Source of the DNA: a virus
Virus genome (UHGV): UHGV-1351772
Reading direction: 5' to 3' (one strand)
Length of the DNA: 64,000 nucleotides
Part shown: positions 1-64,000 of the stretch, one piece after another
Layout of the letters: each line of letters opens with the position of its first letter
Position numbering within the stretch: position 1 is the stretch's first letter
The notes under the pieces: model-generated
What the model saw: the letters and a program-made list of their open reading frames with translations, nothing else
The model's database searches: none
What the model was told of the DNA's origin: nothing
Made by a program: the position numbers and the translations under genes

Positions 1-628
1 CTAACGATTGTTGAACAACCGTCAAATCGGGATCTTCAGGTAAGTTTAGGAATACGAACGCAGAGGGGTTTTGCGGATAAAGGCGCAAGTATTCTGCAAT
101 ACGTGACAGACGTGCATCGTTACCTACTGCGAGTTGTTCATCCACAACCATAGCTGAGAGATAGTTACGCATCACTGTCATTACACGGGGTGAAACACGA
201 ATGACCAAATCTTCAAAATGGATATTGTCATCGCCGTATACGTAACGGCAGATACTTTCCAGGATAAACTCTGGCGTCTCTCCAGACATCACGAGACCGT
301 ATAGCGTATCGGTGTCTTCGAACTCTTCGAATTTAGACGTAATGCCATCCAGAATACGCACGGTCTCTTTCGGTTTACGGAAAACTTCTTGTGGGTTTAA
401 AGCGACGCCTAAACGGTTGCCTAACGCCACGGCACATTTTACAATAATCCCTTCCAGTCTTACGGTTTCGTCGGCAGGATCAGACGACGGTTGCCAATAC
501 ACATCGCTTAGCGCAACATCGTAACCGTAATCCATGCACAGCGTTACTAAGTCCAGGAAAGGCGCAGCACGTTCTTCCGCACGATTGACGGTAAGAACGG
601 CGGCGTAATCGGTATAAATGTCAATCAT
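1..628 (-). CDS. hypothetical protein, partial (ATG at 628, runs off the window start)
   Basis: Minus-strand ATG at 628..626 followed by an open frame to position 1 (MIDIYTDYAAVLTVNRAEER...), translated by hand for the first ~45 codons; absent from the ORF track because no stop lies in the window. Confidence 0.5.
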   Translation of the reverse strand, partial: MIDIYTDYAAVLTVNRAEERAAPFLDLVTLCMDYGYDVALSDVYWQPSSDPADETVRLEGIIVKCAVALGNRLGVALNPQEVFRKPKETVRILDGITSKFEEFEDTDTLYGLVMSGETPEFILESICRYVYGDDNIHFEDLVIRVSPRVMTVMRNYLSAMVVDEQLAVGNDARLSRIAEYLRLYPQNPSAFVFLNLPEDPDLTVVQQSL

Positions 629-660
629 AGCCTTTTCCAATACAAGGGGTTCATACCAAA

Positions 661-701
661 GCGAAAAAAAAGAAAAAGCTAAGGGAGTCGTAAAGACTCC
701 C
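661..701 (-). terminator. intrinsic terminator
   Basis: Hairpin gggagtc-gtaaa-gactccc (683..701) followed on the minus strand by a T-run (rc of 661..680), just after the stop of the 708..1013 gene. Confidence 0.6.
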
Positions 702-707
702 TTACAT

Positions 708-1013
708 TTAATTTTTCAGCTTAAGTTCTTTCTCCAAACCTTGTAGCTCTGGGTCACCGGCAGTAACGTCACTCATGACTTTCTTAATCGCGGCTTTACG
801 ACGATTAAGCACACGGAGCATCATCATAATCTCCCACCGTGGCCGATCTAACCACTCGTCGAAGGTCATTCTGAAATGCTCGCCTATCTGCTCACGCAGA
901 TACACTTCCATCCAGATTTCATACAGACTCCCGTATTCGGGGTTTTCAAAATCTGATAAGCCAACGTGTCTCGTCCCGGTGTCTAGGCCGACCGATAAGT
1001 CGTACGCACCCAA
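708..1013 (-). CDS. hypothetical protein (101 aa)
   Basis: Minus-strand ORF in operon context, followed by a terminator; no recognisable motif. Confidence 0.5.
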   Translation of the reverse strand: MGAYDLSVGLDTGTRHVGLSDFENPEYGSLYEIWMEVYLREQIGEHFRMTFDEWLDRPRWEIMMMLRVLNRRKAAIKKVMSDVTAGDPELQGLEKELKLKN

Positions 1014-1129
1014 AAGCTCATCGTGAGCTTCCTGATAAGTTATCGGGCGCGTGCTACGTTGTTTGAACAGAGAGGTGGTATCAAGCTTAAGCGTATTAAT
1101 GACGTGATCCGAAGGAATCTCGTTCGGGT

Positions 1130-3088
1130 CTAGCCAATAACGGCGTATTGATCCCTCAGATACCGCTGAATCTCGGACACCACTCGAGATAGCTCGAAAA
1201 AAACGCGGTCCGGTGAGATCGTCACGATACCACGGTAAGTTCCTTCTTTTTCGCCCTCATGGGTTTTACCGCAAGACGGACATTTCTGACCCATATATCC
1301 GAACACCGCCAAACGACTACGTTCGTTATAGTTCGCCGCAGCCGCCTCAAACTCGTACACATAGTGACGATCGGAAGACAGCTCCTCCAGAATCTGGATA
1401 ATCTTATCGGTATCCGTTTCTGTGGTGCTTACCTCACGAATTTCATCGTCCTGCATAACTTCTTCAGTTACCGTAATGGATTCCACCATATACGCATAAC
1501 GTGTTAAGCGACGTGCTTCGGTAATGAGGCGAAGGTGATCTTCACGCTCCCGCTCGGTGCCTTTCTCAGCCAACGCAGATGTAGACGCGGTGTTGTTCTC
1601 TTCCACCCAACGTTCTGTATTATCAAAGAACTTACCTAACGTCGAACGACCGAATTTAACGGTAATACCGTCGCTTACGAATGTCGCAGACGGATCTTTC
1701 AGGTGTTCTTCAACAAACTTACGTTGTTCCAAACGACTGATCGTAACGTCTTCTTTACCACGCTGTTGGGCCCACAGGCTACGCTGCATATCGGTGTAAA
1801 GCGACGTACCCATGCGGATACAACGGGCCAGGTTCAGACGAATATCTTCTTGATAACCACATCCCTCATGACCACAGATTAACGTCCATGGCAAACCGCC
1901 GGGATATTTCGCTTGCATCACACCAATCAGCAACAGCCAATAATCCGCAAGATCGATAGTATCCAGCAACACGGTCTTCATGTCGTTCCCTTCGCAATCC
2001 AACGTGCAGTCGGTAACGAAGCGTAACGCAAATTCAACCATATGGCTTAAATAGATACCCGAAGATGCGGATAACATCAGACCGTAGGTCTGCATACCGA
2101 TTTTTGCAGTTTCCAGGGTCAGCTGAATATCAAAATCACAGATTTCGCGTTCTAACGGTGCACGGAAGCCTACAAAGATACCCGTTGCGGGTAACCATAC
2201 CCAGTTAGGGATACCTGACTTACGACGACGACGAAGTGCCGCAATAGCACCAGTGTGCTGACTGTTACGTGGTGTAATGAAGCCAACCGGCTTAGACATT
2301 CCCGGCAACTGTACACGCTGTTCCCAGGCGGTATCTTCACGAGACAATGCACCATCGAATGCTTGCTGTTGGTTTTGTAAACGCGGTGGCATCATGTTCA
2401 GGGCGCGATACAAACGCTCGTACAGGTCACGCTGTTCTTCCGATTTAAACAGGAGCCGACCGTCACTACCGCGCGGAACACTGGAAAAGAATTTCTTCAG
2501 TTCACTACCGATGAGATTCGGGTCTTCACGCAAACCAATCAGTGTATTGAACTCCGTCAGAACTCGACCTGGATCGTCTTCGGGCAATTCACTGATTTCC
2601 TCGTGTGGTGCTTGCGTACCAAAATTCACATGGTGCTCAGCTGGTTGTTCTTTCACTGCCGGGGATGCTTCAGGTTCGTGATCAGCGGCAATCTGTGAAC
2701 CTTCGATCGCTTGAGGAACGTAAGGTTCTTCGGCTTTCTTCTCTACCACCGGCGCAGGTTTGTCTGCGACAGGGGCAGGATCAGGTTGCTGAATAACCGG
2801 CTCAACGACAACGGGTTCTGGCTCAGCAATCGTTACTACCGGAGCAGGCTCTTCTTCATAAACCGGTTTAGGTAGAACGGGTTCTTCAGCAGGTTTCACT
2901 TTTACGAGATTGTGATACATCTCTTCTGCTTGGGCAAATGAAAAATGGGGATTACTGCGTTTGATTGCCATAATCCCATCGTCGGCGGACATCGTAGACA
3001 AGTCAGCCTCAGGTACGACGACATGAGGTGTGTCTTCCTGAACCCGACGACGCCCATTACCTGGGCGTTGGTCTAAAGTATCTGACAT
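1130..3088 (-). CDS. hypothetical protein (652 aa) with Pro/Glu/Val/Ala-rich N-terminal linker and C-terminal Cys cluster
   Basis: Long ORF; low-complexity PEPVVVEPV-type region in residues ~60-150; CGHEGC and CPSCGK cysteine pairs near the C-terminus. Confidence 0.55.
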   Translation of the reverse strand: MSDTLDQRPGNGRRRVQEDTPHVVVPEADLSTMSADDGIMAIKRSNPHFSFAQAEEMYHNLVKVKPAEEPVLPKPVYEEEPAPVVTIAEPEPVVVEPVIQQPDPAPVADKPAPVVEKKAEEPYVPQAIEGSQIAADHEPEASPAVKEQPAEHHVNFGTQAPHEEISELPEDDPGRVLTEFNTLIGLREDPNLIGSELKKFFSSVPRGSDGRLLFKSEEQRDLYERLYRALNMMPPRLQNQQQAFDGALSREDTAWEQRVQLPGMSKPVGFITPRNSQHTGAIAALRRRRKSGIPNWVWLPATGIFVGFRAPLEREICDFDIQLTLETAKIGMQTYGLMLSASSGIYLSHMVEFALRFVTDCTLDCEGNDMKTVLLDTIDLADYWLLLIGVMQAKYPGGLPWTLICGHEGCGYQEDIRLNLARCIRMGTSLYTDMQRSLWAQQRGKEDVTISRLEQRKFVEEHLKDPSATFVSDGITVKFGRSTLGKFFDNTERWVEENNTASTSALAEKGTEREREDHLRLITEARRLTRYAYMVESITVTEEVMQDDEIREVSTTETDTDKIIQILEELSSDRHYVYEFEAAAANYNERSRLAVFGYMGQKCPSCGKTHEGEKEGTYRGIVTISPDRVFFELSRVVSEIQRYLRDQYAVIG

Positions 3089-3091
3089 TAA

Positions 3092-3664
3092 TTAACCCTC
3101 TGCTTCAACGACGGTGTCTGGTTGTTTTACAGCCTGCTCAGCCTGCTGTAGAAGTTCGTACGCTTCGGCGAACGTGCTACCTTGCTGCATTGCACGTTTT
3201 ACAAAATCGGCGCGACTATTGTACAATGACAAGATTTCAATCGCGGCACCCTGAATATCTTTGCCCAGGAAGATCGCATCGGTTTCCAGGTTAGTCACCA
3301 GCAGAGTATCCAGCTCGTATTGCTCTTTGACATTGGCCCAATTTGTGCTTTCCAACATCGTTTTGGTTTTGGTTGCCACTTCATCGATCGCAATCAATTT
3401 AGCACCCAGCTTTTCTTTCCCCTCTGCCATCAGTCCCACGAAAGCCGCTTTCGCTTCGTCTAACGCGTTAATGGCAAACTCTTTGTATTCTGGTTCTTGC
3501 AGCGCGTCCAGAATCTCGCGTTCTTTGTCGATACGCTCAGCCAAAATTTTCATTTGGTCTTCGAACAGAATGACCAGTTTATACACGTTCTTCACGCTAT
3601 CACGAAGGGTTTTCTTCGCCAGAGCACGTGGATTATAAGCGGGTTTCTTTTTACGACGTGACAT
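3092..3664 (-). CDS. hypothetical K/E/A-rich alpha-helical (coiled-coil-like) protein
   Basis: 190-aa ORF 4 bp downstream of the previous gene; basic N-terminus MSRRKKK then a charged helical-type composition. Scaffold-like, but function not established. Confidence 0.5.
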   Translation of the reverse strand: MSRRKKKPAYNPRALAKKTLRDSVKNVYKLVILFEDQMKILAERIDKEREILDALQEPEYKEFAINALDEAKAAFVGLMAEGKEKLGAKLIAIDEVATKTKTMLESTNWANVKEQYELDTLLVTNLETDAIFLGKDIQGAAIEILSLYNSRADFVKRAMQQGSTFAEAYELLQQAEQAVKQPDTVVEAEG

Positions 3665-3725
3665 TTTTATATTCCTTTAGCAAAAAAAGAAAGGGTGTAC
3701 ACAATATACACCCGTTCTGTTCTTT

Positions 3726-4109
3726 TTAACCGTTATCATGAGGAACGGTTACCCAACTGTGCCATTTCTCGGAGTATAACCGATAGGCCACTTTCGGGTT
3801 TTGGTCTACATTACCTGCGGGGTTTTCAGACCACAGAACCCAACTGTACAATTCATAAGACGAAGTATTACGAATACTGGAGTTACGTGTGATATAATAG
3901 CATTTACCACGTTGGAAAATCTGCATTCCTGCATAGTGTTCATTCACCATGTAATAGTGAAATGCGACACTCATTACAGGATCGGTACAGAGTCTATTTA
4001 CGACGTCTAAAACGTCGGGATACGCCTTTAAAACTTTTTCGAGAAAACTTGCTAAGTTCAGACCGGCATACGGCGCGGTTGGCTCTGTTGGCTGCGGCGG
4101 TAGTAACAT
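3726..4109 (-). CDS. hypothetical protein (start uncertain)
   Basis: 127-aa ORF overlapping the 3' end of the helicase gene by 115 bp; the true start may be an internal Met. Confidence 0.35.
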   Translation of the reverse strand: MLLPPQPTEPTAPYAGLNLASFLEKVLKAYPDVLDVVNRLCTDPVMSVAFHYYMVNEHYAGMQIFQRGKCYYITRNSSIRNTSSYELYSWVLWSENPAGNVDQNPKVAYRLYSEKWHSWVTVPHDNG

Positions 4110-5703
4110 CAGCTTTCCTTACAATATACGGTGAGGTGGCTATCTTAAACGACAACACAGAATCACTCAGTGATTTTTGACGCGCATTCAAGTAATTGCA
4201 ATGCTTCGGTATCGAATAAGAATGGAATAACCACACAACGGGATCGAGTTCACCCCAGTCGTTGTGGAGAATCTTACGTGGACGTCCGGCCATCTGGCGG
4301 TTTAACTGCTGGTCTTCCACAGGAGTAGTAATGTACATGTGCACCAGCCCCGGTTTGTCAACCGCAGTACCTGCTTTCCCTGGTGTTGAAATAGAGAAAT
4401 CCGCTTGAATAAAGTCGTCATACGAATCCCCTGCGTTATATTTCGCAACCATCAACGCATGGAACTTATCAGATTGTGCAAGCTTCTCTCGCACGTAATC
4501 CGTAAAGAACTCACACATTGCGACAGTTGCGAACAACACCAACACTTTCTGACCAGGTTGATAACCTGCCAGATACGTCCGTTCTATTACATCCCAGACC
4601 ATATCCGCGTACGACTGATGAAGGTTTTCGCTAATCAGCTTCCCTTCAAACAGTTTGTGGTTATACGGGGTCATCTTCGTTGCCCACCACGCAAACCGTT
4701 TATTCTCAATTCGGTAATACAACGCTTTCACATGTACCGCAGGAATAATCGGAATGGTGATACGTGCCTCTTGTGGGAAACGTTCTTTATACCGTTCTGC
4801 CAAGAACGCTTTCGATTCACCCGGTTGGAGTGTAGCCGACATCTCAACAGAGGGCGGCGGATTCAACATAATTCCAGCCATGTACACCAAGTGGAAATGT
4901 TCGTGCACTTCATCCATCGATAAGAACCCAACACCTAGCGTGTTATAGAAATCATCGATGTTCACTGGGTTAGTCGCAGCGGTGTTGATATATTCTTTCA
5001 AAAACCGCTGTAACGTCACTGTAGAGACGATAATAACTTTGATGCCACGTTTATCCAACTCACCACTTTCACCCATTTCTAGCGCTTCGTAGACCGCTTG
5101 TACGCCCTGTATAACCAAGACGTCCTCTTTCGATTCACGAAGTCCAGTAGGATCTTCCGTTAAGTCGAATAACCATTTAGAGATGTACGTGGGTCGATGA
5201 ATCAATAACGTTCTTACCCCTTTACGAACCATCACTTTCATGTTCGTCTTCGACTTACCCATCCCTGTACCAATCTCAAAGATGGTTTGTAAGCGGTTAG
5301 GCTGGCACGCCGTTTCTACAACGCCATTCTGATAAAAGAAGCGTGACGACTCATCTTCTTCTATCATGTTAAAGCCGTAGTTTTCAAACGTACAGCGGTA
5401 AGGTGTTCCCTGGGTTAAGTGATGCTCGTAGAGTTTAAAGTCAATTGCAAACTCAGCGGCCGTTCGGTTAATAATGATTCGTAAACGTTCGGAAAAATTC
5501 CGGTGGAATATAAAGGTACGGATAGAAGGAATATGTGCGTAATACGGATCGCCACGTTCGGTGATGATTCTTCCGTATTGTTTACCCATTTTCGGGGCGT
5601 GCATATTCTCTTCTGCCCACTTTAGGATTGCCGACTCTATAGGTCGACAAGGGACTTCGACCCTCACACCCATACTCGTAAAGGTCATGTGGAATTCGTA
5701 CAT
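3994..5703 (-). CDS. SF2 helicase-like ATPase (DExH box)
   Basis: P-loop GTGMGKSKT and motif II MDEVHEHF (DEVH) in the right order in a 569-aa protein. Confidence 0.55.
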   Translation of the reverse strand: MYEFHMTFTSMGVRVEVPCRPIESAILKWAEENMHAPKMGKQYGRIITERGDPYYAHIPSIRTFIFHRNFSERLRIIINRTAAEFAIDFKLYEHHLTQGTPYRCTFENYGFNMIEEDESSRFFYQNGVVETACQPNRLQTIFEIGTGMGKSKTNMKVMVRKGVRTLLIHRPTYISKWLFDLTEDPTGLRESKEDVLVIQGVQAVYEALEMGESGELDKRGIKVIIVSTVTLQRFLKEYINTAATNPVNIDDFYNTLGVGFLSMDEVHEHFHLVYMAGIMLNPPPSVEMSATLQPGESKAFLAERYKERFPQEARITIPIIPAVHVKALYYRIENKRFAWWATKMTPYNHKLFEGKLISENLHQSYADMVWDVIERTYLAGYQPGQKVLVLFATVAMCEFFTDYVREKLAQSDKFHALMVAKYNAGDSYDDFIQADFSISTPGKAGTAVDKPGLVHMYITTPVEDQQLNRQMAGRPRKILHNDWGELDPVVWLFHSYSIPKHCNYLNARQKSLSDSVLSFKIATSPYIVRKADVTTAAANRANRAVCRSELSKFSRKSFKGVSRRFRRRK

Positions 5704-5706
5704 GCT

Positions 5707-5742
5707 CCCCTCTTACAAAAAAAGAGGGGCGCAGGCCCCTCT
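5707..5742 (-). terminator. intrinsic terminator
   Basis: gaggggc-gcag-gcccctc hairpin followed on the minus strand by TTTTTTTG, immediately after the stop of the 5746..7845 gene. Confidence 0.6.
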
Positions 5743-5745
5743 CGT

Positions 5746-7845
5746 TTACTCAATGATAGTCGCGGCCACCGTATTGTCGTATAACGACGCCGGACGTTTA
5801 CGTGACGTGTAGAAACGCACGTTGTCCAGGTTTTTCTGTTGGCCTTCGAATAACAACATCGGTACAGCTGAACGCATCGCAATCAACGTGTTGTGATCCT
5901 CGAAACGTTTGCCATCCATCACATCAGCATCTTCACTATCAAACCCAACCGCCGGGAAAGGATTGGTCGGTGATTCAACGCGTGATATCGCCAGCATAAT
6001 CGCGATGTGTGTCATCGGAATACCACCGAGCTTACGTTGGATATATTTAAACACATCAAATAACGCGTGCGTACATTGTTTCTCCGTAGCACCGCGCATC
6101 TGAACCAGTGTCGTTGGTTTTACCTTACCTGACTTCTTGCTCAAACGCATTGAGTCATCAGAGAACTGTTCGAAAGTATCCGATTTATCAGACGCAACCG
6201 AACGAAGTTTCAATTCTAACCCTGCTACAAACTCCGCCATAGATTCAGACCGATTCGTATAAATTAGTATCGGCCAACTCGGTTTCCATCCTTTCAGGGG
6301 AATCCGTACCAGCTTCTTCGACGGGAAGGTAATGTTATCGCGCTGTTTCAGGAAGAAATGTAAGAAGGCTTTCGAGAAGTTACCACAAACCCCCATACGG
6401 ACGTCAATGGGATCTTCGGCCAACACATTCCCAGCTTCATCCAACCGCAAAAAGGTCAGTTCGTTAATCTCCGGCAATGCCGTTTCGTCGATCACTTCCA
6501 AATCATCGTGATACGCGATTTGGCTGATTTCAGAATAGACTTCATCGGAAATAACGAGTTGGTATTCATCCCAATTACCGTACTGCGGTTTCTCCCGTAA
6601 ACTCAATCCTTTTACGGAGTTGTGTTTATACTCACCAAGATAATCCCGCATTCTTGGAGTCAGCACCAGATTCAGCAGATAGCGTAAGAAGTCCAGGTGT
6701 TTCGTTGAGAGAATCCCCTGTGTACCCTTTTCAGATATCGAGGTTGAGGCCAAGTGGCCTGGTGACGTTCCCGGCGAAAGGTTATAAATCAAATCACCCA
6801 TGCAGGTTGCACAAATGCTTTGACGCGCCATCCCCTTACAACACATCGCGGTACGAAACTCAATAGGTTTGCCTAAGACTTTCTCAAACTCCCCTTTCTC
6901 GAATCGTAACCACGGGCCACCCACACCTTCAAAACGATAACGCATTCCCACCATCGCATCGTACTTCTTACGCTCCAGTTTACTTTCTGTAAACGTGTGG
7001 CGATGAACGTGATGTGTACCACAATCGTCGTATTCGAAATACATTAACACGTTGGCTGCTAACTGTAGCTTACGTGACGCATATTCCGCATCGGCGATTT
7101 TATCGGTATTATACAGGTGAGTACGTGACGTCGCTCCCGCTTCTTTCAGACGGCTAATTACAGAATGTAGACCCGTAAAGAAACCTTCCCATACCTGGTT
7201 GGAATAAACGCGAGAATCAATCTCTGATGTTTTCCCACGTATATACGCCTGAAGAACCTGGTTCATTTTGATGGTCTTATCCAAGACCGACATCACCACA
7301 GGGTTTAAACGAAGTTGTGGGTCTTTGAAGATATCTTCGATAAGAAGATACGCTTCTTCGATCATATCCCGACCTTCTTCGTCGTACCCAGTAGGATACA
7401 TTTGTGCCCACTGATGAATCTGCGTAAAATTTCGGTGTTGGTAAATTTCCATCATCGTATCGTAGTCAATCGTGACGCAATACGACAACAGATTTTTCAC
7501 CGATAAGTTAAACGCATCCGCATAGACGTGCTGCTGCAATAAATAGCGGGTATCTGCTAAATCCACACCCGCTTTACGTGCTGCCACAGCTGCCAATGAC
7601 ATAAACTTCAGATGTGCGTCATCTGTAGCGGTGTCGCCATGTTTATACGCCATTTGCGAACTGATTGGGATCTGCGGATAAAATCGTGTTAGCCCCCAAT
7701 AAGGCCAACTGATTTTAATGTGGCGTCCTGACATGTTTAAGGTTATCCCGTCATCGAACGTCACTTCATATCTGCCGCGCAATAGCCACACCTGATCCGA
7801 GTTCAGTTTACACAGATCACGCACGTGAACTGGAGTGCCCTTCAT
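5746..7845 (-). CDS. multisubunit RNA polymerase beta-prime subunit, C-terminal fragment (set A)
   Basis: SISEKGTQGILSTKHL matches the conserved beta-prime block AAQSIGEPGTQLTMRTFH; start overlaps the stop of the upstream beta gene (ATGA). Confidence 0.6.
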   Translation of the reverse strand: MKGTPVHVRDLCKLNSDQVWLLRGRYEVTFDDGITLNMSGRHIKISWPYWGLTRFYPQIPISSQMAYKHGDTATDDAHLKFMSLAAVAARKAGVDLADTRYLLQQHVYADAFNLSVKNLLSYCVTIDYDTMMEIYQHRNFTQIHQWAQMYPTGYDEEGRDMIEEAYLLIEDIFKDPQLRLNPVVMSVLDKTIKMNQVLQAYIRGKTSEIDSRVYSNQVWEGFFTGLHSVISRLKEAGATSRTHLYNTDKIADAEYASRKLQLAANVLMYFEYDDCGTHHVHRHTFTESKLERKKYDAMVGMRYRFEGVGGPWLRFEKGEFEKVLGKPIEFRTAMCCKGMARQSICATCMGDLIYNLSPGTSPGHLASTSISEKGTQGILSTKHLDFLRYLLNLVLTPRMRDYLGEYKHNSVKGLSLREKPQYGNWDEYQLVISDEVYSEISQIAYHDDLEVIDETALPEINELTFLRLDEAGNVLAEDPIDVRMGVCGNFSKAFLHFFLKQRDNITFPSKKLVRIPLKGWKPSWPILIYTNRSESMAEFVAGLELKLRSVASDKSDTFEQFSDDSMRLSKKSGKVKPTTLVQMRGATEKQCTHALFDVFKYIQRKLGGIPMTHIAIMLAISRVESPTNPFPAVGFDSEDADVMDGKRFEDHNTLIAMRSAVPMLLFEGQQKNLDNVRFYTSRKRPASLYDNTVAATIIE

Positions 7846-10082
7846 TATTCATCGCCCCTTTTCATTTTCACCAATTCAAACCCTTCACAGCTGTGAATGT
7901 TTTTCATCATCCTGTCAATCTGTGAATCCCCTAACGGGAATTTATTTCGGTCTACCAGTGGACCCGGATTAGACGGGGTTTGAGATCGATAAAGCCCTAC
8001 TAAAATCTCACGATGCACCGCAGGGTTATTTGCCCTGTCGTGAACTTCTTCGTAGTTACCTGGACCATAACCCGCTAACAGTCGTTCTTCCGAAGGACCA
8101 GCCCATTTTAGCGTTTTATAGTTTATCGGATACGAACCGCGGCCTTGGTTAGACGCGTCTATCGTACCCAGATAATTCAGATACATTGACGAGATACTGG
8201 AAAACTCACGACCTGTTTTATCCAGACGTAATGTTTCCACACCACCTACGTAAAACTCATTTTTTGTCCATTCCTGTTTACCATCGAAATTAGTAATCAG
8301 GAGTTTGGATTTACGCGGTTTAAATTCACCCAACCGTTCACTGATATCGACTGGCGTGTCGTCAAGTTCATGTGGTAAGTAAATACGGATTGTAAAATCG
8401 TAAATCTCTTTGAAAAGTTCGCGTTGTAAATCCTCCGTAGGATGCGTTGCCTGTAGTGTATTGGCCCATTCTGGATTATAGCGTGATAGATAATCCATCA
8501 GGATTTCCCAGCTCTCGCTGATACGTCCTTCATCCAGCAATGGTTTGAGACGCATTTTCAACTGTTCAGACGCAGCTGACCAATACATGTGGAATAATGC
8601 TGCATAAGTCGAGCGACGAATTACAGCGTTCATCGAACGTAAAACGTGAACACGTTCACCGAATTCGTTAATCGGCATCTGTTCAACGGGTAATACACGT
8701 CCAACAATCCCTTTCGTACCCGAGCGGTCGGTAATCTTAGACGACACCGTTACCGGGATCGGATAACGAACAGCAATACGAATGGTATACGTGTTGATGG
8801 GATCGCTGAGTCCACGTTGTACTGGCGAGGTCAACTTAGAAAGAATCTGCTGACTGACATTTTCTTTACCGTATTCACCACGACGAATTGCTTCATCAAT
8901 CACCACGCGTATCTCTTCACGAAACTCGTGATAGACCTCGTACGTTTCAGAAGCGAACGCTTTTTCCAACAACACACACGCTTTCGGCGACCAGATAATA
9001 TTTTTGTCACGGGACATCGAGAAATAGAATCGTACGATGGCATTGTAATAGTCTTTCAATGCTAATGCGTATTTATCCAGTTCTCGTTTGTTCTCTTCGG
9101 TACAAGAAATATTGTTAGCACCATTCGCGCAAGACGTTTCATCACGCCACACCTGGATATCGACGATACGTGTACCGCTACGCTCCATCAGTTCTTTGTC
9201 GCCTGCAAGACGTGCTTTATAATGGACGGGATCGGCATCCACATATTCGCAACTATCAAAGAACGGAGAGACGTGTTGAGTTTCCCCAAGCGACGCATCA
9301 ATTGCACCGTAAAGCTCATCGAAACGACGCGATGCAATGACCAACCCATCGTCACGAATAGCCTCTCCTACATCCGGGAAATACCGTGGGACGCGATTAC
9401 CGTTCGGATCGATGTAACCGTAAGTATCCAGTAAAAACTCGTCTTCACGTAGCGTCTTTTCAACGATTTTCAAACCATAACCGTGGAGTTTTTGGGCGGC
9501 GTACTCAGAGATGGTGTAAGAATCCTCGATGATATCAGAATGCGAAATCGTAACGGTTGGTAGCACGACGCTATCGGCGTACTCGCCTTCCACCATACAC
9601 GACATCGTTGTAAGGATTTCATCCTTTTCCAACTGATCGGTTTCGCCACGTAAAATACTACGCAGTTTCATCGACTCACGTTTCTCAGATGAGAAGATGT
9701 TGTCGTGGTTAGTATAGAAGTTAATCTCTAGCACATCTATCATGGTTTTACCGCCCTTCATTTCTGCACGGCGGAAGAAGATAGCATGTTCTAACGCTTT
9801 AGAATCCCCACGACGACCATAACGTGTAAACGTCGCGCGGCGCTGACGACCGTCTTTGGTCATATAGTGGCAGATGCTACCGGGATCTTCTACAACGTCG
9901 TTGAACAGAAAATCGTGGTAGTTTATATCTGCCCCTGTAAAATGCGGCGATGGTTCAGGATTGTCGATAGGGACCGCAGACTTCATATGGTTGCCTACCA
10001 TCGATGCCCTTGCACCTGATACTTCGGTGATATTAATCTCACGGTCAGCCACACTGCTCATTAGCTCTACTGGCGTTTTCAT
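7845..10082 (-). CDS. multisubunit RNA polymerase beta subunit, C-terminal fragment (set A)
   Basis: KITDRSGTKGIVGRVLPVEQMP aligns with bacterial beta [24 protein letters not shown] (K..R.G.KG.......P.E.MP conserved). Confidence 0.7.
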   Translation of the reverse strand: MKTPVELMSSVADREINITEVSGARASMVGNHMKSAVPIDNPEPSPHFTGADINYHDFLFNDVVEDPGSICHYMTKDGRQRRATFTRYGRRGDSKALEHAIFFRRAEMKGGKTMIDVLEINFYTNHDNIFSSEKRESMKLRSILRGETDQLEKDEILTTMSCMVEGEYADSVVLPTVTISHSDIIEDSYTISEYAAQKLHGYGLKIVEKTLREDEFLLDTYGYIDPNGNRVPRYFPDVGEAIRDDGLVIASRRFDELYGAIDASLGETQHVSPFFDSCEYVDADPVHYKARLAGDKELMERSGTRIVDIQVWRDETSCANGANNISCTEENKRELDKYALALKDYYNAIVRFYFSMSRDKNIIWSPKACVLLEKAFASETYEVYHEFREEIRVVIDEAIRRGEYGKENVSQQILSKLTSPVQRGLSDPINTYTIRIAVRYPIPVTVSSKITDRSGTKGIVGRVLPVEQMPINEFGERVHVLRSMNAVIRRSTYAALFHMYWSAASEQLKMRLKPLLDEGRISESWEILMDYLSRYNPEWANTLQATHPTEDLQRELFKEIYDFTIRIYLPHELDDTPVDISERLGEFKPRKSKLLITNFDGKQEWTKNEFYVGGVETLRLDKTGREFSSISSMYLNYLGTIDASNQGRGSYPINYKTLKWAGPSEERLLAGYGPGNYEEVHDRANNPAVHREILVGLYRSQTPSNPGPLVDRNKFPLGDSQIDRMMKNIHSCEGFELVKMKRGDE

Positions 10083-10109
10083 TTTAATGCTCCTTTAGGT
10101 TGAATCAGT

Positions 10110-10136
10110 AGGATAATATCTATCTCACTTATTTTA
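10110..10136. promoter_or_regulatory. conserved palindromic AT-rich promoter/operator motif (copy a)
   Basis: taggataatatctatctcacttatttt sits between divergent starts at 10082 (-) and 10146 (+); core AGATA-A-TATCT palindrome shared with copies at 23740, 23820, 31621 and 39521. Confidence 0.55.
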
Positions 10137-10145
10137 GGAACGATT

Positions 10146-10469
10146 ATGTTAGACAATTTTATTACCCTAGAAGAATTCATACCTGCGCCTTACACCACGA
10201 CGTGGAAAGTGATGCACGATTACACAGACTATCTGCGTAAACACCCGAAAACTAAAATAGAAAATGTTGACCCACGCTACAGTTGGCCTGAGGTCCACAA
10301 TTTCTACGCCTACTGTAAACTCAAAGGTTACGCCGATATCATTATCTATCCGATGATGCTATTAAACGGGCTAGAAGACCCCATGAATTTCACCCCTGAA
10401 ATCACGCAACTAATCGTACCCGACGTCGGAACGGTTAGTGAGATTATTAGCACCATCGGTAATGATTAA
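10146..10469 (+). CDS. hypothetical protein (107 aa)
   Basis: Plus-strand ORF starting 10 bp after the promoter motif and ending at a bidirectional terminator. Confidence 0.5.
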   Translation: MLDNFITLEEFIPAPYTTTWKVMHDYTDYLRKHPKTKIENVDPRYSWPEVHNFYAYCKLKGYADIIIYPMMLLNGLEDPMNFTPEITQLIVPDVGTVSEIISTIGND

Positions 10470-10500
10470 AAAAAGAAGGGACCGAGTCCCTTCTTTTATA
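10466..10500. terminator. bidirectional intrinsic terminator
   Basis: gaagggac-cga-gtcccttc hairpin flanked by A-run and T-run between convergent genes 10146..10469 (+) and 10507..11886 (-). Confidence 0.65.
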
Positions 10501-10506
10501 CTTCAC

Positions 10507-11886
10507 TTAGCGCGTAAATGGCGAAGTTGCAAATCCACCGAAGCTGCTTTGCGGCTGTCCGCCAAAACTGCTATTCGTTGCAAATGCTGAACTCGTGCTA
10601 AACGCGCTAGTCCCTCCTACGTTCCCGCTAAAAGAATTATTCCCTCCGCCAAAGGTACTTGCCAAAGAACCTCCGGTATTCCCTACACCGAAGTTACTCT
10701 GACCACCGAAAGGTGACACCTTGCGCTCTCCACCAAACGCATCCACAACAGAAATTCGACTTACCATACCGTTGGCAGGGTTAGTTGTTCCGTGCTGCTC
10801 GGCGTAACGTTGCATCGCTGGCGTCAAATTCCCATAAGGACTATGCGTGGCCATGTTACGTTCACGTGCGCGGAAGAATTCCATCGGATCGGACTTATCT
10901 GCTTTATCTGCATCCGATGCACGTTTTTGTGGAATCTGCTGTGGTGCCTGTGCACGATCAATACGGAAATCATGCGCCGTGGTATCACGTTCAGGGCTGT
11001 CAGAACGTGGGCCGGTGTTATACGGTAAGGTCTGAATGACGTTATCGTAAATATCCATATTGTCCAGCTGAGAAATCCATTCATCTTCCAACGGACGTAA
11101 AGAAGTGTGGTCGCGCAATCCCTTAACGACGTTGTTATAGTTCACAACGTACTGCGCCCAACCACGCGCTAAGCAACCGAAATACGGACGCGAATCATTA
11201 GACCCCGTTACGCTCGGATACCAACCGAACACGGTGGTCAATAAACGATGGATAATGATTTTGTCTTGTTTACGTTGAAGCTTCGCAGAGAAGTACATTG
11301 CAGTACCATCTAACGATTCTTCTTCGAACATATTCCGATAATTAGCTACACGGTTAAACTTCACGCCGTCGATAACTAAATCAGACGCAATAAAAAGCTG
11401 GGTGATCTTGTGCTTTTTATCTTTTTCCAATTGTGCATAAACGAACGCCTTAACCGCTTCCCAGGATTTTACCAAACGTTCATCGAACGTCGGATCTTTC
11501 ATCCCTTCGCAAATCTGTTCTGTTAAGAATTTCTTGTAGGATGCAGAACGTACTGCTTTACCACTTGCCCCCGTTTCCAGAATCGCGTCGATTAATGCAA
11601 AGGAACGAATGAACAGGTTCGCATTAATGGATTTCTTCAGGAAACGAATTGTACCTGATTCACCTGCCAGTACCGATTCACACAGCGGATGAAATGCCTG
11701 ACATTCACGACCATCGTCGTCTTCCATGCCACGCTTAATCATCGCTGGGGTGGGAAGCGCCAAACGGCGCTTCACTTTGTTATACGTAAACTCTGCCGGT
11801 TCACCACCGTCACGAGTGAGTAAATCGTTTTCAAAATCGAATCCTTGTGATTTAAGAAACGATTTGTAGAATTCAATAATTTTCAT
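10507..11886 (-). CDS. hypothetical protein with ~85-aa Gly/Ser/Phe-rich (FG-repeat-like) C-terminal tail
   Basis: 459-aa ORF; C-terminus AFGG..PFGG..NFGVG..TFGGG..SFSG..SFGG..SFGGF is low-complexity and FG-rich. Confidence 0.6.
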   Translation of the reverse strand: MKIIEFYKSFLKSQGFDFENDLLTRDGGEPAEFTYNKVKRRLALPTPAMIKRGMEDDDGRECQAFHPLCESVLAGESGTIRFLKKSINANLFIRSFALIDAILETGASGKAVRSASYKKFLTEQICEGMKDPTFDERLVKSWEAVKAFVYAQLEKDKKHKITQLFIASDLVIDGVKFNRVANYRNMFEEESLDGTAMYFSAKLQRKQDKIIIHRLLTTVFGWYPSVTGSNDSRPYFGCLARGWAQYVVNYNNVVKGLRDHTSLRPLEDEWISQLDNMDIYDNVIQTLPYNTGPRSDSPERDTTAHDFRIDRAQAPQQIPQKRASDADKADKSDPMEFFRARERNMATHSPYGNLTPAMQRYAEQHGTTNPANGMVSRISVVDAFGGERKVSPFGGQSNFGVGNTGGSLASTFGGGNNSFSGNVGGTSAFSTSSAFATNSSFGGQPQSSFGGFATSPFTR

Positions 11887-11908
11887 TTAAGAGTCCTTGA
11901 TTAATCTT

Positions 11909-13615
11909 TTACTCGCCGAATGCACCAAAACCAGACACTGGCGCAGGAGTTGACATATCGCTGCCGCCAAAGCTACCGAAGCTACCCAGGCTCGTAGGTG
12001 CAGACACAGGGGCAGTTGGAATATTCGACAGGATATTCGAACGGTTCTGACCACGGTTGAATTCTTGGTACCCTTCTTCCACTTTATTCATCAGCTGCGC
12101 TGTTTCTGCAGCTAACTGGTTCGTGTACTGAAGGTCAGTTGTTGTACCACAATGCAGACGTGCTTTCATGAACGACGCATGAGTATAATACTCAGGCAGC
12201 TCACCATCGATTTCAATTTCAATACGTGAAACCACCCCGACGATACATGTTACGGTCATCTTACAACGAATACGGTTGTGTTTAGTCACTTGCAAGAATA
12301 CGCCTTGTAAGTCACTTAAGAAGCGACGCGCTAACACATCCGGTAATCCGTCTTCAGTTAATGCCCCAACGTTGTGTTTTGACACTTGCAGCAGAGGAGG
12401 TGTTGCAATATCCGCCATACGGTTATCGTAGAAGAAAGTCACTTCACCGATAAGGTTACGAGTGACCACAGGCCCCAGTAACATGGCTAAATCAAATGCC
12501 ACCAACGAACCCTGAGTAGAATAGTTATTACGTCCTACCCAATCATCGGTGCGTTCAATTTCACCAAAACCACGACGAGCCGCGACAGCCAGCGAGTGCG
12601 CAATTGCAGCGTCCACGTCTTCGGGATTAATCACCGCATTACGCAAGTCGCACAGTTTGAATGCTGCACGGTTCGCAACGTTCCAACCGCTAGTCATATC
12701 GGACGTGGCGTTGGATATGGCTGTTCTAAAAGCCTTCACCAACTCGTAACTGTTGAAATTACGCATCACACCGATCTGGCTAAGTTCAGATTCTACCCCA
12801 AGAGAATGATCTCCTGCGAAGAAACTGTCTACTGCGCTCAACTCCGTTTCAATCCCCATGGTATTAATGAAGGAATTGGAGATCGCTGTCACGAAAGATT
12901 CTGGTCGGGTTAATTGACTAGACATCAACTGTGGCGCACGCTGGCAATTAGCGGAGATAACGGTGTTGTTATCCAGCTCAATCTGCTCACCAGCTTTCAC
13001 CACTTTACGTACCATATCAGCTGCTTTCGCGGTAGAAATAACGTCAATGGTGTGCTCTACATAGCTGTCTGCGGTTAATGTCTTGGACAACACATAGTTG
13101 TCTATCAAACGGAAGGAATCCGGGTTGATACGACGTCCACCGAACGCATCAGTGATATACGTACATTGTAACCCGTATATTTCGTTGATATACAGAACCA
13201 TGTCGTCCGGCAGGTGATTAAACATGGATCGCTCTGCCTGGGACGTATACCCGGAAACAACATAACGCGTTTCCTGAGTCCGTGTGTCGTTTAACGAGTT
13301 CGAAACAATAATCGCCACGAAGTTATACACACCAGTATCGCGAGAATTATACGCAAATTGGATTGGTTGCGATTCGTTATCACTCACGTTAATGAATGGA
13401 CGTTCAATGCCTGTTGGGGTATTGTCGAAACCCACAATCTGCCCCAGGGCTTCTTGATAAGCCCGAGAACCTGTTGCTTTATCACCGTGTTCTGCAACCA
13501 CATCCACTAACTCATCCAAAGCGTGCTGCGATTCAAAGAACCCAATACGACGACGAATCTGCTCTGGGATTTCGTACACTGGATACATTTGTAGTTTCAA
13601 AAGTTTCATTGCCAT
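11909..13615 (-). CDS. hypothetical protein with FG-rich C-terminal tail
   Basis: 568-aa ORF ending ...SLGSFGSFGGSDMSTPAPVSGFGAFGE; adjacent to and co-directional with the previous FG-tail gene. Confidence 0.6.
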   Translation of the reverse strand: MAMKLLKLQMYPVYEIPEQIRRRIGFFESQHALDELVDVVAEHGDKATGSRAYQEALGQIVGFDNTPTGIERPFINVSDNESQPIQFAYNSRDTGVYNFVAIIVSNSLNDTRTQETRYVVSGYTSQAERSMFNHLPDDMVLYINEIYGLQCTYITDAFGGRRINPDSFRLIDNYVLSKTLTADSYVEHTIDVISTAKAADMVRKVVKAGEQIELDNNTVISANCQRAPQLMSSQLTRPESFVTAISNSFINTMGIETELSAVDSFFAGDHSLGVESELSQIGVMRNFNSYELVKAFRTAISNATSDMTSGWNVANRAAFKLCDLRNAVINPEDVDAAIAHSLAVAARRGFGEIERTDDWVGRNNYSTQGSLVAFDLAMLLGPVVTRNLIGEVTFFYDNRMADIATPPLLQVSKHNVGALTEDGLPDVLARRFLSDLQGVFLQVTKHNRIRCKMTVTCIVGVVSRIEIEIDGELPEYYTHASFMKARLHCGTTTDLQYTNQLAAETAQLMNKVEEGYQEFNRGQNRSNILSNIPTAPVSAPTSLGSFGSFGGSDMSTPAPVSGFGAFGE

Positions 13616-13645
13616 TGTAAATGCTCCTTTAGGTCAAGCCGAAAA

Positions 13646-15358
13646 TTATTGATTAAACCATGCTACTTCTTCGCATTTCTTTCTGTTTTGAATTAACAGA
13701 AATTCTGCTAACATGTTCTGAAGTCGCGGATGAGGTGAATAGTCCAACATCACTGTCCCACACCGTAACATTCTGGCTGCTTCCGGTGTTGCCCTGAGAT
13801 TGAAGTTGAACGGTGCAATATGTTCACGAACCAACAAGCTGAGAGAATCCTTCAATGTTGATTGTTCGTAAGTATTACGATGCTTACGGTATGCTTGTGG
13901 ATAATATCTATCCGTTTTTATTTTAATCTCATTATCGATTGGCTCGATAGGATACCCGCCATTTAGCGGTGCCCGGATCATTTCACAACTTAACAACTGT
14001 GCAATCTCAGGCATTCCGTAATAGATGTAAACGGCTTGGGATATACCCATCGCGTTCTTAAACGCTTCTGCGTCGATTTCCTTGTATGTACGACGATCTG
14101 CAAATCGGTGCATCACTGCCGCCACCAACCATTCGTAGAGTTCGTAGAAAGGATATTGATGGTTAATGTTGATGGAATCTATCAACACTTTCACATCAGC
14201 GGGAGCAATATCGAGATTCAAAGCACGCACCGCACGACGATAGTCATTAAAGAATTCTTGAGTACGAACGAATTCCTTCATTGGTGCTTTAGTCCGAGCT
14301 TGAACCAGGTCAATCGACGAAGTTTTCCCCTTCTCGCCGTTGAACATGATTTTCTCAGGATTCGCTTTTAGCATCACGTTTTGACCGGAAATTTTTCCCG
14401 CGAAGCCCGTTTCAATTTCTTGCCGAATATTGAAATACATCCCCGCCACGATGTTGTTTTCAACCATCGTACCTGGTGGTAGTTCGGCACCGATTAACTT
14501 CATCGCAATTAAACGGATAACGGCGAACGCTATGATGTATTCCTCTACCATATCCGTACCGTAGCCGCAGATAGATGCCAGGACGGTAAGGTTTGCAGTA
14601 TTAGGTCCTTTACTCCCCCCGTCCTGAACTTTCGAAATCACCGACACTAAAAACTCACGCAACTTTGTAATGGCTGGCAGTGTAGCAATCTCGGTATCAG
14701 ACAACAGTTCCATGCAGTAGGTCAGGTTATAAACACTTTTGCGCTTCGACTCAACAGAAGCACGTGTTGCAGGAAAAGCGTCCAAAATCAAGAATACGGG
14801 AATAAACGGTTTTGTCATCAAAGACAAAATCACCAATTCGTAATAATCTTGTACGATATACGTCATCTCTTTTGGATAATTCGACGACATCTCTTCGTAC
14901 GTTTCGTGGACGTTTTGAGGAATCCACACCGAACCGTGTGGATAAAGCTGGCGGAATCTATCTGCGTGATGAAATTTAGCAATTCTCGCGACGAGCGTGG
15001 GGACGTGTTCACGAATAACTTCTGGGGGTTCATTAGCTAACAACTCTAATTCTTCGTAAACTGAAAACAGTTCGCTTTTCTCTTCAGGTGTTAAAGTTGA
15101 CCAATAACGCTCGATTTCCATGAACATGATTTTATCGTGCGTTACGATCTGTCCGAAACTATCGCGTACGTCTGGCACATTCACGTCTTTACGTCCATTT
15201 CGGAAACCATTAAACGCGACCTCTTTTTCGCCGTACTTTATCACTAAACGGTCACGATTCTTTTCAATGCGCATTTTAAAATCTCCAGGAATAACATAGT
15301 CGTCCACTAAGATAAAATCTATCTCAGATAACTTCGACTGTATTCTACACACATACAC
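13646..15358 (-). CDS. hypothetical protein (570 aa)
   Basis: Long minus-strand ORF in operon context; no motif recognised. Confidence 0.55.
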   Translation of the reverse strand: MYVCRIQSKLSEIDFILVDDYVIPGDFKMRIEKNRDRLVIKYGEKEVAFNGFRNGRKDVNVPDVRDSFGQIVTHDKIMFMEIERYWSTLTPEEKSELFSVYEELELLANEPPEVIREHVPTLVARIAKFHHADRFRQLYPHGSVWIPQNVHETYEEMSSNYPKEMTYIVQDYYELVILSLMTKPFIPVFLILDAFPATRASVESKRKSVYNLTYCMELLSDTEIATLPAITKLREFLVSVISKVQDGGSKGPNTANLTVLASICGYGTDMVEEYIIAFAVIRLIAMKLIGAELPPGTMVENNIVAGMYFNIRQEIETGFAGKISGQNVMLKANPEKIMFNGEKGKTSSIDLVQARTKAPMKEFVRTQEFFNDYRRAVRALNLDIAPADVKVLIDSININHQYPFYELYEWLVAAVMHRFADRRTYKEIDAEAFKNAMGISQAVYIYYGMPEIAQLLSCEMIRAPLNGGYPIEPIDNEIKIKTDRYYPQAYRKHRNTYEQSTLKDSLSLLVREHIAPFNFNLRATPEAARMLRCGTVMLDYSPHPRLQNMLAEFLLIQNRKKCEEVAWFNQ

Positions 15359-15365
15359 GATAAAG

Positions 15366-15385
15366 AGCCCCAGGATATCCTGGGG
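15366..15385 (-). terminator. hairpin, possible terminator
   Basis: gccccagg-atat-cctggggc perfect hairpin between genes; the downstream U-tract is weak. Confidence 0.35.
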
Positions 15386-15407
15386 CTATGTTATAGTTTT
15401 ACATTAT

Positions 15408-16052
15408 TTAGATAATATCGTCAAAATCGTTAGTTGGTGTTGGGGCTTTTGCAGCAGATTGGTTGTTATAACCTCCGCCGTTGCCGCCGTTATTGTAACC
15501 GCCGCGACCGTAACTACCACCACCCGCATTATTAAACTCACGCGGTTTGTAGTTGTCACGGAAATCTTCCAGGAATACATCCGCATTTTTCAGGAACGCG
15601 CGTAGCTGACGCTCTGCCAGTTCCAGATCGGAGACCAGTTGTCCATTACGGAAAACACGATAACCTTTCGGATAAGTGAAATAGAATTTCTTCTGACGCG
15701 CACCAACCCCTGGGATCTCGCCGCTCAGTGCAAAGAACGGTGTCAGATTTTCATCACGACCTACGTGTAAGCTAACCGGTGCCTTCTTACCTTTTGTATC
15801 TTCCCATTTGAAAACAACTTTTTCGGGTTTCTGCATCACCGTACGCAGGGTTTCAAAGATATCAACACAGACAGTATAACCTGCGGTGAAATAAAGACCT
15901 TCGCCTTTACCAAAGGAATAGTGGAATTTCATCAGTTCCACATCACCATTGAACTCGTTCAATTCAATGCCCAGTTTACGAGTACGGCCCTGTTGATCCG
16001 GCTCAGTCTGCGGGTAAAGCCATTTCTCTTTAAGGAAGTTTTTATTGACCAT
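15408..16052 (-). CDS. single-stranded DNA-binding protein-like (Gly-rich linker plus acidic DFDDII tip)
   Basis: C-terminus GGGSYGRGGYNNGGNGGGYNN...TNDFDDII mirrors the bacterial SSB Gly-rich linker and acidic tip (E. coli SSB ends MDFDDDIPF). Confidence 0.5.
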   Translation of the reverse strand: MVNKNFLKEKWLYPQTEPDQQGRTRKLGIELNEFNGDVELMKFHYSFGKGEGLYFTAGYTVCVDIFETLRTVMQKPEKVVFKWEDTKGKKAPVSLHVGRDENLTPFFALSGEIPGVGARQKKFYFTYPKGYRVFRNGQLVSDLELAERQLRAFLKNADVFLEDFRDNYKPREFNNAGGGSYGRGGYNNGGNGGGYNNQSAAKAPTPTNDFDDII

Positions 16053-16110
16053 TTACTTATCCTATTTTTACATTTTCGGAGTGCTCAAACTAACAAAACG
16101 ATCTGTAAAA

Positions 16111-16947
16111 TTAGCGAGACAATCTACGAAGGAACTCAATGACAAAGGGCTCGTTAACCAACTTCAAGCAACTGTAAATACGATCCATGGTCGTATCTTG
16201 TCGCCAGTGGTATTTCTCGGCGGTATTCAACACCACCTTACGAACCTTTCTGTCAAGTGGGGAGAACATATACCCATCGCCAAATAGCGTTAGAAACGCC
16301 TTGTTAAACGGGATCTGTTCGGGTTTACCGTAAAGCTTCGTGTACCATTCTAACCGACCTTTAATCTTGCCCGTGTGTGATTCTAGCAGATTCAACAGCG
16401 GGAAATCTTTGTAGGCCAGCAGATCGGCGGGGTAATGGGTTAAAATCAATGTGTCATGCTGCCCTTTCGGAAACACATCGAAGCTTTTGAATTGCTCAGG
16501 GTATTTTTCACCGTATAACTTTAACGTATCGTGTTCTAACGCATTAAAGTGGTGCTGGTTAGGTGTCATCTTTTCCTGCCCTCCCGCAATCGTACGGAAC
16601 GCTGCTTCGGGGAAGATTCTGTTCGCACTTTTATACGTACAGATATAGGGGACACATAGCACCGAAGGCGCTACCGCTTTCGCGGTAGCGTTAATAGAAG
16701 CAATATCTTCTTCAATCGATGCCAGCAACACTTCAGGTGTTAATCGTTCACGATTCGTTTCAAACGCGTAAAACGCGTTACGGAACAACGTCCGTAGATT
16801 CAGGTAAATATCCTGATACTTGTGGATAGGGACAGGACCCTTCCAATCGGCATATTCTCCTTCATGGAGAAGCCCTTCAAAAGCCAACGATGTAGCAATT
16901 GACATTTGATAAAACCCAAACGTGCGATCAACACTGATTGGGGTCAT
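16111..16947 (-). CDS. hypothetical protein (278 aa)
   Basis: ORF immediately downstream of and overlapping the nuclease gene (ATGA). Confidence 0.5.
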   Translation of the reverse strand: MTPISVDRTFGFYQMSIATSLAFEGLLHEGEYADWKGPVPIHKYQDIYLNLRTLFRNAFYAFETNRERLTPEVLLASIEEDIASINATAKAVAPSVLCVPYICTYKSANRIFPEAAFRTIAGGQEKMTPNQHHFNALEHDTLKLYGEKYPEQFKSFDVFPKGQHDTLILTHYPADLLAYKDFPLLNLLESHTGKIKGRLEWYTKLYGKPEQIPFNKAFLTLFGDGYMFSPLDRKVRKVVLNTAEKYHWRQDTTMDRIYSCLKLVNEPFVIEFLRRLSR

Positions 16948-18092
16948 TTGATGCTCCTGATAATGTCAGTGACAATTTGTGCATCGTATTTAAACGGCAC
17001 TAATGCTTCTAACAAAATCGCTTCCACATTCTCTTCAGAGATGGTTTCCTCGACCTCTGCGTCGATGGCAAAACCGGCTGCGAGAATTTGCTCCTCTTCA
17101 GGCGTACGTATACGCGTACCTGAAATATGGAATGAATATTGTGATTTCCAACGAGTGATGGCTTCCGCCAATGGAGAATCAGGGTAATATTCAATTTCCA
17201 ATCGTCCTATCATTGAGGACGGATGAGTATCGATGTACTCAAGCGCAGAGAGACATTTCGCGTACTGCGATTCATAGTCCTCCTCCGCAGCAATTTTAAT
17301 CTGCGGGCAAGCGCGTTCATTAACCAAGAAATAATCTCTGGCTAAATCAGGAGTGAAATCGACAATAGCAAAGCCTTTGTCCTCTTCTTCACCCATTGCC
17401 AGGCGATCAGGGCTGCCTGGTACACGAATCTTACCCAATTGTTTCCTACGATGATCGTGATGGATGATAATCAAATGCTTGACTAACGGTTCCCAAAAAT
17501 CCGTATGGAAAAAGCGGGTAGACTCAACGGGAACTTGGAACTGAAAGCAGCCATGCATAAAGCAGAAATCCATCTGCTGTATACCACGCGTGGCTAATAA
17601 TTCAGCCATTTCCTGTTCTGTTGCGGTAGCATCAATGGATTCAGAACCCAGGGCTTTATACTCGTCCTGGACCCAACCGACTGTCGCTTCTAACGCCTCG
17701 TCGTAAAACACGCCAATCTTATCCAGATACAAACAATCTGCACCCACCGCCTGATTTAACTCTTCGACGATTTTCGATTGTTTGTGATCGTGGGAGGGTG
17801 TTCCTTCCAAGACACGAATAGCAGTATTCGTCTGTTTGGCCCAGAGCAATAACCAAGTTAAAAACCCTATGGCTTCCTGAGAATCTTCTTGCCGCAAATG
17901 CCGGGAATCATCAAATAAATCACCAGCTATATAAATAGCGTCAATCGTATTATCGAACCGTTCTAAGGTTTCCTTGAGCACGTTAACAATGTGCCACGTC
18001 GGTACACGACGGTGCAGTAAATGTACATCGCCCGTTGAGAAAATGCGCTTAACGCCAACTGGTTTCGGTGGCGGATTAGTAATCCTCTTCAT
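16944..18092 (-). CDS. Mre11/SbcD-like calcineurin-type phosphoesterase (nuclease)
   Basis: Ordered phosphoesterase motifs: GDVH (I), IAGDLFDD (II), EGTPSHD (III), FMHGCF (IV), IIHHDH (V). Confidence 0.6.
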   Translation of the reverse strand: MKRITNPPPKPVGVKRIFSTGDVHLLHRRVPTWHIVNVLKETLERFDNTIDAIYIAGDLFDDSRHLRQEDSQEAIGFLTWLLLWAKQTNTAIRVLEGTPSHDHKQSKIVEELNQAVGADCLYLDKIGVFYDEALEATVGWVQDEYKALGSESIDATATEQEMAELLATRGIQQMDFCFMHGCFQFQVPVESTRFFHTDFWEPLVKHLIIIHHDHRRKQLGKIRVPGSPDRLAMGEEEDKGFAIVDFTPDLARDYFLVNERACPQIKIAAEEDYESQYAKCLSALEYIDTHPSSMIGRLEIEYYPDSPLAEAITRWKSQYSFHISGTRIRTPEEEQILAAGFAIDAEVEETISEENVEAILLEALVPFKYDAQIVTDIIRSIK

Positions 18093-18744
18093 CGATGATT
18101 CTTCTTCCCTTAGCAGGGGAGGACTGTTCAGGTTGTGCCGCCGTTACAGATTTCTTTTGTCCCTGGATACGATTGCACAATTCTTCAAGTCCTTCAGGAT
18201 AAGGTAATTGTCCTGACACGTTATAACGACGGAAGATCCAGTTTAACAGGTCGATAGTCTGTTTCGCACGAAGTGCATTTTCTTCGTACGACAACTGCTC
18301 GATACCGTCCAACGTATAGTCGATCATCTGATACATCTGCCGTTCACCGACCTCGGAAATGATATCGGCTTGTTGGCGAATCATCTCTGTTTCTTCAGTG
18401 AGCGACGGTTGACCGTCGACGTGTTGGAGTGACCGACCAGTATTAAGCAGAGGCGGGATCGTAAAGAGTAGTTTTGAATTATCCGAATCCGAAACAATCT
18501 GTAACGGAACGAAAGCACTACCTACATAATCCGTCCAGGTATCTTCGTTAAACGTACCGTCCAACATCCCCGACAACAACGGCAAACCTTGTCGACGGAA
18601 CATCGATTCAGTAAACACGCTGCACACACCCTGGCCCTGTTTAAGCATCTCTTCCATTTCAAGAAGTTTCTCAAACTCAAACTTAGCACGGCCAGAAAGT
18701 TCTTCAATGGGTACACCATTAAATTTTCCCGGTTCTTGATCCAT
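18076..18744 (-). CDS. hypothetical protein (222 aa)
   Basis: Minus-strand ORF in operon context. Confidence 0.5.
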   Translation of the reverse strand: MDQEPGKFNGVPIEELSGRAKFEFEKLLEMEEMLKQGQGVCSVFTESMFRRQGLPLLSGMLDGTFNEDTWTDYVGSAFVPLQIVSDSDNSKLLFTIPPLLNTGRSLQHVDGQPSLTEETEMIRQQADIISEVGERQMYQMIDYTLDGIEQLSYEENALRAKQTIDLLNWIFRRYNVSGQLPYPEGLEELCNRIQGQKKSVTAAQPEQSSPAKGRRIIDEEDY

Positions 18745-18746
18745 CC

Positions 18747-19130
18747 TTACTCATCCTCAATGACTGATGATTCAGTTTCAACGTATCGTTCCACATCATA
18801 CCACACCCCGCCCGACATAACGCGAGCTTGGATGATGATACGGTAACGTACATCGGTATCCGGCAAATATTCCCAGGTTGTCTCTACTTCAACCCCCTCA
18901 GGAAAAATATGTTCGTAAAGCGTGGTTAAGTCTGTTTTCACCCGATTGGCTAAACCGTCGGGATCTTGAGCAAACATTTGCTTTGCTTTCGCAAGTGACC
19001 GGACATTGCCTTGATAAATTTGCGATTGGCTGTACCCTGCTTCCGTGTAATGATTCATCATCTCACGAATACGTTCACGGGGAGTTTTTGCCCAGCCGCG
19101 TGTAGAAACCGTGCCTACTGCAATCGCCAT
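18747..19130 (-). CDS. hypothetical protein (127 aa)
   Basis: Minus-strand ORF 3 bp upstream of the next gene. Confidence 0.5.
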   Translation of the reverse strand: MAIAVGTVSTRGWAKTPRERIREMMNHYTEAGYSQSQIYQGNVRSLAKAKQMFAQDPDGLANRVKTDLTTLYEHIFPEGVEVETTWEYLPDTDVRYRIIIQARVMSGGVWYDVERYVETESSVIEDE

Positions 19131-19170
19131 TCTCTACTCCTATCACATTGATAGCTGCTGCTGTAAATAA

Positions 19171-19205
19171 GAAAAAAGAAGGGGGTGCCCAATCCCCTTC
19201 TTTTC
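19171..19205 (-). terminator. intrinsic terminator
   Basis: gaaggggg-tgcccaat-ccccttc hairpin followed on the minus strand by TTTTTTC, after the stop of 19208..19795. Confidence 0.6.
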
Positions 19206-19207
19206 GA

Positions 19208-19795
19208 TTAACACGAAGCGCCGAGTTCAGAACACGGATCTTCGTCTTCCCAATCAAAACTCCGCATACGTGCCCAGTTGATTTGCATGTCAACTTGCTC
19301 TACACGCGTGAGTTTGTTGGATCGATCTTCGTTGGATACCCAGTTCCAAATACGATCTTCATCGTACTCGTTGGACATACCCGACGTTACTTCGCGGAAG
19401 TTATCGTCCGTATGCATATACGCCGAACCACGGAAGTTATCGATTTTCGAATACCCGTTCTCGTAACCGGTCGCCATGTTGTTATTGTACAATTGTCGAT
19501 ATTCCGGCAACGCCATTAGCAACGGCTGTAAGGTTGCGTTTGCAAACTGGAATTGTCCTATCTTCTCCAATTGTCGTACAACGTCAGTCGCATCGCTGTG
19601 CTGTACTTTGCGTGCGGCTGCATACATCTCGCGGAAACGCTCTAATGAAATTAACTCATTACATTTTCGTTTAACGCTTTCGATCATGTCAGGAGCAAAG
19701 GCGTTAATATCGAAATTGTCTCTGAAATAGCGATACATCCCGCTATTTTCAGTTTGTCGCGTCCAGATGGTTCCGCCTAAGTTCCACATGCCCAT
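19208..19795 (-). CDS. hypothetical protein (195 aa)
   Basis: Minus-strand ORF between a terminator and the RNAP exon. Confidence 0.5.
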   Translation of the reverse strand: MGMWNLGGTIWTRQTENSGMYRYFRDNFDINAFAPDMIESVKRKCNELISLERFREMYAAARKVQHSDATDVVRQLEKIGQFQFANATLQPLLMALPEYRQLYNNNMATGYENGYSKIDNFRGSAYMHTDDNFREVTSGMSNEYDEDRIWNWVSNEDRSNKLTRVEQVDMQINWARMRSFDWEDEDPCSELGASC

Positions 19796-19801
19796 GTTTC
19801 A

Positions 19802-20086
19802 TTACCCCGCCAATTTTAATAATTCCGAGTCAAGCGCGATACCGGCTTCCAAGTCCTCTTCAGTATCCTGGAAGAAACTGTTTATGTTGCTGATATTCTC
19901 GTTATGGAGAATCATGCAACTCGAAACCTCGTCCACATTCGTGCTTGACATAAACCCGTTGTCTGGGCGATAAGCCATGCCCAGTTCCATTTCAATCTGG
20001 TCGATTGCCAATCTACATTGTAACTGGTCGCCATCGAAATCCTGTTTGTCCACTCCATTCCTTTTGGAGCAGGTGTGCAATGACAC
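19802..20086 (-). CDS. RNA polymerase beta-prime catalytic segment (DFDGDQ), probable exon 2 of the beta-prime N-terminal gene
   Basis: Translation begins VSLHTCSKRNGVDKQDFDGDQLQ, matching the universal NADFDGDQ Mg-binding motif; listed start is GTG and an in-frame TGA lies 5 codons upstream, so it is unlikely to be an independent gene. Confidence 0.5.
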   Translation of the reverse strand: MSLHTCSKRNGVDKQDFDGDQLQCRLAIDQIEMELGMAYRPDNGFMSSTNVDEVSSCMILHNENISNINSFFQDTEEDLEAGIALDSELLKLAG

Positions 20087-20445
20087 CCTCCCATGCTTTC
20101 ACATGGGCACAGACTATATCATAACCGTAGGTATTGCTACCCGTAGGTCTCCCCCACTTCGCCGCTAAACTAAGCAGCTACTCTACTCGGTTTTACCCTT
20201 TCGATAGTCGTTGAACGATTTTCATCGCTGCTGGTTATCCATTATCACAACCCTTAGCATTATTGGTTAGCATAGGTTATCTTACGAATTGTTTCTGACT
20301 TTCGCCACCCTGTCGGGATCGTAAGCTTTAGGGGTTTCCAGCAATTCGAGGGATACGCACTAGAGGTTTCCCGTCTAGTGGGCCAGTGTTTAGCATTAGG
20401 TGCTTTGATGACGCGATCAGAAATACGCAGAGAACATTGTGTTAC
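20084..20445 (-). other. group I self-splicing intron (ORF-less), boundaries approximate (+/- 20 nt)
   Basis: Minus-strand core elements in canonical order: P aattgctggaaa (20335..20346), Q aaccagcagc (20227..20236), R gttcaacgacta (20205..20216), S atgatatagtct (20111..20122), P9 hairpin cccatg-tgaaag-catggg (20090..20107), with a G before the exon-2 frame. Confidence 0.65.
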
Positions 20446-21759
20446 ATCTGTCAGTACCGCTGAGATGAACAATGTCTGAATAGAAAGTTGAACCAATGTT
20501 GGGTTACGCAGAACTTCCAACATTAAGCCGAATCCGCCGGGGGATTCTTTAATCAACTCATTAATAATTTCATGTACCAACGGTACATACTGCATTGCCG
20601 CAAATGCAATGATGCGCTCACATTGTCGAGGTGTATAATCACGTCGACCTAACTTGTTCTCAATGTGAACACTCGCCAACGGAACCAACCAACGCCAAGG
20701 CGCAATAACTTTCAACGCATCATGAGGTTCAGAGATAGGAGAGATAGTCACACGTCCGCCCCACGGTACGTGTGTTGACCCGAGTTTTGCCCGATAGAAC
20801 CCAGGTTTACCTTCCATCACTTCCTGACGATGGTCAATATAGAAATACGCAAGCTGTCGATTCGCTTTGATCGCACGACGAATAATAAATCGTGGTTCGA
20901 TACGGCGTGCATTCGTGTACAACAACGCCACATTTTTTACTGCGTCGATAGCGCTGGTATAAACCGGATCGATAAAAATACCTTGTCGGCGCTCCTCCGT
21001 AACGATCAGTTTTGATGAAATAATCGGAAGGTGTCTTGGAAAGAATGAGAACGATTGTTCCTGAAAGAACTCACGCCATTCTAAGCGCACGCGCTCACTC
21101 TCATAACGGTTATTTTTCGTTGGTGGATAAATCTCCTTCCAAGCTTCCGGAGACGTAAGGATATTAAAGACGGTTCGATGGTGGTCGATAAAGTTTCGAA
21201 TTCCCCGTTCGAAGCCATGTTCGCCGAGTATTCTTTTCACCACGCGAGCACGTGTTCCCTCGTCCTTTTCTGGATGGTAGTACGGATCGATTAGCCACAG
21301 CAGTAAATCAGACCCGCGTTCTACCGTCACTTTGTTACGATTAAATTTTTTCAGCTTAGAGCCAAAGAAGGCATTAAAGAGAGACCAAAAACGTGGATTG
21401 ATAAAGTTACCCATCTCATCGGGAGCGCGTAACCAGACATCAGACGTAATCCGATGTTCAGAAACAACATGTCCGCAATGTGGGCAACGAAGCCCAAGAT
21501 TATAACGATGGGTAATAGGTGATTCGCAGGTCAGACTGCAAATAGGAGCCGAGTTGAGTGTTTCATCAACGATTCGGTTTTGGAGTATTTGGTTAATCAT
21601 CTCCGACGCTTCGATGGTATCCATCGTTGCAGCAACGTCATTGATAATAATCGGTGGTTTGTAGCCTTTTTCCTCCGCTTCTTGTATACAGTCACGTAAC
21701 ATCTTGTCGTGACTAATTAGTCGCCCCGAAATCCCGTAATATTCTAGTTTATGTTCCAC
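20260..21759 (-). CDS. multisubunit RNA polymerase beta-prime subunit, N-terminal part (set A), exon 1; last ~55 codons are probably intron read-through
   Basis: Cys cluster CSLTCES...CPHCGH (zinc ribbon), GKPGFYRAKLGSTHVPWGGRVTISPI matching [27 protein letters not shown], and VLRNPTLVQLSIQTLF matching VLLNRAPTLHRLGIQAF; homology stops ~25 codons before the expected NADFDGD. Confidence 0.6.
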   Translation of the reverse strand: MEHKLEYYGISGRLISHDKMLRDCIQEAEEKGYKPPIIINDVAATMDTIEASEMINQILQNRIVDETLNSAPICSLTCESPITHRYNLGLRCPHCGHVVSEHRITSDVWLRAPDEMGNFINPRFWSLFNAFFGSKLKKFNRNKVTVERGSDLLLWLIDPYYHPEKDEGTRARVVKRILGEHGFERGIRNFIDHHRTVFNILTSPEAWKEIYPPTKNNRYESERVRLEWREFFQEQSFSFFPRHLPIISSKLIVTEERRQGIFIDPVYTSAIDAVKNVALLYTNARRIEPRFIIRRAIKANRQLAYFYIDHRQEVMEGKPGFYRAKLGSTHVPWGGRVTISPISEPHDALKVIAPWRWLVPLASVHIENKLGRRDYTPRQCERIIAFAAMQYVPLVHEIINELIKESPGGFGLMLEVLRNPTLVQLSIQTLFISAVLTDVTQCSLRISDRVIKAPNAKHWPTRRETSSAYPSNCWKPLKLTIPTGWRKSETIRKITYANQ

Positions 21760-21770
21760 GCCGAATCCTC

Positions 21771-21814
21771 AACAAAAAAAGAGAGGGAAGGGACAGGGGG
21801 TTTTCCCCTGTCCC
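21771..21814 (-). terminator. strong intrinsic terminator
   Basis: gggacagggg-(g)tttt-cccctgtccc hairpin followed on the minus strand by CTCTCTTTTTTTGTT, directly after the stop of the 615-aa gene. Confidence 0.7.
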
Positions 21815-21843
21815 TCAACTACTGCTTACTACTTACCAACTTA

Positions 21844-23691
21844 TTAGAAAGTCGGACGCCAGTCAGTTGCAGCGAAGGACATACCGAAATCGCTACCAAA
21901 TGCGTTAGGACCGCTACCAGACAGCGCGAAGTTCTCATTACCCGTGTTAACAAACACAGAGTGAGTGAGGCTGTTCGCTGCGGTAACACCATTCACCTGG
22001 AAGTTGCAGTTTTCAGTAATGTATTCCACCAGTGCTTTACCAAACAGCGGATTGATCGCCAGGTCAGACGCTTCACCCGTTACCTGCGGCTGTTTGCTAC
22101 CGAACATGGACGCAGCCATTTTCAGCAGGTACAGACGCTGGTCACGCGCATTCAGATAGCGGTGAGAGTAGGACTGTGCACTGATGTAGTCGATCGCATC
22201 GCGTTGGTTATCACCCACTTTAGTCAGAGCGGAAACCAAGTCCATATCCTGGAAGCTGCGTTTCTGGCTGTTGCTGAAATACTGACCAGAGATGGTCGGG
22301 CAACCGGCAATAACAACGTGTTTGCACTCGAAGTTGGTGACATTGCCCAGCAGTGCTTTGAAGCGAGTGCTGAACTTAGTCGCGCCGTTGCTGGCCATGT
22401 TATCCAGGATATTGAACAGGGTGTACAGTGCGTTGGTGTTACCCATCCCGATTTCGCTCAGGAGAGTAGACAGGCCACCGATACCGTTACCTGCACGATG
22501 GTTCACCACCAGGGCCGCAGTCGGGTTAGCGAAGGTGTCCAGGCATTTCTCGATAACTTCACGGTTACCGTCGATTTTGCTCAGGTCAGGTTTTTCGCTG
22601 CCCCATTCTACATACTCCAGAACGCGGGAGAAGCGGCGATCGGTTTTGTTCAGCGACTGCATGAAACGTTCACGCCAGCCACCAATAGTGGCGATTTGTG
22701 CGAACGCGGCCAGTTCAATCAGCTGACGCTCGATAGGTGCCATTGCCCCAGAGGACTGAGAATCCATCAGGGAAACAACCACTTCGGCTTCCAGCTGACG
22801 CAGGTCCTGAGTACCGTTAGTCAGGGTTTGAGGTTTACCTTTATGGCGGAGGTTGATGTAACCAACACCTGCAACGCTCGGATAATTCTGGAGGCGTTCA
22901 GAAGAGAACAGCGTCGGGTTATTATCGTTGTTGCCAGTGCGAGTGTGGTCAACCACAACCATCAGGTCAGCACGTTGTGCAGAACCGTTAACGTCAGTTA
23001 CAGAACCTTCTTCAACTACGCTGACTTGCGCGGTGAAGCGATCAGAACGGGTCATTTTCAGGTAGCCCAGGTAGCCGGAATGACGACCGAAGATACCCAA
23101 TGCAATCTGGCCCATGAGCTGGTTAGCCCATTCTTCGTTCATGGTTTTACCCAGTTCCGGTACGCAGTTCATTACCATGAACTGTACGCTTGGCAGATTG
23201 TGCTGAGTTGCAATCTGGTTAGTGATGTTGTTCATCACACCTTCTTGACTGAACAGCTGCGCCAGGGTGTAGTAGTTTTCTTTACCGTTGATTTCGTAGA
23301 AACGGATGGACTGGCCATGTTCAAAGAACAGGATACCATAGAGCCATTCGTTATGGTTATCGCCGGACGGACCAGCCACGTATGCAGCAGAACCCATTTC
23401 AGAGTTGATGCCGTCAATAACACCCCAACGGAAGTTACGCAGGTATGTGTTCTTCTCCGCCATCTTCTCAATCAGGCTAGTGAACTGAGAAGCAGTGGAC
23501 ACGAAAGACATGTATCCGAAAGCTTTATCGAAAGTAGAGATGTTTTTAGACATCCCACCAAAAGCGTTGGCCGCATTGGTATTATCCACAGTAGCAGCTC
23601 CCGCGCCACCGAAAGACGGAATTGGATCTGCAGCGGAACCAGCAGCACCAGTCACAACGTCGTTTTGATTGTCAATAAACTCTTTAGCCAT
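21844..23691 (-). CDS. abundant 615-aa protein: candidate chimallin (phage-nucleus shell protein); alternative is major capsid protein
   Basis: Strong optimal-codon bias (ggt, cgt, ctg, aac, ttc), two tandem promoter motifs upstream and a strong terminator downstream; ~67 kDa with Gly/Ala/Ser-rich N- and C-terminal segments; directly upstream of the beta-prime N gene, as chimallin is in phiKZ (recalled synteny). Confidence 0.45.
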   Translation of the reverse strand: MAKEFIDNQNDVVTGAAGSAADPIPSFGGAGAATVDNTNAANAFGGMSKNISTFDKAFGYMSFVSTASQFTSLIEKMAEKNTYLRNFRWGVIDGINSEMGSAAYVAGPSGDNHNEWLYGILFFEHGQSIRFYEINGKENYYTLAQLFSQEGVMNNITNQIATQHNLPSVQFMVMNCVPELGKTMNEEWANQLMGQIALGIFGRHSGYLGYLKMTRSDRFTAQVSVVEEGSVTDVNGSAQRADLMVVVDHTRTGNNDNNPTLFSSERLQNYPSVAGVGYINLRHKGKPQTLTNGTQDLRQLEAEVVVSLMDSQSSGAMAPIERQLIELAAFAQIATIGGWRERFMQSLNKTDRRFSRVLEYVEWGSEKPDLSKIDGNREVIEKCLDTFANPTAALVVNHRAGNGIGGLSTLLSEIGMGNTNALYTLFNILDNMASNGATKFSTRFKALLGNVTNFECKHVVIAGCPTISGQYFSNSQKRSFQDMDLVSALTKVGDNQRDAIDYISAQSYSHRYLNARDQRLYLLKMAASMFGSKQPQVTGEASDLAINPLFGKALVEYITENCNFQVNGVTAANSLTHSVFVNTGNENFALSGSGPNAFGSDFGMSFAATDWRPTF

Positions 23692-23739
23692 TTTACTTAA
23701 TCCTTATAAGGTTTAATACAATTGTAGTGTTGGTTCACG

Positions 23740-23765
23740 TAGATAATATCTAGCTAAGATATTTT
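23740..23765. promoter_or_regulatory. conserved palindromic promoter motif (copy b1)
   Basis: tagataatatctagctaagatatttt in the divergent region between 23691 (-) and 23900 (+). Confidence 0.55.
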
Positions 23766-23819
23766 AGAATACACGTAAAACACACATAGCTTAAAATGAT
23801 TAACTACCGAACCATCACA

Positions 23820-23845
23820 TAGATAATATCTTTCTCAGATATTTT
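23820..23845. promoter_or_regulatory. conserved palindromic promoter motif (copy b2)
   Basis: tagataatatctttctcagatatttt, a second copy 80 bp from b1 with 22 of 26 positions identical. Confidence 0.55.
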
Positions 23846-23899
23846 TCAATGTGAGTGAGACTGTGACCGTTTCCTATGTGTAACCCCAAGGAGTAAGTC

Positions 23900-24961
23900 A
23901 TGTTCAGTCAAGCCGAGTTAAACCAAGCAGCCATAAAGGGTAAATTCGAAGACCCTTCCGCTATACAATTGGTCAGTGCCGTAAAAAATAATAATCAGCG
24001 CATTCGCAACTATTTAGAGTCCATTCAAACCCGTGTTGTTTCAGGCCATCTGGTACTCAAAATCTTAGCGGCTATCGGATATGCGGGTGAACCCAGCTAC
24101 GAAGAGATCGAGTGGGCATGTCGACGCAAGCTTTCCGATATCGGTAATGCGCTACACCTAACTTCTGTGGGGGAGTATGGTCAAGTTTTCAACGGGATCT
24201 TTATCGAGGGGCAAGATGAGATTATTTCACTCGTCGCACGTCCTATTGATCCTGAACTGTCTTTTCGTGACTACACACCTGCAGTTTATCTTTATCACGA
24301 GTACACGAATCTTAACTGGAGTCTCGGGAACGGCAAACCCCGTGGCATCAGTATTATTGAAATTAATCTGGTTGCACTGCTATGGCAATACGTTCTTGCA
24401 GAACAATACTACCGAACGCAATCCGAACCGATTAACCGTGTAGTTTACGCGCAACGACACATCATTTACCGTATGTTACCCAGCTACATGAATATTGCTT
24501 TTTTAAATATTCATCGCGCTGTCGCAACGGGTAAAGAAGTCGAACCCGAAACGCCACTTCGTGTTATCCCTACACCACCTTTGCGTGAACTTTCAATTAA
24601 ACACGCAACGCAAGTTTGTAAAGCACTTCGTGCAGGTAAACCTTTACCTGGTGTGGTCATGGCACACATTCCACAGTTCTTTGATGATCCGACACACCCT
24701 ACCACTGCGGTAGACCGCATCCTTTTTAAAGACCCAGGCTCAACCATTCAAGGTAGTTGGCATCGAAACATCGTGAACTGGTATTGGGCGTTGTTCTGCT
24801 TACAGTTCGACAATTCGAGTATGAGCAAATACAAATCCAATTTAATGGTGCGTATAGCCAGATTCGAAGATGCGAAGATATTGGAAAAACTTACACGGTC
24901 GGCTAGAAATTACTATCGACACGAGTTAATTTTACCATTATATCACGCATTAGAAAATTAA
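23900..24961 (+). CDS. hypothetical protein (353 aa)
   Basis: Plus-strand ORF with ATG at 23900 preceded by aaggag; ends at a terminator hairpin. Confidence 0.55.
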   Translation: MFSQAELNQAAIKGKFEDPSAIQLVSAVKNNNQRIRNYLESIQTRVVSGHLVLKILAAIGYAGEPSYEEIEWACRRKLSDIGNALHLTSVGEYGQVFNGIFIEGQDEIISLVARPIDPELSFRDYTPAVYLYHEYTNLNWSLGNGKPRGISIIEINLVALLWQYVLAEQYYRTQSEPINRVVYAQRHIIYRMLPSYMNIAFLNIHRAVATGKEVEPETPLRVIPTPPLRELSIKHATQVCKALRAGKPLPGVVMAHIPQFFDDPTHPTTAVDRILFKDPGSTIQGSWHRNIVNWYWALFCLQFDNSSMSKYKSNLMVRIARFEDAKILEKLTRSARNYYRHELILPLYHALEN

Positions 24962-25012
24962 GACTTACTCTCCCCCGCTGAGGATTCTTTCGAATCCCCA
25001 TATAATAGAGTT

Positions 25013-25050
25013 AAAACGTTGCACCAAAGTGCAACGTTTACTTTCTTTTT
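25013..25050 (+). terminator. intrinsic terminator
   Basis: aacgttgcac-caaa-gtgcaacgtt hairpin followed by tactttcttttt after the plus-strand gene. Confidence 0.6.
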
Positions 25051-25193
25051 ACCGTAATTCGTATCCCATGACAAAAACATTCTGTCCGGTTACGTGAGCT
25101 AACCACCCGTTTAACTGATCGTCATAGTAGATTTCGAAACTGACAACGGGCTTCAGTCGGAACCAACGTTCGTTACACGGGATCGAATTAATC

Positions 25194-27506
25194 TCATTCG
25201 TCGTCAAAAACCTCTTCTTCGTCTTCATCTTCTTCGTCATCCCCTGCCCTCTCCGATTTCTTAACGTATTGTACTTCCGCCAATTCCTTGTACAATTCGT
25301 CTTTCTCCTCGGCCTTGTCGTAGAAATCTGACAACAACCTCATCCTGTTTTTATCCATCATGAACACACCTAAGCATTCGAGAATGTGATAGTACGGTTC
25401 AACCGTAGAGAAAGCAGTACGACGGATATCTGCAATATCGATCAGTTCTTTAGGGATACCATAGTTTTCCACCAAATGTTCTGGCAGAATCAGTGTTTTA
25501 TATTTACGGAAGTTTGTCTCCTCAAACCACGCCGATGCACCGTTCTTGATAATCGGATCTTCGATACTGTCAATCCACTCTTTAATCTTCGTTTTGTTTT
25601 CCAATGTTACCGGAAGCTTCACTGCATCATACGGCGGTTCTTCCAAATAACCAAACTTCGGACCAAAGATAGCATTATACATTCGGTGGTAATGGTAGTT
25701 CTTCTCATCCTTCTCGTTATAAGCGCTACGTTCCTTGATGTTCGTCGTTTTCAAATACCCTGGATTCCCAGAACGAATAGAATCCATAATCGTGTGTTCG
25801 ATTTGGGCAACCTTTTCCAGCAACGGAATGATTTCGATCTGATCGCCACGGGCAACAACTTCACATAACCCTTTGATGGTGTTCTTAAACTCCTTCATGA
25901 TAATCGGAGGAATGTTAGACGTACGTAAAGACACACCTTTTACTTCCAGCTCGGGATCTTTTTTCAGCTGGCCTTCCTGTCCAGTAATCAATGAGAAGTA
26001 ATGTTTTGCTTTAGTGGTTAATGCAAACGAATCAAACTTAAATTCATTCTTCATTGCATACAGGAACAAACGCTCCTTCGCCACACCGATGTTTGCTGAC
26101 ATACTCGCCATCAAGTGCCGTAAGTGCTGTGTCGCAATATAGATCATCGCATTGGAAACACGGGTAGCTACCTCACCGTAATGTTTACCGGTGTACCAGA
26201 TTGCCCACCATTGCGCAGTCATCATTGTAGAGTCAGTATCAGATACTACCCCTACACGACGAACCACATCCGGCATTCGAGCAATATTGATTGGTAAGTT
26301 TTTCGTGGTAAGAATATTGCGAATCAGTAGCGCGTATTTACCGATCGTTTTCTGTAAGAACACTGCGGAACGAATTAATTCTTTATACCCATCCTGCTGT
26401 TCCCACGGCAACGGTTTTTTATTACCATCAAGTTTCTTAACGTCACTGAACGCTTTACCCATCGGTACTACGTCGGTACGGAACTGCGAGATAATAATCT
26501 GCATATCACCATCGATGGTCTTCTCAGCAGCAACCCAGTCCGTATCAGTCCAGCCTTCGGTATCAACACGCACATCTGGGGTAATTAATGCGCCAATAAA
26601 GTCGCGCATGAATTTATCGTTGTATTTAGCCAGGTGGAAAAAATCACCCATGTAAACAAACGCCGCTCGCGTCAACGCTGATACATTACTAACGTAATGC
26701 TCAACGAACTCCATCCCCTCTTCGTTCTTAAAGTAGAAATCGGCAGAATAATGAATAACCTCCATCACCTCTTCTACCGACGGATAATGAAGCTCATACG
26801 TCTCCATACATTTCTTAAAGCTATTCCAATCGGTTAAAGTACCGATAGATAAGAAATGATCGATAATGCGTGACGGGGTTTCGTAATGTCTATTACCTCC
26901 TAATAAACGCTCATTTCCAGCATTGCCGAACGAAGTTGCAGTACGACAAGTGGACGTCAGTGTGGAGTGTGAGGACTGATTAAAAAGGATCGTGAACGGG
27001 GAGGAAAATGCGCCCGACATACCGTTGTTCAGCGTCTTGACCGCATTCTGTTCGTTCTTTTTGTTGATATTTAATACTACATTGCCCGCTGCTGCTGCTG
27101 CAAACATTTCCTTTTTTACCGCATCACGTTTCGCTACGTTAGCTGCTGTGAATTCAGACAACTTAGAACGTTTGACATGTTCGGGCAAATAAAAAGTTAA
27201 CGAAGGTGCGGAGATAATCTGTTTGTCAATGACGGTTTTAAATAACTTATCGACGGTAGTGTATTTTTCCTCACGATCGCCCGTTTTCTGATTACGCACC
27301 CACATCTTACACACGGGTGATTCGGTTGCTAACTCACCGCCAGGTGCAATAAGAGCATCAACTTCCTGACGACAAAACTCTAAAGGGTATTTTTGTGCGG
27401 TCACGTTATGAATGTATAACGCGACTTGTTCGCGGTAGGCATCGTTGACATCGATATCACGATGGTATTCATCTACCGTTAAACGAAAAGGAGAAATGTA
27501 TTCCAC
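25194..27506 (-). CDS. family-B-like DNA polymerase, polymerase-domain protein (tentative)
   Basis: VVSDTDS (motif C YGDTDS-like), KTLNNGMSGAF (motif B-like KxxxNSxYG), later KAKHY (KKRY-like), in that order; strongly acidic C-terminal tail DDEEDEDEEEVFDDE; no exonuclease motifs seen. Confidence 0.4.
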   Translation of the reverse strand: MEYISPFRLTVDEYHRDIDVNDAYREQVALYIHNVTAQKYPLEFCRQEVDALIAPGGELATESPVCKMWVRNQKTGDREEKYTTVDKLFKTVIDKQIISAPSLTFYLPEHVKRSKLSEFTAANVAKRDAVKKEMFAAAAAGNVVLNINKKNEQNAVKTLNNGMSGAFSSPFTILFNQSSHSTLTSTCRTATSFGNAGNERLLGGNRHYETPSRIIDHFLSIGTLTDWNSFKKCMETYELHYPSVEEVMEVIHYSADFYFKNEEGMEFVEHYVSNVSALTRAAFVYMGDFFHLAKYNDKFMRDFIGALITPDVRVDTEGWTDTDWVAAEKTIDGDMQIIISQFRTDVVPMGKAFSDVKKLDGNKKPLPWEQQDGYKELIRSAVFLQKTIGKYALLIRNILTTKNLPINIARMPDVVRRVGVVSDTDSTMMTAQWWAIWYTGKHYGEVATRVSNAMIYIATQHLRHLMASMSANIGVAKERLFLYAMKNEFKFDSFALTTKAKHYFSLITGQEGQLKKDPELEVKGVSLRTSNIPPIIMKEFKNTIKGLCEVVARGDQIEIIPLLEKVAQIEHTIMDSIRSGNPGYLKTTNIKERSAYNEKDEKNYHYHRMYNAIFGPKFGYLEEPPYDAVKLPVTLENKTKIKEWIDSIEDPIIKNGASAWFEETNFRKYKTLILPEHLVENYGIPKELIDIADIRRTAFSTVEPYYHILECLGVFMMDKNRMRLLSDFYDKAEEKDELYKELAEVQYVKKSERAGDDEEDEDEEEVFDDE

Positions 27507-27559
27507 GGCTGACCTCTAAAAAGGCAGTTTAACTCGGCTATAAGGAGGGTGGGTAACGT

Positions 27560-27600
27560 GAAAAAAAAAGAAAGAAGTATGTCCTCTCCGAAGAGAGGAC
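27560..27600 (-). terminator. intrinsic terminator
   Basis: gtcctctc-cgaa-gagaggac hairpin followed on the minus strand by a long T-run, after the stop of 27609..28028. Confidence 0.65.
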
Positions 27601-27608
27601 ATTTTCGA

Positions 27609-28028
27609 TTAACCCGCAGCGTTTTCAATGATCTCGATTTCCACATCATTAAACCCGCGTGCTGCCAACGCAGCTTCCAGGTCTTCTTTCTCTTGCTTGT
27701 TATCGAGCTGTACAACAAAACGTGCTGTCAAACTGGTAATTACCCTTACTTCGCGTACCCACGCATCAGCCGCAACGCCTACCTTACCTGTAGAATCGCG
27801 GAACAGCATATAGTTATACGCAGTGAGGTCATTTGAAGGTTGTGCTACTAACGACGAATAAATATTCTTCTGGATAGCAGCCAGATCTTCGCCTGCGGTT
27901 TTTGCAAACTCATAGCCGACTTTAGACGCGAGTACACGCACTCGCGTTTCATTACCTTTTAACGGAGTATCGTAAACAATATTTACGATAGACCCTGGTT
28001 CAATGTTACTAAAATCAAACATTATCAC
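27609..28028 (-). CDS. hypothetical protein (139 aa)
   Basis: Last gene of a nine-gene minus-strand cassette of small ORFs. Confidence 0.5.
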   Translation of the reverse strand: MIMFDFSNIEPGSIVNIVYDTPLKGNETRVRVLASKVGYEFAKTAGEDLAAIQKNIYSSLVAQPSNDLTAYNYMLFRDSTGKVGVAADAWVREVRVITSLTARFVVQLDNKQEKEDLEAALAARGFNDVEIEIIENAAG

Positions 28029-28629
28029 TCCTCAACATTGTGATGTCCAGATGGAACGTAGCGTAAACACCTGAAACGGTACCTAAGTCATCATGTAACG
28101 ATAAGTTTAAACACAGGCTCTCAATACCACATTTGTGTGCGGTACGAAAGAGCTGGATAGCGGGTTCGCAATCATTCTCGTAAATCTGGAGAATATTATC
28201 GCGAAGAATTTCTATCGCGTGTTCACGCAACACGTCCCAAGAAGACCCGCCTTGTATTTTACATAACTCATAGATTTCCAGGAGTGGTCGCATATCCTCA
28301 ATCATGTCTTCCGTATAACTGGTTTCCATCATTGAGTTAAATTCCCACTGCCGGTATTCGTCGTTTAACCGTTTCAGGTAACTGTCTAACTCTTTCAGTT
28401 CCCTTTTATTGCCAGGAAAGTTACACGCTTTCGATAACTCGCTAATCGCGGTATTGATATATCGCGTTGCTTCATCCGTCGTCTCTATCGTTGTAGGAAA
28501 AGACACTCGCATACAGCGAAAGCGCATTAGGGTTCTTACTAACTTATCTTTATAGAAATCGCCATCTGTGGCGTATTCCAGTAACCCTAAGTTCGGACGG
28601 ATGAAATGATCACCCCGTACTTTGTACAT
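28015..28629 (-). CDS. hypothetical protein (204 aa)
   Basis: Small-gene cassette member. Confidence 0.5.
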   Translation of the reverse strand: MYKVRGDHFIRPNLGLLEYATDGDFYKDKLVRTLMRFRCMRVSFPTTIETTDEATRYINTAISELSKACNFPGNKRELKELDSYLKRLNDEYRQWEFNSMMETSYTEDMIEDMRPLLEIYELCKIQGGSSWDVLREHAIEILRDNILQIYENDCEPAIQLFRTAHKCGIESLCLNLSLHDDLGTVSGVYATFHLDITMLRSDNV

Positions 28630-29097
28630 TCAAACCTCTATGCAAATAAAACCACTCCCAATCTCATTCATAAACAAAGATACTTTGGTTTTCTTCGATC
28701 CTTCTTCCGGCGTTAACCCAGACTGTTGCCAGAGCGTTTCGACCAGATTACGGATACGAAAATAGTCCACATCCTTTTCTATTTCAAACTGCAACAAAGA
28801 ATGGGAGAATATACGCACTTCATCGACTGAGAACAGTTGTGCTAGTTGTGTGAAAATAAATTGGTGATTGGGTGGGATGAACGTCAGAAACGTTTCACCC
28901 TCACCCAAACGACGCACCACCGAACGTACAGATTCCTCTGCATACTTCGCCAGGAACCAGTACGCCATATACGGTGCTACCGAACCAATATCCGCATTCT
29001 CAACCCGCGAATGTAGGCGTTCCGGGAGATACACTTCCGAAATTTCCATAAACAGTTTCATAGCAGACCAACACCAGATCGCTGAATGTTTCCCCAA
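28630..29097 (-). CDS. hypothetical protein (start uncertain)
   Basis: Small-gene cassette member; overlaps the upstream ORF by ~100 bp in the track, so the start is probably internal. Confidence 0.45.
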   Translation of the reverse strand: MGKHSAIWCWSAMKLFMEISEVYLPERLHSRVENADIGSVAPYMAYWFLAKYAEESVRSVVRRLGEGETFLTFIPPNHQFIFTQLAQLFSVDEVRIFSHSLLQFEIEKDVDYFRIRNLVETLWQQSGLTPEEGSKKTKVSLFMNEIGSGFICIEV

Positions 29098-29506
29098 TCC
29101 AACGTGTCAATGAACCAGGAAACATCGAATTAATTAACGCAGCCAATCCTGTCTGCGACAGAAGTTCACGCTGTAGAATATCCGCCGCGTGACAAATTGC
29201 CGCCAGATGACTGTCTTCATCACCTATCGTAGAAAGGAAGGTGATACTTTCTACAGTTTCGCCTGGAATAGCATTTTCGTCGTATGCAGTGACAGTAAGC
29301 AGTTCTTTTAACAACTCAGGATTATGGGACTTCGCCGCGATAATGTATGCGGTACCGAAGTCTTCATAGAGTCGCCGAATATCGTGCTCGAAAACGTCTA
29401 AACGATTCGTTTCTAAAACGTCCACCAACACGTCACGTACTGCTTCGTAAAAACGGGTTCTACCGTAACTTTGTACCTCTTGCGCGACGTAATAAACATA
29501 CTGCAT
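29000..29506 (-). CDS. hypothetical protein (168 aa)
   Basis: Small-gene cassette member. Confidence 0.45.
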   Translation of the reverse strand: MQYVYYVAQEVQSYGRTRFYEAVRDVLVDVLETNRLDVFEHDIRRLYEDFGTAYIIAAKSHNPELLKELLTVTAYDENAIPGETVESITFLSTIGDEDSHLAAICHAADILQRELLSQTGLAALINSMFPGSLTRWIGETFSDLVLVCYETVYGNFGSVSPGTPTFAG

Positions 29507-30015
29507 TATAAAACCTTCCCAGCCAGATTACCCAGCAACATTTCTGTAAGCGTTTGTATTTTTGGGGTGATTTGTTGTAACAAAGCGGGTTCCTCGTATT
29601 CAGGATACTTCACCTCCTCGTACCTTACAAGGAACTCTACCGCGCCAGGCTTTTGTGCACAATAACGTGCACCTATCCACTGGCCGTATCGTGTAAACCA
29701 GTACGGCTCTGTCGACACCGCTGTCACAAAAGCCTTCGCCACTTCCTGCGTCGCCTTTACATACTCCAACGCACGCTCACCCTCCAACAAGACGCCATGG
29801 CTGTTAAGTTCCCGTCCAATAAAATCAAACGTTTCTTGTAACGCGTAACGATCTAACCGCGGGAAGTACCCCGTTAACGCGTACTCCCAGACATAATTCA
29901 GTACCGTATTTAAATCGGTACAGACTTCGCGCAATATCGCATTCGGATCAAACTCCGTCAGCGGTCCGCAAATAAATTGATAGTCAGGTATGATAAAATA
30001 ACTCTCACGCACCAT
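29506..30015 (-). CDS. hypothetical protein (169 aa)
   Basis: Small-gene cassette member. Confidence 0.5.
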   Translation of the reverse strand: MVRESYFIIPDYQFICGPLTEFDPNAILREVCTDLNTVLNYVWEYALTGYFPRLDRYALQETFDFIGRELNSHGVLLEGERALEYVKATQEVAKAFVTAVSTEPYWFTRYGQWIGARYCAQKPGAVEFLVRYEEVKYPEYEEPALLQQITPKIQTLTEMLLGNLAGKVL

Positions 30016-30412
30016 ACGCTACCCCTCCTGTTGTAAACATTCGCCAAACGCCAGAACCTGTGTGGAACAGAAGAAAACCTTCATTCGGTAAAACGACCAC
30101 TTCTTCTTCAAGTCGCGCCCATAACGACACTGAATTCAGAAGCTCAACTTCAATAACATGATTAATACAGTAACTGTTCGGACTCTCCGATTCTACAATC
30201 GGATACCGCCGAATAATGTCCGCAAACAGCTCACGTACTGTAAGTTCGTCGATGCAATACTTTCGACGTAACACCTCCAGCCTAACGAGCTGTTCTACGT
30301 AATAATCTACTGTATCCGAAACATCCAGGTATTGAAGATACGCGGCGCGTTTTATTACCTTCAGAATTTCTGCAGTTGTCCACGGAAACTCAATAAAGAT
30401 CGTCATAAACAT
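30005..30412 (-). CDS. hypothetical protein (135 aa)
   Basis: Small-gene cassette member. Confidence 0.5.
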   Translation of the reverse strand: MFMTIFIEFPWTTAEILKVIKRAAYLQYLDVSDTVDYYVEQLVRLEVLRRKYCIDELTVRELFADIIRRYPIVESESPNSYCINHVIEVELLNSVSLWARLEEEVVVLPNEGFLLFHTGSGVWRMFTTGGVAYGA

Positions 30413-30821
30413 CCGTTACCTTCTTTGGAATAAAACGAAGAAAATGTCCGTCTATCCGATAATAAAAACGCCACCCTTTGGGAGGAATGCCCATTTCCTC
30501 ACATAGAGCACCACGGACGTAAGATGTTATCAGACGAACATCTTCCTCTGTAGACCGAGGTCGATAAGACCGTACTATCGTTGCAGCACAGTTAGCATCC
30601 CACATTCCCGATTCCGTAAAATTAGGAATGAGATACTCCAGTAGGGACAGTATGACATATTTTAACTGTTCAGCATCTGTCCCTGAATACGATGACAACC
30701 TTTCGTCCGCGAGTATACGCTGGTACGCCTTATACGTCACGTGATCGAGTAAGGTAATCCGGATCGTATCTTTTATCCGGGAAACAGTTCCGGTAGTGGA
30801 TAAATCGGATATCTTCTCCAA
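30390..30821 (-). CDS. hypothetical protein (start uncertain)
   Basis: Small-gene cassette member; 92-bp overlap with the upstream ORF in the track. Confidence 0.45.
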   Translation of the reverse strand: MEKISDLSTTGTVSRIKDTIRITLLDHVTYKAYQRILADERLSSYSGTDAEQLKYVILSLLEYLIPNFTESGMWDANCAATIVRSYRPRSTEEDVRLITSYVRGALCEEMGIPPKGWRFYYRIDGHFLRFIPKKVTDVYDDLY

Positions 30822-31269
30822 GACGAAGCTCCATCATCGCAATTTGACCTCTCGGTGTAAGGTGTGGTTCAATCTCAACCGTTAAATAAGGATTGAAAAC
30901 TTCCCCGACAGCCTCAAACCCTTCCCTAACTAAAGATTCGACCTCACACAACAAACCGTCGTAACAGTCATCAAACGCCAACCCCAGGAGATATGTCTTC
31001 GAACGTAGGACACAAACCTCACGTTCCTGTTCTGTTGCAACTTCACCAAACGCTGAACGATGGACAAGAACCTGACGACACTTCATGGTTTTAGGTGGTT
31101 TTACACGACCATCTGCAACCAGTAAATTCGTTAGGGTGTAAGCATCCGTGAACTGGTCTAAAAAATCCGGCAGCCGACTATTCGGCATTCTGGGAATTGA
31201 GTGAAAAATATCCTCTAATGCTGTGTGTATCAGTTGTACAGTAACGGCCTGTTTTTCTTTTACTGTCAT
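30730..31269 (-). CDS. hypothetical protein (start refined to ATG at 31269)
   Basis: Longest ORF extends to 31356, but the ATG at 31269 (MTVKEKQ...) forms an ATGA overlap with the stop of the upstream gene, typical coupling in this genome. Confidence 0.45.
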   Translation of the reverse strand: MTVKEKQAVTVQLIHTALEDIFHSIPRMPNSRLPDFLDQFTDAYTLTNLLVADGRVKPPKTMKCRQVLVHRSAFGEVATEQEREVCVLRSKTYLLGLAFDDCYDGLLCEVESLVREGFEAVGEVFNPYLTVEIEPHLTPRGQIAMMELRLGEDIRFIHYRNCFPDKRYDPDYLTRSRDV

Positions 31270-31589
31270 CCGCAAAGCGGAAGCGTAGGATGTTTTTTCC
31301 ATCGCTGCCCAGAAGTTATGATAAACTGTAGCTGGATTGAAGTGTATTTTGACCACGTTTGCACAACTCCATTTTTATAAGAGAAAGGACTACTGTGGTC
31401 ACGACCCAACGCACTGATCATAAACCACGCATCCGAACCAAAATATCTTTCTGCCACCTTCAACCGATCTCCAGGTAAATTGTGAACACCCGGAAAAATC
31501 AGTTCTTGTATCGCTTCTAAAATCTCCTCAGGACGATAGCGAACTGAATGGCTAGAGTCTAGCAGAAAACCAAATAGCACGCGCGTCAT
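31266..31589 (-). CDS. hypothetical protein (107 aa), first gene of the small-gene cassette
   Basis: Start 32 bp downstream of promoter motif c with SD aaggag. Confidence 0.5.
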   Translation of the reverse strand: MTRVLFGFLLDSSHSVRYRPEEILEAIQELIFPGVHNLPGDRLKVAERYFGSDAWFMISALGRDHSSPFSYKNGVVQTWSKYTSIQLQFIITSGQRWKKHPTLPLCG

Positions 31590-31620
31590 TAACGTTAATA
31601 CTCCTTTAAGGGAACATCAT

Positions 31621-31647
31621 TAAGATAATATCTATACAAAAAATATT
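31621..31647. promoter_or_regulatory. conserved palindromic promoter motif (copy c)
   Basis: taagataatatctatacaaaaaatatt upstream of the small-gene cassette. Confidence 0.55.
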
Positions 31648-31755
31648 CGAGTATAGTGCGCACAGGAAGGGCACAGAGTGTATTTTTTAGTAAGGCAGGG
31701 TTGGACTATTACCCGATCCTATGAACCGTTTTACAGAGCCTATTAGGAGCACGCA

Positions 31756-32568
31756 ATGAGCGTCATCGACTACTGTCTACGGAGAATACGTCGCGAAATT
31801 CCCGAACCGATTCTTCGTGCGGCTTTTGTACCTCAAAATCTTCGCAACTTTGGTGTTGCCAGTTCGCTGGACAATGAAATCACTCAAAAGGTTTTTCGAG
31901 AATACTTAATTCCTGAAGTCTCTCGTTTAGGTCAGTACACAGAGATCGATTTACAGGGTCTCCCTTTTGAAAATGACACACAGGATTACTATTCACGCAT
32001 CTATTACCTGGACGACATGAAAACCGGTGGACGTCCAATACTTGATGTCCATATGGCCGTCACGCCTGTGGCAGGACAAGCCTATACCTTGCCGCCTGCC
32101 GGGTCTTATTTAGATGGTGCAACGTCTGGTGTACTAGCCTCTACCCAATTTGTTGTGGATAGTCAATCTGCAATGCCACGCATTTCTTCACCTGAGGTGA
32201 AAAAGCTTGGACCTAACACGATTAAAATCAAAGACCCTGGCATGTTCGTTTATGCGACCAAACTCCAGGTTAAATTCGAGATGTCTGAAGACTTGAACGA
32301 AATCAAACCGGCCTTCTATCCGGTTGTTGCAGATATGGCACTCTACGCTACAAAACAATATATCTACAACAAAATGATTTTCGATATGGATTCTGGTCGT
32401 CTCGAAAACGGTATGGAGTTCGGTGCGTTTAAAAACGTCATCGAGGGCTATTCCGATGCGGGTGAAATGTTCAACGACAATTTACCACGTCTACAACGCG
32501 CAATGGTACACAACGACGACTCGGGCAACCGTTACAACTACATGTCAGGTGGTCGCTTCAAATCGTAA
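31756..32568 (+). CDS. hypothetical protein (270 aa)
   Basis: Plus-strand ORF ending at a bidirectional terminator. Confidence 0.55.
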   Translation: MSVIDYCLRRIRREIPEPILRAAFVPQNLRNFGVASSLDNEITQKVFREYLIPEVSRLGQYTEIDLQGLPFENDTQDYYSRIYYLDDMKTGGRPILDVHMAVTPVAGQAYTLPPAGSYLDGATSGVLASTQFVVDSQSAMPRISSPEVKKLGPNTIKIKDPGMFVYATKLQVKFEMSEDLNEIKPAFYPVVADMALYATKQYIYNKMIFDMDSGRLENGMEFGAFKNVIEGYSDAGEMFNDNLPRLQRAMVHNDDSGNRYNYMSGGRFKS

Positions 32569-32569
32569 C

Positions 32570-32622
32570 AAAAAAAAGAAATTCTACCCACTACTCGTTT
32601 CGGAGTAGTGGGTACTATTCTT
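32570..32622. terminator. bidirectional intrinsic terminator
   Basis: cccactactc-gtttcg-gagtagtggg hairpin flanked by an A-run upstream and T-rich sequence downstream, between convergent genes. Confidence 0.65.
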
Positions 32623-33003
32623 TCACTGCAACATATTCTTCAAATGACATGCCGTTCCTGTCGTCCACGCCACCCCATTACGGATGTTTTCAGGTTGTGC
32701 ATTCACCAATCTGCGTAGGCTAATGATATTCTCCGCAGGTCCCGCAATCGGTAACGTGTAGGGTACCGTCATTTCAGCCATATACTGAACGACATCTTCA
32801 AACCCTTCCGGTACAGACCAATCAATCACACTACCTTCTGGAATATCGTTGTATCGCGTGTTTTTATACTCGCCGGGGTGCATCACAAAACCCCATTCCA
32901 GAGACGAAAGCAGCTTCTCGTCAAGCTGGCTCCGAATCTTAATTTTACTCAATGCGTCCGGATGCACCAAAATCACGTCCAGTGGACGCAGTGTAGTATT
33001 CAT
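32623..33003 (-). CDS. hypothetical protein (126 aa)
   Basis: Minus-strand ORF. Confidence 0.5.
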   Translation of the reverse strand: MNTTLRPLDVILVHPDALSKIKIRSQLDEKLLSSLEWGFVMHPGEYKNTRYNDIPEGSVIDWSVPEGFEDVVQYMAEMTVPYTLPIAGPAENIISLRRLVNAQPENIRNGVAWTTGTACHLKNMLQ

Positions 33004-33022
33004 TTTTCTCTCCCACTATAAC

Positions 33023-33427
33023 TCAATGGATATTTGACAGCTTATTGGTTGCCTGGTACTGGAAACTGTATACCGCATCCAATAACACAGAGAAAGCTTC
33101 AACTAACGGTATCTGTTGACGTTTTACCCCGTTGGCTAATTCGCTCATAAACGAATTAACTAGTTTCGGAGTAATCGCATGGACTTCCGTTCGGGTAAGG
33201 TGGTAATTCGTACGTATTACCGGAACCTCATCGTTTAGTAGCAAAGCAGGTTCGTCAATGGATTTCATTTCAGTCAACCATGCTTTAAACTCGGGGTGAT
33301 TTGCCAGTATAGGTAAGAGCGTATACAGAATCAAATCGTCTAAACGACTGCGAACTAAAATCCGTTCTGGAAAGATGTTGTTCTCTAACAAACTATAAAA
33401 ATCGTAATGTGGTTCTTCGATGTTCAC
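33023..33427 (-). CDS. hypothetical protein (134 aa)
   Basis: Minus-strand ORF. Confidence 0.5.
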   Translation of the reverse strand: MNIEEPHYDFYSLLENNIFPERILVRSRLDDLILYTLLPILANHPEFKAWLTEMKSIDEPALLLNDEVPVIRTNYHLTRTEVHAITPKLVNSFMSELANGVKRQQIPLVEAFSVLLDAVYSFQYQATNKLSNIH

Positions 33428-33463
33428 GGTACCACCTCCTATAAATACATACCAGTACCGTAA

Positions 33464-33494
33464 AAATCAAAAAAAATGGGGACGTATAGTCCCC
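33464..33494 (-). terminator. intrinsic terminator
   Basis: ggggac-gtata-gtcccc hairpin followed on the minus strand by ATTTTTTTTG. Confidence 0.6.
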
Positions 33495-33521
33495 TAATCA
33501 CCCTCTATAGCTGATTTATAG

Positions 33522-33962
33522 TTATAGTAGCTCTACGGCATGACGCTCGTGGTAAAGCTCCGCCAACTGTTTCGTTTTAATCCGTAATTCGCCTCGGTCG
33601 TAAACTAATACCCGACCTGCGCCGTTTGTTCCTAACTCTGTGTAAAGTGCTAACCCGTACCGTCTTACAAATTCAATAGCTGGAAACGTAAATTCTTCGT
33701 CATCACAACGAAACACCAACATACACCACGGGCTCGGGTTTAAGTGCTTACGTTCTTTCCCATCCGCCCACCGTAAACTAAATTCATTTCGATTACGATT
33801 CAGCACCCGCTCAACAAATCGTTCTACTAACTTACCAGTCGGTCCATCTTTGGGTAGTGCTTGCCACACCGAGAAACGGCGTGACAAAAACGGTCGAATC
33901 ACCGCTGCTTCATCAAACGAATACCCCAAACACATCAAACCCTCAATGGCATCTATTTTCAT
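33522..33962 (-). CDS. hypothetical protein (146 aa)
   Basis: Minus-strand ORF; a weaker promoter-motif copy (acatctatctctaaaaattt, 34021..34040) lies upstream. Confidence 0.5.
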   Translation of the reverse strand: MKIDAIEGLMCLGYSFDEAAVIRPFLSRRFSVWQALPKDGPTGKLVERFVERVLNRNRNEFSLRWADGKERKHLNPSPWCMLVFRCDDEEFTFPAIEFVRRYGLALYTELGTNGAGRVLVYDRGELRIKTKQLAELYHERHAVELL

Positions 33963-34187
33963 TTTACCTGCTCCTAAAAAGTCGAATTAAAACGCTTAGT
34001 ACCAACGTTCATACAGGTAACATCTATCTCTAAAAATTTGCGATAAAAAAAGAATATACCTACCCCCTTTCGGAGGTAGGTACGTTCCCTGTCATCGGCA
34101 ATGAAACTACAGGATTAAAACCCTTCAGGGCATGAGAATGGGCGTTCTCGAAGGGTGGGCTTTTAGCTTTCGGCGGAGCTAAACTGG

Positions 34188-34835
34188 TTATCGGAGAGTA
34201 TCAATGGTTTTACCTTCATTGTTCATGATGTAAACCACATCCCCTGGATAGAAAAATTCGTAAGCATCATCGACGTGTAAAACACCGATCGCCTCGTCAA
34301 CCGAATGCTTACCACTACGGAGCTGATTCTGATAGAAGGTATCGCCATCTTCGTTGATCAACTCACGGATTAATTGGATTTCTTGAGGTGGCATCACATA
34401 CGTCATTTCACGCTGTGTAAAGCCACAAAACCGGCAATAGAAATTATTGCCAGGAATATAAATTTCGTCGACTGGCGAATTCTTTTCTTCGACGGACGGC
34501 ATACGCGGGTTAACGATCACCACACGTGGCACATCCTCTGGAATAGGTCGACCACCGATGACAACGGTCCAATTTGACACATTGTGCAAAAACGGATGCA
34601 GGTTGGCTAAGGTGCTTTTCTGTTCCTCTACGGACATATCAGTTAAAGCTGTATAACCCACCGGTTTCGGTTTTCTCGGCAAATCAATCGCGTTATCAAA
34701 ACACAATTCATTATCTTCGCCATTGGCGACTTTAAGTGCTTCTTTGTAAACACGGGACATTTTGTCACCCAAACGTACACGTTCGTGAACAGTGATGACA
34801 CGGTCGCCGTTAATAACACGTTTTACTGTAAGCAT
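34188..34835 (-). CDS. hypothetical protein (215 aa)
   Basis: Minus-strand ORF downstream of the 545-bp gene-free region. Confidence 0.5.
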   Translation of the reverse strand: MLTVKRVINGDRVITVHERVRLGDKMSRVYKEALKVANGEDNELCFDNAIDLPRKPKPVGYTALTDMSVEEQKSTLANLHPFLHNVSNWTVVIGGRPIPEDVPRVVIVNPRMPSVEEKNSPVDEIYIPGNNFYCRFCGFTQREMTYVMPPQEIQLIRELINEDGDTFYQNQLRSGKHSVDEAIGVLHVDDAYEFFYPGDVVYIMNNEGKTIDTLR

Positions 34836-35379
34836 TTCTGTTACCTCGTACTGTTACTACTACTCGTTCTGTTGTACGTCGCTATACCCCGACGTGTGGG
34901 TTAATGGGACGCGTTGACGTCTGATGAGGCGCAGCAGGCAGTGGCAGCAATGACAGCAAGGGCAGCAATGGTACAAACGCCAACGCGAATAAAAAACGCT
35001 ACTGATCAAATAAAACGACAAGGAAAGTATGAGAAACAAAGACCAGTACCGTCGAGTTAACGCGTAACTCTCAATTCACATTACAGGGTATTCACGTTGC
35101 ACTTAGGGGAAATACCCAGTAATTAAATTCTTGGTGGGAGTAGGTGGGAGGATACCCTCCCACCGTACCACCGTTTCGGCAGTCGTGCTACCAGGACCCT
35201 ACGGCCCTAAACGTAAGTCCGAACTTAATCGGTAGGTGTTTACACGTTTTTAAGGAGCTTTCTACCCGTGAGCAAGAGCAGAAAATATCAGAGCAGGCGT
35301 AACTCAGTTGAAGGCTGACGGGAAAATCTACCCAACATACGTCTGTTCTAATTAGGTTAGTGGGCCGAAGCCCACTGTT

Positions 35380-35640
35380 TTAGCCGTATAGGTAATCAGT
35401 GTAAAGAACCTCCCCCTCAGGATAGTGCGTTGTACCGAGGAGTGTGGCTTCGAGGGTAACCTCTTCCACATCACCATCCGATAACAACTCGCCAGTCCAA
35501 CCTATTTCGGATGGAAGAATTGCACATGCAGCTTCTTCCGTAGGGGCTGCCACAATCATTGCGGAATATTCATCCCAACCAACGTGGTCGGTTCTTTCTA
35601 CTAGATACAAGTTCATAATTTTCTCCCACAGATAACACAT
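35380..35640 (-). CDS. hypothetical acidic protein (86 aa)
   Basis: Small ORF directly downstream of the tRNA. Confidence 0.4.
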   Translation of the reverse strand: MCYLWEKIMNLYLVERTDHVGWDEYSAMIVAAPTEEAACAILPSEIGWTGELLSDGDVEEVTLEATLLGTTHYPEGEVLYTDYLYG

Positions 35641-35680
35641 CTCGTTTTCTGTGTTGAGAATGAACTTACTGGCTAAAATC

Positions 35681-35756
35681 TGGCGGGGGTGGGAAGTTTC
35701 GAACTCCCAACCTTCGGTTTTGGAGACCGCTGCACCACCAATTGTGCTACACCCCC
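35681..35756 (-). tRNA. tRNA-Trp (anticodon CCA), 76 nt with encoded CCA
   Basis: Hand-folded cloverleaf from the reverse complement: acceptor GGGGGTG/CACCCCC, D-stem GCAC/GTGC, anticodon loop CUCCAAA (U33, CCA, A37), T-arm GGGAG-TTCGAAA-CTTCC; anticodon and T arms nearly identical to E. coli tRNA-Trp. Confidence 0.8.
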
Positions 35757-35763
35757 TAATACA

Positions 35764-36264
35764 TCAAAACAGCTTAAGTGTTTGCGTTTGACCACCGCTG
35801 TACAGGTCGTAACGTTTCGCCACTTCCACCGCAGTGGGGGCGTCAACGCCAGCACCTAATGCACCCAGGGCATAGTGAGCACCTGAGCCTATCGCATACG
35901 GCGGCTCTACAAACACGTAACTGGCGTATTTGTTGTCTTTGCACTTCGAGGCGTCGATAACGCGTCCGTCTGTCAAAACAGCAAGTACGATAAAATCAAT
36001 CTGCTCGGGATACGTCGTTTCGAATCTAACTCCACCCCGTTCGATACCGCCGAAACGTTCAAGCGTGAGTTCTTGGCGCACGGATTGCAATGCGGCGACA
36101 TCACCTGCCAAACCGATCGCTTTCACGTCTTCACCCAAAAGCTTCCACGACGTACCCTCAGGCGGCGTGTGAATCTTACGGTATTGCGTGGCAGCACTAC
36201 GTTCTTCCACGGTGACTTGACCGTCGCAAGCTAACGTCTTTCCGTCGAAAACAATCGTGGTCAT
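35764..36264 (-). CDS. hslV: HslV-like Ntn-hydrolase peptidase (proteasome beta-type)
   Basis: MTTIVFDGKTLACDGQVT vs E. coli HslV [22 protein letters not shown] (catalytic Thr after Met); KAIGLAGDVA vs KVIAGFAGGTA; YAIGSGAHYALGALGAG vs IAIGSGGPYAQAAARAL; length 166 aa vs 176 aa. Confidence 0.7.
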   Translation of the reverse strand: MTTIVFDGKTLACDGQVTVEERSAATQYRKIHTPPEGTSWKLLGEDVKAIGLAGDVAALQSVRQELTLERFGGIERGGVRFETTYPEQIDFIVLAVLTDGRVIDASKCKDNKYASYVFVEPPYAIGSGAHYALGALGAGVDAPTAVEVAKRYDLYSGGQTQTLKLF

Positions 36265-36626
36265 GACAGATTTCCTAACTCATTGCCGACCTCCTGGTCA
36301 GCAGCTACCATCGAATTCGTGCAACGCGTAACATGTTCACGAATCGCTCGAGCCAAACCTTCACGAACGGCTACCAGGAGACACTCTCGATAGCTCGGAT
36401 AATGCGCAATAGGGCTAGGGATGTGTTCCACGCAATAACCATCGTGAACTTCCACCACTACCGTGATGTAAATCTCGACGGGTTGGTAAATCCGCACGCT
36501 CTTGATCAAATCAAGTAACGCTGGCTCCGTGCATCCCCAGTCCTCCGGGGCTTTTAACAGCACTGCCAACTCATCGAGCCTGTACTGAACATCCAATTCC
36601 ACGTTAGTGGTGTTTTTGGAATCCAT
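36261..36626 (-). CDS. hypothetical protein (start refined to ATG at 36626)
   Basis: Track start at 36710 is TTG; the ATG at 36626 has SD aggag 8 nt upstream; stop overlaps the hslV-like start (ATGA). Confidence 0.5.
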   Translation of the reverse strand: MDSKNTTNVELDVQYRLDELAVLLKAPEDWGCTEPALLDLIKSVRIYQPVEIYITVVVEVHDGYCVEHIPSPIAHYPSYRECLLVAVREGLARAIREHVTRCTNSMVAADQEVGNELGNLS

Positions 36627-37518
36627 ATTAAAATCTCCTGTCGTGGTCTGTGTCACACCAACAGGAAATCCTGTAAAAAAATAATTCAGCTGCGTACCGG
36701 CGTTTCTCAACGGGAGTACGCACCCCTCTCGTCTTTGCGAGCCGTCAAGCTAGAGGACATCACACTGCCAGCGCTACCTGGAGCAGGGTCATTCGACGCA
36801 ACGTCGTAATTCGCATTTTGGCCGCACCTCTGGGAGCGTATCCCACCGTCGGCTGCCCGCAGGTAAGTTCTACGGACCTTTCGCCAACGTCGCTCCCAGA
36901 GGCTGCCACGGTTCACTCGGATTTTCTCATGTGGTCCACGCGTCACTGATAGCGCGGGTTCCCCAACACTCGTAAGTCGGGGAACGGTACCGAGCACCTG
37001 AACTCTGGGGATTCCAAAAATCCCTCGGGGTAAGTACGATTCGCAAATCGATTTTCAAACCCCATAGTAAAACAAACTCCAGTGTTAGGCTGAACGTTTT
37101 GTTTTTCCCAGTACACGGCGAAATAAATTCCATGCACTCGAAAAAACAACCCCCAAACCAACACCCGGTCAGGGGGCTTCGAGCTCTGCTGAATCTTCGC
37201 AGACAGAAATCGTGTTTGAGCTGTGAGCAGTAAACTCCTGAACTCCGAAAAATCTTCGTGGTTGGATTTGTAAATCATCCCACGCAAATCCTCCGAACAT
37301 ACCATAGGGTTTTAACGTTCGAAAAAGGGGAATGGGTTTTACCCCCCTCGGTCAGGTGTTCAGGGTAGACCCCCTACCCGATCCCCCAGGTGGGGATTTT
37401 ACCCTGGTGAATTACCCCGGGTTCGATTTTCGGATTTTCTGGAAAATACCGCTCACCGATCCCTACCCCCTCAGGGGGGTCAGACCGAGATCAGATCTCA
37501 TAATAAGGATCGCGCGCG

Positions 37519-37680
37519 TTTTATATATATTTATATATAATATATATTATATATAATAATTATTATATTAATAAATATATTAATATATTTATTTAAATAA
37601 ATAATTAAATAATACCTAAAGGTATTATTATTTTGATCCTAAAGGAATAATATATTTATAAATAAATATATTATACTATA
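37519..37680. other. ~160-bp almost pure A+T core: candidate DNA-unwinding element of a replication origin
   Basis: Only a handful of G/C across 37519..37680, with internal inverted repeat aataatacc-taaa-ggtattatt, inside a 1.65-kb gene-free island. Confidence 0.5.
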
Positions 37681-37700
37681 CGCGCGTGCGTACGCACGCG
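37681..37700. repeat. alternating purine-pyrimidine CG palindrome (cruciform/Z-DNA-prone)
   Basis: cgcgcgtgcgtacgcacgcg: perfect 18-bp palindrome cgcgtgcgtacgcacgcg inside a fully alternating 20-mer, abutting the AT core; a shorter gatcgcgcgcg sits on the other flank (37508..37518). Confidence 0.6.
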
Positions 37701-38361
37701 TATAAGGAAGAGATCTTGAGATCAGATTTTTGAGAGAGTTAAAAATTTAAGATCGATCCGAGAGACTTAGTGTCTCTCGAAGAGTATTAAAAAATTTAAA
37801 AGATCAAAAAACCAAAGCTAGAGAACTACTCAACCTGAATCTTCAGTGTGTGAAGATTCAGTAAGTTGATCAATCCAGCTGATCCGCTAGTACGCGAAGC
37901 GTGAATGTTTTTTTGATCGTCGCGGCGGCCGGTCCGCCGACCCGAGGGTGGGGTGGAACTGGTCGAGGGGAATGCCCCTCAGGCGCTCTCAATCGCGCTG
38001 TAACGAGTTAAACGGGGTTCTGGTACCCAAGTGTACCCCTTGAGGAGATTTTTGCGTCAAAATGCGTTCTAGAGCGTTTTACGATGGGGTGGGTTTTCGA
38101 CCCACTCAGGGATAGGGGTTGGCGTGACAGCTCGAACGACAAAATCGTGGTTTCATGGCGTTGAGTGAAAATAAATTCAAAACCCACAACCAAAAACACC
38201 CTCAAATTCTTCGTAGGAAGCTCTCTGACGAGATAAACGTGGGTAAGGGGTACGAACGTACCGCCTGGAAAGAAAAATGCGTTAGAATCGCTCTCAGCGC
38301 GTTTTTGATTTTTGGGCAAAAAAATAAAACGGGGGAGACTTCGGTCTCCCCAGAATATTTT

Positions 38362-39486
38362 TTACAGAGTCGTCAGTTCTTTTGACGGATAGTACAGTTT
38401 CACATCGACCAAACTGTAACCGGTGGCGTAGAACACCTGATTTCCGACCGAAGCAATAAACCCTTCAGGGTCGATAACGTCAACCGAGAAATCGGAATCG
38501 AATAGCCAGGTTTCTTGTTCCCCTTCCCGTTCGAAAACGGCAGCGTAACGCCCGTATTCTGGGCCTCGGCGGAAACGAAACAGCGTTAATCCTGTCTCAC
38601 GTTCTAAGCCATAAATCACCCCATTTTCTTCGTAGATTTCAGCGCGATTACAGCGTGTAACCGTCAACAACGCAGGCCGTTGTGTCGGGATTGTTTTAAA
38701 CGGTGAAGGCCCATCGTATGTCGTTGAAACCCAATCACCGAGACTGTCTAACGCCAGTGCTCGATACGCGATAGGTGACTTGTAGTTACACAACCTGTTG
38801 CCCTCGGTGTACATCGTGTATTCGATGCGTAACGTAGTACCGATGATGTCGTTCAAACTCAGTTTGTAGTGCGCTAACTGGGCTTGTATACGACAGGACA
38901 GAATTGTACACAGGAAAGTGTGACCCTCTGTAGAACGGCACACAACTCCGTAATCGGTCACTGCCAGTAACGTGGCATCTGTTTTACGGACGGGTTCCAG
39001 GCGAAACACCTCATTTTCAGTTTCTACGAGGAACTGCGAAACCGCTTGGTTTCTGGATTTAGCTTTAATCGTATCGAACACATCACCCGCTTTTACGATT
39101 AACGGTTCTACCACGTTTACCTGAAACGGCAGCGGTTTAGTTGGGTATTGTCCCAACGTTGTAATCGTTACTGAGTTGAGTTCTGGGTCCGATGCGTCAG
39201 GATCACCAGACAACCAATACGTTAGCCATTTCGACAACGTCTGGGGAATGACGCGCGTGGTGTAAAACAGAATTTCGCCATGTAAACCTGCCTCTGCCAA
39301 TTCGCGTGCAAGAAACGAGTTGACCGCGTCGTAGGTACCGTTGCGCAAGATGTCCATACCCCCGACACGAACCAAATCACAAATTACGCCGTGTGGAAGA
39401 ACCCACATTTTGACGTTTTGATTTCGGTCGATGGTACCTTCGCGCAGCATTCTGTGCCAAACGGGTTTACGTAAGTAATTTCTCAT
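38362..39486 (-). CDS. hypothetical protein (374 aa)
   Basis: Minus-strand ORF, first gene after promoter motif d. Confidence 0.55.
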   Translation of the reverse strand: MRNYLRKPVWHRMLREGTIDRNQNVKMWVLPHGVICDLVRVGGMDILRNGTYDAVNSFLARELAEAGLHGEILFYTTRVIPQTLSKWLTYWLSGDPDASDPELNSVTITTLGQYPTKPLPFQVNVVEPLIVKAGDVFDTIKAKSRNQAVSQFLVETENEVFRLEPVRKTDATLLAVTDYGVVCRSTEGHTFLCTILSCRIQAQLAHYKLSLNDIIGTTLRIEYTMYTEGNRLCNYKSPIAYRALALDSLGDWVSTTYDGPSPFKTIPTQRPALLTVTRCNRAEIYEENGVIYGLERETGLTLFRFRRGPEYGRYAAVFEREGEQETWLFDSDFSVDVIDPEGFIASVGNQVFYATGYSLVDVKLYYPSKELTTL

Positions 39487-39520
39487 TTTAAAACTCCTTT
39501 AGGTAGAATAAGACTCTCAC

Positions 39521-39547
39521 TAGGATAATATCTATCCGTAATTATTT
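39521..39547. promoter_or_regulatory. conserved palindromic promoter motif (copy d)
   Basis: taggataatatctatccgtaattattt between divergent starts at 39486 (-) and 39560 (+). Confidence 0.55.
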
Positions 39548-39559
39548 CGAGGTTCACTA

Positions 39560-40936
39560 ATGGCTGAACTGGTTTATGATTTTACATCCGGCTGCTACCA
39601 GAAAGCTGGAACTCGCGTCGCTCAGGAATCGTTCGGCCGTGATCCGTTCTTCGATGACGCGGAAACCTCATCGGGTTTGTACTACGACTACGGTTTTGGT
39701 GGCTACGTACCGATGGGATTCTCTGTTGCACACGAAGCCCGTCGCGACGACCGTTTACGTAAAGCGTTTGACGGCGTGTTTAATAAACTCGTGATTGACC
39801 GCAAATTGGCGTCTAAGCTGCGTCACTACGTAAGCGGAATACTCTCTCGTGAAGGTAACGTGGAGTGGTTAGGGTCGAACCTCCTCGGTGTTCACAGCAT
39901 CCGTTTTTTCGATTCGGACCGTAATCGTCTGTTCGATGAAGTTATCAACGTTGACGAAGATTATCTGTCGGAACTGATTAAAGAGTCCCAGTCGATTAAT
40001 ACCGATTGGCAGGTCGCGGGTGATACGTATAACCTGACCATCGTGTATTTGTTGCACCTGATGATTCCAAAGTTTGGCGACAAAGAAATCCTCGCTGCAG
40101 CCATCGACCTGGTGACGATACTCCAGTTTAAATTCTACTCGAGTATTTACTATCACTTCTTTCCGAAACCGGTTGATCTCCCTGCAGCAGAAGCGGCGTA
40201 TTCGATGCTCTCAATGAAATTCGATATTCGACGTTTGGGTAACTGGGGGCTGCATATGGCAGAACGTGCAACGTATTTCTGTTCGCCCGAATACCCGAAC
40301 TACGACGCCGTAAAACGTTTCGATACCCCCGACTTGGTACTGCGTTATATCACCGATTTAAATACACGTACGAAACAAACCGTGAAAGACTACTACGCGG
40401 TGCTCGATCGTGTACGTCGTGAGAATACTCGCGTGGTTAGTCAATCCGCGCGTATCGAGTTAGATGGCCAGTCTGTAATCCGTGATAAAGTCGGTGCACT
40501 AGAGATTGCAAAACAGAATCTGTTTGATGCGTCTTACGACATTAACAATCTGTACAAGGAAGAGTTGGCTCGTGTGGTGCTAGAAATGGTGCCCAAAGCA
40601 TCTCCCGCCGCGCTGAAAACGCTGCTGACTTATATCGCCAGTTTGCCGATTGGTAAGAAGCGTGATGAAATCAATAGCATTATGGAGGATACACTCTCAC
40701 ATGCTTTTGATGAGATTGTTACCAACCGTATCAACTTCAATGATGCGGTAACGGTGTTGCAGCGTATGCGTGCGTTGTATCAAGCATCGAAATCACCGAA
40801 CCCGTATGTGTTATCCCTACGGTCGAGAATTGAGAAATTGGCGGCGAAGGAAACACACATCCGACACGAATCCGCGTTAGCAGCTTTGCGTAATGCGTTG
40901 TTGTTATATTTCTTAATCCGGTCGTTACAGAAATAA
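39560..40936 (+). CDS. hypothetical protein (458 aa)
   Basis: Plus-strand ORF from the divergent promoter to a terminator. Confidence 0.55.
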   Translation: MAELVYDFTSGCYQKAGTRVAQESFGRDPFFDDAETSSGLYYDYGFGGYVPMGFSVAHEARRDDRLRKAFDGVFNKLVIDRKLASKLRHYVSGILSREGNVEWLGSNLLGVHSIRFFDSDRNRLFDEVINVDEDYLSELIKESQSINTDWQVAGDTYNLTIVYLLHLMIPKFGDKEILAAAIDLVTILQFKFYSSIYYHFFPKPVDLPAAEAAYSMLSMKFDIRRLGNWGLHMAERATYFCSPEYPNYDAVKRFDTPDLVLRYITDLNTRTKQTVKDYYAVLDRVRRENTRVVSQSARIELDGQSVIRDKVGALEIAKQNLFDASYDINNLYKEELARVVLEMVPKASPAALKTLLTYIASLPIGKKRDEINSIMEDTLSHAFDEIVTNRINFNDAVTVLQRMRALYQASKSPNPYVLSLRSRIEKLAAKETHIRHESALAALRNALLLYFLIRSLQK

Positions 40937-40939
40937 AAA

Positions 40940-40985
40940 AAGAGTTAGCCAGTAACCCTAACGGGTTACTGGCTAGTTTATTTTA
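40940..40985. terminator. bidirectional intrinsic terminator
   Basis: tagccagtaaccc-taac-gggttactggcta hairpin with A-run upstream and gtttatttt downstream. Confidence 0.65.
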
Positions 40986-40992
40986 GCTGGGT

Positions 40993-41232
40993 TCAATGGG
41001 GCCCTGACATTACCACGAGGTGTATAGAGTAGACCATATTTAGCGCATAGGTAGCTGACGAACCTGCTACCATCAGACCAAATACTGCAAATGCCTGTAC
41101 ATACCGTGTTTTTCGTAGTGGGAAACCTTGCGAACGTCCGTATTGTTTTATCGCTTGGTAACTCTCGCGGATCATTTTATACGTCGCTATCCACGAAAAG
41201 AACACAAGTAAATAGTAAATTGGAGCCATCAC
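40993..41232 (-). CDS. small membrane protein (two predicted TM helices)
   Basis: 79 aa with two hydrophobic stretches (APIYYLLVFFSWIATY; VQAFAVFGLMVAGSSATYALNMV); start overlaps the terminase stop (ATGA). Confidence 0.45.
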   Translation of the reverse strand: MMAPIYYLLVFFSWIATYKMIRESYQAIKQYGRSQGFPLRKTRYVQAFAVFGLMVAGSSATYALNMVYSIHLVVMSGPH

Positions 41233-43337
41233 TTCATCCTCTGGCGTTGGATAAGCTCTCTTAAGCTTTCCATTGACGCCACGTTTTGTGTATCAGTGTT
41301 AAGTTGAGCAATGAGGGACTGGAGACGGTTACGAGCAGCCATTGCTTGAACCGGGTCTAATAACCCGTTTGTGGTTCGCACAAGACGCTCAATTTCCCCC
41401 ATCAGTTCCTGCTGTCGCGCCTCCTCCTCGAGTTGTAATTCCTCATCCACCCCTTCACGATTTTCGACTAAATTACGATTGCGCATCATCAATCGACTGT
41501 TGTTGATTTCATAATGCCCCAGGTTATTCCCAAGCAGCAATAACCACATCGCAAGTAACCAAGAAATCACGAGGTCGTCATGACCTGAAGCTTTGTGGTC
41601 AATACGACCATTTTTCTCCACGAGGTTAAGTATCTGGTCGATGAGTTCTCCGCAACGGAGTTTATCCGCGGATAAGCGCAACGCTGTGGTGAATACCTCA
41701 CCGTACAGTTTACGACGTTTTTCCTGGTCGGTTGAGAAACCGATATATTTACGGAATTTATTCCAGAACTTCTCAGCGTTACCAATAGGTCCACGGTGAT
41801 ACTCTTTGTAGAGATCGTCCGTACGTGAGTAGTCCTGAGTGATTCTCACAAATAAACGGCGATGTAAGTCCGTGACGCGAGACTGTAACTGCAGGATAAT
41901 TGCATCAGCCACAGACGAGCCAGTAGACCGTCGTTCCAGGATTAGTACCGTGTTAGGATATCGCACCATAAAATCCGCTAAATGAATCGCGAAAGAGATA
42001 ACGTTAGATTCGTTAACGGTTAATTTACCTGCATACTCTGCGGTCACAGAGTTAACAATAGACATGGCGATCGCGTCTCGACCCACCGCCTCAGAGGTAT
42101 CCAACCCGATGACGTGTCGGTCTTTGAGCTTCGTCATCATCTCCTCTTCGGTGTAGTACCAGTCGGTAACGTAGTTTTGTGGTGAAATATCTTTAAACAC
42201 AGCACGCATACGGGAAGCATTCATACGATCTGCATCTTCCGCTGAGAACGGCTTGTTCAGACCACCGGTAGTCCATTCACCCCCGAAGTCACGACGGATC
42301 TGGTCAGGGGTACCTTTGGCGTTCGCAATCATTGCCGCTAACTGCTCATCGCTGGTACCGAGCTGACGGTGGTTGTACTTCACGTAGAACATGATACGTG
42401 GGACTTCTGCCGTGGAGTTAGAACGGATGATATCAATGAGCTGTTTACGGGTTGGAATGTCGATATAGCGCTCATCCCACATAATCCCCGACGTCATCAG
42501 CTCGTACATGTACTTGCCTTCTTCCGTCGCTAAGTCACCAGGGGTTGTTGCGAATACGTTACCGTAAGGAACACCTTCCGCTTCGTTAATACGGCGAGCC
42601 GCTGTACCGGATGCCAGGGCTGCCGGTAGAATGTGGTGTACGTTTTTGGTAAAGGGGCCTTCGTCCGAGAACAGACGACCAGCGGTGAGTCCACGACCGA
42701 TACCGTTAGCAGATTCTGGGTCGTTTTGGCCGATACCCGTAATCAGTTTGTTACCCTGGGCTAAACACGCAAAAGTTTCGCGGTTATCTGGATCATCTGG
42801 ATGTGCTGGCCACAAGTAAGACGGTAGACCGTTACGTAGTTGCTTAAGTTTGTTAATGGTTTCTTCACGCAGTGCCGGTCCTTTTGTGATAAGAATCGTA
42901 CGAGAGTTTTCCAGAAACCGAATTAACCACAATAGTAATCCGCTCATCCCGACGGTTTTACCATGCTGACGGAGGAACTCGACGGCGGCGTCGATGTTGT
43001 TGAAGAAAATCCAATACATCGAAAAGTTACCACGGTCGATACGGAACGGCGACCCGTATTTCATACCGTCCGCAGGTACCCTGACGCACTCTCGAAACCA
43101 GTACCAAGGGTTTTCAGCACACTCGATGGCGATATACGCTTTCTGCTCGTCCGTTAGGTTTTCGTCAAAAGGATCGACCCCTTGCAGTAAAGGGTTATGT
43201 AAGGCGAGATGAATATAGTAGTGCTTTACACCCAGCTTTTTTAGGATATTTGCAAACTTGATAAACGATTTGTTTGTGGTTTTATCGTCAACAATAGCGC
43301 CTGGATAATAACGCCAGTCCGATTCACGTAGTATCAT
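41229..43337 (-). CDS. terL: terminase large subunit (T4 gp17-like ATPase/nuclease)
   Basis: Walker A LRQHGKTVGMS closely resembles T4 gp17 SRQLGKT; 702 aa, a typical size for a two-domain large terminase. Confidence 0.55.
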   Translation of the reverse strand: MILRESDWRYYPGAIVDDKTTNKSFIKFANILKKLGVKHYYIHLALHNPLLQGVDPFDENLTDEQKAYIAIECAENPWYWFRECVRVPADGMKYGSPFRIDRGNFSMYWIFFNNIDAAVEFLRQHGKTVGMSGLLLWLIRFLENSRTILITKGPALREETINKLKQLRNGLPSYLWPAHPDDPDNRETFACLAQGNKLITGIGQNDPESANGIGRGLTAGRLFSDEGPFTKNVHHILPAALASGTAARRINEAEGVPYGNVFATTPGDLATEEGKYMYELMTSGIMWDERYIDIPTRKQLIDIIRSNSTAEVPRIMFYVKYNHRQLGTSDEQLAAMIANAKGTPDQIRRDFGGEWTTGGLNKPFSAEDADRMNASRMRAVFKDISPQNYVTDWYYTEEEMMTKLKDRHVIGLDTSEAVGRDAIAMSIVNSVTAEYAGKLTVNESNVISFAIHLADFMVRYPNTVLILERRSTGSSVADAIILQLQSRVTDLHRRLFVRITQDYSRTDDLYKEYHRGPIGNAEKFWNKFRKYIGFSTDQEKRRKLYGEVFTTALRLSADKLRCGELIDQILNLVEKNGRIDHKASGHDDLVISWLLAMWLLLLGNNLGHYEINNSRLMMRNRNLVENREGVDEELQLEEEARQQELMGEIERLVRTTNGLLDPVQAMAARNRLQSLIAQLNTDTQNVASMESLRELIQRQRMK

Positions 43338-43383
43338 ACAGACTCCTCACCTCCTACCCTTTCGGGTAGGAGGCTTGTTATAT

Positions 43384-45024
43384 TTATTCGATGTGGTGCG
43401 CCAACATTGGCGACGCGGCTAAGTTTAACGTATCTGTTGGTGTGCGACGTATCCAACGAATCACTAGCGGAGCGTCCAGTGGTACGCGGTAGTCGATAAC
43501 CTTTTTATCCAACCACTCATCTACGCTATAGGTGTAAACTTTACCCCCGACGTGGATTTCGAAGTGTGTTGGTTCAGGTGGCTCTGATTCATTACGGCGG
43601 TCGTACAACGGATAAATCGGCTCGTACAACAGCTTCAACCATTCCGCCTTAGAGGCCACTTTGTTACTGACGTCGATTTCAGAATAATTGACGTTGGAGT
43701 ATTTAAATTCCGCCCATACGTTTTCCCCATACTTCATACCGTCTGGGAGGTATTCCAGAATGAAGTTCGAGTTCAGTTCGTTACCCGGATTTACAAGCGT
43801 AATAGCGAATGACTGAGACTGAATAAACGCACGGAATTTACTGTCTACTTTACTGATATCGACCTGAACGTTAAGGCGTTGTTTAACACCCATCAGTAAC
43901 GGATCGAAGGTCGTGCCCGTGGTGTAGTTAACGTGTGCTGTTGCATCGTAGACTTTACCGCGTGTCAGGTTATACAGCAAGAAGTCCAGACGATAACCGC
44001 GTGTGGCATCCAACCATCTCGGTACAACGAAAAGTTTCATGCTGTAGGCACCGTCGACCTGCTCTGTTACCGCCGTATAGTTTTTCACAATGGTGTCACC
44101 TACGACATCGGTACCCCCGTAAGTTTCACCTCTGGATAACTTATAGCTTAGTACGCATGGTAGCGTGTTGCCTGAGTTAGAAGCGATGTAGAACGTGTCG
44201 TGTGAACCTGCGTTACGTAGGCCGTTGAATTTCACACGAGCCTGGTCGATAGGTAGACGTTTTGTGCCATCGCTGTAAACAACATCACACCAAAGCGGTA
44301 TAGACTCGATTGGCATGTTGATCGGCAGCGTCAGTGTGGTGCCGTCGTTGTCTACCAAGAACGGTGACACTAACTTAATACCTAACACCGTGCGCGCTGG
44401 CGTTTCTTGCGGCATTACCAGGTTCGTTTTGATAATGTGTGCGTGACCGATTTGCACCACGTTACCGACGTCGGAGTAAACAGCGAACATACATTCTTCG
44501 CCGTTCTCGACCTCAGCTAAGCAAGCACCAGGTAACGTTTGTTTAACGACACGCTCTGCACCTTCGACAGAAATCGTCTGGACCGGTAAGTAAGTGTATT
44601 TCAATTTACCGTCTTTGTAGTAGCCGGAGAGTATTTCCGCACTGTCGTCAACTTTACTGCCTCGGAAAATGCGCACCCCGTCCACATCCGGTCCTTCAAA
44701 GGTGAGTGCGTTATCTAACACCATTGTTGCCGGGAGCTTCGTAGAATCCACGTAGACGCGATATTTATCGCTACGCAGTGGGTAGTGTCCGTTCAGACGA
44801 CCGTCTTGATTAGCCACCCCTACACCGCCCCACGGTTCTGTTTCCCACGACGGTTTGGCGTAGTTAACGCTTATGACGATATCGAAACCGGAGGTGATAT
44901 CGTTAACGATCAGATCTTTCGGGTTCGGTACGTATCCGGTTGGGCGTTCCGGCGCATAGAGTTCTTCAGGACGCCATACACGGAACCCGCGATCCTTATT
45001 AATAATGTCGGTTGTTAAGGCCAT
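43384..45024 (-). CDS. hypothetical virion structural protein (beta-rich; tail or baseplate associated?)
   Basis: 546-aa ORF upstream of the terminase in the same operon; composition rich in T/V/Y/N/G, no catalytic motif. Confidence 0.45.
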   Translation of the reverse strand: MALTTDIINKDRGFRVWRPEELYAPERPTGYVPNPKDLIVNDITSGFDIVISVNYAKPSWETEPWGGVGVANQDGRLNGHYPLRSDKYRVYVDSTKLPATMVLDNALTFEGPDVDGVRIFRGSKVDDSAEILSGYYKDGKLKYTYLPVQTISVEGAERVVKQTLPGACLAEVENGEECMFAVYSDVGNVVQIGHAHIIKTNLVMPQETPARTVLGIKLVSPFLVDNDGTTLTLPINMPIESIPLWCDVVYSDGTKRLPIDQARVKFNGLRNAGSHDTFYIASNSGNTLPCVLSYKLSRGETYGGTDVVGDTIVKNYTAVTEQVDGAYSMKLFVVPRWLDATRGYRLDFLLYNLTRGKVYDATAHVNYTTGTTFDPLLMGVKQRLNVQVDISKVDSKFRAFIQSQSFAITLVNPGNELNSNFILEYLPDGMKYGENVWAEFKYSNVNYSEIDVSNKVASKAEWLKLLYEPIYPLYDRRNESEPPEPTHFEIHVGGKVYTYSVDEWLDKKVIDYRVPLDAPLVIRWIRRTPTDTLNLAASPMLAHHIE

Positions 45025-45026
45025 GA

Positions 45027-47543
45027 TTAACCCTTGATTTTCAGATACTGGTTCAGCTGAACTTCACCATTCAGATACCGCTCGTTAACGCGATCCAAAA
45101 ACGCGAACCCGAGTTCGTTAACTTCTACGGTTTGGTATTTCACATGCGGATGGAGCTTGACAAACGCTTTATCGTAACCGATGTACGCGGGGTCGAACGG
45201 AAGCAGGTCTTTATACCGCTCCATAATCTCATCCAACTGTGTTGTTGAAATACGATAATCTGGATCGTCTTCCACGAGGGTGAGAACACCCTGTAAGTAG
45301 TCCCACAGGATTTTATTCAACGTAGGTGAATATAGGTGATACAGGTGCGGTAAAGGCACCGGGTTCTGTGGAGGCGGTGTCGGGAACCAGTTAGTCATGT
45401 AATTTTCTACTCGACTATCCAGATCACGCGCTACGTCTCTGAGCGCATACGTGTTCCCCGTTACCAGTGTACGCAACGGTATTGTAGGGTCGTCGACAGA
45501 GTAGGGATAACCATCATCAACAATTTTGACGCCTACCGTGTTGTCCTCGCGGAACACTACCTCGTCGCGTAATAGCAAGGAACCGCCAGCAACGACACGA
45601 ATAACTTTGTCGTCACGACAATCGAATTGGTTGTTATTTGATAACAGCCCGCTTGAGACGAAACCGTGTTTCGGAATACGAAGTTCACCGGTGACACCAC
45701 GACAACGCACCGCGATGTGGTTTTCATCAGTATCGCTCATCCAAGCTTTACAGACTACAACGATTTCTGGCCAAATGACGTGATAATCGATACCGTGTAC
45801 CAGAGGGTGTCCGTTTAACCACACTTCAACAGTTTCCATCGGAATCCACAGAGTGCGTTGTTTACCTTCTTGGTTTCGGGCCAGAATAGGAATACGAATC
45901 TCCCCTTCCCTGACCGCCACATCGATTTCGAAATACAGATGACGATCGTCGTAAATCACCGTAGGATGACGACGAGTACGGTCCACAGTCCAGGTAATGC
46001 TATTACCTTCACGGGTGTAATCCGTCCCTTCCACTGCCTTCAGATATTCGTCTCGTGGAATGTCATCGATAACCTTACGTAACCACAAGTTAACGTTTTG
46101 GCCTTCCTGAATCTCGAAATCGGCGGCGTTATCAACGATAGTTACTGTCTCGGCTTTATCGCCTTCAATCGCCTCGATAATTCTGGTGTTGGGGTTGCGT
46201 GCTTGGTATACGTCGTAACCACGGTTTTGATGTGCCTCTAACAGCAAACCATCGCCATCATACTCGTACACAGTCGAGTTGGTTGCCAATAACGCAGGTA
46301 AGGTAGCGCGGTACCCTCCTTCCGTTAACGTAAGACGCTGAGGGGTATCGGCGGCATAACGGCTTACGGCGTTGTAACCGTAGGCATCAGTACACAAATC
46401 GCGCGTAATATTCTCAAGCTTAGCTGCTGCCAATCGGTTAAAAGCAGCTTGTTCCAGATTAGCAGCCTGCCACTCTGTTACGTTCGCATTCGCACCGATC
46501 ATCGCGTCGATAATCAGGTCATCTGATAATCGGTATAAATCGTGTATGTGCGATGAGTTAAACAACGGCGTAATATCCAGATAGTCATCGCGGATAATCA
46601 GCCTGATGATCAGATCGTCCAGGTCGGTGATTGAGCCACTAAAAACGTTGCGATATTTTGCAATGCGTTCAGTCGGGATTGATAAATCGTTCCATGTTAG
46701 CTGACGTAGCGCCTGGTGGCGGTGACGATGGTAATAACGCCCCCGGCCTTTCCAATAAAGCTGGATCTCCGCATCGTTGTTAAAAATCCAGATGCCATCT
46801 TTTTTCGGAATATGGAGCAAGTATTTTCGTTTGCTATCCAGTTTGGACATAAACGTTTGTAAGTCGCCGCAGCGAAACTCTACAACACGACGAACGCGAC
46901 CATCGACGCGGATGTCGATATCGTCCCACGTTTTAATATCCGCAGGCTTTGGAGAATCAACCAGTTCTCCGTTTAACCAGAACTCAACGTACCCTTTGTT
47001 TTGTTGTTTCAGGTAATTAAACCGATCGATGACCTTTTGGACCTGTTCACGATTCGGCGGTGAATAAAACTCGACGGTCGTCGGGTTGATGTACGGTGCG
47101 TTTTCACCCCCGTTGTAACCAGGATAAATTCGCAGGTAACAAGGGTCGTTGTCCAACCAGGCATACCGATCGGATTGCGGAATAGCCATGTAAACCATTC
47201 CCGCACTGTTACGGTAGAAATAAACGTATTCGGAAGGAATTGTCGTTCCGTTTTCGTTATAGACCTGAATCCAGGTGCTAAAACCGTTTACGCAAGTGGA
47301 CAGTTTCTTCCAACGGTTTAGGGGGATAGCAAGATTCCCCCAGTTTACGTGAAGTTTATCCACCGCATAGGCGTGCCACCACGAATTCTCTTTCGGTAAA
47401 GCGACCGGAATCCGACCGTGTTTGAAAAAGCCGATCGCCCCGGTCTTGGGTGAAAGACGGAAGGGTGCGATGTTGAGCACCCCGTCAAGATATGGACGCT
47501 GCCACGCTTTTTGGATGGCGTGGGCGACCAGCCAGTTCTCCAT
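45027..47543 (-). CDS. hypothetical virion structural protein (838 aa, W/Y/N-rich)
   Basis: Long ORF 3 bp upstream of the previous gene; composition typical of tail/baseplate proteins; not portal-like by composition. Confidence 0.45.
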   Translation of the reverse strand: MENWLVAHAIQKAWQRPYLDGVLNIAPFRLSPKTGAIGFFKHGRIPVALPKENSWWHAYAVDKLHVNWGNLAIPLNRWKKLSTCVNGFSTWIQVYNENGTTIPSEYVYFYRNSAGMVYMAIPQSDRYAWLDNDPCYLRIYPGYNGGENAPYINPTTVEFYSPPNREQVQKVIDRFNYLKQQNKGYVEFWLNGELVDSPKPADIKTWDDIDIRVDGRVRRVVEFRCGDLQTFMSKLDSKRKYLLHIPKKDGIWIFNNDAEIQLYWKGRGRYYHRHRHQALRQLTWNDLSIPTERIAKYRNVFSGSITDLDDLIIRLIIRDDYLDITPLFNSSHIHDLYRLSDDLIIDAMIGANANVTEWQAANLEQAAFNRLAAAKLENITRDLCTDAYGYNAVSRYAADTPQRLTLTEGGYRATLPALLATNSTVYEYDGDGLLLEAHQNRGYDVYQARNPNTRIIEAIEGDKAETVTIVDNAADFEIQEGQNVNLWLRKVIDDIPRDEYLKAVEGTDYTREGNSITWTVDRTRRHPTVIYDDRHLYFEIDVAVREGEIRIPILARNQEGKQRTLWIPMETVEVWLNGHPLVHGIDYHVIWPEIVVVCKAWMSDTDENHIAVRCRGVTGELRIPKHGFVSSGLLSNNNQFDCRDDKVIRVVAGGSLLLRDEVVFREDNTVGVKIVDDGYPYSVDDPTIPLRTLVTGNTYALRDVARDLDSRVENYMTNWFPTPPPQNPVPLPHLYHLYSPTLNKILWDYLQGVLTLVEDDPDYRISTTQLDEIMERYKDLLPFDPAYIGYDKAFVKLHPHVKYQTVEVNELGFAFLDRVNERYLNGEVQLNQYLKIKG

Positions 47544-47553
47544 AGTGGACCTC

Positions 47554-48462
47554 TTACTGGTTGTTTATCGGTTTGGTGTTTTGGTTAAGTAATGTGTCGT
47601 ATGCCATGATAAAAGCGTCTTTACGTTTTGCCACGTCACATTTCTTAATTAGCCCACCTAAACGGGAGCGGTTAAATATCACGTTCTCTAAGCATGTGCG
47701 GGTAATAACAAAGAGAGACGGTGGATATTCGATGGCGCTGGTAACAAGTTGACGATCGTAGCTAATAAAGCTACCCAGGCTCGTTGCCAGCATACCTTGC
47801 AAACTTACTACGCTGAGATCTTTTAAGCGTGCGGTAATGTCTGCAGCTTTTACCATCTCGACAAATTCACCGATATTGCGTGGGAACAGGAACTCTGTGT
47901 TTCCGGTAACAGTTTCAAAAATCTGTGGTCCGAGGCGAAGTTCACGTTCTAACTGTTGCTGCATTCTTAACATTTTAACTTCATCTTCGAAGTTGTTGTA
48001 GAACTGCCCTACGGAGAACAGGGCAGCGAGTGCCTTGACTTGACCACTTTGATATGGAGCAAGTGCGTAGGTGTGTTCAATTGCATCGCTAATCCACCTG
48101 CTGAAGATCTCATGGTGATAAGACATACGTGACATTAATGCACCGAGCTTATCATTGTTCCGTTTCCACACTAATTCCCAACGTGCTTCGTCGAGACGTA
48201 ATTGGTGCTCAATGGGGTTACGGATTTTCAGTACGCCGTTTTTATCGAGCGTAGTGAAAGTTCGTGCGTCAACGTACACGTCATCACCGATGACGATCGG
48301 TAACGGGAACGGTTTTACATCGGCGGTTTCGATAACGTAATGTACTTCGTCAGACTGTGCAACGGTCTGATTGACTTTACGCGCCAGTTCCAAATCCGCG
48401 TGTAAGCGGGTAAGGTCTATGGTATTAAACGGAGTACCGTTGTAAGCGTTTTTGAGTGCCAT
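47554..48462 (-). CDS. hypothetical protein (302 aa)
   Basis: First gene of the minus-strand structural operon, divergent from the sheath gene. Confidence 0.5.
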   Translation of the reverse strand: MALKNAYNGTPFNTIDLTRLHADLELARKVNQTVAQSDEVHYVIETADVKPFPLPIVIGDDVYVDARTFTTLDKNGVLKIRNPIEHQLRLDEARWELVWKRNNDKLGALMSRMSYHHEIFSRWISDAIEHTYALAPYQSGQVKALAALFSVGQFYNNFEDEVKMLRMQQQLERELRLGPQIFETVTGNTEFLFPRNIGEFVEMVKAADITARLKDLSVVSLQGMLATSLGSFISYDRQLVTSAIEYPPSLFVITRTCLENVIFNRSRLGGLIKKCDVAKRKDAFIMAYDTLLNQNTKPINNQ

Positions 48463-48524
48463 GAGTATGATACCTTAGTATGACCCTTTTTCAAGGTCTT
48501 AAAGACTGAATATGGAGACGTTCC

Positions 48525-50582
48525 ATGAGTTTTATTCCACGAAACGGCGCGCCATTGAATAACAAGCAAGGGTGGCAGGATAACTCTGTCCCTGAGCTTG
48601 TCCGGACCCCCACGGGTGATCCGATTCATAAGCCGCTGATCTTCACCTTTGCATCACGCGGGGTAGACGACGAGGCGTTCCCGTTATCCGGGGATAATGC
48701 ATTGTCTCTGCTTGGTCGTGATTTGTTCGACCTGCGTGGCGATTACGCGACGTTCAACACACCCTTCCAGGCGATGTTTAATGCCAATGGTAACGAGTGT
48801 ATGTATCAGCGTCTGGTACCGGAAGATGCGAAAGTCGCAGCTGTCCGTCTGGTGGCTGACGTCCTCGAAACCAAAGTTCCTTCATACGAGCGTGTGAACG
48901 GCATTATCCAGTATGAAACTAACGGTAAGCCGAAGAAGAAAGCGGACGTTGATGGCTTGAAAGTGGTTTTCCGTCTGCAAGTTGTCGAAGATGTAAGCAC
49001 CCTGAAAAAAGGTGTGGTTACTGAAGGGACAATGACCGACGAAACTACCCAGGCGAAATCAAAGCTCTATCCGATCTTCGACATTAAAGGCCCGTACGCG
49101 GGTGCTGATGTCAACGGTTTCGGTTTTAAACTGGTTCCGCTGAACGAAAAATCCAGCCCATCTATCGCGTCTGCTTATCAGACCAACGTAGGTGGACGTA
49201 TGTACGCACTGCAATGGTTTGAAACCTTAGCAGGGGTTACATCGCCGGTAATTTGGAAGACCCTTAAAGGTCTTAGCAGCATCAATGTTAGCTTCAAGCC
49301 CGATGCATACTATCAGCCGATGGCTACTCAACTGGACTTCGAAGTCGTTGTTCCAGATGCCTATCGTCAGACGATGCCAGACATCGGTGGTCTGCCGGAC
49401 TACGGTCCTTTCGAAGAGTTCTACATTTACCGTGAAAACCTGGAAACTGTTCTGAAACTGGCACAGTCTAAAATTCAGAATGCGAAACCAGCGATCACCG
49501 ATCCGTATATGGTCGATATCTTCGGCGGCCTGGATTTAACCGGTCAAATGTACGATGGTCTGCAAGTTAGCCCATCTGATGAAGTGGGTAAAGTTGTCTT
49601 TTCTGCTTCTAACATTCACTATCTGCAGGGCGGTAGTGACGGGACGATGGGTAATGATGCTTACGACAAACTCGTGCGTCGTGAGATGAGTCAGTTCCCG
49701 GACGGCGGTAAAGTCCGTTACGATAACGAACTGAAATATTCGTTAGGCTGCTTCTGGGACTCCGGTTTTAGCATGGATACCAAGAAAGTGCTGACCAATT
49801 TCATTGGTCGTTCTCGTAACACGTTCTTGACACTCTGTACTCACGTTTATAACGAAGGTCGTAATGACTTACAAACCGAAGAGAACGTGAAGACAGCGCT
49901 GATCGAAATGATTACGTCCGTGCCTGAGTCGTCCTATTACGGTACCCCGGCGTGCCGTGGGATGATTACTGGCCAGTCTGCTTTCATCCGTAACTCGAGC
50001 TACAAGAAACCGGTTCCGATGTGTTATAGCATTGCGAACTTCTTCTCGAAGTATCTCGGTTCCGGTGAAGGACGTGCAAAACCGGCGTATCGTTTCAGCC
50101 GTGGTGAAGAGACGATCATCGAAGATCTGTACGATTTGAGTATGCCGTGGAAAGGTAACGAGATTTACGCGTCCGACTGGGATGTGTCCCTGGTTACCGC
50201 ACGTTCCCGCGACTACTATCGTTTGTTCATCCCAGCTATCCAGTCCATCTATAGCGAAGAACGTTCAGTGCTGAACAATGCACTGTTTAACTTTATCCTG
50301 ACTTACGTTTATCGTGTCAGCGATCAGGTTTGGGCAGATATGTCCGGTGAAAGCCGTATGACGGACGACGAACGCGCGAAAATGATTGAAAACAAAATCA
50401 CCGAGCGTTTGGAAGGTCGCCTGGATAATATTGCCGACATTACCCCGAGTGCGTATATGACAGCGGACGATAAAGCCAATGGCTACTCTATCACGCTGGA
50501 CATTAAAGCTGAAGGCGGTGTACTGTTGTCGCAGTTCAACACGACGATCAAAGTTTATCGTCGCAACAGTACGGAGGTCTAA
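48525..50582 (+). CDS. putative tail sheath protein
   Basis: 685 aa (phiKZ-type sheaths ~690 aa), strong optimal-codon bias, immediately followed by a ~290-aa gene and a strong terminator; assignment by size, expression signature and gene order, not by motif. Confidence 0.45.
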   Translation: MSFIPRNGAPLNNKQGWQDNSVPELVRTPTGDPIHKPLIFTFASRGVDDEAFPLSGDNALSLLGRDLFDLRGDYATFNTPFQAMFNANGNECMYQRLVPEDAKVAAVRLVADVLETKVPSYERVNGIIQYETNGKPKKKADVDGLKVVFRLQVVEDVSTLKKGVVTEGTMTDETTQAKSKLYPIFDIKGPYAGADVNGFGFKLVPLNEKSSPSIASAYQTNVGGRMYALQWFETLAGVTSPVIWKTLKGLSSINVSFKPDAYYQPMATQLDFEVVVPDAYRQTMPDIGGLPDYGPFEEFYIYRENLETVLKLAQSKIQNAKPAITDPYMVDIFGGLDLTGQMYDGLQVSPSDEVGKVVFSASNIHYLQGGSDGTMGNDAYDKLVRREMSQFPDGGKVRYDNELKYSLGCFWDSGFSMDTKKVLTNFIGRSRNTFLTLCTHVYNEGRNDLQTEENVKTALIEMITSVPESSYYGTPACRGMITGQSAFIRNSSYKKPVPMCYSIANFFSKYLGSGEGRAKPAYRFSRGEETIIEDLYDLSMPWKGNEIYASDWDVSLVTARSRDYYRLFIPAIQSIYSEERSVLNNALFNFILTYVYRVSDQVWADMSGESRMTDDERAKMIENKITERLEGRLDNIADITPSAYMTADDKANGYSITLDIKAEGGVLLSQFNTTIKVYRRNSTEV

Positions 50583-50585
50583 TAG

Positions 50586-51461
50586 ATGTCTATCAAAGAA
50601 CGCATGATTTTACCTGACCAGGGCCTCCACGTCGATGGCGGCCAGTACGATATGGTTAACCCCTTTTCGTCTGGTCAAAACGGTCCGGTCGGCCAGGTTG
50701 GTAAGTTCGTTACCAACGCCCACCGTCTGCGTCGTAACGTAATCGCACGTGTGATGGAATTCCCTCGTTGGGTTGATTACATGCCGAACCCACAACTGTG
50801 GCGTCAGGCAATCAAATCGTTCATCGAGGTTCACACCACGATTACCGGTCTGGACAAATCCCTGAGTGCTGAGTACGTACAGACCCAGCAGGGACGTAAC
50901 AACCGCGTTCAGTATGAAGCTGGTCTGGTAACGGAAGCACTGTCTTCGGTTACGCACACGACCCCGGATAAACTGGGTAAAGTGTATCAGAACATGCTCT
51001 GGGCGTGGTTGGTTTACGGTGTTTGTGATCCGCACACAGGCCACCCTGGTCTGGCGGCAATCAACCCGAACGTGCCAGATCACTTGCCGGATATGTACAG
51101 CATGACAGTGCTGTATTTCGAACCGGATGCGTATCAGCGTAAACCGCAGAACGCTTGGTGGCTGACGAACATGGCTCCTGAGTCTAACGGTCAGGATATC
51201 GGTGAACGTGACCCGAACACCGGACCTCAGACCAACGAACTGTCTATCACCTTCACCTCCCAGCAATGGACAGGTTGGGGTCCGATGCAGGCAGCTCAGA
51301 AAGAACTGGAGCGCATGAAGCTTTACGGTCTGCGTCCTTACGAACGCAAACTGTGGCTTACTCCGTCTCAACAGACCAACGGTATCAACCCAGACGTCGA
51401 TGCTACGGCTGGCGGTTATCGTTCTGTGTCCGACGAGCAGATGGCAAATCAGCTTCGTTAA
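50586..51461 (+). CDS. putative tail tube protein
   Basis: 291-aa highly codon-optimised ORF 4 bp after the putative sheath gene. Confidence 0.35.
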   Translation: MSIKERMILPDQGLHVDGGQYDMVNPFSSGQNGPVGQVGKFVTNAHRLRRNVIARVMEFPRWVDYMPNPQLWRQAIKSFIEVHTTITGLDKSLSAEYVQTQQGRNNRVQYEAGLVTEALSSVTHTTPDKLGKVYQNMLWAWLVYGVCDPHTGHPGLAAINPNVPDHLPDMYSMTVLYFEPDAYQRKPQNAWWLTNMAPESNGQDIGERDPNTGPQTNELSITFTSQQWTGWGPMQAAQKELERMKLYGLRPYERKLWLTPSQQTNGINPDVDATAGGYRSVSDEQMANQLR

Positions 51462-51462
51462 G

Positions 51463-51516
51463 CAAAAAAAATAAGTTTACCTACCTCCGTCAAGGAGGTA
51501 GGTAGCTTTTATTTTT
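51463..51516. terminator. bidirectional intrinsic terminator
   Basis: tacctacctcc-gtcaa-ggaggtaggta hairpin with A-run upstream and ttttatttttc downstream, between convergent genes. Confidence 0.7.
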
Positions 51517-52087
51517 CTTCTTGCGCCAGTTGTTTACGGGCAGAAGAACGAATAATTAAGTTTTTCATCTGCATTAACAGCAGGAACGTAGAGAGTAGAT
51601 CGAACGTGGTGGGTGGTGTGTTGGTGGTGTCGCTGGGATAAGCAACACGCCACAGTGTTAGTTCTGTGTCACCGTTTCCTTTTTCGTTACGTATAATTTC
51701 GTTGTTGTGCAAGCTAACCAATTCAGATTCCAACGCTTCTAATACATCTTCACCGAACTCAATCCGTAAGAGCTGTTTGAAACGGATAACGTAACCGGCG
51801 ACGACATTACCGACTGAACTGCTACGTATTTCGGTTAAGAAACGCTGGTAGCCGTTGATAGTGTGTGGGATCGTTTCAGCAGGCCATCCCGCGATGTGTG
51901 GAAACGCATCACCTAAAGTGGCTTGCATAGACAACGTAAAGATTTCACCGATCTGGTTAAGATGGCTAATGACTTCTGTACGGTTCATGACGTTAGGAAG
52001 CGCGACGGCCCGTTCTGTATTCGGCTTTTCTTGAGCCACGGGATAACCATCGAATAAGTTTTGCATTGTTTTATCTCCTGAAATCAA
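51509..52087 (-). CDS. hypothetical protein (192 aa)
   Basis: Minus-strand ORF. Confidence 0.5.
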   Translation of the reverse strand: MISGDKTMQNLFDGYPVAQEKPNTERAVALPNVMNRTEVISHLNQIGEIFTLSMQATLGDAFPHIAGWPAETIPHTINGYQRFLTEIRSSSVGNVVAGYVIRFKQLLRIEFGEDVLEALESELVSLHNNEIIRNEKGNGDTELTLWRVAYPSDTTNTPPTTFDLLSTFLLLMQMKNLIIRSSARKQLAQEEK

Positions 52088-52113
52088 AAAAATAAGGCGG
52101 TCATAAGACCGCC
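52081..52113 (-). terminator. intrinsic terminator
   Basis: ggcggtc-ataa-gaccgcc hairpin followed on the minus strand by TTATTTTTTTG. Confidence 0.6.
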
Positions 52114-52230
52114 CTAGATTTTATTTTCTCCGTCGATGGCTCAGGTAAACCAGACCATCAATCGGTCTAGGTGGCCCTGGCTTCCGAGAAAGAGGTTGTT
52201 GCCATTTCGTAGGATTGATTTTCTCTTCAG

Positions 52231-52255
52231 GAACAAAAGCCCGATATAGTCGGGC
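52231..52255 (-). terminator. intrinsic terminator (tandem with the previous one)
   Basis: gcccgatatagtcgggc hairpin followed on the minus strand by TTTTGTTCC, just after the stop of 52275..52757. Confidence 0.5.
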
Positions 52256-52274
52256 TCCTGAAATAATGCCGATC

Positions 52275-52757
52275 TTATTCGTCGTCTTCGTCATCGCCCG
52301 CCATCATCGCGTCGGCAAACACTTTGCGCATTTTCCCTTCCAGCTCTTTTGACTTAGGTACACCGTAACCAAAGCCGATAGAAGCTGCCCATTCAGACGC
52401 CCCTACTGTTTCCCCAGTCGGACGTGAGAACACCGTAGAGAACGACGCGTTACCAATATTCGTGGTAAGGTCCAGTGCGACCAGTTCGTCGTCTGCTTTC
52501 GCTTTCTCAACGATAAGTTCTGACGCAACCTTACCGTAGACTTCCAGGAAGTTCGCATCGTGTTGGCGAACCGCATCCGCATCCTGTAGCGTCAGACGAT
52601 AATCGGTGTCGTTCACTTTGATGACCGGAAGTGATTCTTCGTAGATTTTGATTAACGGGTCTGCGTTAAGTACCGCGCTTTCGTCCAGAGTCATTGCCGG
52701 AGTTTCCAGCGCATCGATCATTGCAGCCAGTTCTTTAGTAGACATTACTTGTGCCAT
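52275..52757 (-). CDS. hypothetical acidic protein (160 aa, C-terminal DDEDDE)
   Basis: Minus-strand ORF followed by two hairpin terminators. Confidence 0.5.
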   Translation of the reverse strand: MAQVMSTKELAAMIDALETPAMTLDESAVLNADPLIKIYEESLPVIKVNDTDYRLTLQDADAVRQHDANFLEVYGKVASELIVEKAKADDELVALDLTTNIGNASFSTVFSRPTGETVGASEWAASIGFGYGVPKSKELEGKMRKVFADAMMAGDDEDDE

Positions 52758-52776
52758 TTGATTTATTCCTTAAGGT

Positions 52777-53448
52777 TTACTGTTGTTGAAGACGGCTTTC
52801 TAAGCCAGTGATGATTTCGTCGGTGAAATACGCTAAGTCGAGCATTTCAACGTACTCTTGGCGTTCCAAGATTTCTTTCGCAAACAATGCGTTATACCAA
52901 TCAGGAACACGAGATTTACCATTACGACCGAACTTATTTTGTACGTGACTGATTGCATGGAATTTTGAATCGGTAACGGATTTTCCATGGTCACGTGCGT
53001 ATAAGTAAGAGCGGTGCATGTAATTTTTAACTTCTTCGACGGTAGGGATACCGCGATCGGCGGCAGCGACAATTTCAGAAACAATGGAATTATAACCACC
53101 TTTGTGGGAACTCCGATGTTCTAATACTGCATACGCTACCTCGGTTACATCGTCGGAACTAAGTTTAAAACGACGTCTGAGAATAGGCGCAGAATCAAGC
53201 ACGTAATTGAATGCTTTGATGTGGTGGGAGGCACGGTCGGCAGGTGTGGAGAAAATATCGTGCGCTGCTACAGCAACCAGAACATTCTTTAAGTGTTGAG
53301 TTTCGTTCAACAGGTAAGCGATACGGACAGCGTTCGACTTCACAGAAAGAATGTGGTCTAGTCGATGTGCGCTATCGGTATAGCGATAGAAATCGCGGAA
53401 GTGGCTAAGTACACGTTCCCAGAATTTATTAATTTCGGTAGCTTCCAT
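52777..53448 (-). CDS. HD-domain phosphohydrolase-like protein (tentative)
   Basis: RLDHILSV followed by VAVAAHDIFS (H...HD pattern of HD-domain metal sites). Confidence 0.4.
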   Translation of the reverse strand: MEATEINKFWERVLSHFRDFYRYTDSAHRLDHILSVKSNAVRIAYLLNETQHLKNVLVAVAAHDIFSTPADRASHHIKAFNYVLDSAPILRRRFKLSSDDVTEVAYAVLEHRSSHKGGYNSIVSEIVAAADRGIPTVEEVKNYMHRSYLYARDHGKSVTDSKFHAISHVQNKFGRNGKSRVPDWYNALFAKEILERQEYVEMLDLAYFTDEIITGLESRLQQQ

Positions 53449-53469
53449 TGATAATACCTTACAAGTCGA

Positions 53470-53895
53470 TTAAGAGAATGTGAACTGACAGCGTGCCAAC
53501 AGAATACGATGGTTTTTCCAATCGTCAGGTTCTTGGATAATGTTTCGATAAAGGATATGGTCGGTGCTTACTACCCTTGCAAGCTCTTGCACCATATCCG
53601 GGAGCGTAGATGCTTTTAGCCGATGCGCTTCACGCCACTTAGGAGACGCCATACGGCACAGAAACGCATCTTTAGGTACGATGGTATTGCTTTCCTCTTT
53701 TAACGTCTCTAAATGCGCCTCAACGCGTTTTACGTGGAGCTCAAGTGCTTGTGGGTCTGTTACGAAAGTATAGAATCTGTCATCGCGACGTAAGCTACAC
53801 AGAATCCATAAGGTAAAGGGGTCACGACAAATATCAATGAATTGTTCTGACCAGACCATGAGCTGCATCTCCCTGAGTGTTACCTGCGAGTTCAA
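53470..53895 (-). CDS. hypothetical protein (141 aa)
   Basis: Minus-strand ORF. Confidence 0.5.
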   Translation of the reverse strand: MNSQVTLREMQLMVWSEQFIDICRDPFTLWILCSLRRDDRFYTFVTDPQALELHVKRVEAHLETLKEESNTIVPKDAFLCRMASPKWREAHRLKASTLPDMVQELARVVSTDHILYRNIIQEPDDWKNHRILLARCQFTFS

Positions 53896-54259
53896 TTGTT
53901 ACTATATCGATATTCGTCATGGCCGCACGCAAGACAATTGCTAAGACCTCATGGTCAGATTCATCCAGTTTGGTCCAAAGCTTTTTATCCGCTTTCACTT
54001 CTGGAAGTAGTTTTTCAATTGATAAATTAATGTATTCGGATAACGGATGTGCTTTTCTCCATTTTTCGTCTTTAAGTGTCTCAACCAACACTTTCATGTT
54101 GCCCGGGAATTCCAGGATTTCTTTTTCTAAATACGCAGAGCTTTGTTCGCGCAGGTATGCTTCATCGGAGAGGAGACGGTTTAAATCTTCAGCAACACCT
54201 GCTGCTCTGACAGCGACCATCATTACAACAAACGGGTCTTTAAATAATTCGTTTTTCAT
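53834..54259 (-). CDS. hypothetical protein (141 aa; start possibly internal)
   Basis: Minus-strand ORF; overlaps the downstream ORF by ~60 bp in the track. Confidence 0.45.
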   Translation of the reverse strand: MKNELFKDPFVVMMVAVRAAGVAEDLNRLLSDEAYLREQSSAYLEKEILEFPGNMKVLVETLKDEKWRKAHPLSEYINLSIEKLLPEVKADKKLWTKLDESDHEVLAIVLRAAMTNIDIVTIELAGNTQGDAAHGLVRTIH

Positions 54260-54322
54260 CTTTAATACTCCTTTAGGTTAAACAGTCGAATAGCGTGTAA
54301 TTCTACAACGCTCACCTAAGTA

Positions 54323-54343
54323 AAATATATCTAAGATAATTTT
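54323..54343. promoter_or_regulatory. degenerate copy of the palindromic promoter motif
   Basis: aaatatatctaagataatttt shares the atatct...agata half-sites; lies in the 143-bp intergenic region upstream of 54259 (-). Confidence 0.35.
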
Positions 54344-54402
54344 CAATAGGGTTAAAATAAAGGTGGGCTAGTCTATTCGATGAATAGACTAGCCGAATGG
54401 TT

Positions 54403-54954
54403 TTACTGCACGCACAAAATCTGACCTGAGTATTCGAAGGGATTTTCTGCGAATGTTCTGAGTTGTCGACAAATGGCGTCAACGTCAGGCTCATCCGTCC
54501 GCGTATAGATCGCGGTCCCGTTCTTTAACACCCACTCACGGCAATTCCGGCCATAGTCATCCACTAACAATCTCCCCTTATCAGCGTAAGTCGCTTTTTC
54601 TGCAGAGTTTGTGGTTACGATAACTTTGTGACCAGGCACACCAAAGTGTTTCTCGAAGAATAATTTTTTACACTCAACAACACGGTCGTGATCGAAATGG
54701 TCTTCCGAACCCGACGTTAATATCGCCCAGCATTCCCCCAGACTTTCTACCGTTTCGAGGATTTTTGCGGCCTCGGGTATAGGGTCTAGTTTATAGAAAA
54801 GATCCGGGTCCTTTAAATACATTTCCCGGACCAGTGCACGGCGGTGCAATTCCGGCATTCCATGAAATTCTTGTATGGACATTCCTTGAAAGTGGTGGGT
54901 CAGCACGTATTTGCGCCAACTTGCGAATACGCCGTCACTATCTAAATTGAACAT
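54403..54954 (-). CDS. HAD-superfamily 5'(3')-deoxyribonucleotidase-like protein
   Basis: N-terminal FNLDSDGVFASW matches the NT5C-type motif I (VDMDGVLADF; DxDGV), with a later LLVDD aspartate motif; 183 aa. Confidence 0.5.
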   Translation of the reverse strand: MFNLDSDGVFASWRKYVLTHHFQGMSIQEFHGMPELHRRALVREMYLKDPDLFYKLDPIPEAAKILETVESLGECWAILTSGSEDHFDHDRVVECKKLFFEKHFGVPGHKVIVTTNSAEKATYADKGRLLVDDYGRNCREWVLKNGTAIYTRTDEPDVDAICRQLRTFAENPFEYSGQILCVQ

Positions 54955-55020
54955 TTTTGATTATCCTTTTTGTAGAAGTTCCTCCGACACAATAACGGTA
55001 GAAATCGTAAAATAAAAAAA

Positions 55021-55320
55021 TTAAGACTGCTTAATCGAAAGAATGAACCGAAACGGTTCAGTTAACAAGAGGTAAGTACGTGTAAAGTCGATTTCGGTAC
55101 CGGCTTGACGCACATCGCAATAAAATTTCGCGATATCTTGTTGTGAAATACCTGCGACAATGTTGTTGACTTTACGTTTGGTGTCAAAACGTTCAGCGAG
55201 TATCGAAGAAAGCACTTCCTTTCCAGCACGCTCTTGAACGGCATAGATTGTTAGTGCTTTCAATTCCTCAGGCGTTAAAGTTTGCAAAGTCGGAGGTATG
55301 GCAATGTTAACCACTTTCAT
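55021..55320 (-). CDS. hypothetical protein (99 aa)
   Basis: Minus-strand ORF. Confidence 0.45.
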   Translation of the reverse strand: MKVVNIAIPPTLQTLTPEELKALTIYAVQERAGKEVLSSILAERFDTKRKVNNIVAGISQQDIAKFYCDVRQAGTEIDFTRTYLLLTEPFRFILSIKQS

Positions 55321-55369
55321 GCTTCCCTCACAATCGACAAATTCGGGTTGCAGACCATGAACTGGGCGA

Positions 55370-56008
55370 TTATGGAGTTACAGTGTATTCGTTTAACGCA
55401 GCGTCAAAAATACCCCGAGAGATTTCCTTTGCATCAGAAATCGTAATCTGAGGTTCCCGTTCACTACACGCTACAGTAAGCTCGTAGAATGAACCACCCT
55501 TTAATAGCTGGTTAGCATTCAAACGAACGTCTTGGTTAAGCGCTACTGCTAACGTGTGAGTGTATCCGTTGTTTGCCAGTCGAACTAAACGCAGTTCACC
55601 GACCATACTGGGTTTAATTTCCCAGTTTGATAAGCGGTGAGGAACAATCCACACTTCATTAGCGCGGTAAGGCTCAGCCGACAGCTCTATCGAGGGCTGG
55701 ACAACATCACGTTCGTCGAACCCATACAGATAAAAACGTGGCACAGCGGTTGTGGTTTCCGCAGGTGTAAAGTAGCGACGGACACCACGCAGGCAGCGTT
55801 CTAAATCGACAGAGCAGCAAATACGGGGTACCGTTTTGTCTTCGTCTCTGTAAACGCTATAAGGAATCCGAGGTGTGAAAACCGAAATCTTTCGATCGCT
55901 GATATGCAACGGGGCGCTATCTAACTTTTTCAAAGAAACTTTCTTTGCGGTGCGCGGCAGTTGTTGCTCTAACCACTTCACCAACGAAGGTTCAATAGTA
56001 TCAGCCAT
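55370..56008 (-). CDS. hypothetical protein (212 aa)
   Basis: Minus-strand ORF contiguous with the next gene. Confidence 0.5.
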   Translation of the reverse strand: MADTIEPSLVKWLEQQLPRTAKKVSLKKLDSAPLHISDRKISVFTPRIPYSVYRDEDKTVPRICCSVDLERCLRGVRRYFTPAETTTAVPRFYLYGFDERDVVQPSIELSAEPYRANEVWIVPHRLSNWEIKPSMVGELRLVRLANNGYTHTLAVALNQDVRLNANQLLKGGSFYELTVACSEREPQITISDAKEISRGIFDAALNEYTVTP

Positions 56009-56812
56009 TTACCACTTCCCGTTACCTAAACCCATAACACGCAGGTTAGTTTTCTTATTAGCGATGGCCAGGTACTCCTGCGCTAACGCACGAACTTCAC
56101 CACGACGAGATTCTGTCGCGATAGTAGACGTAGTGTTAGGATTTCGCAGAATGTCCTCCAGCGCCTGGAGGGAGACGCGACGGTCCAGCAGAACGCGTGT
56201 GGATTCTTGAGCCACTTTACTACCGCGTTGAATCGCAGAGTATTTGTTACAAATCTGCAACCCGTCCTCGATAACCCAGTCAAACGTTACCAGGCGATCC
56301 AGGCGACGCGTTTTCACACCACCTACATAACCTTCACGCACGATTGCACGCAGAGAGAAACACACATTCTGGTGTGGGTTTTCGAGCGCTTCTGCTAAGT
56401 ACGGACCACGTTCACGGTTCGGCTTAATCCAGCCCCAGATTTCCATAACCGGCAACCCGTTACAGGTTTGGTCGGTTGGAATCACTTCAACTTCACGAAT
56501 GTGCATACAGACGTTTTTCGTCTCAATCCATTCGTTGCGATCAATCCATTGCGCTTCGGTCATACCAGGTTCTGGTGCTGGGTGATCTTCTTCCCCGAAC
56601 AGATTCCCTGCCTTCACTTTACGCATAAAGATATTCGAGCGTTCGAATACGTGCTTAGACTCGTTATAGGCGTAAAAAATCCCTTCCGAGTTAAAGATAT
56701 TCAAAGCACCCAATAGTACGCGGTAATAACCATCCGCGTCTTTCTCCAGTGTGGCTGGAGCGTTAACACCGGCTAACGCTACGCAGTTGTAACGCAGTGT
56801 TAAATTGTCCAT
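56009..56812 (-). CDS. hypothetical protein (267 aa)
   Basis: Minus-strand ORF. Confidence 0.5.
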   Translation of the reverse strand: MDNLTLRYNCVALAGVNAPATLEKDADGYYRVLLGALNIFNSEGIFYAYNESKHVFERSNIFMRKVKAGNLFGEEDHPAPEPGMTEAQWIDRNEWIETKNVCMHIREVEVIPTDQTCNGLPVMEIWGWIKPNRERGPYLAEALENPHQNVCFSLRAIVREGYVGGVKTRRLDRLVTFDWVIEDGLQICNKYSAIQRGSKVAQESTRVLLDRRVSLQALEDILRNPNTTSTIATESRRGEVRALAQEYLAIANKKTNLRVMGLGNGKW

Positions 56813-56843
56813 TGTTTTCCCCGAGTAAAAGTAAAAGGTAAGA

Positions 56844-57578
56844 TTACCTCATAAACAAATCTTCGAGCGGTTCGGCACGCACCGGGTCAACCTGTAGCGC
56901 AGAACGAATACCACGTTTAAGTTCTACGTCTGCAAGTTTCGCCAGTCTCGACGTTTTGTTAAGTGAACCACTGCGCAACGGAATAAACTGCACAGGGTTG
57001 TTAAGATCGCTATCTTTCTTCAGCGTGTAACGGAAGAACGTTCTCGGATCACCTACTTTACGCTGCGTGTGTGCTGCGTAAACGTCAGCGGTAATCTGAT
57101 CGGCAAATACAGTAAAACCGTTCCATTTCTTGACTTTATCAGGTGCCAAGAGTTCAGCATCATCCGCTGCAGTAAACCAGAAAGGACGATTACCAAAGTC
57201 GTAAATATACGACGCAATGTTGTAAATAGGGTGAGACAACACCTGTAAATTGCGGTTGGGGAAAACCACTGTACCGGGATCAAAACGAAATTCGTAATAA
57301 GGAACGCCAAAGACGTCGATCTCTTCAAACGCCGTTGGGGTAATTTCCATAAGCGTTGTCACGCTGGACACCCCATATGTTTTACGGTCGGTAGAAATCG
57401 CAAAGATCCCTACAATTGTTACCGTAGAAGAAATAACCGCCAACTCCTTCGCCACAAACCCAACGGGGATGTAAATGTAACACCCCCCTTTGGTAGTGGT
57501 GACCGTGCCGTTATTTACCAAGTCCGCATGAACCTTAGTAGGGTCACGACGGGCTGTTTCAATCGCACTCACGATCAC
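56844..57578 (-). CDS. hypothetical protein (244 aa)
   Basis: Minus-strand ORF. Confidence 0.5.
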   Translation of the reverse strand: MIVSAIETARRDPTKVHADLVNNGTVTTTKGGCYIYIPVGFVAKELAVISSTVTIVGIFAISTDRKTYGVSSVTTLMEITPTAFEEIDVFGVPYYEFRFDPGTVVFPNRNLQVLSHPIYNIASYIYDFGNRPFWFTAADDAELLAPDKVKKWNGFTVFADQITADVYAAHTQRKVGDPRTFFRYTLKKDSDLNNPVQFIPLRSGSLNKTSRLAKLADVELKRGIRSALQVDPVRAEPLEDLFMR

Positions 57579-57590
57579 CTCCTAAGCGCG

Positions 57591-59051
57591 TTAAAGTTTA
57601 TCGACAAATACTGAGCCTGCGATCCAGTTCAGTACATAGTCAATCATCCAACTGGTTGCGGCTTCTGCCGGGTCGGTGTTCTCAATCATCGCGGTATGAA
57701 TCGTACGCATCAGCGGATCAATTTCGTAGGCGCAGAATACGGAGTTACATGCAGTCCGGATGATAAACAACGTAATGTCTTCGTCTGCGTTGACAAAGAA
57801 ATCATCACAAATACCCATAACAACCTGCTTGACTTCTTCGCGAGTACGCGTCAGTTCGCCAACAGTCAGGTAGCCCTGGTCGAGTTGGTCGATTGCAATC
57901 GAGAACGCTGTTTTCAGCGCCTGACGGTTACGACTTACCCAGTCGAGTTCATTTCGTTTCTGAACGATAATCGCACGACGATTGTAAGCTTCAACGTAGG
58001 CTTTCTGGTTTTCCAGCAGAGATGCGACACGTGCGGAAACGTTATAGTCACCTTCGTCCATCAGGTAAATGGCACCCAACAGGGCTTCAACGATGCCGCC
58101 TTTTTCCAGGTAGTCGTCCATCGTTTCCTGACAGATATAGACGTTTTTCTCGTTGGTATCGTAAGAGTAAACGATGTTACCTGTGGCGACACGGTTAGCC
58201 ACCGCTTTTTCGAAACCGTATACCCAACCGATAGATGTGTAATACGCACGACCCATTTCCGCTTTCCATTTCAGGGCGTCAACACCTGAGTCAGGCCATG
58301 GACGTTCAATGAAGAACGAAGACAACAGCAGTACCAGAACACGTTCTTTTACCATCTCCGGCGCTTTATCTGCAACAGGTACGGTGTAGTTACCTGCCAG
58401 CAGCAGTTTTGCTGCATCGTACATGCTGAGGTTCAGGTCGTTCAGTAATTTACGTACCAGTTCATCGTACGCTTTTACACCTGTTTCCGGAATCTCGATG
58501 TCGGTCGGTACATCGAACTTGATTGGGTCGTAAGTTGTGCCATTACCCATCGGGTTGGCGATTTCTTGAATCAGCGCCTGGACAACCGGGGAATCTACAC
58601 ACGGATCGATACCTACCGGAATCAGGTTCCAGTCTTCGACCAACGGTTTGACATCTTCAATCGTGTTATTCTGGATAACCAGCTGCACAAACGGTTGAAC
58701 AACGTTACGGGCAAAGTCCAGCATCCCGTTGCAACGCTGAATGGCCATGTTTTTCAGTTCGAATAGCGTGGTTTCATGATCGTCAACACGCAGCGCTTCA
58801 ACTTCAACAGCACCGTCACGAATAATCGAAGCTTCCGCTGTACCGTCTACTGGACGTTTAAGCTGCGTAATCGCGGGCAGTTCCTGGAAGAACTGTTCGT
58901 CGGTGATTGTGGTATCGAAAACGCGGGTAGGGTCGACCGCACGGTTGAGCAAATCAACCGGAGAGTCAACGTCTGTGCCAAGCTGAACATTATGCTGTTT
59001 GCACAGTTTCATGGCGTTAGTAACCGCATTCAGCGAGTATAAACTGATCAT
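57591..59051 (-). CDS. hypothetical protein (486 aa)
   Basis: Minus-strand ORF. Confidence 0.5.
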   Translation of the reverse strand: MISLYSLNAVTNAMKLCKQHNVQLGTDVDSPVDLLNRAVDPTRVFDTTITDEQFFQELPAITQLKRPVDGTAEASIIRDGAVEVEALRVDDHETTLFELKNMAIQRCNGMLDFARNVVQPFVQLVIQNNTIEDVKPLVEDWNLIPVGIDPCVDSPVVQALIQEIANPMGNGTTYDPIKFDVPTDIEIPETGVKAYDELVRKLLNDLNLSMYDAAKLLLAGNYTVPVADKAPEMVKERVLVLLLSSFFIERPWPDSGVDALKWKAEMGRAYYTSIGWVYGFEKAVANRVATGNIVYSYDTNEKNVYICQETMDDYLEKGGIVEALLGAIYLMDEGDYNVSARVASLLENQKAYVEAYNRRAIIVQKRNELDWVSRNRQALKTAFSIAIDQLDQGYLTVGELTRTREEVKQVVMGICDDFFVNADEDITLFIIRTACNSVFCAYEIDPLMRTIHTAMIENTDPAEAATSWMIDYVLNWIAGSVFVDKL

Positions 59052-59341
59052 TGTTTAACCTCTTTATTCGTGCTGATGTTCGCCTGAAGCATCGCGTACA
59101 AACGCGCGCCCACCAGATCTGCGATATCACGTTTCAGCAGTTTCTGATCACCGATACGGTCAGACATTCCTGAGTTACCGCGAATCAGACCATGCACAAT
59201 CTCCGTTGCTAATTCGACAGTATTACCTAAAGACACGTAGTTGGTACGTTGAATGGGACTGTATCCCTCCACGTTTTGCTGGGTAATATTTTTCCCAGTC
59301 GGAATACCGTGTCGCTGTTTGATTTTATCTAGAATAGACAT
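59048..59341 (-). CDS. hypothetical protein (97 aa)
   Basis: Minus-strand ORF with ATGA overlap to the upstream gene. Confidence 0.45.
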   Translation of the reverse strand: MSILDKIKQRHGIPTGKNITQQNVEGYSPIQRTNYVSLGNTVELATEIVHGLIRGNSGMSDRIGDQKLLKRDIADLVGARLYAMLQANISTNKEVKQ

Positions 59342-59388
59342 TCTCTTCTCCGGAGTTTACAAGGGTGGGAGCGACCCACCCCTCGAGA

Positions 59389-62300
59389 TTATTTAAGTGT
59401 CGCGGGTAAATCAGGCACAGCCTCCCCATCGAGTATACGCCCGATGAGAATCCCGGCTTGTTCACCTACAGCATTCGCGGTACCGATACGTTGGATTGAA
59501 CCTACGATACGCGCATCGACGGAATCACGACCGAACAACACGTCCAGGTCATCACCATCCTCTGTTTTGTTGTCGCCGTACATGACTTCTTGTACGGTGG
59601 TTTTTAGCTGGTTAGCAATAACCATCTTATCCGCAGCGGCCATCTCAACGTCGTGTGTAATAAAGAATCGAACACAAAGTGAGTTAAAGGCCAAGGGTAC
59701 ACCTTCAACACGGTAGTCGCCGTTTACACTGCCTGAAACCGGATCACCGCGTCCGACTGCCAGTGCGGCCTTACGACGAATTCTGTCGTATTTACGCACC
59801 AGTTCAGCAAGACTTGGTGTCATGTCTTCGGTTTCACCGTGATACACCACTTCGATTTTATCCACGATACCACGTACCCCTGCACGAGGTGCGTACGAAC
59901 TTAAACTTTGCAACGTTGCGGCTGCTTCCTGACTAAAGGCACTCATATCGCCTGTCAAGTCGTCAGTAAACGTGCATAGGATTGTGTCGACGTCTACGTG
60001 GTCGCCCTCATTCACGATTTCCAAAAGCATTTGGTTGCTGTTAATCGTTACTTCTTTCAGCTTTGTTACCTGCCCCACCATTTTCTTCGCGAACCGTTCA
60101 GAAATTGCGTTGGAGTCTTCGATAACTTCTTCAGCTTCTAATAAAGCAACGGTAGCCAGCACCCCGTTTTTCCAGGAAACCTGAGTAGGATCGTAAATAT
60201 CAGGTTCAAAGTGTTGCTCGTTATACGTAATCACTGCTCCGGCCGGGAGCTTGTCACCGGCTTTCCAGCGTGTTACCAAGGTGTGCGGATAGAAGGTACC
60301 TTCGTGGGGGCCGAACCAGCGCCCTAGAGGAAAGGCTTCTTTACTTCCATCTTCGTACGTAATTTCAATGTGGTCTTTCGACAGACCAGTAATCTTACCT
60401 GCTTTATCAATAACGCGTGCATGTTTCACCGACGTACGGTGTGCGACGAATTTCTCCTGTTCAGTACGGTACGGGGTTGTGGTTGCCCCATTACAACTGG
60501 TGGCAGAACCTAACTGAATCCCAACGAAGTTTTGACGCTTTGCGTCGTCCATTAACGTATCGGGTACTAACCCGTCAATAAACGAAAGGGTATCGCTTGG
60601 TTTCGGGGTTTTCTCTTCACGTTTAAACGTAGTACCGTCAACGGTGTCAAAACGTGGGTTATTGGTGACGAAAGCAGTAATACCTACGTCGCCGTTATCT
60701 ACGGTGTTACCCGAGACTATCCCGATATCGCTGGGTTGGAACTCACGTGTGTGGTAGACCATCGTTTTACGATTACGACCACCTGTACCCCCCATCGTAA
60801 TAACGTCTTTTTCTTTAATTGACTGGATAGGGTTAGCACCTGGTGCCAAAAGTACCGACGGGTCGGAGTTAATTGCACCCCAAACCATGTCTTGCGTCAG
60901 TTCGAACTTACGGTTACTGCCCGGTGCGTTATTGTAGTTACGCATCGCTCTGACCATCGCGGTATAGATGTGGTAGGCAATCCTCTGATTTCCTAAGAAC
61001 ATCATTTCATCGCCGTTAATCTCTGGTAAAGAGTGGTCAGTTTGTAACAGTTCGTTAGAACGTTCCAGCAAGCCAATAAAGGTTTCCGGCTCACCCATTT
61101 TCCTGAGGATACGTGCGTGCATGTCGTCAACAAACGCGGACCGCATCTGTTTCAGCTCGTTGATGTACCGTGGTGTTAGGCCATCTGCATCACGTAATAA
61201 GTTCAGGTAAATGTCTTCACGGTCTGCTTCTGATTCGGTATAAGCAACCAGGTGTTTGAGATAACGATCCAAACCATGCAGAATCATCTTCTGTTGATCG
61301 TTATCGCAAGTAACTAAAAGTTTACAGTCTTGTAGTCGAATAATGCTGTCGTAGGCATTCTTATCAACACGTTGCCCTGCGGGAACCAACTCGTATTGGA
61401 TACCGAAATGTTTCAACATTCCCTGGAGTCCAAGATAGAACGAGAAGATAAAACCAAGCGACAAAGATTTACCCATCAAAGACAGCTCGGTCATTTCGCG
61501 AGGCACTTTCTGGTTATTAAAGCCCAGTACCTCTGCGATAGTTCCCACCGGTTCAACTTTGTTTCCGTTCACACCGTAAAGCATGGATTTGTCATCCATT
61601 GCCAGGATTGTTTCACTACGCGGACGTTTCGCCACCGGCAAAAGTTTGGCAGCATCGGCGTCTCTGAGTTGCTCGTCGTTAAAGAAGTTAACGGCTTCTT
61701 TGTAGTCGAAGTTCCACATATAGCCGTTCGCATTAAAGCTGGCAATACGACGCGCAATCTCCGTATACTGACGCGGCAGATGTTGCGTAGGATCGAACAC
61801 ATTTGCTAAACGTGCGTCGGTGACTTCGGTGTTTGTCGGGTCAACGGCGCGTGTGATGATCGCATTGGTTAACCAACGACCGTAGTCGTTTGCGACCTTA
61901 TCACTACGACGGACAAAGTTTTTACCGTAAGCGGTAGTCAGTGCGACAGTATCCGGTGCAACCTTACGGATCGGTAAGTCCACACGTTGCCGACGCATGG
62001 TGTATTCGACACCATTAGCGACCCAGGTACCGTCTTCGGTCAAGCCTGGGATGGAGAAGCGAACGGTTGTTGGTTCACCACCGACTGGCTGAACACGTAA
62101 AGTGTGGTGCTCGATAGTCCCTGTAACAGAAACCTCTTTTTCCACCGTGTGGTTGTGAACTGCCAGACCCAAACGTTGTGAGCTGGCGACCGCCGCCAGT
62201 ACGTCCTTCGTCATCATGGTCTGGTTGTACTGTTTCACCATCTGGTCGGTGACGTTCTCTGCCCACCCTTCATCAGTAACAAGTCGCTGAACTTTTTTCG

Positions 62301-63555
62301 GTTCGGCTTTAACGACAATATCTTTCTCGTGAACAGTCAGTGCTTCCCCGTAGGTTTCTTTCGGGTTATACGGGTTAGGTAACTGAACGAAACGTTTAGA
62401 CGATTCTGACAGGAACTGATATGCTTTAGAACTTAAGCGGCCCGCTTCAGCTAAGCGTTGTGCTTCCTGTTTAATAATCTCGTCATGCGGAATGACTTTC
62501 TCGACGACGATAGTCGTCGGTTTGACGTCTTCCTTCGGTTCTTCAATAACAACGTCTTCTTTTTCATCGAAGGTGTTATCGGATTCGACCACAGCGTCAT
62601 TAACAACGTCGTCATCATCGACAACATCAACGGTTTCTTCTTCGACGTCTTTAAGGAAAACACGCTCGTCGCCTTCAGGCGTTAGGAATTCCGCTTCGTA
62701 CGCGTTAGACGGTGCTTGTGTCATTACACGCACCAGCGTACGGTAGAACATCCTGGCCATTTGGTCGTCACTTAAACGACCGCCGGATGACTTACGCATT
62801 TTCTCTACAACACCCATGTTCATGGACGTAAAGCCCGTGTTGTGGGTGAAGATAAAGTTCATTCGTGACAGCTGAGTTAAATCCATTCCCGCGAATAAGG
62901 AATCGGATTGTTTTCCATAAGCCCAAGCAAACAACTCCAATAACCACAGCAAGTTGAAGTCCTGGAACTTCTCAATCTTACTCTTAACGCGATCGTTATA
63001 GGTTGTTTGAAACTTCTGGAACGAAGGTAGAGTCGAACCTAGTTCAATAACGAAATAGTTCTGACGCATGTATTCTTGCGTGTCGTATTTGAACTGGTTA
63101 ATCATCAACAGTTGGATGTTACGCAGTCTATCGTACCAGGCTAACTGGGTATCAGGATAGTAATAGTGCGATAGCATCGGTGTGTAGTTCTCGACCAGGA
63201 GAACTTTTAAGTCTTTGCGAACCAGATCGTCTGAGGTAAGACGACGCATCGGTCGGTTTGCACGGTGGTAAGCAAAGATAGCACGTTCTTGCCCCTGAAC
63301 AGGTTTGTTGCGCGGATGACCGCTAATACCGTCTTCCGGTAATTTAAAGTGGTGACGAACCTGTGCAGGTTTTTCTAACGGTTGAATAATCTCGAGTGTT
63401 GCAGGTGGCGCTAACACCACCTGGTCGAGATCAATGACATGGAGTACAGAACCACGTGGTATCTGTAGCTTCTCGAGCGGGATAATCCTCGGATTACCAA
63501 ACTCGTCAGTTTTACGCACCGAGAAGCGTTGGTTAAACTGTTTAATGAGCAGCAT
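59389..63555 (-). CDS. large RNA polymerase beta-prime-like subunit, C-terminal part (set B), 1388 aa
   Basis: Starts 9 bp after the stop of the DYDGD-containing beta-prime fragment; contains ITMGGTGGRNRKTMVYHT, resembling the beta-prime block SIGEPGTQLTMRTFH; assignment partly by position. Confidence 0.45.
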   Translation of the reverse strand: MLLIKQFNQRFSVRKTDEFGNPRIIPLEKLQIPRGSVLHVIDLDQVVLAPPATLEIIQPLEKPAQVRHHFKLPEDGISGHPRNKPVQGQERAIFAYHRANRPMRRLTSDDLVRKDLKVLLVENYTPMLSHYYYPDTQLAWYDRLRNIQLLMINQFKYDTQEYMRQNYFVIELGSTLPSFQKFQTTYNDRVKSKIEKFQDFNLLWLLELFAWAYGKQSDSLFAGMDLTQLSRMNFIFTHNTGFTSMNMGVVEKMRKSSGGRLSDDQMARMFYRTLVRVMTQAPSNAYEAEFLTPEGDERVFLKDVEEETVDVVDDDDVVNDAVVESDNTFDEKEDVVIEEPKEDVKPTTIVVEKVIPHDEIIKQEAQRLAEAGRLSSKAYQFLSESSKRFVQLPNPYNPKETYGEALTVHEKDIVVKAEPKKVQRLVTDEGWAENVTDQMVKQYNQTMMTKDVLAAVASSQRLGLAVHNHTVEKEVSVTGTIEHHTLRVQPVGGEPTTVRFSIPGLTEDGTWVANGVEYTMRRQRVDLPIRKVAPDTVALTTAYGKNFVRRSDKVANDYGRWLTNAIITRAVDPTNTEVTDARLANVFDPTQHLPRQYTEIARRIASFNANGYMWNFDYKEAVNFFNDEQLRDADAAKLLPVAKRPRSETILAMDDKSMLYGVNGNKVEPVGTIAEVLGFNNQKVPREMTELSLMGKSLSLGFIFSFYLGLQGMLKHFGIQYELVPAGQRVDKNAYDSIIRLQDCKLLVTCDNDQQKMILHGLDRYLKHLVAYTESEADREDIYLNLLRDADGLTPRYINELKQMRSAFVDDMHARILRKMGEPETFIGLLERSNELLQTDHSLPEINGDEMMFLGNQRIAYHIYTAMVRAMRNYNNAPGSNRKFELTQDMVWGAINSDPSVLLAPGANPIQSIKEKDVITMGGTGGRNRKTMVYHTREFQPSDIGIVSGNTVDNGDVGITAFVTNNPRFDTVDGTTFKREEKTPKPSDTLSFIDGLVPDTLMDDAKRQNFVGIQLGSATSCNGATTTPYRTEQEKFVAHRTSVKHARVIDKAGKITGLSKDHIEITYEDGSKEAFPLGRWFGPHEGTFYPHTLVTRWKAGDKLPAGAVITYNEQHFEPDIYDPTQVSWKNGVLATVALLEAEEVIEDSNAISERFAKKMVGQVTKLKEVTINSNQMLLEIVNEGDHVDVDTILCTFTDDLTGDMSAFSQEAAATLQSLSSYAPRAGVRGIVDKIEVVYHGETEDMTPSLAELVRKYDRIRRKAALAVGRGDPVSGSVNGDYRVEGVPLAFNSLCVRFFITHDVEMAAADKMVIANQLKTTVQEVMYGDNKTEDGDDLDVLFGRDSVDARIVGSIQRIGTANAVGEQAGILIGRILDGEAVPDLPATLK

Positions 63556-63564
63556 TGCTTAGCC

Positions 63565-64000
63565 TTATGGGTTCTTTAATAACGCTTGCGTTGCACGTTT
63601 AATCACGTTGTTGATAGGATTGATTTTAAAGTTCCCATCAGAATCGAACCAGTAGTTTTTCGAGTGTATCCAGTTCCGGTTTTCCTCGAGCGCTTCCTGG
63701 GACATAGGCGCGTTAAACGACCCGGTATCGCCATCGTAGTCACCCCCTAAGCCACCTAGACGTGAAGGGTGTGGTGCCATCGACTCAACGAAGGTAGGAA
63801 CCGACCGGTCAGGGTAGCTGATAGCCCCTCGGGGTTTTTCAGTTTCCCAGTCATCTTCCAGTTCTTTTAAATATAAAGATGACGTGGTGGTCTCCAATCT
63901 TATGGTCGATGAATACGTCGAGCCTCGGCCTGTAACGGGATAACGTGTAACGAAACCGAAATAATCGTTCCAAAGTTCGTAGCCCGACAAATAAAGCAAT
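63565..64000 (-). CDS. RNA polymerase beta-prime subunit, N-terminal/catalytic fragment (set B), partial; continues beyond the window end
   Basis: GGDYDGDTGSFNAPMSQEALEENRNW...GNFKINPINNVI aligns with bacterial [26 protein letters not shown]...GEPIIVPSQDVV (Mg-binding Asp triad); the frame is open to the window edge. Confidence 0.6.
   Translation of the reverse strand, partial: LLYLSGYELWNDYFGFVTRYPVTGRGSTYSSTIRLETTTSSLYLKELEDDWETEKPRGAISYPDRSVPTFVESMAPHPSRLGGLGGDYDGDTGSFNAPMSQEALEENRNWIHSKNYWFDSDGNFKINPINNVIKRATQALLKNP

Follow-up and report, generated by a model that had tools for sequence, protein, structure and literature searches.

A composite non-coding locus with a structured RNA gene and an A+T-rich, GATC-dense candidate replication origin in SPN3US-like jumbo phages

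The stretch of virus genome UHGV-1351772 analysed here (64,000 nucleotides, hereafter the window) contains a non-coding island of about 1.6 kb, and this island raises the question of whether it could be the place at which the phage begins to replicate its DNA. No replication origin is known to have been mapped in any phiKZ/SPN3US-like nucleus-forming phage, and our literature searches found none; nor did they return a paper that describes an RNA, a pac site or an origin at this locus. A 235-kb phiKZ-like phage contig from the mouse gut has been described as having skewed coverage "suggesting bidirectional replication"; that description gives no coordinates, and the contig may not be this phage. 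A sequence-only reading had taken the island to be gene-free and had proposed an origin with the architecture of oriC or P1 oriR. We compared the island with its counterparts in related phages and conclude that it is one conserved, single-copy, composite non-coding locus of two parts, an RNA gene and an A+T-rich DNA element (Table 1).

Table 1. Features of the island, with positions in the window
Feature	Position	Strand	Basis or remark
Conserved core of large structured non-coding RNA	36676..37345	-	Covariation, strand asymmetry, no codon periodicity, single copy
RNA 3' end: 32-nt terminal hairpin, then GCTGAATTATTTTTTTAC	36691-36722 (hairpin)	-	Typical terminator form of these phages
Variable G+C-rich hairpin region between RNA core and A+T-core motif	37346..37488	-	Poorly conserved in alignment
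Left boundary motif GATCAGATCTCATAATAAGGATCGCGCGCG	37489..37518	.	Three GATC sites, (CG)n clamp
A+T core, candidate DNA-unwinding element	37519..37680	.	Composition, unique in genome
Central hairpin/palindrome AATAATACC-TAAA-GGTATTATT within A+T core	37609..37629	.	Arms covary between clades
GATCCTAAAGGAAT, conserved GATC + TCCTnnAGGA inverted repeat, core's right edge	37635..37648	.	
Right clamp and boundary: alternating purine-pyrimidine G+C tract, 18-nt palindrome (37683-37700), then GTATAAGGAA	37680..37709	.	
Right module 1, ~215 bp	37710..37930	.	Constant length across clades
Right module 2	37931..38331	.	Conserved non-coding blocks, single copy by nhmmer
Intrinsic terminator of upstream minus-strand gene (38362-39486)	38332..38351	-	Hairpin, T-runs on both strands

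Extent, gene content and conservation of the island

The gene to the left of the island most likely starts at the ATG at 36626 and not at the TTG at 36710, so that the island extends from about 36645 to 38361. Its three open reading frames (96-120 aa) do not behave as protein genes: in comparisons with relatives, their substitutions were spread evenly over the codon positions (5/3/5, 12/11/12 and 21/18/25, vs 42/13/177 for a neighbouring gene counted in the same way), many indels of 1-2 nt shifted their frames, and no Pfam match was found for them. A protein-coding reading of these frames was rejected on these grounds, and the ORF at 38008-38319 in right module 2 is not coding. The earlier statement that the island holds no convincing ORF is therefore correct for proteins. 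However, the island is not gene-free, because the minus strand of its left half encodes a structured RNA, recognised by covariation and strand asymmetry. In public records the island is unannotated or carries spurious "hypothetical protein" calls, an annotation that our result corrects; many of these records are cut inside the island.

The flanking proteins gave no Pfam match, and their PHROG matches were to "unknown function", HslV-family and terminase entries; the label "putative DNA ligase", attached to a neighbouring gene in one record, had neither Pfam nor PHROG support. The same search of the flanking proteins found no initiator, helicase-loader or primase gene adjoining the element, and no small-terminase gene was recognised near it with Pfam or PHROG. 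The large terminase gene is located 3.5 kb from the element, and this synteny is conserved. The terminator hairpin of the RNA gene stands just upstream of an HslV-like/tRNA gene block, with a tRNA-Trp gene 0.9 kb from the RNA gene and, in SPAsTU, seven tRNA genes within about 3.5 kb.

The island is kept as a unit, at the same position and once per genome, in about seven clades of SPN3US/phiEaH2-like jumbo phages, and the architecture of the element persists across these clades although the flanking proteins are merely 30-60% identical. The RNA gene and the A+T core always adjoin each other in the same orientation, and are jointly present or absent. In the sister genus Derbicusvirus (Cronobacter phage CR5) the syntenic site is occupied by 547 nt of ordinary intergenic DNA, and the CR5 record showed no detectable similarity to the island. 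As CR5 lacks the whole module, the module is not universally required in this phage family.

A large structured RNA on the minus strand

Comparative analysis gives good support for the left part of the island (~700 nt) being the gene for a previously undescribed large structured RNA, encoded on the minus strand. Its conserved core is about 670 nt long here, with the 5' end of the RNA predicted between 37345 and 37480, and the RNA region measures ~430-1370 nt in relatives. In an alignment of 18 sequences from ~7 clades, RNAalifold predicted 54 pairs, 21 of them with compensatory changes. A 99-pair structure was 92.5% paired, and 44 pairs changed on both sides, as compared with 29.1+-2.9 in shuffles (0/500) and 10-19 in slid controls. 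The G-U/A-C counts of the region were 191/24 in the minus sense and 88/94 in the plus sense, the MFE of the minus strand was lower than that of the plus strand by 35 kcal/mol on average, and substitution counts against relatives showed no codon periodicity in the core region. The gene, present in one copy per genome (nhmmer), is more highly conserved than the surrounding protein genes and carries highly conserved unpaired blocks, such as CTTGGCGGCTCGGAAAGACGAGAGGGG, GAACTTACC and ACCGTGGCAGC.

No part of the island matched a model of Rfam 15 (GOLLD, ROOL, RNase P, tmRNA and group I/II introns included) at E<1; the sole match at this threshold was a tRNA outside the island, and E<10 added chance-level fragments only. 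These known families were accordingly rejected as the identity of the RNA. It resembles GOLLD and ROOL in its length of several hundred nucleotides, in its combination of many covarying helices with highly conserved unpaired blocks, and in being phage-encoded and near tRNA genes. Apart from the missing Rfam similarity, it differs from them in being confined to one jumbo-phage group and physically coupled to an A+T/GATC element.

The variable region between the RNA core and the left boundary motif (columns 24-276 of alignment A2) is poorly conserved except for clade-specific hairpins, contains GATC sites at 37380 and 37458, and could be the leader or promoter region of the RNA, or a spacer. Most other clades have a terminator-like hairpin followed by ATTTTTTAC on the minus strand between the A+T core and the RNA core, and the same form is also found intergenically elsewhere, where it acts as a terminator. 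The terminator-like sites are mostly on the minus strand (8/10 in L001, and without exception in L002 and L020, with 7/7 in one and 6/6 in the other). Minus-strand terminator-like hairpins occur on both sides of the A+T core, which speaks against its being simply the promoter of the RNA.

The A+T core, its boundaries and the GATC cluster

The A+T core is ~94% A+T overall (about 10 G/C among 162 nt, counted by eye), with no G/C at all in its opening ~97 bp. Its best 100-bp window reaches 98% A+T, vs 74% for the runner-up in the whole 64 kb, and in the 243-kb Seoulvirus genome the peak at the island is 96%, vs 75% for the next window. The sequence-only reading had described this stretch as nearly pure A+T and as bracketed by alternating-CG sequences; both descriptions hold, the brackets being GATCGCGCGCG (37508-37518) and the perfect palindrome CGCGTGCGTACGCACGCG. 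Among near-identical relatives the length of the core varies (about 123, 167 and 191 bp); in the SPN3US record the core is at about bp 60-250.

The flanks of the core are invariant. Judged from the columns of a 5-clade alignment, the left motif core GATCTCNTAATAAGGATCNCGCG (37494-37516) is unchanged in most clades and differs by <=3 substitutions in two; it has one match in the window even when 3 mismatches are allowed (0 expected), and exact matches in 8 IMG/VR contigs, all of jumbo-phage size. The right flank, GCGTATAAGGAA, is likewise invariant. At the right boundary, GTATAAGGAA repeats, in direct orientation, the TAATAAGGA found in the left motif, and GCGTATAA[G/T]GAA is found in all clades except two. 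The TAAGGA direct repeat that flanks the core in 2-3 copies is the only conserved repeat of the element. Within the core, the arms of the central hairpin read AATATC/GATATT in Erskinevirus and ATATCCC/GGGATAT in SPAsTU, L011 and L016 (DNA fold -5.4 kcal/mol, z = -2.5), and GATCCTGGAGGATAC or GATCCTGTAGGAAA takes the place of GATCCTAAAGGAAT in other clades.

To the right of the core, module 1 has a spacing of 199-240 bp in all clades, eight GATC sites, a GCGAAGC-type mini-hairpin (37892-37902) and the conserved TGATCGTCGCGGCGG (37914-37928). The perfect short inverted repeats reported here earlier are real, and the perfect hairpins at 37759-37779 and 37835-37861 covary (DNA-fold z = -4.2 and -7.5). 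The two ~22-bp direct repeats are also present (22-25 bp, at 37733-37754 and 37781-37805), but "iteron-like" does not describe them, as they occur in two copies only and are not conserved in other clades. Module 2 contains blocks such as GGTACCCAAGTGTACC (38022-38037) and TTCTAGAGCGTTTT (38068-38081). For the right modules, neither strand was favoured in MFE, and the G-U/A-C counts gave no clear asymmetry. A second structured RNA was considered for the right module, which has covarying hairpins, but the consensus structure was weak and without strand asymmetry.

The window contains 208 GATC sites (3.25/kb, obs/exp 0.84), and 14 of these lie within the 536 bp from 37380 to 37915, about 8-fold above the window rate (13 sites and about 7-fold had been claimed before). 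GATC is not equally dense outside the island: the next densest 550-bp stretch of the window has 6 sites, and the Poisson probability of the cluster, corrected for all start sites, is about 1e-5. The cluster was present in 11/11 clade representatives, with 7-14 GATC per 580 bp vs 0.8-3/kb in the flanks, and it is the densest of the genome both in the window and in the 243-kb Seoulvirus genome. Despite genome-wide depletion of GATC, the local enrichment was 4.4-fold, vs 0.2-1.1-fold for the other mixed-composition 4-mer palindromes, in every clade; that GATC alone is enriched points to a function that is GATC-specific and exerted at the DNA level. A D12 (Dam-family) methyltransferase is encoded in Seoulvirus, Erskinevirus, the Huxley clade and the window's own clade, and thus in all of the clades with genome-scale contigs that were searched; from its family, we infer that this enzyme is specific for GATC. 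The A+T core with its GATC cluster is a non-random feature, as had been supposed, and forms a single-copy cis-element that is kept in every related clade examined.

A possible replication origin and competing explanations

The element is the best origin candidate in this phage, based on its single copy, its unwinding-element build and a skew switch of origin polarity in two genomes, and we consider it quite possible, if still tentative, that it is the replication origin. Plain cumulative GC skew was uninformative because gene orientation dominates it. When gene orientation was regressed out, the best change point in the window fell at 37 kb and had origin polarity (1/500 permutations). The best two-arc skew model of the complete Seoulvirus genome placed a minus-to-plus switch at 178-186 kb (3/200); the island lies at 186.6 kb, and the reverse switch came out near 70 kb. 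A skew switch was seen at the island in the window and near it in the Seoulvirus genome, but not in phiEaH2, in which the orientation-corrected switch was not significant (71/100 permutations). The skew step is small (r = 0.014-0.037) and, because the island also divides gene modules, could come from differences in gene class or expression.

We propose a mechanism around the conserved layout of the element, in which a motif, an alternating-GC clamp, a 100-190 bp A+T core with a central hairpin, a second clamp and a second motif follow one another, all within a cluster of 7-14 GATC sites. Unwinding would take place in the A+T core, and the G+C clamps would confine melting to it. Methylation of the GATC sites would come from the Dam-family enzyme that the phage itself encodes, and their full or hemimethylated state would mark the state of replication. 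Opening or priming would be helped, as in the T4 and T7 origins, by transcription units that abut or cross the core: the RNA gene on one side and, on the other, short transcripts that run over the core on the minus strand.

Like E. coli oriC and P1 oriR, the element combines an A+T-rich region for unwinding with densely clustered GATC sites, and it is unique in the genome; an origin-type skew switch accompanies it in two genomes but not in phiEaH2. However, the oriC or P1 oriR architecture that had been proposed fails on initiator-site features. DnaA boxes (TTATNCACA) were absent from the island of the window at <=1 mismatch, and matches in relatives were scattered and non-conserved; ATP-DnaA AGATCT boxes were not conserved among the islands of relatives; and there were no iterons (>=3 repeated initiator sites), the direct repeats being two-copy only and not conserved between clades. 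The element also differs from these origins in having no adjoining initiator gene. The invariant motif, GATCTC(T)TAATAAGGATC, looks strikingly like the right 13-mer of oriC with its adjacent GATC (GATCTCTTATTAGGATC), but homology was rejected, the likeness not being significant against dinucleotide shuffles (3-50/200). Moreover, the methyltransferase is phage-encoded here, and host SeqA and DnaA are presumably missing from the compartment in which replication takes place. DNA synthesis in these phages is believed to proceed within a protein shell from which host proteins are kept out, so that control of the host SeqA/DnaA type cannot be assumed.

T4 oriF/oriG and the T7 primary origin resemble the element in having an A+T-rich unwinding element directly beside or downstream of transcription units, which here would be short, terminated minus-strand transcription paths across the core, and the replication and packaging genes of this phage are T4-like. 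The core is, however, 2-4 times longer than the T4 unwinding elements, and the T4 and T7 origins lack the G+C clamps and GATC cluster present here. Unlike oriF/oriG, the islands are also without a recognisable phage promoter. The promoter motif that we derived, AGATAGATATTATC..GTGA, has 9 copies in the window (scores 25-44, all on the coding strand) and is absent from all islands (best island score 5); other promoter classes are unrecognisable from sequence. A cluster of phage promoters was rejected as an explanation of the A+T core because the recognisable class is absent.

The A+T core, clamps and GATC cluster could instead be the control region of the RNA gene, and maybe also of a divergent transcript, serving as a very strong or methylation-sensitive promoter with no replication role. 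The constant adjacency, common orientation and joint presence or absence of RNA and core fit this explanation, as do the sigma-70-like hexamers in the core and the succession of A+T-rich and G+C-rich DNA, which resembles that of stable-RNA promoters (UP element and G+C discriminator), and some promoters, such as Mu mom, IS10 and dnaA P2, are regulated by GATC clusters. However, 100-190 bp of near-pure A+T of variable length far exceeds any known promoter element, and the sigma-70-like matches hardly rise above the shuffle level in the window and do so to a modest degree in relatives. These phages have their own RNA polymerases, the recognisable promoter class of the phage is absent, in most clades the strand of the RNA carries the terminator-like hairpin and ATTTTTTAC in the interval from the A+T core to the RNA core, and the skew change point is left unexplained. 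We therefore regard a control region as unlikely. It is highly improbable that the whole 1.6-kb island is one long minus-strand non-coding RNA or RNA operon, in which the core and the palindromes (GAUC, CGCGCG) would be RNA elements, e.g. self-complementary sites through which the RNA would multimerise, as other large ornate RNAs are seen to do. The predominance of the minus strand among terminator-like and hairpin/U-run elements in the relatives counted above, the covarying hairpins of the right module and the plentiful self-complementary motifs would suit such an RNA. Against it are the right modules, with neither a strand bias in folding energy nor a clear G-U/A-C asymmetry, the free variation in the length of the A+T core, and the enrichment of GATC alone among mixed-composition self-complementary tetramers.

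A packaging-initiation (pac) site, in which two GATC clusters would surround a central cleavage region and Dam methylation would license the cut, is suggested by the likeness to P1 pac, with its GATC clusters on either side of a central region and a methylation-dependent control that would be plausible here too. The uniqueness of the element, the syntenic large terminase gene nearby, and several independent GenBank assemblies that start or stop within or beside the core also favour it. Nevertheless, we judge it very unlikely: the large terminase is of T4 type and headful packaging independent of sequence is assumed, the genomes are reported to be circularly permuted, no small-terminase gene is recognised nearby, and CR5 has a similar terminase without the element. 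The GATC context is variable (NGATCN) with no shared hexamer, whereas P1 pac has TGATC(A/G) hexamer repeats and lies within the terminase gene. The starts of records are set by family convention, and assembly breaks are to be expected at 95% A+T. As bp 1 is conventional in this phage group and the genomes are reported to be circularly permuted, the genome-end junction that had been offered as another alternative was rejected, though many records begin or end at the island.

Returning to the origin, the RNA may be functionally tied to the DNA element, because both are always gained or lost together. A further-reaching idea, which at present seems to us unlikely, is that in nucleus-forming jumbo phages this new RNA family belongs integrally to an A+T-rich, Dam-marked origin and is inherited with it. 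The RNA would then be more than a neighbour and would act with the origin, for example by serving as a structured pre-primer, by opening or licensing the origin as a ribonucleoprotein, or by regulating copy number or timing. The ~700-nt RNA, well supported by its covariation as a new large structured RNA, joins the small class of large ornate RNAs without an assigned function. The single-copy element, with its unwinding architecture, GATC cluster, matching Dam-family enzyme and skew switch, gives a precise place for origin testing in a phage group in which SPN3US is a genetic model. If the RNA does work with the origin, the phage family would gain its first defined origin, and no earlier large ornate RNA would have had a role bound up with a DNA element.

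Gene content of the island

The island, which we place at about 36645-38361 and the sequence-only reading at 36711-38361, had been described there as gene-free, without a convincing ORF. For proteins this held. Compared with relatives of about 89% identity, the three ORFs in the island (96-120 aa) showed substitutions spread flatly over the codon positions (5/3/5, 12/11/12 and 21/18/25, versus 42/13/177 in the adjoining gene) and frequent indels of 1-2 nt, and none of the three had a Pfam match, which ruled out a protein-coding reading. The island is not gene-free, however: half of it encodes a large structured RNA that is strongly conserved, and this is our most solid new result.

In the alignment of the RNA region, invariant sequence blocks alternated with helices whose two sides changed together, and RNAalifold returned 54 pairs with compensatory changes in 21. 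In a fuller structure of 99 pairs (92.5% paired), both sides had changed in 44 pairs, compared with 29.1+-2.9 in column shuffles (0/500) and 10-19 with slid partners; the covariation score was 0.338, against 0.07-0.09 in slid controls. The RNA is clearly encoded on the minus strand, as the helix cells contained 191 G-U and 24 A-C combinations when read on that strand and 88 and 94 on the plus strand, and folding was better on the minus strand in nine of ten representatives (mean gain 35 kcal/mol). The minus strand also carries nearly all genes around the island. The 3' end of the RNA is a covarying 32-nt hairpin followed by GCTGAATTATTTTTTTAC, and the hairpin-plus-ATTTTTTAC form was also found between ordinary genes of these phages. 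From this 3' block to the A+T-core motif the distance was 430 nt in the Huxley-like clade, about 630 nt in one relative's locus (L011), 756-842 nt in most clades and 1368 nt in Wellington. The RNA had no match in Rfam 15 and was not described in the searchable literature, one large catalogue of phage RNA candidates not being comparable entry by entry. A few GenBank records place 'hypothetical proteins' over it.

As a tRNA-Trp gene lies 0.9 kb from the RNA 3' end and relatives have one to eight tRNA genes on that side, those of SPAsTU being Asn, Gln, Ile, Asp, Glu, Tyr and Trp, the structured RNA heads the tRNA region of the phage. For the gene to the left of the island, the start is probably ATG 36626, as opposed to TTG 36710 in the ORF list, and its ribosome-binding region is overlain by a weak Rfam match, to Mu-gpT-DE RNA (20 bits, versus a gathering score of 49).

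Features of the island and elsewhere in the window, in window coordinates
Feature	Position	Strand
Overlapping ORF, 649 aa	21751-23700	plus
Overlapping ORF, 615 aa	21844-23691	minus
tRNA-Trp (CCA)	35681-35756	minus
Mu-gpT-DE-like match	36626-36666	minus
Structured RNA, conserved core	36676-37345	minus
RNA 3' hairpin	36691-36722	minus
GATC cluster	37380-37915	
Left boundary motif	37489-37518	
ATAAGGA direct repeats	37502-37508, 37702-37708	
A+T core	37519-37680	
Large terminase	41229-43337	minus
Promoter-like motif AAAA..(T)T.AGATAGATATTATC-TA-GTGA	10125, 13913, 15324, 23755, 23835, 31651, 34029, 39537, 54346	minus

Conservation of the island and its A+T/GATC element

The window belongs to the genome of a jumbo phage that is a relative of Salmonella phage SPN3US (Seoulvirus) and of Erwinia phage phiEaH2 (Erskinevirus), with genes about 75% identical in nucleotide sequence; the metagenomic contig CYGL01000001.1 (228,572 nt) was 99.8% identical over the left (RNA) part of the island. 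Two invariant sequences, GATCTCNTAATAAGGATCNCGCG and the RNA 3' block in reverse complement, served as probes and, together with GenBank records, recovered over 40 homologous loci in about seven clades with island identities of 40-60%; the sources were IMG/VR, metagenomes and one MAG. All loci shared the order HslV-like gene, island, zero to two small genes, phrog_8136 gene, phrog_2921 head-protein gene (other strand) and large terminase. Because the proteins flanking the island were just 30-62% identical, the island exceeds its protein neighbours in both age and conservation. Each of its halves was single-copy in the window and in the complete 243-kb Seoulvirus genome. The nearest outgroup, Cronobacter phage CR5, had at the syntenic position an ordinary intergenic stretch of just 547 nt, which carried a normal phage promoter and no A+T core, GATC cluster or RNA.

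The host is uncertain, as a 13.7-kb contig of the window's clade (L042, JAEWFE010000254.1) was binned in a Bacillota-labelled MAG and contact mapping linked a published phiKZ-like phage contig from mouse gut to a Clostridiales host (PMC5315449), whereas close relatives infect Enterobacterales. In many GenBank records for these phages (SPN3US, SPFM2, Proteus phage 7, EC001, Lh1B, JN03, Asesino, Kwan, Wellington and CR5), the first or last base falls inside the island or up to ~1 kb away, in some cases in the A+T core, and such records therefore divide or shorten the element and the RNA gene. Elsewhere in the window, two opposite-strand ORFs overlap almost fully in a locally G+C-rich stretch (52%) of positive skew; at the apparently matching place, the Seoulvirus record annotates only the minus-strand ORF.

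The element followed one plan in every clade. On the left were one or two GATC sites, GATCTC-N-TAATAAGGATC and an alternating G+C tract; in the centre, about 80-190 bp of A+T held a hairpin with covarying arms (AATACC/GGTATT, AATATC/GATATT or ATATCCC/GGGATAT, by clade); and on the right were GATCCTnnAGGA, a second alternating G+C tract and GCGTATAA(G/T)GAA. Next came a module that kept its length across clades (199-240 bp) and carried perfect hairpins and a mini-hairpin of the GCGAAGC type, followed by TGATCG(T/G)CGCGGCGG. In the right-hand modules perfect hairpins covaried, yet without strand asymmetry, so that these modules may act as RNA or as DNA. Core lengths were about 123, 167 and 191 bp in three relatives' loci (L010, L017 and L033) whose flanking non-coding sequence was 89-98% identical, which suggests that slippage or recombination may be frequent inside the core. 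An ATAAGGA direct repeat abuts the clamp-core-clamp unit on both sides, the clamps being inverted G+C-rich repeats. Formally, a small insertion that duplicated its target would look like this; such an insertion would be ancient, as it is fixed in all clades.

The sequence-only reading had placed the following features correctly: the A+T core with its flanking GATCGCGCGCG, the perfect alternating palindrome of 18 nt, both direct repeats and the short hairpins. The core was 98% A+T over 100 bp, compared with 74% at the next richest place in the window. The reported GATC cluster was likewise confirmed, with 14 sites versus six in the next densest 550-bp window (corrected Poisson probability ~1e-5) and a slightly depleted window total of 208 (3.25 per kb). 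Counts across the window and across the complete Seoulvirus genome placed the cluster as the extreme of each; in the latter the A+T core is also the extreme of the full 243 kb. Since the rate across that genome (OQ383623.1) is as low as 1.98 per kb despite a phage-encoded Dam-family methyltransferase, the local cluster is more striking. A D12-class enzyme of this family (PF02086, E = 4e-54), whose membership points to GATC specificity, was found in SPN3US, phiEaH2, an Asesino-like phage, Huxley and four contigs of the window's clade. All eleven representatives carried 7-14 GATC sites per 580 bp, versus 0.8-3 per kb in their own flanks, with several positions conserved. Among mixed-composition 4-mer palindromes only GATC was enriched (4.4-fold; TCGA 1.1, CTAG 0.3, AGCT 0.2), which argues for a GATC-specific function at the DNA level rather than general self-complementarity.

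Possible functions of the A+T/GATC element

The RNA and the A+T core were always adjacent and were gained or lost together, and rival readings would make the element a pure promoter region for the RNA, or the whole island a single long RNA. That the core is simply the RNA's promoter is unlikely, because the recognisable promoter class is absent from the islands and a terminator-like hairpin stands between core and RNA. This class (AGATAGATATTATC..GTGA), the only one recognised in the phage, was always on the coding strand, ~25-60 nt 5' of gene starts; the nine window copies scored 25-44, while every island lacked it (best score 5). The Seoulvirus genome held 17 further copies, often then AATCGACTATT. 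The motif resembles A+T-rich TATATTAC, reported as an early promoter motif of phiKZ-like phages. In most clades a terminator-like hairpin plus ATTTTTTAC lay between core and RNA core on the RNA's strand, and terminator-like elements in relatives' islands were mostly on the minus strand (found/expected 10/1.9, 7/2.3 and 6/2.1). This suggests that minus-strand transcription may be stopped repeatedly on both sides of the core, a pattern compatible with either core insulation or short transcripts crossing it. A P1-type packaging site would also explain the element, accounting for the flanking GATC clusters, the uniqueness and the nearby terminase, and the A+T core interrupts several public assemblies; however, base pair 1 is fixed by convention in this phage group, a 95% A+T tract is a natural assembly breakpoint, the genomes are reported to be circularly permuted and the terminase is T4-like.

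The proposal of an iteron- and GATC-based replication origin of the oriC or P1 oriR type stood in part: the element is real, unusual and unique, has the architecture of an unwinding element and pairs its GATC cluster with a phage methyltransferase, but it fails the tests on initiator sites. Unlike those origins, the islands yielded no conserved DnaA boxes and no replication gene adjoins the element; no iterons were found in the island, and the invariant motif did not significantly resemble the right 13-mer of oriC. The absence of the whole module from CR5 also counts against an origin.

Plain cumulative GC skew was dominated by gene orientation and uninformative. We regressed orientation out and compared change-point or two-arc models with permutations, whereupon a switch was found at the island in the window and near it in Seoulvirus, but was not significant in phiEaH2. 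In the window, the single best change point fell at 37 kb, with skew lower to its left than to its right as expected of an origin (step +-0.037; 1/500 permutations matched). For Seoulvirus, the best two-arc model placed the minus-to-plus switch at 178-186 kb, the island lying at 186.6 kb, and the reverse switch near 70 kb (3/200 permutations as good), with the island bin third of 109; in phiEaH2, where the island is at 165 kb, the best arcs (71/100 permutations) started beside it at 160-164 kb. The small size of the effect, and the island's position between gene modules, count against an origin. Of the explanations considered, a replication origin fits the largest number of observations, and we tentatively put it a little short of an even chance. 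The A+T/GATC element itself is a conserved cis-acting site, present once per genome.

What the first reader, a model, noticed from the sequence alone, without database searches (positions are those of the whole stretch)
59389..64000. Second multisubunit RNAP: beta-prime split into two polypeptides right after the catalytic loop
The fragment at 63565..64000 carries DYDGD and the following conserved segment and stops 9 bp before a 1388-aa ORF that appears to continue beta-prime. Unlike the intron case at 20 kb, the tight 9-bp spacing with no ribozyme elements indicates a true split gene. Together with the beta and beta-prime C genes at 5.7-10.1 kb, the window encodes parts of two distinct RNA polymerases, the signature of phiKZ-like phages that are independent of host RNAP. 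Which set is virion-packaged is not determinable from sequence.
Basis: partly seen in the sequence, partly recalled or inferred. Interest (0 to 1): 0.5.

Follow-up and report, generated by a model that had tools for sequence, protein, structure and literature searches.

The report
Jumbo-phage virion RNA polymerase genes
These are two neighbouring genes for the RNA polymerase that phiKZ-like giant phages pack into their heads: one ends just after the catalytic DYDGD loop, and the next is the start of the other large subunit (beta), not the rest of beta-prime. The arrangement is already well described in relatives such as Salmonella phage SPN3US.

Summary
The sequence observation holds. An ORF running off the window (63565..64000, minus strand) carries GGDYDGD, stops at TAA, and a 1388-aa ORF starts 9 nt later.

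The central interpretation fails. The 1388-aa protein is not the continuation of beta-prime. A profile of its family matches only RNA polymerase beta (RpoB), in colinear stretches that include the beta double-psi barrel with its two invariant lysines. It gave no RpoC match even with all filters off.

The upstream fragment is the C-terminus of a ~540-aa beta-prime N-terminal subunit. It ends near E. coli beta-prime residue ~517.

The two genes are orthologues of SPN3US gp240 (beta'N, 82% identity) and gp241 (betaN, 77%), and of phiKZ gp180 and gp178. They sit in the same conserved block, ending in the prohead protease gene. In SPN3US these proteins are virion components by mass spectrometry, so by orthology this is the virion polymerase.

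The true beta-prime continuation (gp42 homologue) and beta C-terminus (gp218 homologue) are not in the window. A gp244 homologue, the candidate beta'C, lies at 56844..57578.

The non-virion set lies at 5.7-10.1 kb and ~20 kb, the latter holding a group I intron. This is known biology and of low novelty.

The parts
63565..64000 (-). C-terminal 144 codons plus stop of the virion RNAP beta'N subunit gene. The gene runs off the window; full length in relatives is ~537-541 aa. It carries the beta' double-psi barrel catalytic loop.
   Evidence: 82% identical to SPN3US gp240 residues 396-537. 97% identical to the 541-aa protein of the closest public contig, L005. Matches phrog_2986 at E 1.8e-54. The family profile A2 hits only beta' chains: AR9 nvRNAP beta'N 7S00_d at E 1e-12, and bacterial and plastid beta'. 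It matches E. coli RpoC 447-507 and not RpoB.
63727..63741 (-). DYDGD codons, the Mg2+-binding DxDGD motif of beta'.
   Evidence: The three Asp and the Gly are invariant across the 19-sequence family alignment. The motif aligns with E. coli NADFDGD 458-464.
63556..63564 (-). 9-nt spacer GGCTAAGCA between the beta'N stop (TAA, 63567..63565) and the betaN ATG. It holds a second in-frame TAA. The conserved CCAxAAGGC around the stop is a probable ribosome-binding site for betaN.
   Evidence: Spacer length in relatives: 3 nt (L005), 15 nt (phiEaH2), 18 nt (SPN3US), 2 nt (phiKZ exon 2).
59389..63555 (-). Virion RNAP betaN subunit gene, 1388 aa. It holds a phage-specific N-terminal region and the beta homology region, from the protrusion through the beta double-psi barrel. 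The beta C-terminus is missing.
   Evidence: 77% identical to SPN3US gp241 and 30% to phiKZ gp178 over the full length. Matches phrog_3148 at E 0. Profile A1 hits only RpoB in the PDB, E 2.5e-11. E. coli RpoB stretches 125-150, 651-741 and 1049-1134 align colinearly with profile positions 503-528, 982-1074 and 1296-1379.
62695..63555 (-). BetaN residues 1-287: a folded, phage-specific N-terminal domain with no beta homology.
62494..62694 (-). BetaN residues 288-354: an acidic, predicted-disordered linker (37% Asp+Glu).
   Evidence: pLDDT is below 50 for residues 288-328 and 340-354. Composition.
59596..59637 (-). AADKMVIANQLKTT: the beta double-psi barrel segment with the two conserved lysines, K1310 and K1318. 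It is equivalent to E. coli GDKMAGRHGNKG.
   Evidence: K1310 and K1318 are invariant in the 15-sequence alignment. The segment aligns to E. coli RpoB 1049-1134 and Thermus beta 822-916.
59048..59341 (-). 97-aa ORF, homologue of SPN3US gp242. It belongs to the conserved block; function unknown.
57591..59051 (-). 486-aa ORF, homologue of SPN3US gp243 and positional counterpart of phiKZ gp177 (head/ejection protein). It is not an RNAP subunit.
   Evidence: The role of gp243 in head assembly is from PMC5694885.
56844..57578 (-). 244-aa ORF, homologue of SPN3US gp244 and phiKZ gp176. This is the published candidate fifth vRNAP subunit (beta'C).
   Evidence: 86% identical to SPN3US gp244 and 29% to phiKZ gp176. 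Genetics and proteomics are in PMC5105663 and PMC5694885. My own tests for beta' similarity were inconclusive.
56009..56812 (-). Prohead protease gene (SPN3US gp245 / phiKZ gp175 homologue). It closes the syntenic head-gene block.
   Evidence: 81% identical to gp245. The L005 homologue carries Pfam Peptidase_S80.
7845..10082 (-). Context, the other polymerase: non-virion RNAP beta C-terminal subunit (SPN3US gp34 homologue).
   Evidence: Pfam RNA_pol_Rpb2_6 at E 1.7e-5, above the curated cut-off.
5746..7845 (-). Context: non-virion RNAP beta' C-terminal subunit (SPN3US gp35 homologue).
   Evidence: Weak Pfam RNA_pol_Rpb1_5 match. gp35 is named nvRNAP beta' in PMC5105663.
19826..21759 (-). Context: non-virion RNAP beta'N gene (SPN3US gp23 homologue). 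A group I intron at 20090..20407 interrupts it just upstream of its DFDGD codons.

Best explanation
The region holds two adjacent, co-oriented genes of the virion-packaged multisubunit RNA polymerase (vRNAP) of a phiKZ-like jumbo phage close to Salmonella phage SPN3US and Erwinia phage phiEaH2.

The upstream gene is only partly in the window. It encodes beta'N, the N-terminal third of beta-prime. It ends about 53 residues after the Mg2+-binding DYDGD loop, near E. coli beta' residue ~517.

The downstream 1388-aa gene encodes betaN. This is a ~290-residue phage-specific domain, an acidic disordered linker, and then beta from the protrusion through the beta double-psi barrel with its two DNA/RNA-contacting lysines, ending near E. 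coli beta residue ~1140.

Together the two genes supply the two double-psi barrels that form the catalytic centre.

The rest of the enzyme is encoded elsewhere. Beta'M (bridge helix, trigger loop; SPN3US gp42 homologue) and betaC (gp218 homologue) lie outside the window. The candidate beta'C (gp244 homologue) lies three genes downstream at 56844..57578.

Inferred from SPN3US and phiKZ work:
- The five polypeptides assemble before being loaded into the prohead.
- They are ejected with the DNA and transcribe early genes independently of host RNAP.
- The second polymerase, encoded at 5.7-10.1 kb and ~20 kb of the window, then takes over.

What is shown here: homology, subunit identity, split positions and synteny.

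What is inferred: virion packaging, assembly order and temporal role. Also inferred is that the short spacer with a conserved AAGG gives translational coupling of beta'N and betaN.
For: Subunit identity:
- The betaN family profile hits 42 RpoB sequences and no RpoC in the PDB (best E 2.5e-11), in four colinear stretches.
- Head-to-head against E. coli, it matches RpoB at E 1.2e-9 and gives no RpoC hit with filters off.
- The beta barrel lysines K1310 and K1318 are invariant.
- The beta'N family profile hits only beta' chains, including the AR9 beta'N chain. That chain likewise ends about 20 residues after the aligned segment.

Orthology:
- 82% identity to SPN3US gp240.
- 77% identity to gp241.
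- 30% identity over the full length to phiKZ gp178.
- Similarity to the phiKZ gp180 C-terminus at E 6e-10.

Synteny:
- The order beta'N, betaN, 97 aa, ~490 aa, ~240 aa, prohead protease is the same in the window, L005, phiEaH2, SPN3US and phiKZ.

Virion status of the orthologues:
- SPN3US gp240, gp241, gp42, gp218 and gp244 were detected in virions. All are lost together in am mutants of gp241, gp218 or gp244 (PMC5105663, PMC5694885).
- phiKZ gp180 is incorporated into virions and co-precipitates with gp178, gp80 and gp149 (PMC10612078).

Separate polypeptides:
- Family members listed are mostly ~475-580 aa (one of 692 aa) for beta'N and mostly ~1385-1430 aa (one of 1623, one of 961) for betaN. 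None has the ~1930 aa expected of a fusion.

Other:
- A distinct paralogous set is present in the window.
- Sigma-70-like promoters are scarce in this region: 2 found against 9.2 expected.
Against: - Nothing here measures packaging or activity for this particular phage. Virion status rests on orthology.
- Pfam models do not recognise either protein. Single-sequence searches of the PDB were uninformative. The subunit calls therefore rest on family profiles built from 15-19 sequences.
- The beta'C assignment of the 244-aa ORF got no significant support from my profile or fold searches.
- The beta'M and betaC genes were not seen because they fall outside the window.
Confidence: 0.93

Rival explanations
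1. One reading: beta-prime is one gene split in two at this junction, and the 1388-aa ORF supplies the rest of beta-prime (bridge helix, trigger loop, clamp C-terminus).
For: The upstream ORF does end soon after DxDGD. The next ORF is large, co-oriented, in the same frame and only 9 nt away.
Against: The family profile of the 1388-aa protein matches only beta (RpoB), including the beta-specific GDK...NKG barrel segment. It gives no match to E. coli RpoC at E<=1000 with filters off. Its orthologue SPN3US gp241 is the published betaN, and the published beta' continuation is gp42 (PMC5105663). No gp42 homologue is in the window.
Confidence: 0.02
2. The gene pair belongs to the non-virion (middle/late) polymerase, and the 5.7-10.1 kb genes belong to the virion enzyme.
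For: The sequence of this phage alone carries no direct mark of packaging.
Against: The pair is orthologous at 77-82% identity to SPN3US gp240 and gp241, which are found in virions by mass spectrometry. The 5.7-10.1 kb genes are orthologous to gp34 and gp35, and gp35 is named nvRNAP in PMC5105663. The pair sits in the head-gene block ending in the prohead protease, as in phiKZ gp180-gp175, which are annotated as structural head proteins.
Confidence: 0.03
3. Beta'N and betaN are made as one fusion protein by stop-codon readthrough, since the two ORFs are in the same frame in this clade.
For: The ORFs are in frame in the window, L005, phiEaH2 and SPN3US.
Against: The window has two in-frame TAA stops in the spacer, and phiEaH2 and SPN3US have TGA plus TAA. 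In phiKZ the ORFs are out of frame, with a 2-nt spacer. In SPN3US, gp240 (59.6 kDa) and gp241 (159 kDa) peak in different gel slices (6 and 9), consistent with their separate masses (PMC5694885). No fused homologue appears among the database hits.
Confidence: 0.02

Closest known systems
Salmonella phage SPN3US vRNAP subunits gp240 (beta'N) and gp241 (betaN), within the gp240-gp245 block
   Same: Gene order, orientation and lengths match: about 537-541 aa, and 1388 versus 1401 aa. Identity is 82% and 77%. Shared features are the DYDGD motif, the beta barrel lysines, the long non-beta N-terminal region of betaN, and the downstream gp242, gp243, gp244 and protease genes.
   Different: The spacer is 9 nt rather than 18 nt, and the stop codon lies two codons later. 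The acidic linker is 13 residues shorter. No experimental data exist for this phage.
Pseudomonas phage phiKZ vRNAP gp180 (beta'N) and gp178 (betaN)
   Same: Same subunits and same block order, down to the head protease gp175. BetaN is 30% identical over the full length. Beta'N ends at the equivalent place, with its stop 2 nt before the betaN ATG.
   Different: In phiKZ the beta'N gene is interrupted inside the catalytic motif (GAD|FDGD), with gp179 lying in the gap. The window's vRNAP beta'N is uninterrupted there. In the window it is the non-virion beta'N that carries a group I intron at the equivalent spot.
Non-virion RNAPs of jumbo phages with solved structures: AR9 (7S00/7S01) and phiKZ (gp55, gp74, gp71-73, gp123, gp68)
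   Same: Beta and beta' are each split into pieces. The beta'N piece ends shortly after DxDGD: AR9 beta'N aligns with the beta'N family profile (A2, which includes the window fragment) up to about 20 residues from its end. The catalytic core of two double-psi barrels is the same (PMC8287921).
   Different: It is a paralogous set with a different role (middle/late genes, not packaged) and has a sigma-like fifth subunit. The window encodes its own copy of this set elsewhere.
Naturally split beta' in cyanobacteria and plastids (gamma/beta' or beta'/beta'') and archaea (A'/A'')
   Same: Beta' is delivered as separate polypeptides that assemble into one enzyme. Plastid and cyanobacterial N-terminal pieces are among the profile hits.
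   Different: In those systems the N-terminal piece is 624-688 aa, so it extends well beyond the catalytic loop. Here the split falls near E. coli residue ~517. In those systems the next gene does continue beta', whereas here the next gene is beta.

Membership tests
Jumbo-phage (phiKZ-like / Chimalliviridae-type) vRNAP beta'N subunit (SPN3US gp240 / phiKZ gp180) | Homology to the N-terminal part of beta', with an invariant DxDGD catalytic loop. | tested here: met
   Profile A2 hits only beta' chains. It matches E. coli RpoC 38-66, 237-356 and 447-507. D-x-D-G-D is invariant. DYDGD lies at 63741..63727.
Jumbo-phage (phiKZ-like / Chimalliviridae-type) vRNAP beta'N subunit (SPN3US gp240 / phiKZ gp180) | The polypeptide terminates shortly after the catalytic loop. 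The bridge helix and trigger loop are absent. | tested here: met
   The stop comes 53 residues after DYDGD. The end of the profile corresponds to E. coli beta' ~517 of 1407. Listed family members are mostly ~475-580 aa, with one of 692 aa.
Jumbo-phage (phiKZ-like / Chimalliviridae-type) vRNAP beta'N subunit (SPN3US gp240 / phiKZ gp180) | Orthology and synteny with the virion set rather than the non-virion paralogue. | tested here: met
   82% identity to gp240. It falls in phrog_2986, whereas the window's nvRNAP beta'N falls in phrog_2987. The gp240-gp245 block is conserved.
Jumbo-phage (phiKZ-like / Chimalliviridae-type) vRNAP beta'N subunit (SPN3US gp240 / phiKZ gp180) | The protein is physically present in the virion head and is ejected. 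| not testable with these tools
   Known for the SPN3US and phiKZ orthologues (PMC5105663, PMC5694885, PMC10612078). It needs proteomics of this phage.
Jumbo-phage vRNAP betaN subunit (SPN3US gp241 / phiKZ gp178) | Homology to beta, including the beta double-psi barrel with its two conserved lysines. | tested here: met
   (RpoB only). K1310 and K1318 are invariant.
Jumbo-phage vRNAP betaN subunit (SPN3US gp241 / phiKZ gp178) | A long N-terminal region without beta homology. | tested here: met
   [not shown]
Jumbo-phage vRNAP betaN subunit (SPN3US gp241 / phiKZ gp178) | The beta C-terminus is missing and is supplied by a separate small subunit (gp218-like). | tested here: met
   The ORF ends near E. 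coli beta ~1140 of 1342 and Thermus beta ~916 of 1119. No gp218 homologue is in the window. Whether the complete genome has one could not be checked.
   No RpoC hit appears among the 43 PDB matches. There is no E. coli RpoC match at E<=1000 with filters off. Pfam finds no Rpb1 domains.
Gene interrupted by an intron (as at 20 kb) | A ribozyme between the two coding segments, and coding continuity of one protein across the gap. | tested here: not met
   Rfam finds nothing near 63.5 kb. The spacer is 9 nt. The two ORFs are different subunits.
vRNAP beta'C subunit (SPN3US gp244 / phiKZ gp176), for the 244-aa ORF at 56844..57578 | Orthology to gp244 and gp176, in the same position upstream of the prohead protease gene. 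| tested here: met
   86% identity to gp244 and 29% to gp176. Synteny.
vRNAP beta'C subunit (SPN3US gp244 / phiKZ gp176), for the 244-aa ORF at 56844..57578 | Detectable similarity to the beta' C-terminal region (a17-a20). | tested here: inconclusive
   [not shown]

The most novel reading that the evidence does not exclude
Probability: 0.3. Interest if true: 0.4.

Novelty: already known. Interest (0 to 1): 0.1.

Why it matters
The main value is correct annotation. Jumbo-phage RNAP pieces are routinely labelled 'RNA polymerase beta subunit' regardless of which subunit they are, as in PHROGs and in the GenBank records seen. A reader working from motifs can then easily chain beta'N to betaN.

With the right assignment:
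- The window holds the two genes that supply both catalytic barrels of the injected, host-independent early polymerase.
- It also holds the candidate fifth subunit.
- It holds three genes of the second polymerase.

This adds one more SPN3US/phiEaH2-like phage to a well-studied core gene set. It does not change what is known about these enzymes.

Tried and rejected
- Pfam scan of both ORFs found nothing. Pfam on SPN3US gp42, gp218, the full-length beta'N and the 244-aa ORF also found nothing.
- Single-sequence phmmer against the PDB gave noise (laccases) for betaN. For beta'N it gave only sub-threshold beta' fragments. Family profiles were needed.
- Readthrough fusion of the two in-frame ORFs was considered and rejected. 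There are two stops, phiKZ is out of frame, the SPN3US proteins run separately, and no fused homologue exists.
- An intron or intein at the junction was rejected (9-nt spacer).
- The sigma-70 promoter and terminator scan of 56-64 kb was uninformative. It showed only a scarcity of promoter-like sites, and no terminator-like site was reported on the coding strand at the junction.
- I looked for gp42 and gp218 homologues in the window. There are none; the gp41 homologue runs off at position 2.
Full report
**What is in the sequence**

Everything here is on the minus strand.

- An open frame runs from the window edge (63999) to a TAA stop at 63567..63565. It reads ...MAPHPSRLGGLGGDYDGDTGSFNAPMSQEALEENRNWIHSKNYWFDSDGNFKINPINNVIKRATQALLKNP*.
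- The DYDGD codons lie at 63741..63727, with 53 residues between the motif and the stop.
- Nine nucleotides (GGCTAAGCA) separate the stop from the ATG at 63555. That ATG opens a 1388-aa ORF ending at 59389.

Two details were not noted. The two ORFs share a reading frame. The spacer contains a second in-frame TAA.

**Which phage this is**

- The region is about 75% identical in DNA to Erwinia phage phiEaH2, Stratton and Asesino. It is also similar to SPN3US-like Salmonella phages.
- The closest proteins (94-97% identity) come from contigs in Salmonella enterica sequencing data.
- The window therefore comes from a jumbo phage of the SPN3US/phiEaH2 group.

**Identity of the 1388-aa ORF**

- Pfam does not recognise it.
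- PHROGs calls it 'RNA polymerase beta subunit', but PHROGs uses that label for beta' pieces too.
- Single-sequence search of the PDB gave only noise.
- A 15-sequence family alignment, reaching down to 19% identity, was searched as a profile against all PDB chains. It returned 43 sequences at E<=1. Forty-two are RNA polymerase beta and none is beta'. The best is Thermus beta at E 2.5e-11.
- The Thermus match has four colinear stretches: profile 504-527 to beta 117-140, 907-967 to 396-457, 984-1093 to 532-639, and 1296-1387 to 822-916.
- In a direct test against E. coli RpoB and RpoC with all HMMER filters off, the profile matched RpoB at E 1.2e-9. The matched residues were 125-150, 651-741 and 1049-1134. 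It produced no RpoC alignment even at E<=1000.
- The last stretch contains AADK(1310)MVIANQLK(1318)TT, which aligns with E. coli GDKMAGRHGNKG. Both lysines are invariant in the family. These are the two lysines of the beta double-psi barrel, as described for phiKZ gp71-73 (PMC8287921).

The protein is therefore beta, not beta'. It stops near E. coli beta residue ~1140 of 1342.

**Identity of the upstream fragment**

- It is 82% identical to residues 396-537 of SPN3US gp240.
- It is 97% identical to the C-terminus of the 541-aa protein in the closest contig.
- A 19-sequence family profile hits only beta' chains. The best hit is the beta'N chain of the Bacillus phage AR9 non-virion polymerase (7S00/7S01, E about 1e-12). 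Plastid, cyanobacterial and bacterial beta' follow.
- Against E. coli it matches RpoC 38-66, 237-356 and 447-507, and does not match RpoB.
- The profile ends about 10 positions after the last aligned residue. The polypeptide therefore ends near E. coli beta' ~517 of 1407, long before the bridge helix and trigger loop.
- The AR9 chain ends at the equivalent place.
- The window's own non-virion beta'N paralogue ends about 70 residues after its DFDGD.

A beta' break shortly after the catalytic loop is thus real. It is a general, ancestral feature of jumbo-phage polymerases.

**Why this is not a gene split at this junction**

The gene order is the same in five genomes: the window, L005, phiEaH2, SPN3US (gp240-gp245) and phiKZ (gp180-gp175). 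The order is:

1. beta'N
2. betaN
3. a ~97-aa ORF
4. a ~490-aa head protein
5. a ~240-aa protein
6. the prohead protease

The junction itself drifts between genomes:

| Genome | Spacer before the betaN ATG |
|---|---|
| Window | 9 nt |
| L005 | 3 nt |
| phiEaH2 | 15 nt |
| SPN3US | 18 nt |
| phiKZ | 2 nt, out of frame |

- A conserved CCAxAAGGC around the stop probably serves as the ribosome-binding site for betaN.
- No member of either family in the searches has the ~1930 aa expected of a fusion.
- Rfam finds no ribozyme near the junction.
- The scan reported no terminator-like site on the coding strand at the junction.
- Co-transcription and translational coupling are therefore plausible, but they are inferred.

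**Where the rest of the enzyme is**

Published work on SPN3US assigns the subunits as follows: gp240 is beta'N, gp42 is beta'M, gp244 is beta'C, gp241 is betaN and gp218 is betaC. All five were detected in virions by mass spectrometry. All five are lost together when gp241, gp218 or gp244 is knocked out (PMC5105663, PMC5694885).

- tblastn of SPN3US gp42 and gp218 against the window finds nothing.
- The gp41 homologue runs off the window at position 2. The gp42 homologue should therefore lie just outside.
- The gp244 homologue is inside the window at 56844..57578, at 86% identity.

I tried to test the beta'C assignment of that ORF independently:

- The AlphaFold model is moderate, with pLDDT 72.5. 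It has a confident beta-rich N-terminal half and a disordered last 42 residues.
- Foldseek found nothing.
- The family profile found no beta'.

This is a hint, not evidence. The assignment still rests on the published genetics.

**The N-terminal region of betaN**

- Residues 1-287 are predicted with high confidence.
- Residues 288-354 are acidic (37% D+E) and disordered.
- The beta-like part follows.
- Thomas et al. noted this non-beta extension and proposed that it targets the complex to the head.
- In phage 201phi2-1 an N-terminal propeptide is cleaved at residue 275, whereas in SPN3US the protein is not processed (PMC5694885).
- Its function remains open.

**Two polymerases in the window**

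The second set is:

| Window coordinates | SPN3US homologue | Supporting evidence |
|---|---|---|
| 7845..10082 | gp34 | Pfam RNA_pol_Rpb2_6 above the cut-off |
| 5746..7845 | gp35, named nvRNAP beta' in PMC5105663 | weak Pfam RNA_pol_Rpb1_5 match |
| 19826..21759 | gp23 | group I intron at 20090..20407 just before DFDGD |

By orthology and synteny, the 59-64 kb set is the virion enzyme and the low-coordinate set is the non-virion enzyme. Direct proof for this phage would still need proteomics.

**Verdict**

A second RNAP and a beta' that ends after the catalytic loop are both correct. The central claim that the 1388-aa ORF continues beta' is refuted, because it is betaN of the virion polymerase.
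- The arrangement is a conserved, published core feature of phiKZ-like jumbo phages.
- Novelty is nil beyond a new sequence variant, and interest is low.

Noticed in passing
window 20090..20407 (-), within 19826..21759: A group I intron (Rfam RF00028, 56.9 bits) interrupts the non-virion RNAP beta'N gene (SPN3US gp23 homologue). It lies just upstream of the DFDGD codons, and exon 2 begins ...NGVDKQDFDGDQ. SPN3US gp23 aligns as residues 6-456 and then 445-528 across the gap.
   Followed up: partly
L003 (phiKZ) 1..2745: The annotated phiKZ gp180 (vRNAP beta'N) ends at ...LAPLGAD, inside the catalytic motif. The remainder (FDGDTVSFNAV...PKQRD*) is encoded about 1.4 kb downstream, after gp179, and stops 2 nt before the gp178 ATG. 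The catalytic-loop codons are thus interrupted in phiKZ's virion beta'N gene and in this window's non-virion beta'N gene.
   Followed up: partly
[not shown]
   Followed up: partly
[not shown]
   Followed up: partly
window 35684..35756 (-): A tRNA gene (Rfam RF00005, 60.6 bits).
   Followed up: no
window 56000..64000: Sigma-70-like promoter matches are scarcer than in shuffled sequence: 2 found against 9.2 +/- 2.8 expected. This fits transcription independent of host RNAP.
   Followed up: no
window 63553..63567 (-) and relatives: Beta'N and betaN are in the same reading frame in the window, L005, phiEaH2 and SPN3US, separated by one or two stop codons. The stop position shifts between close relatives. 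For example, TAA in the window is AAA in L005, which adds two codons.
   Followed up: yes
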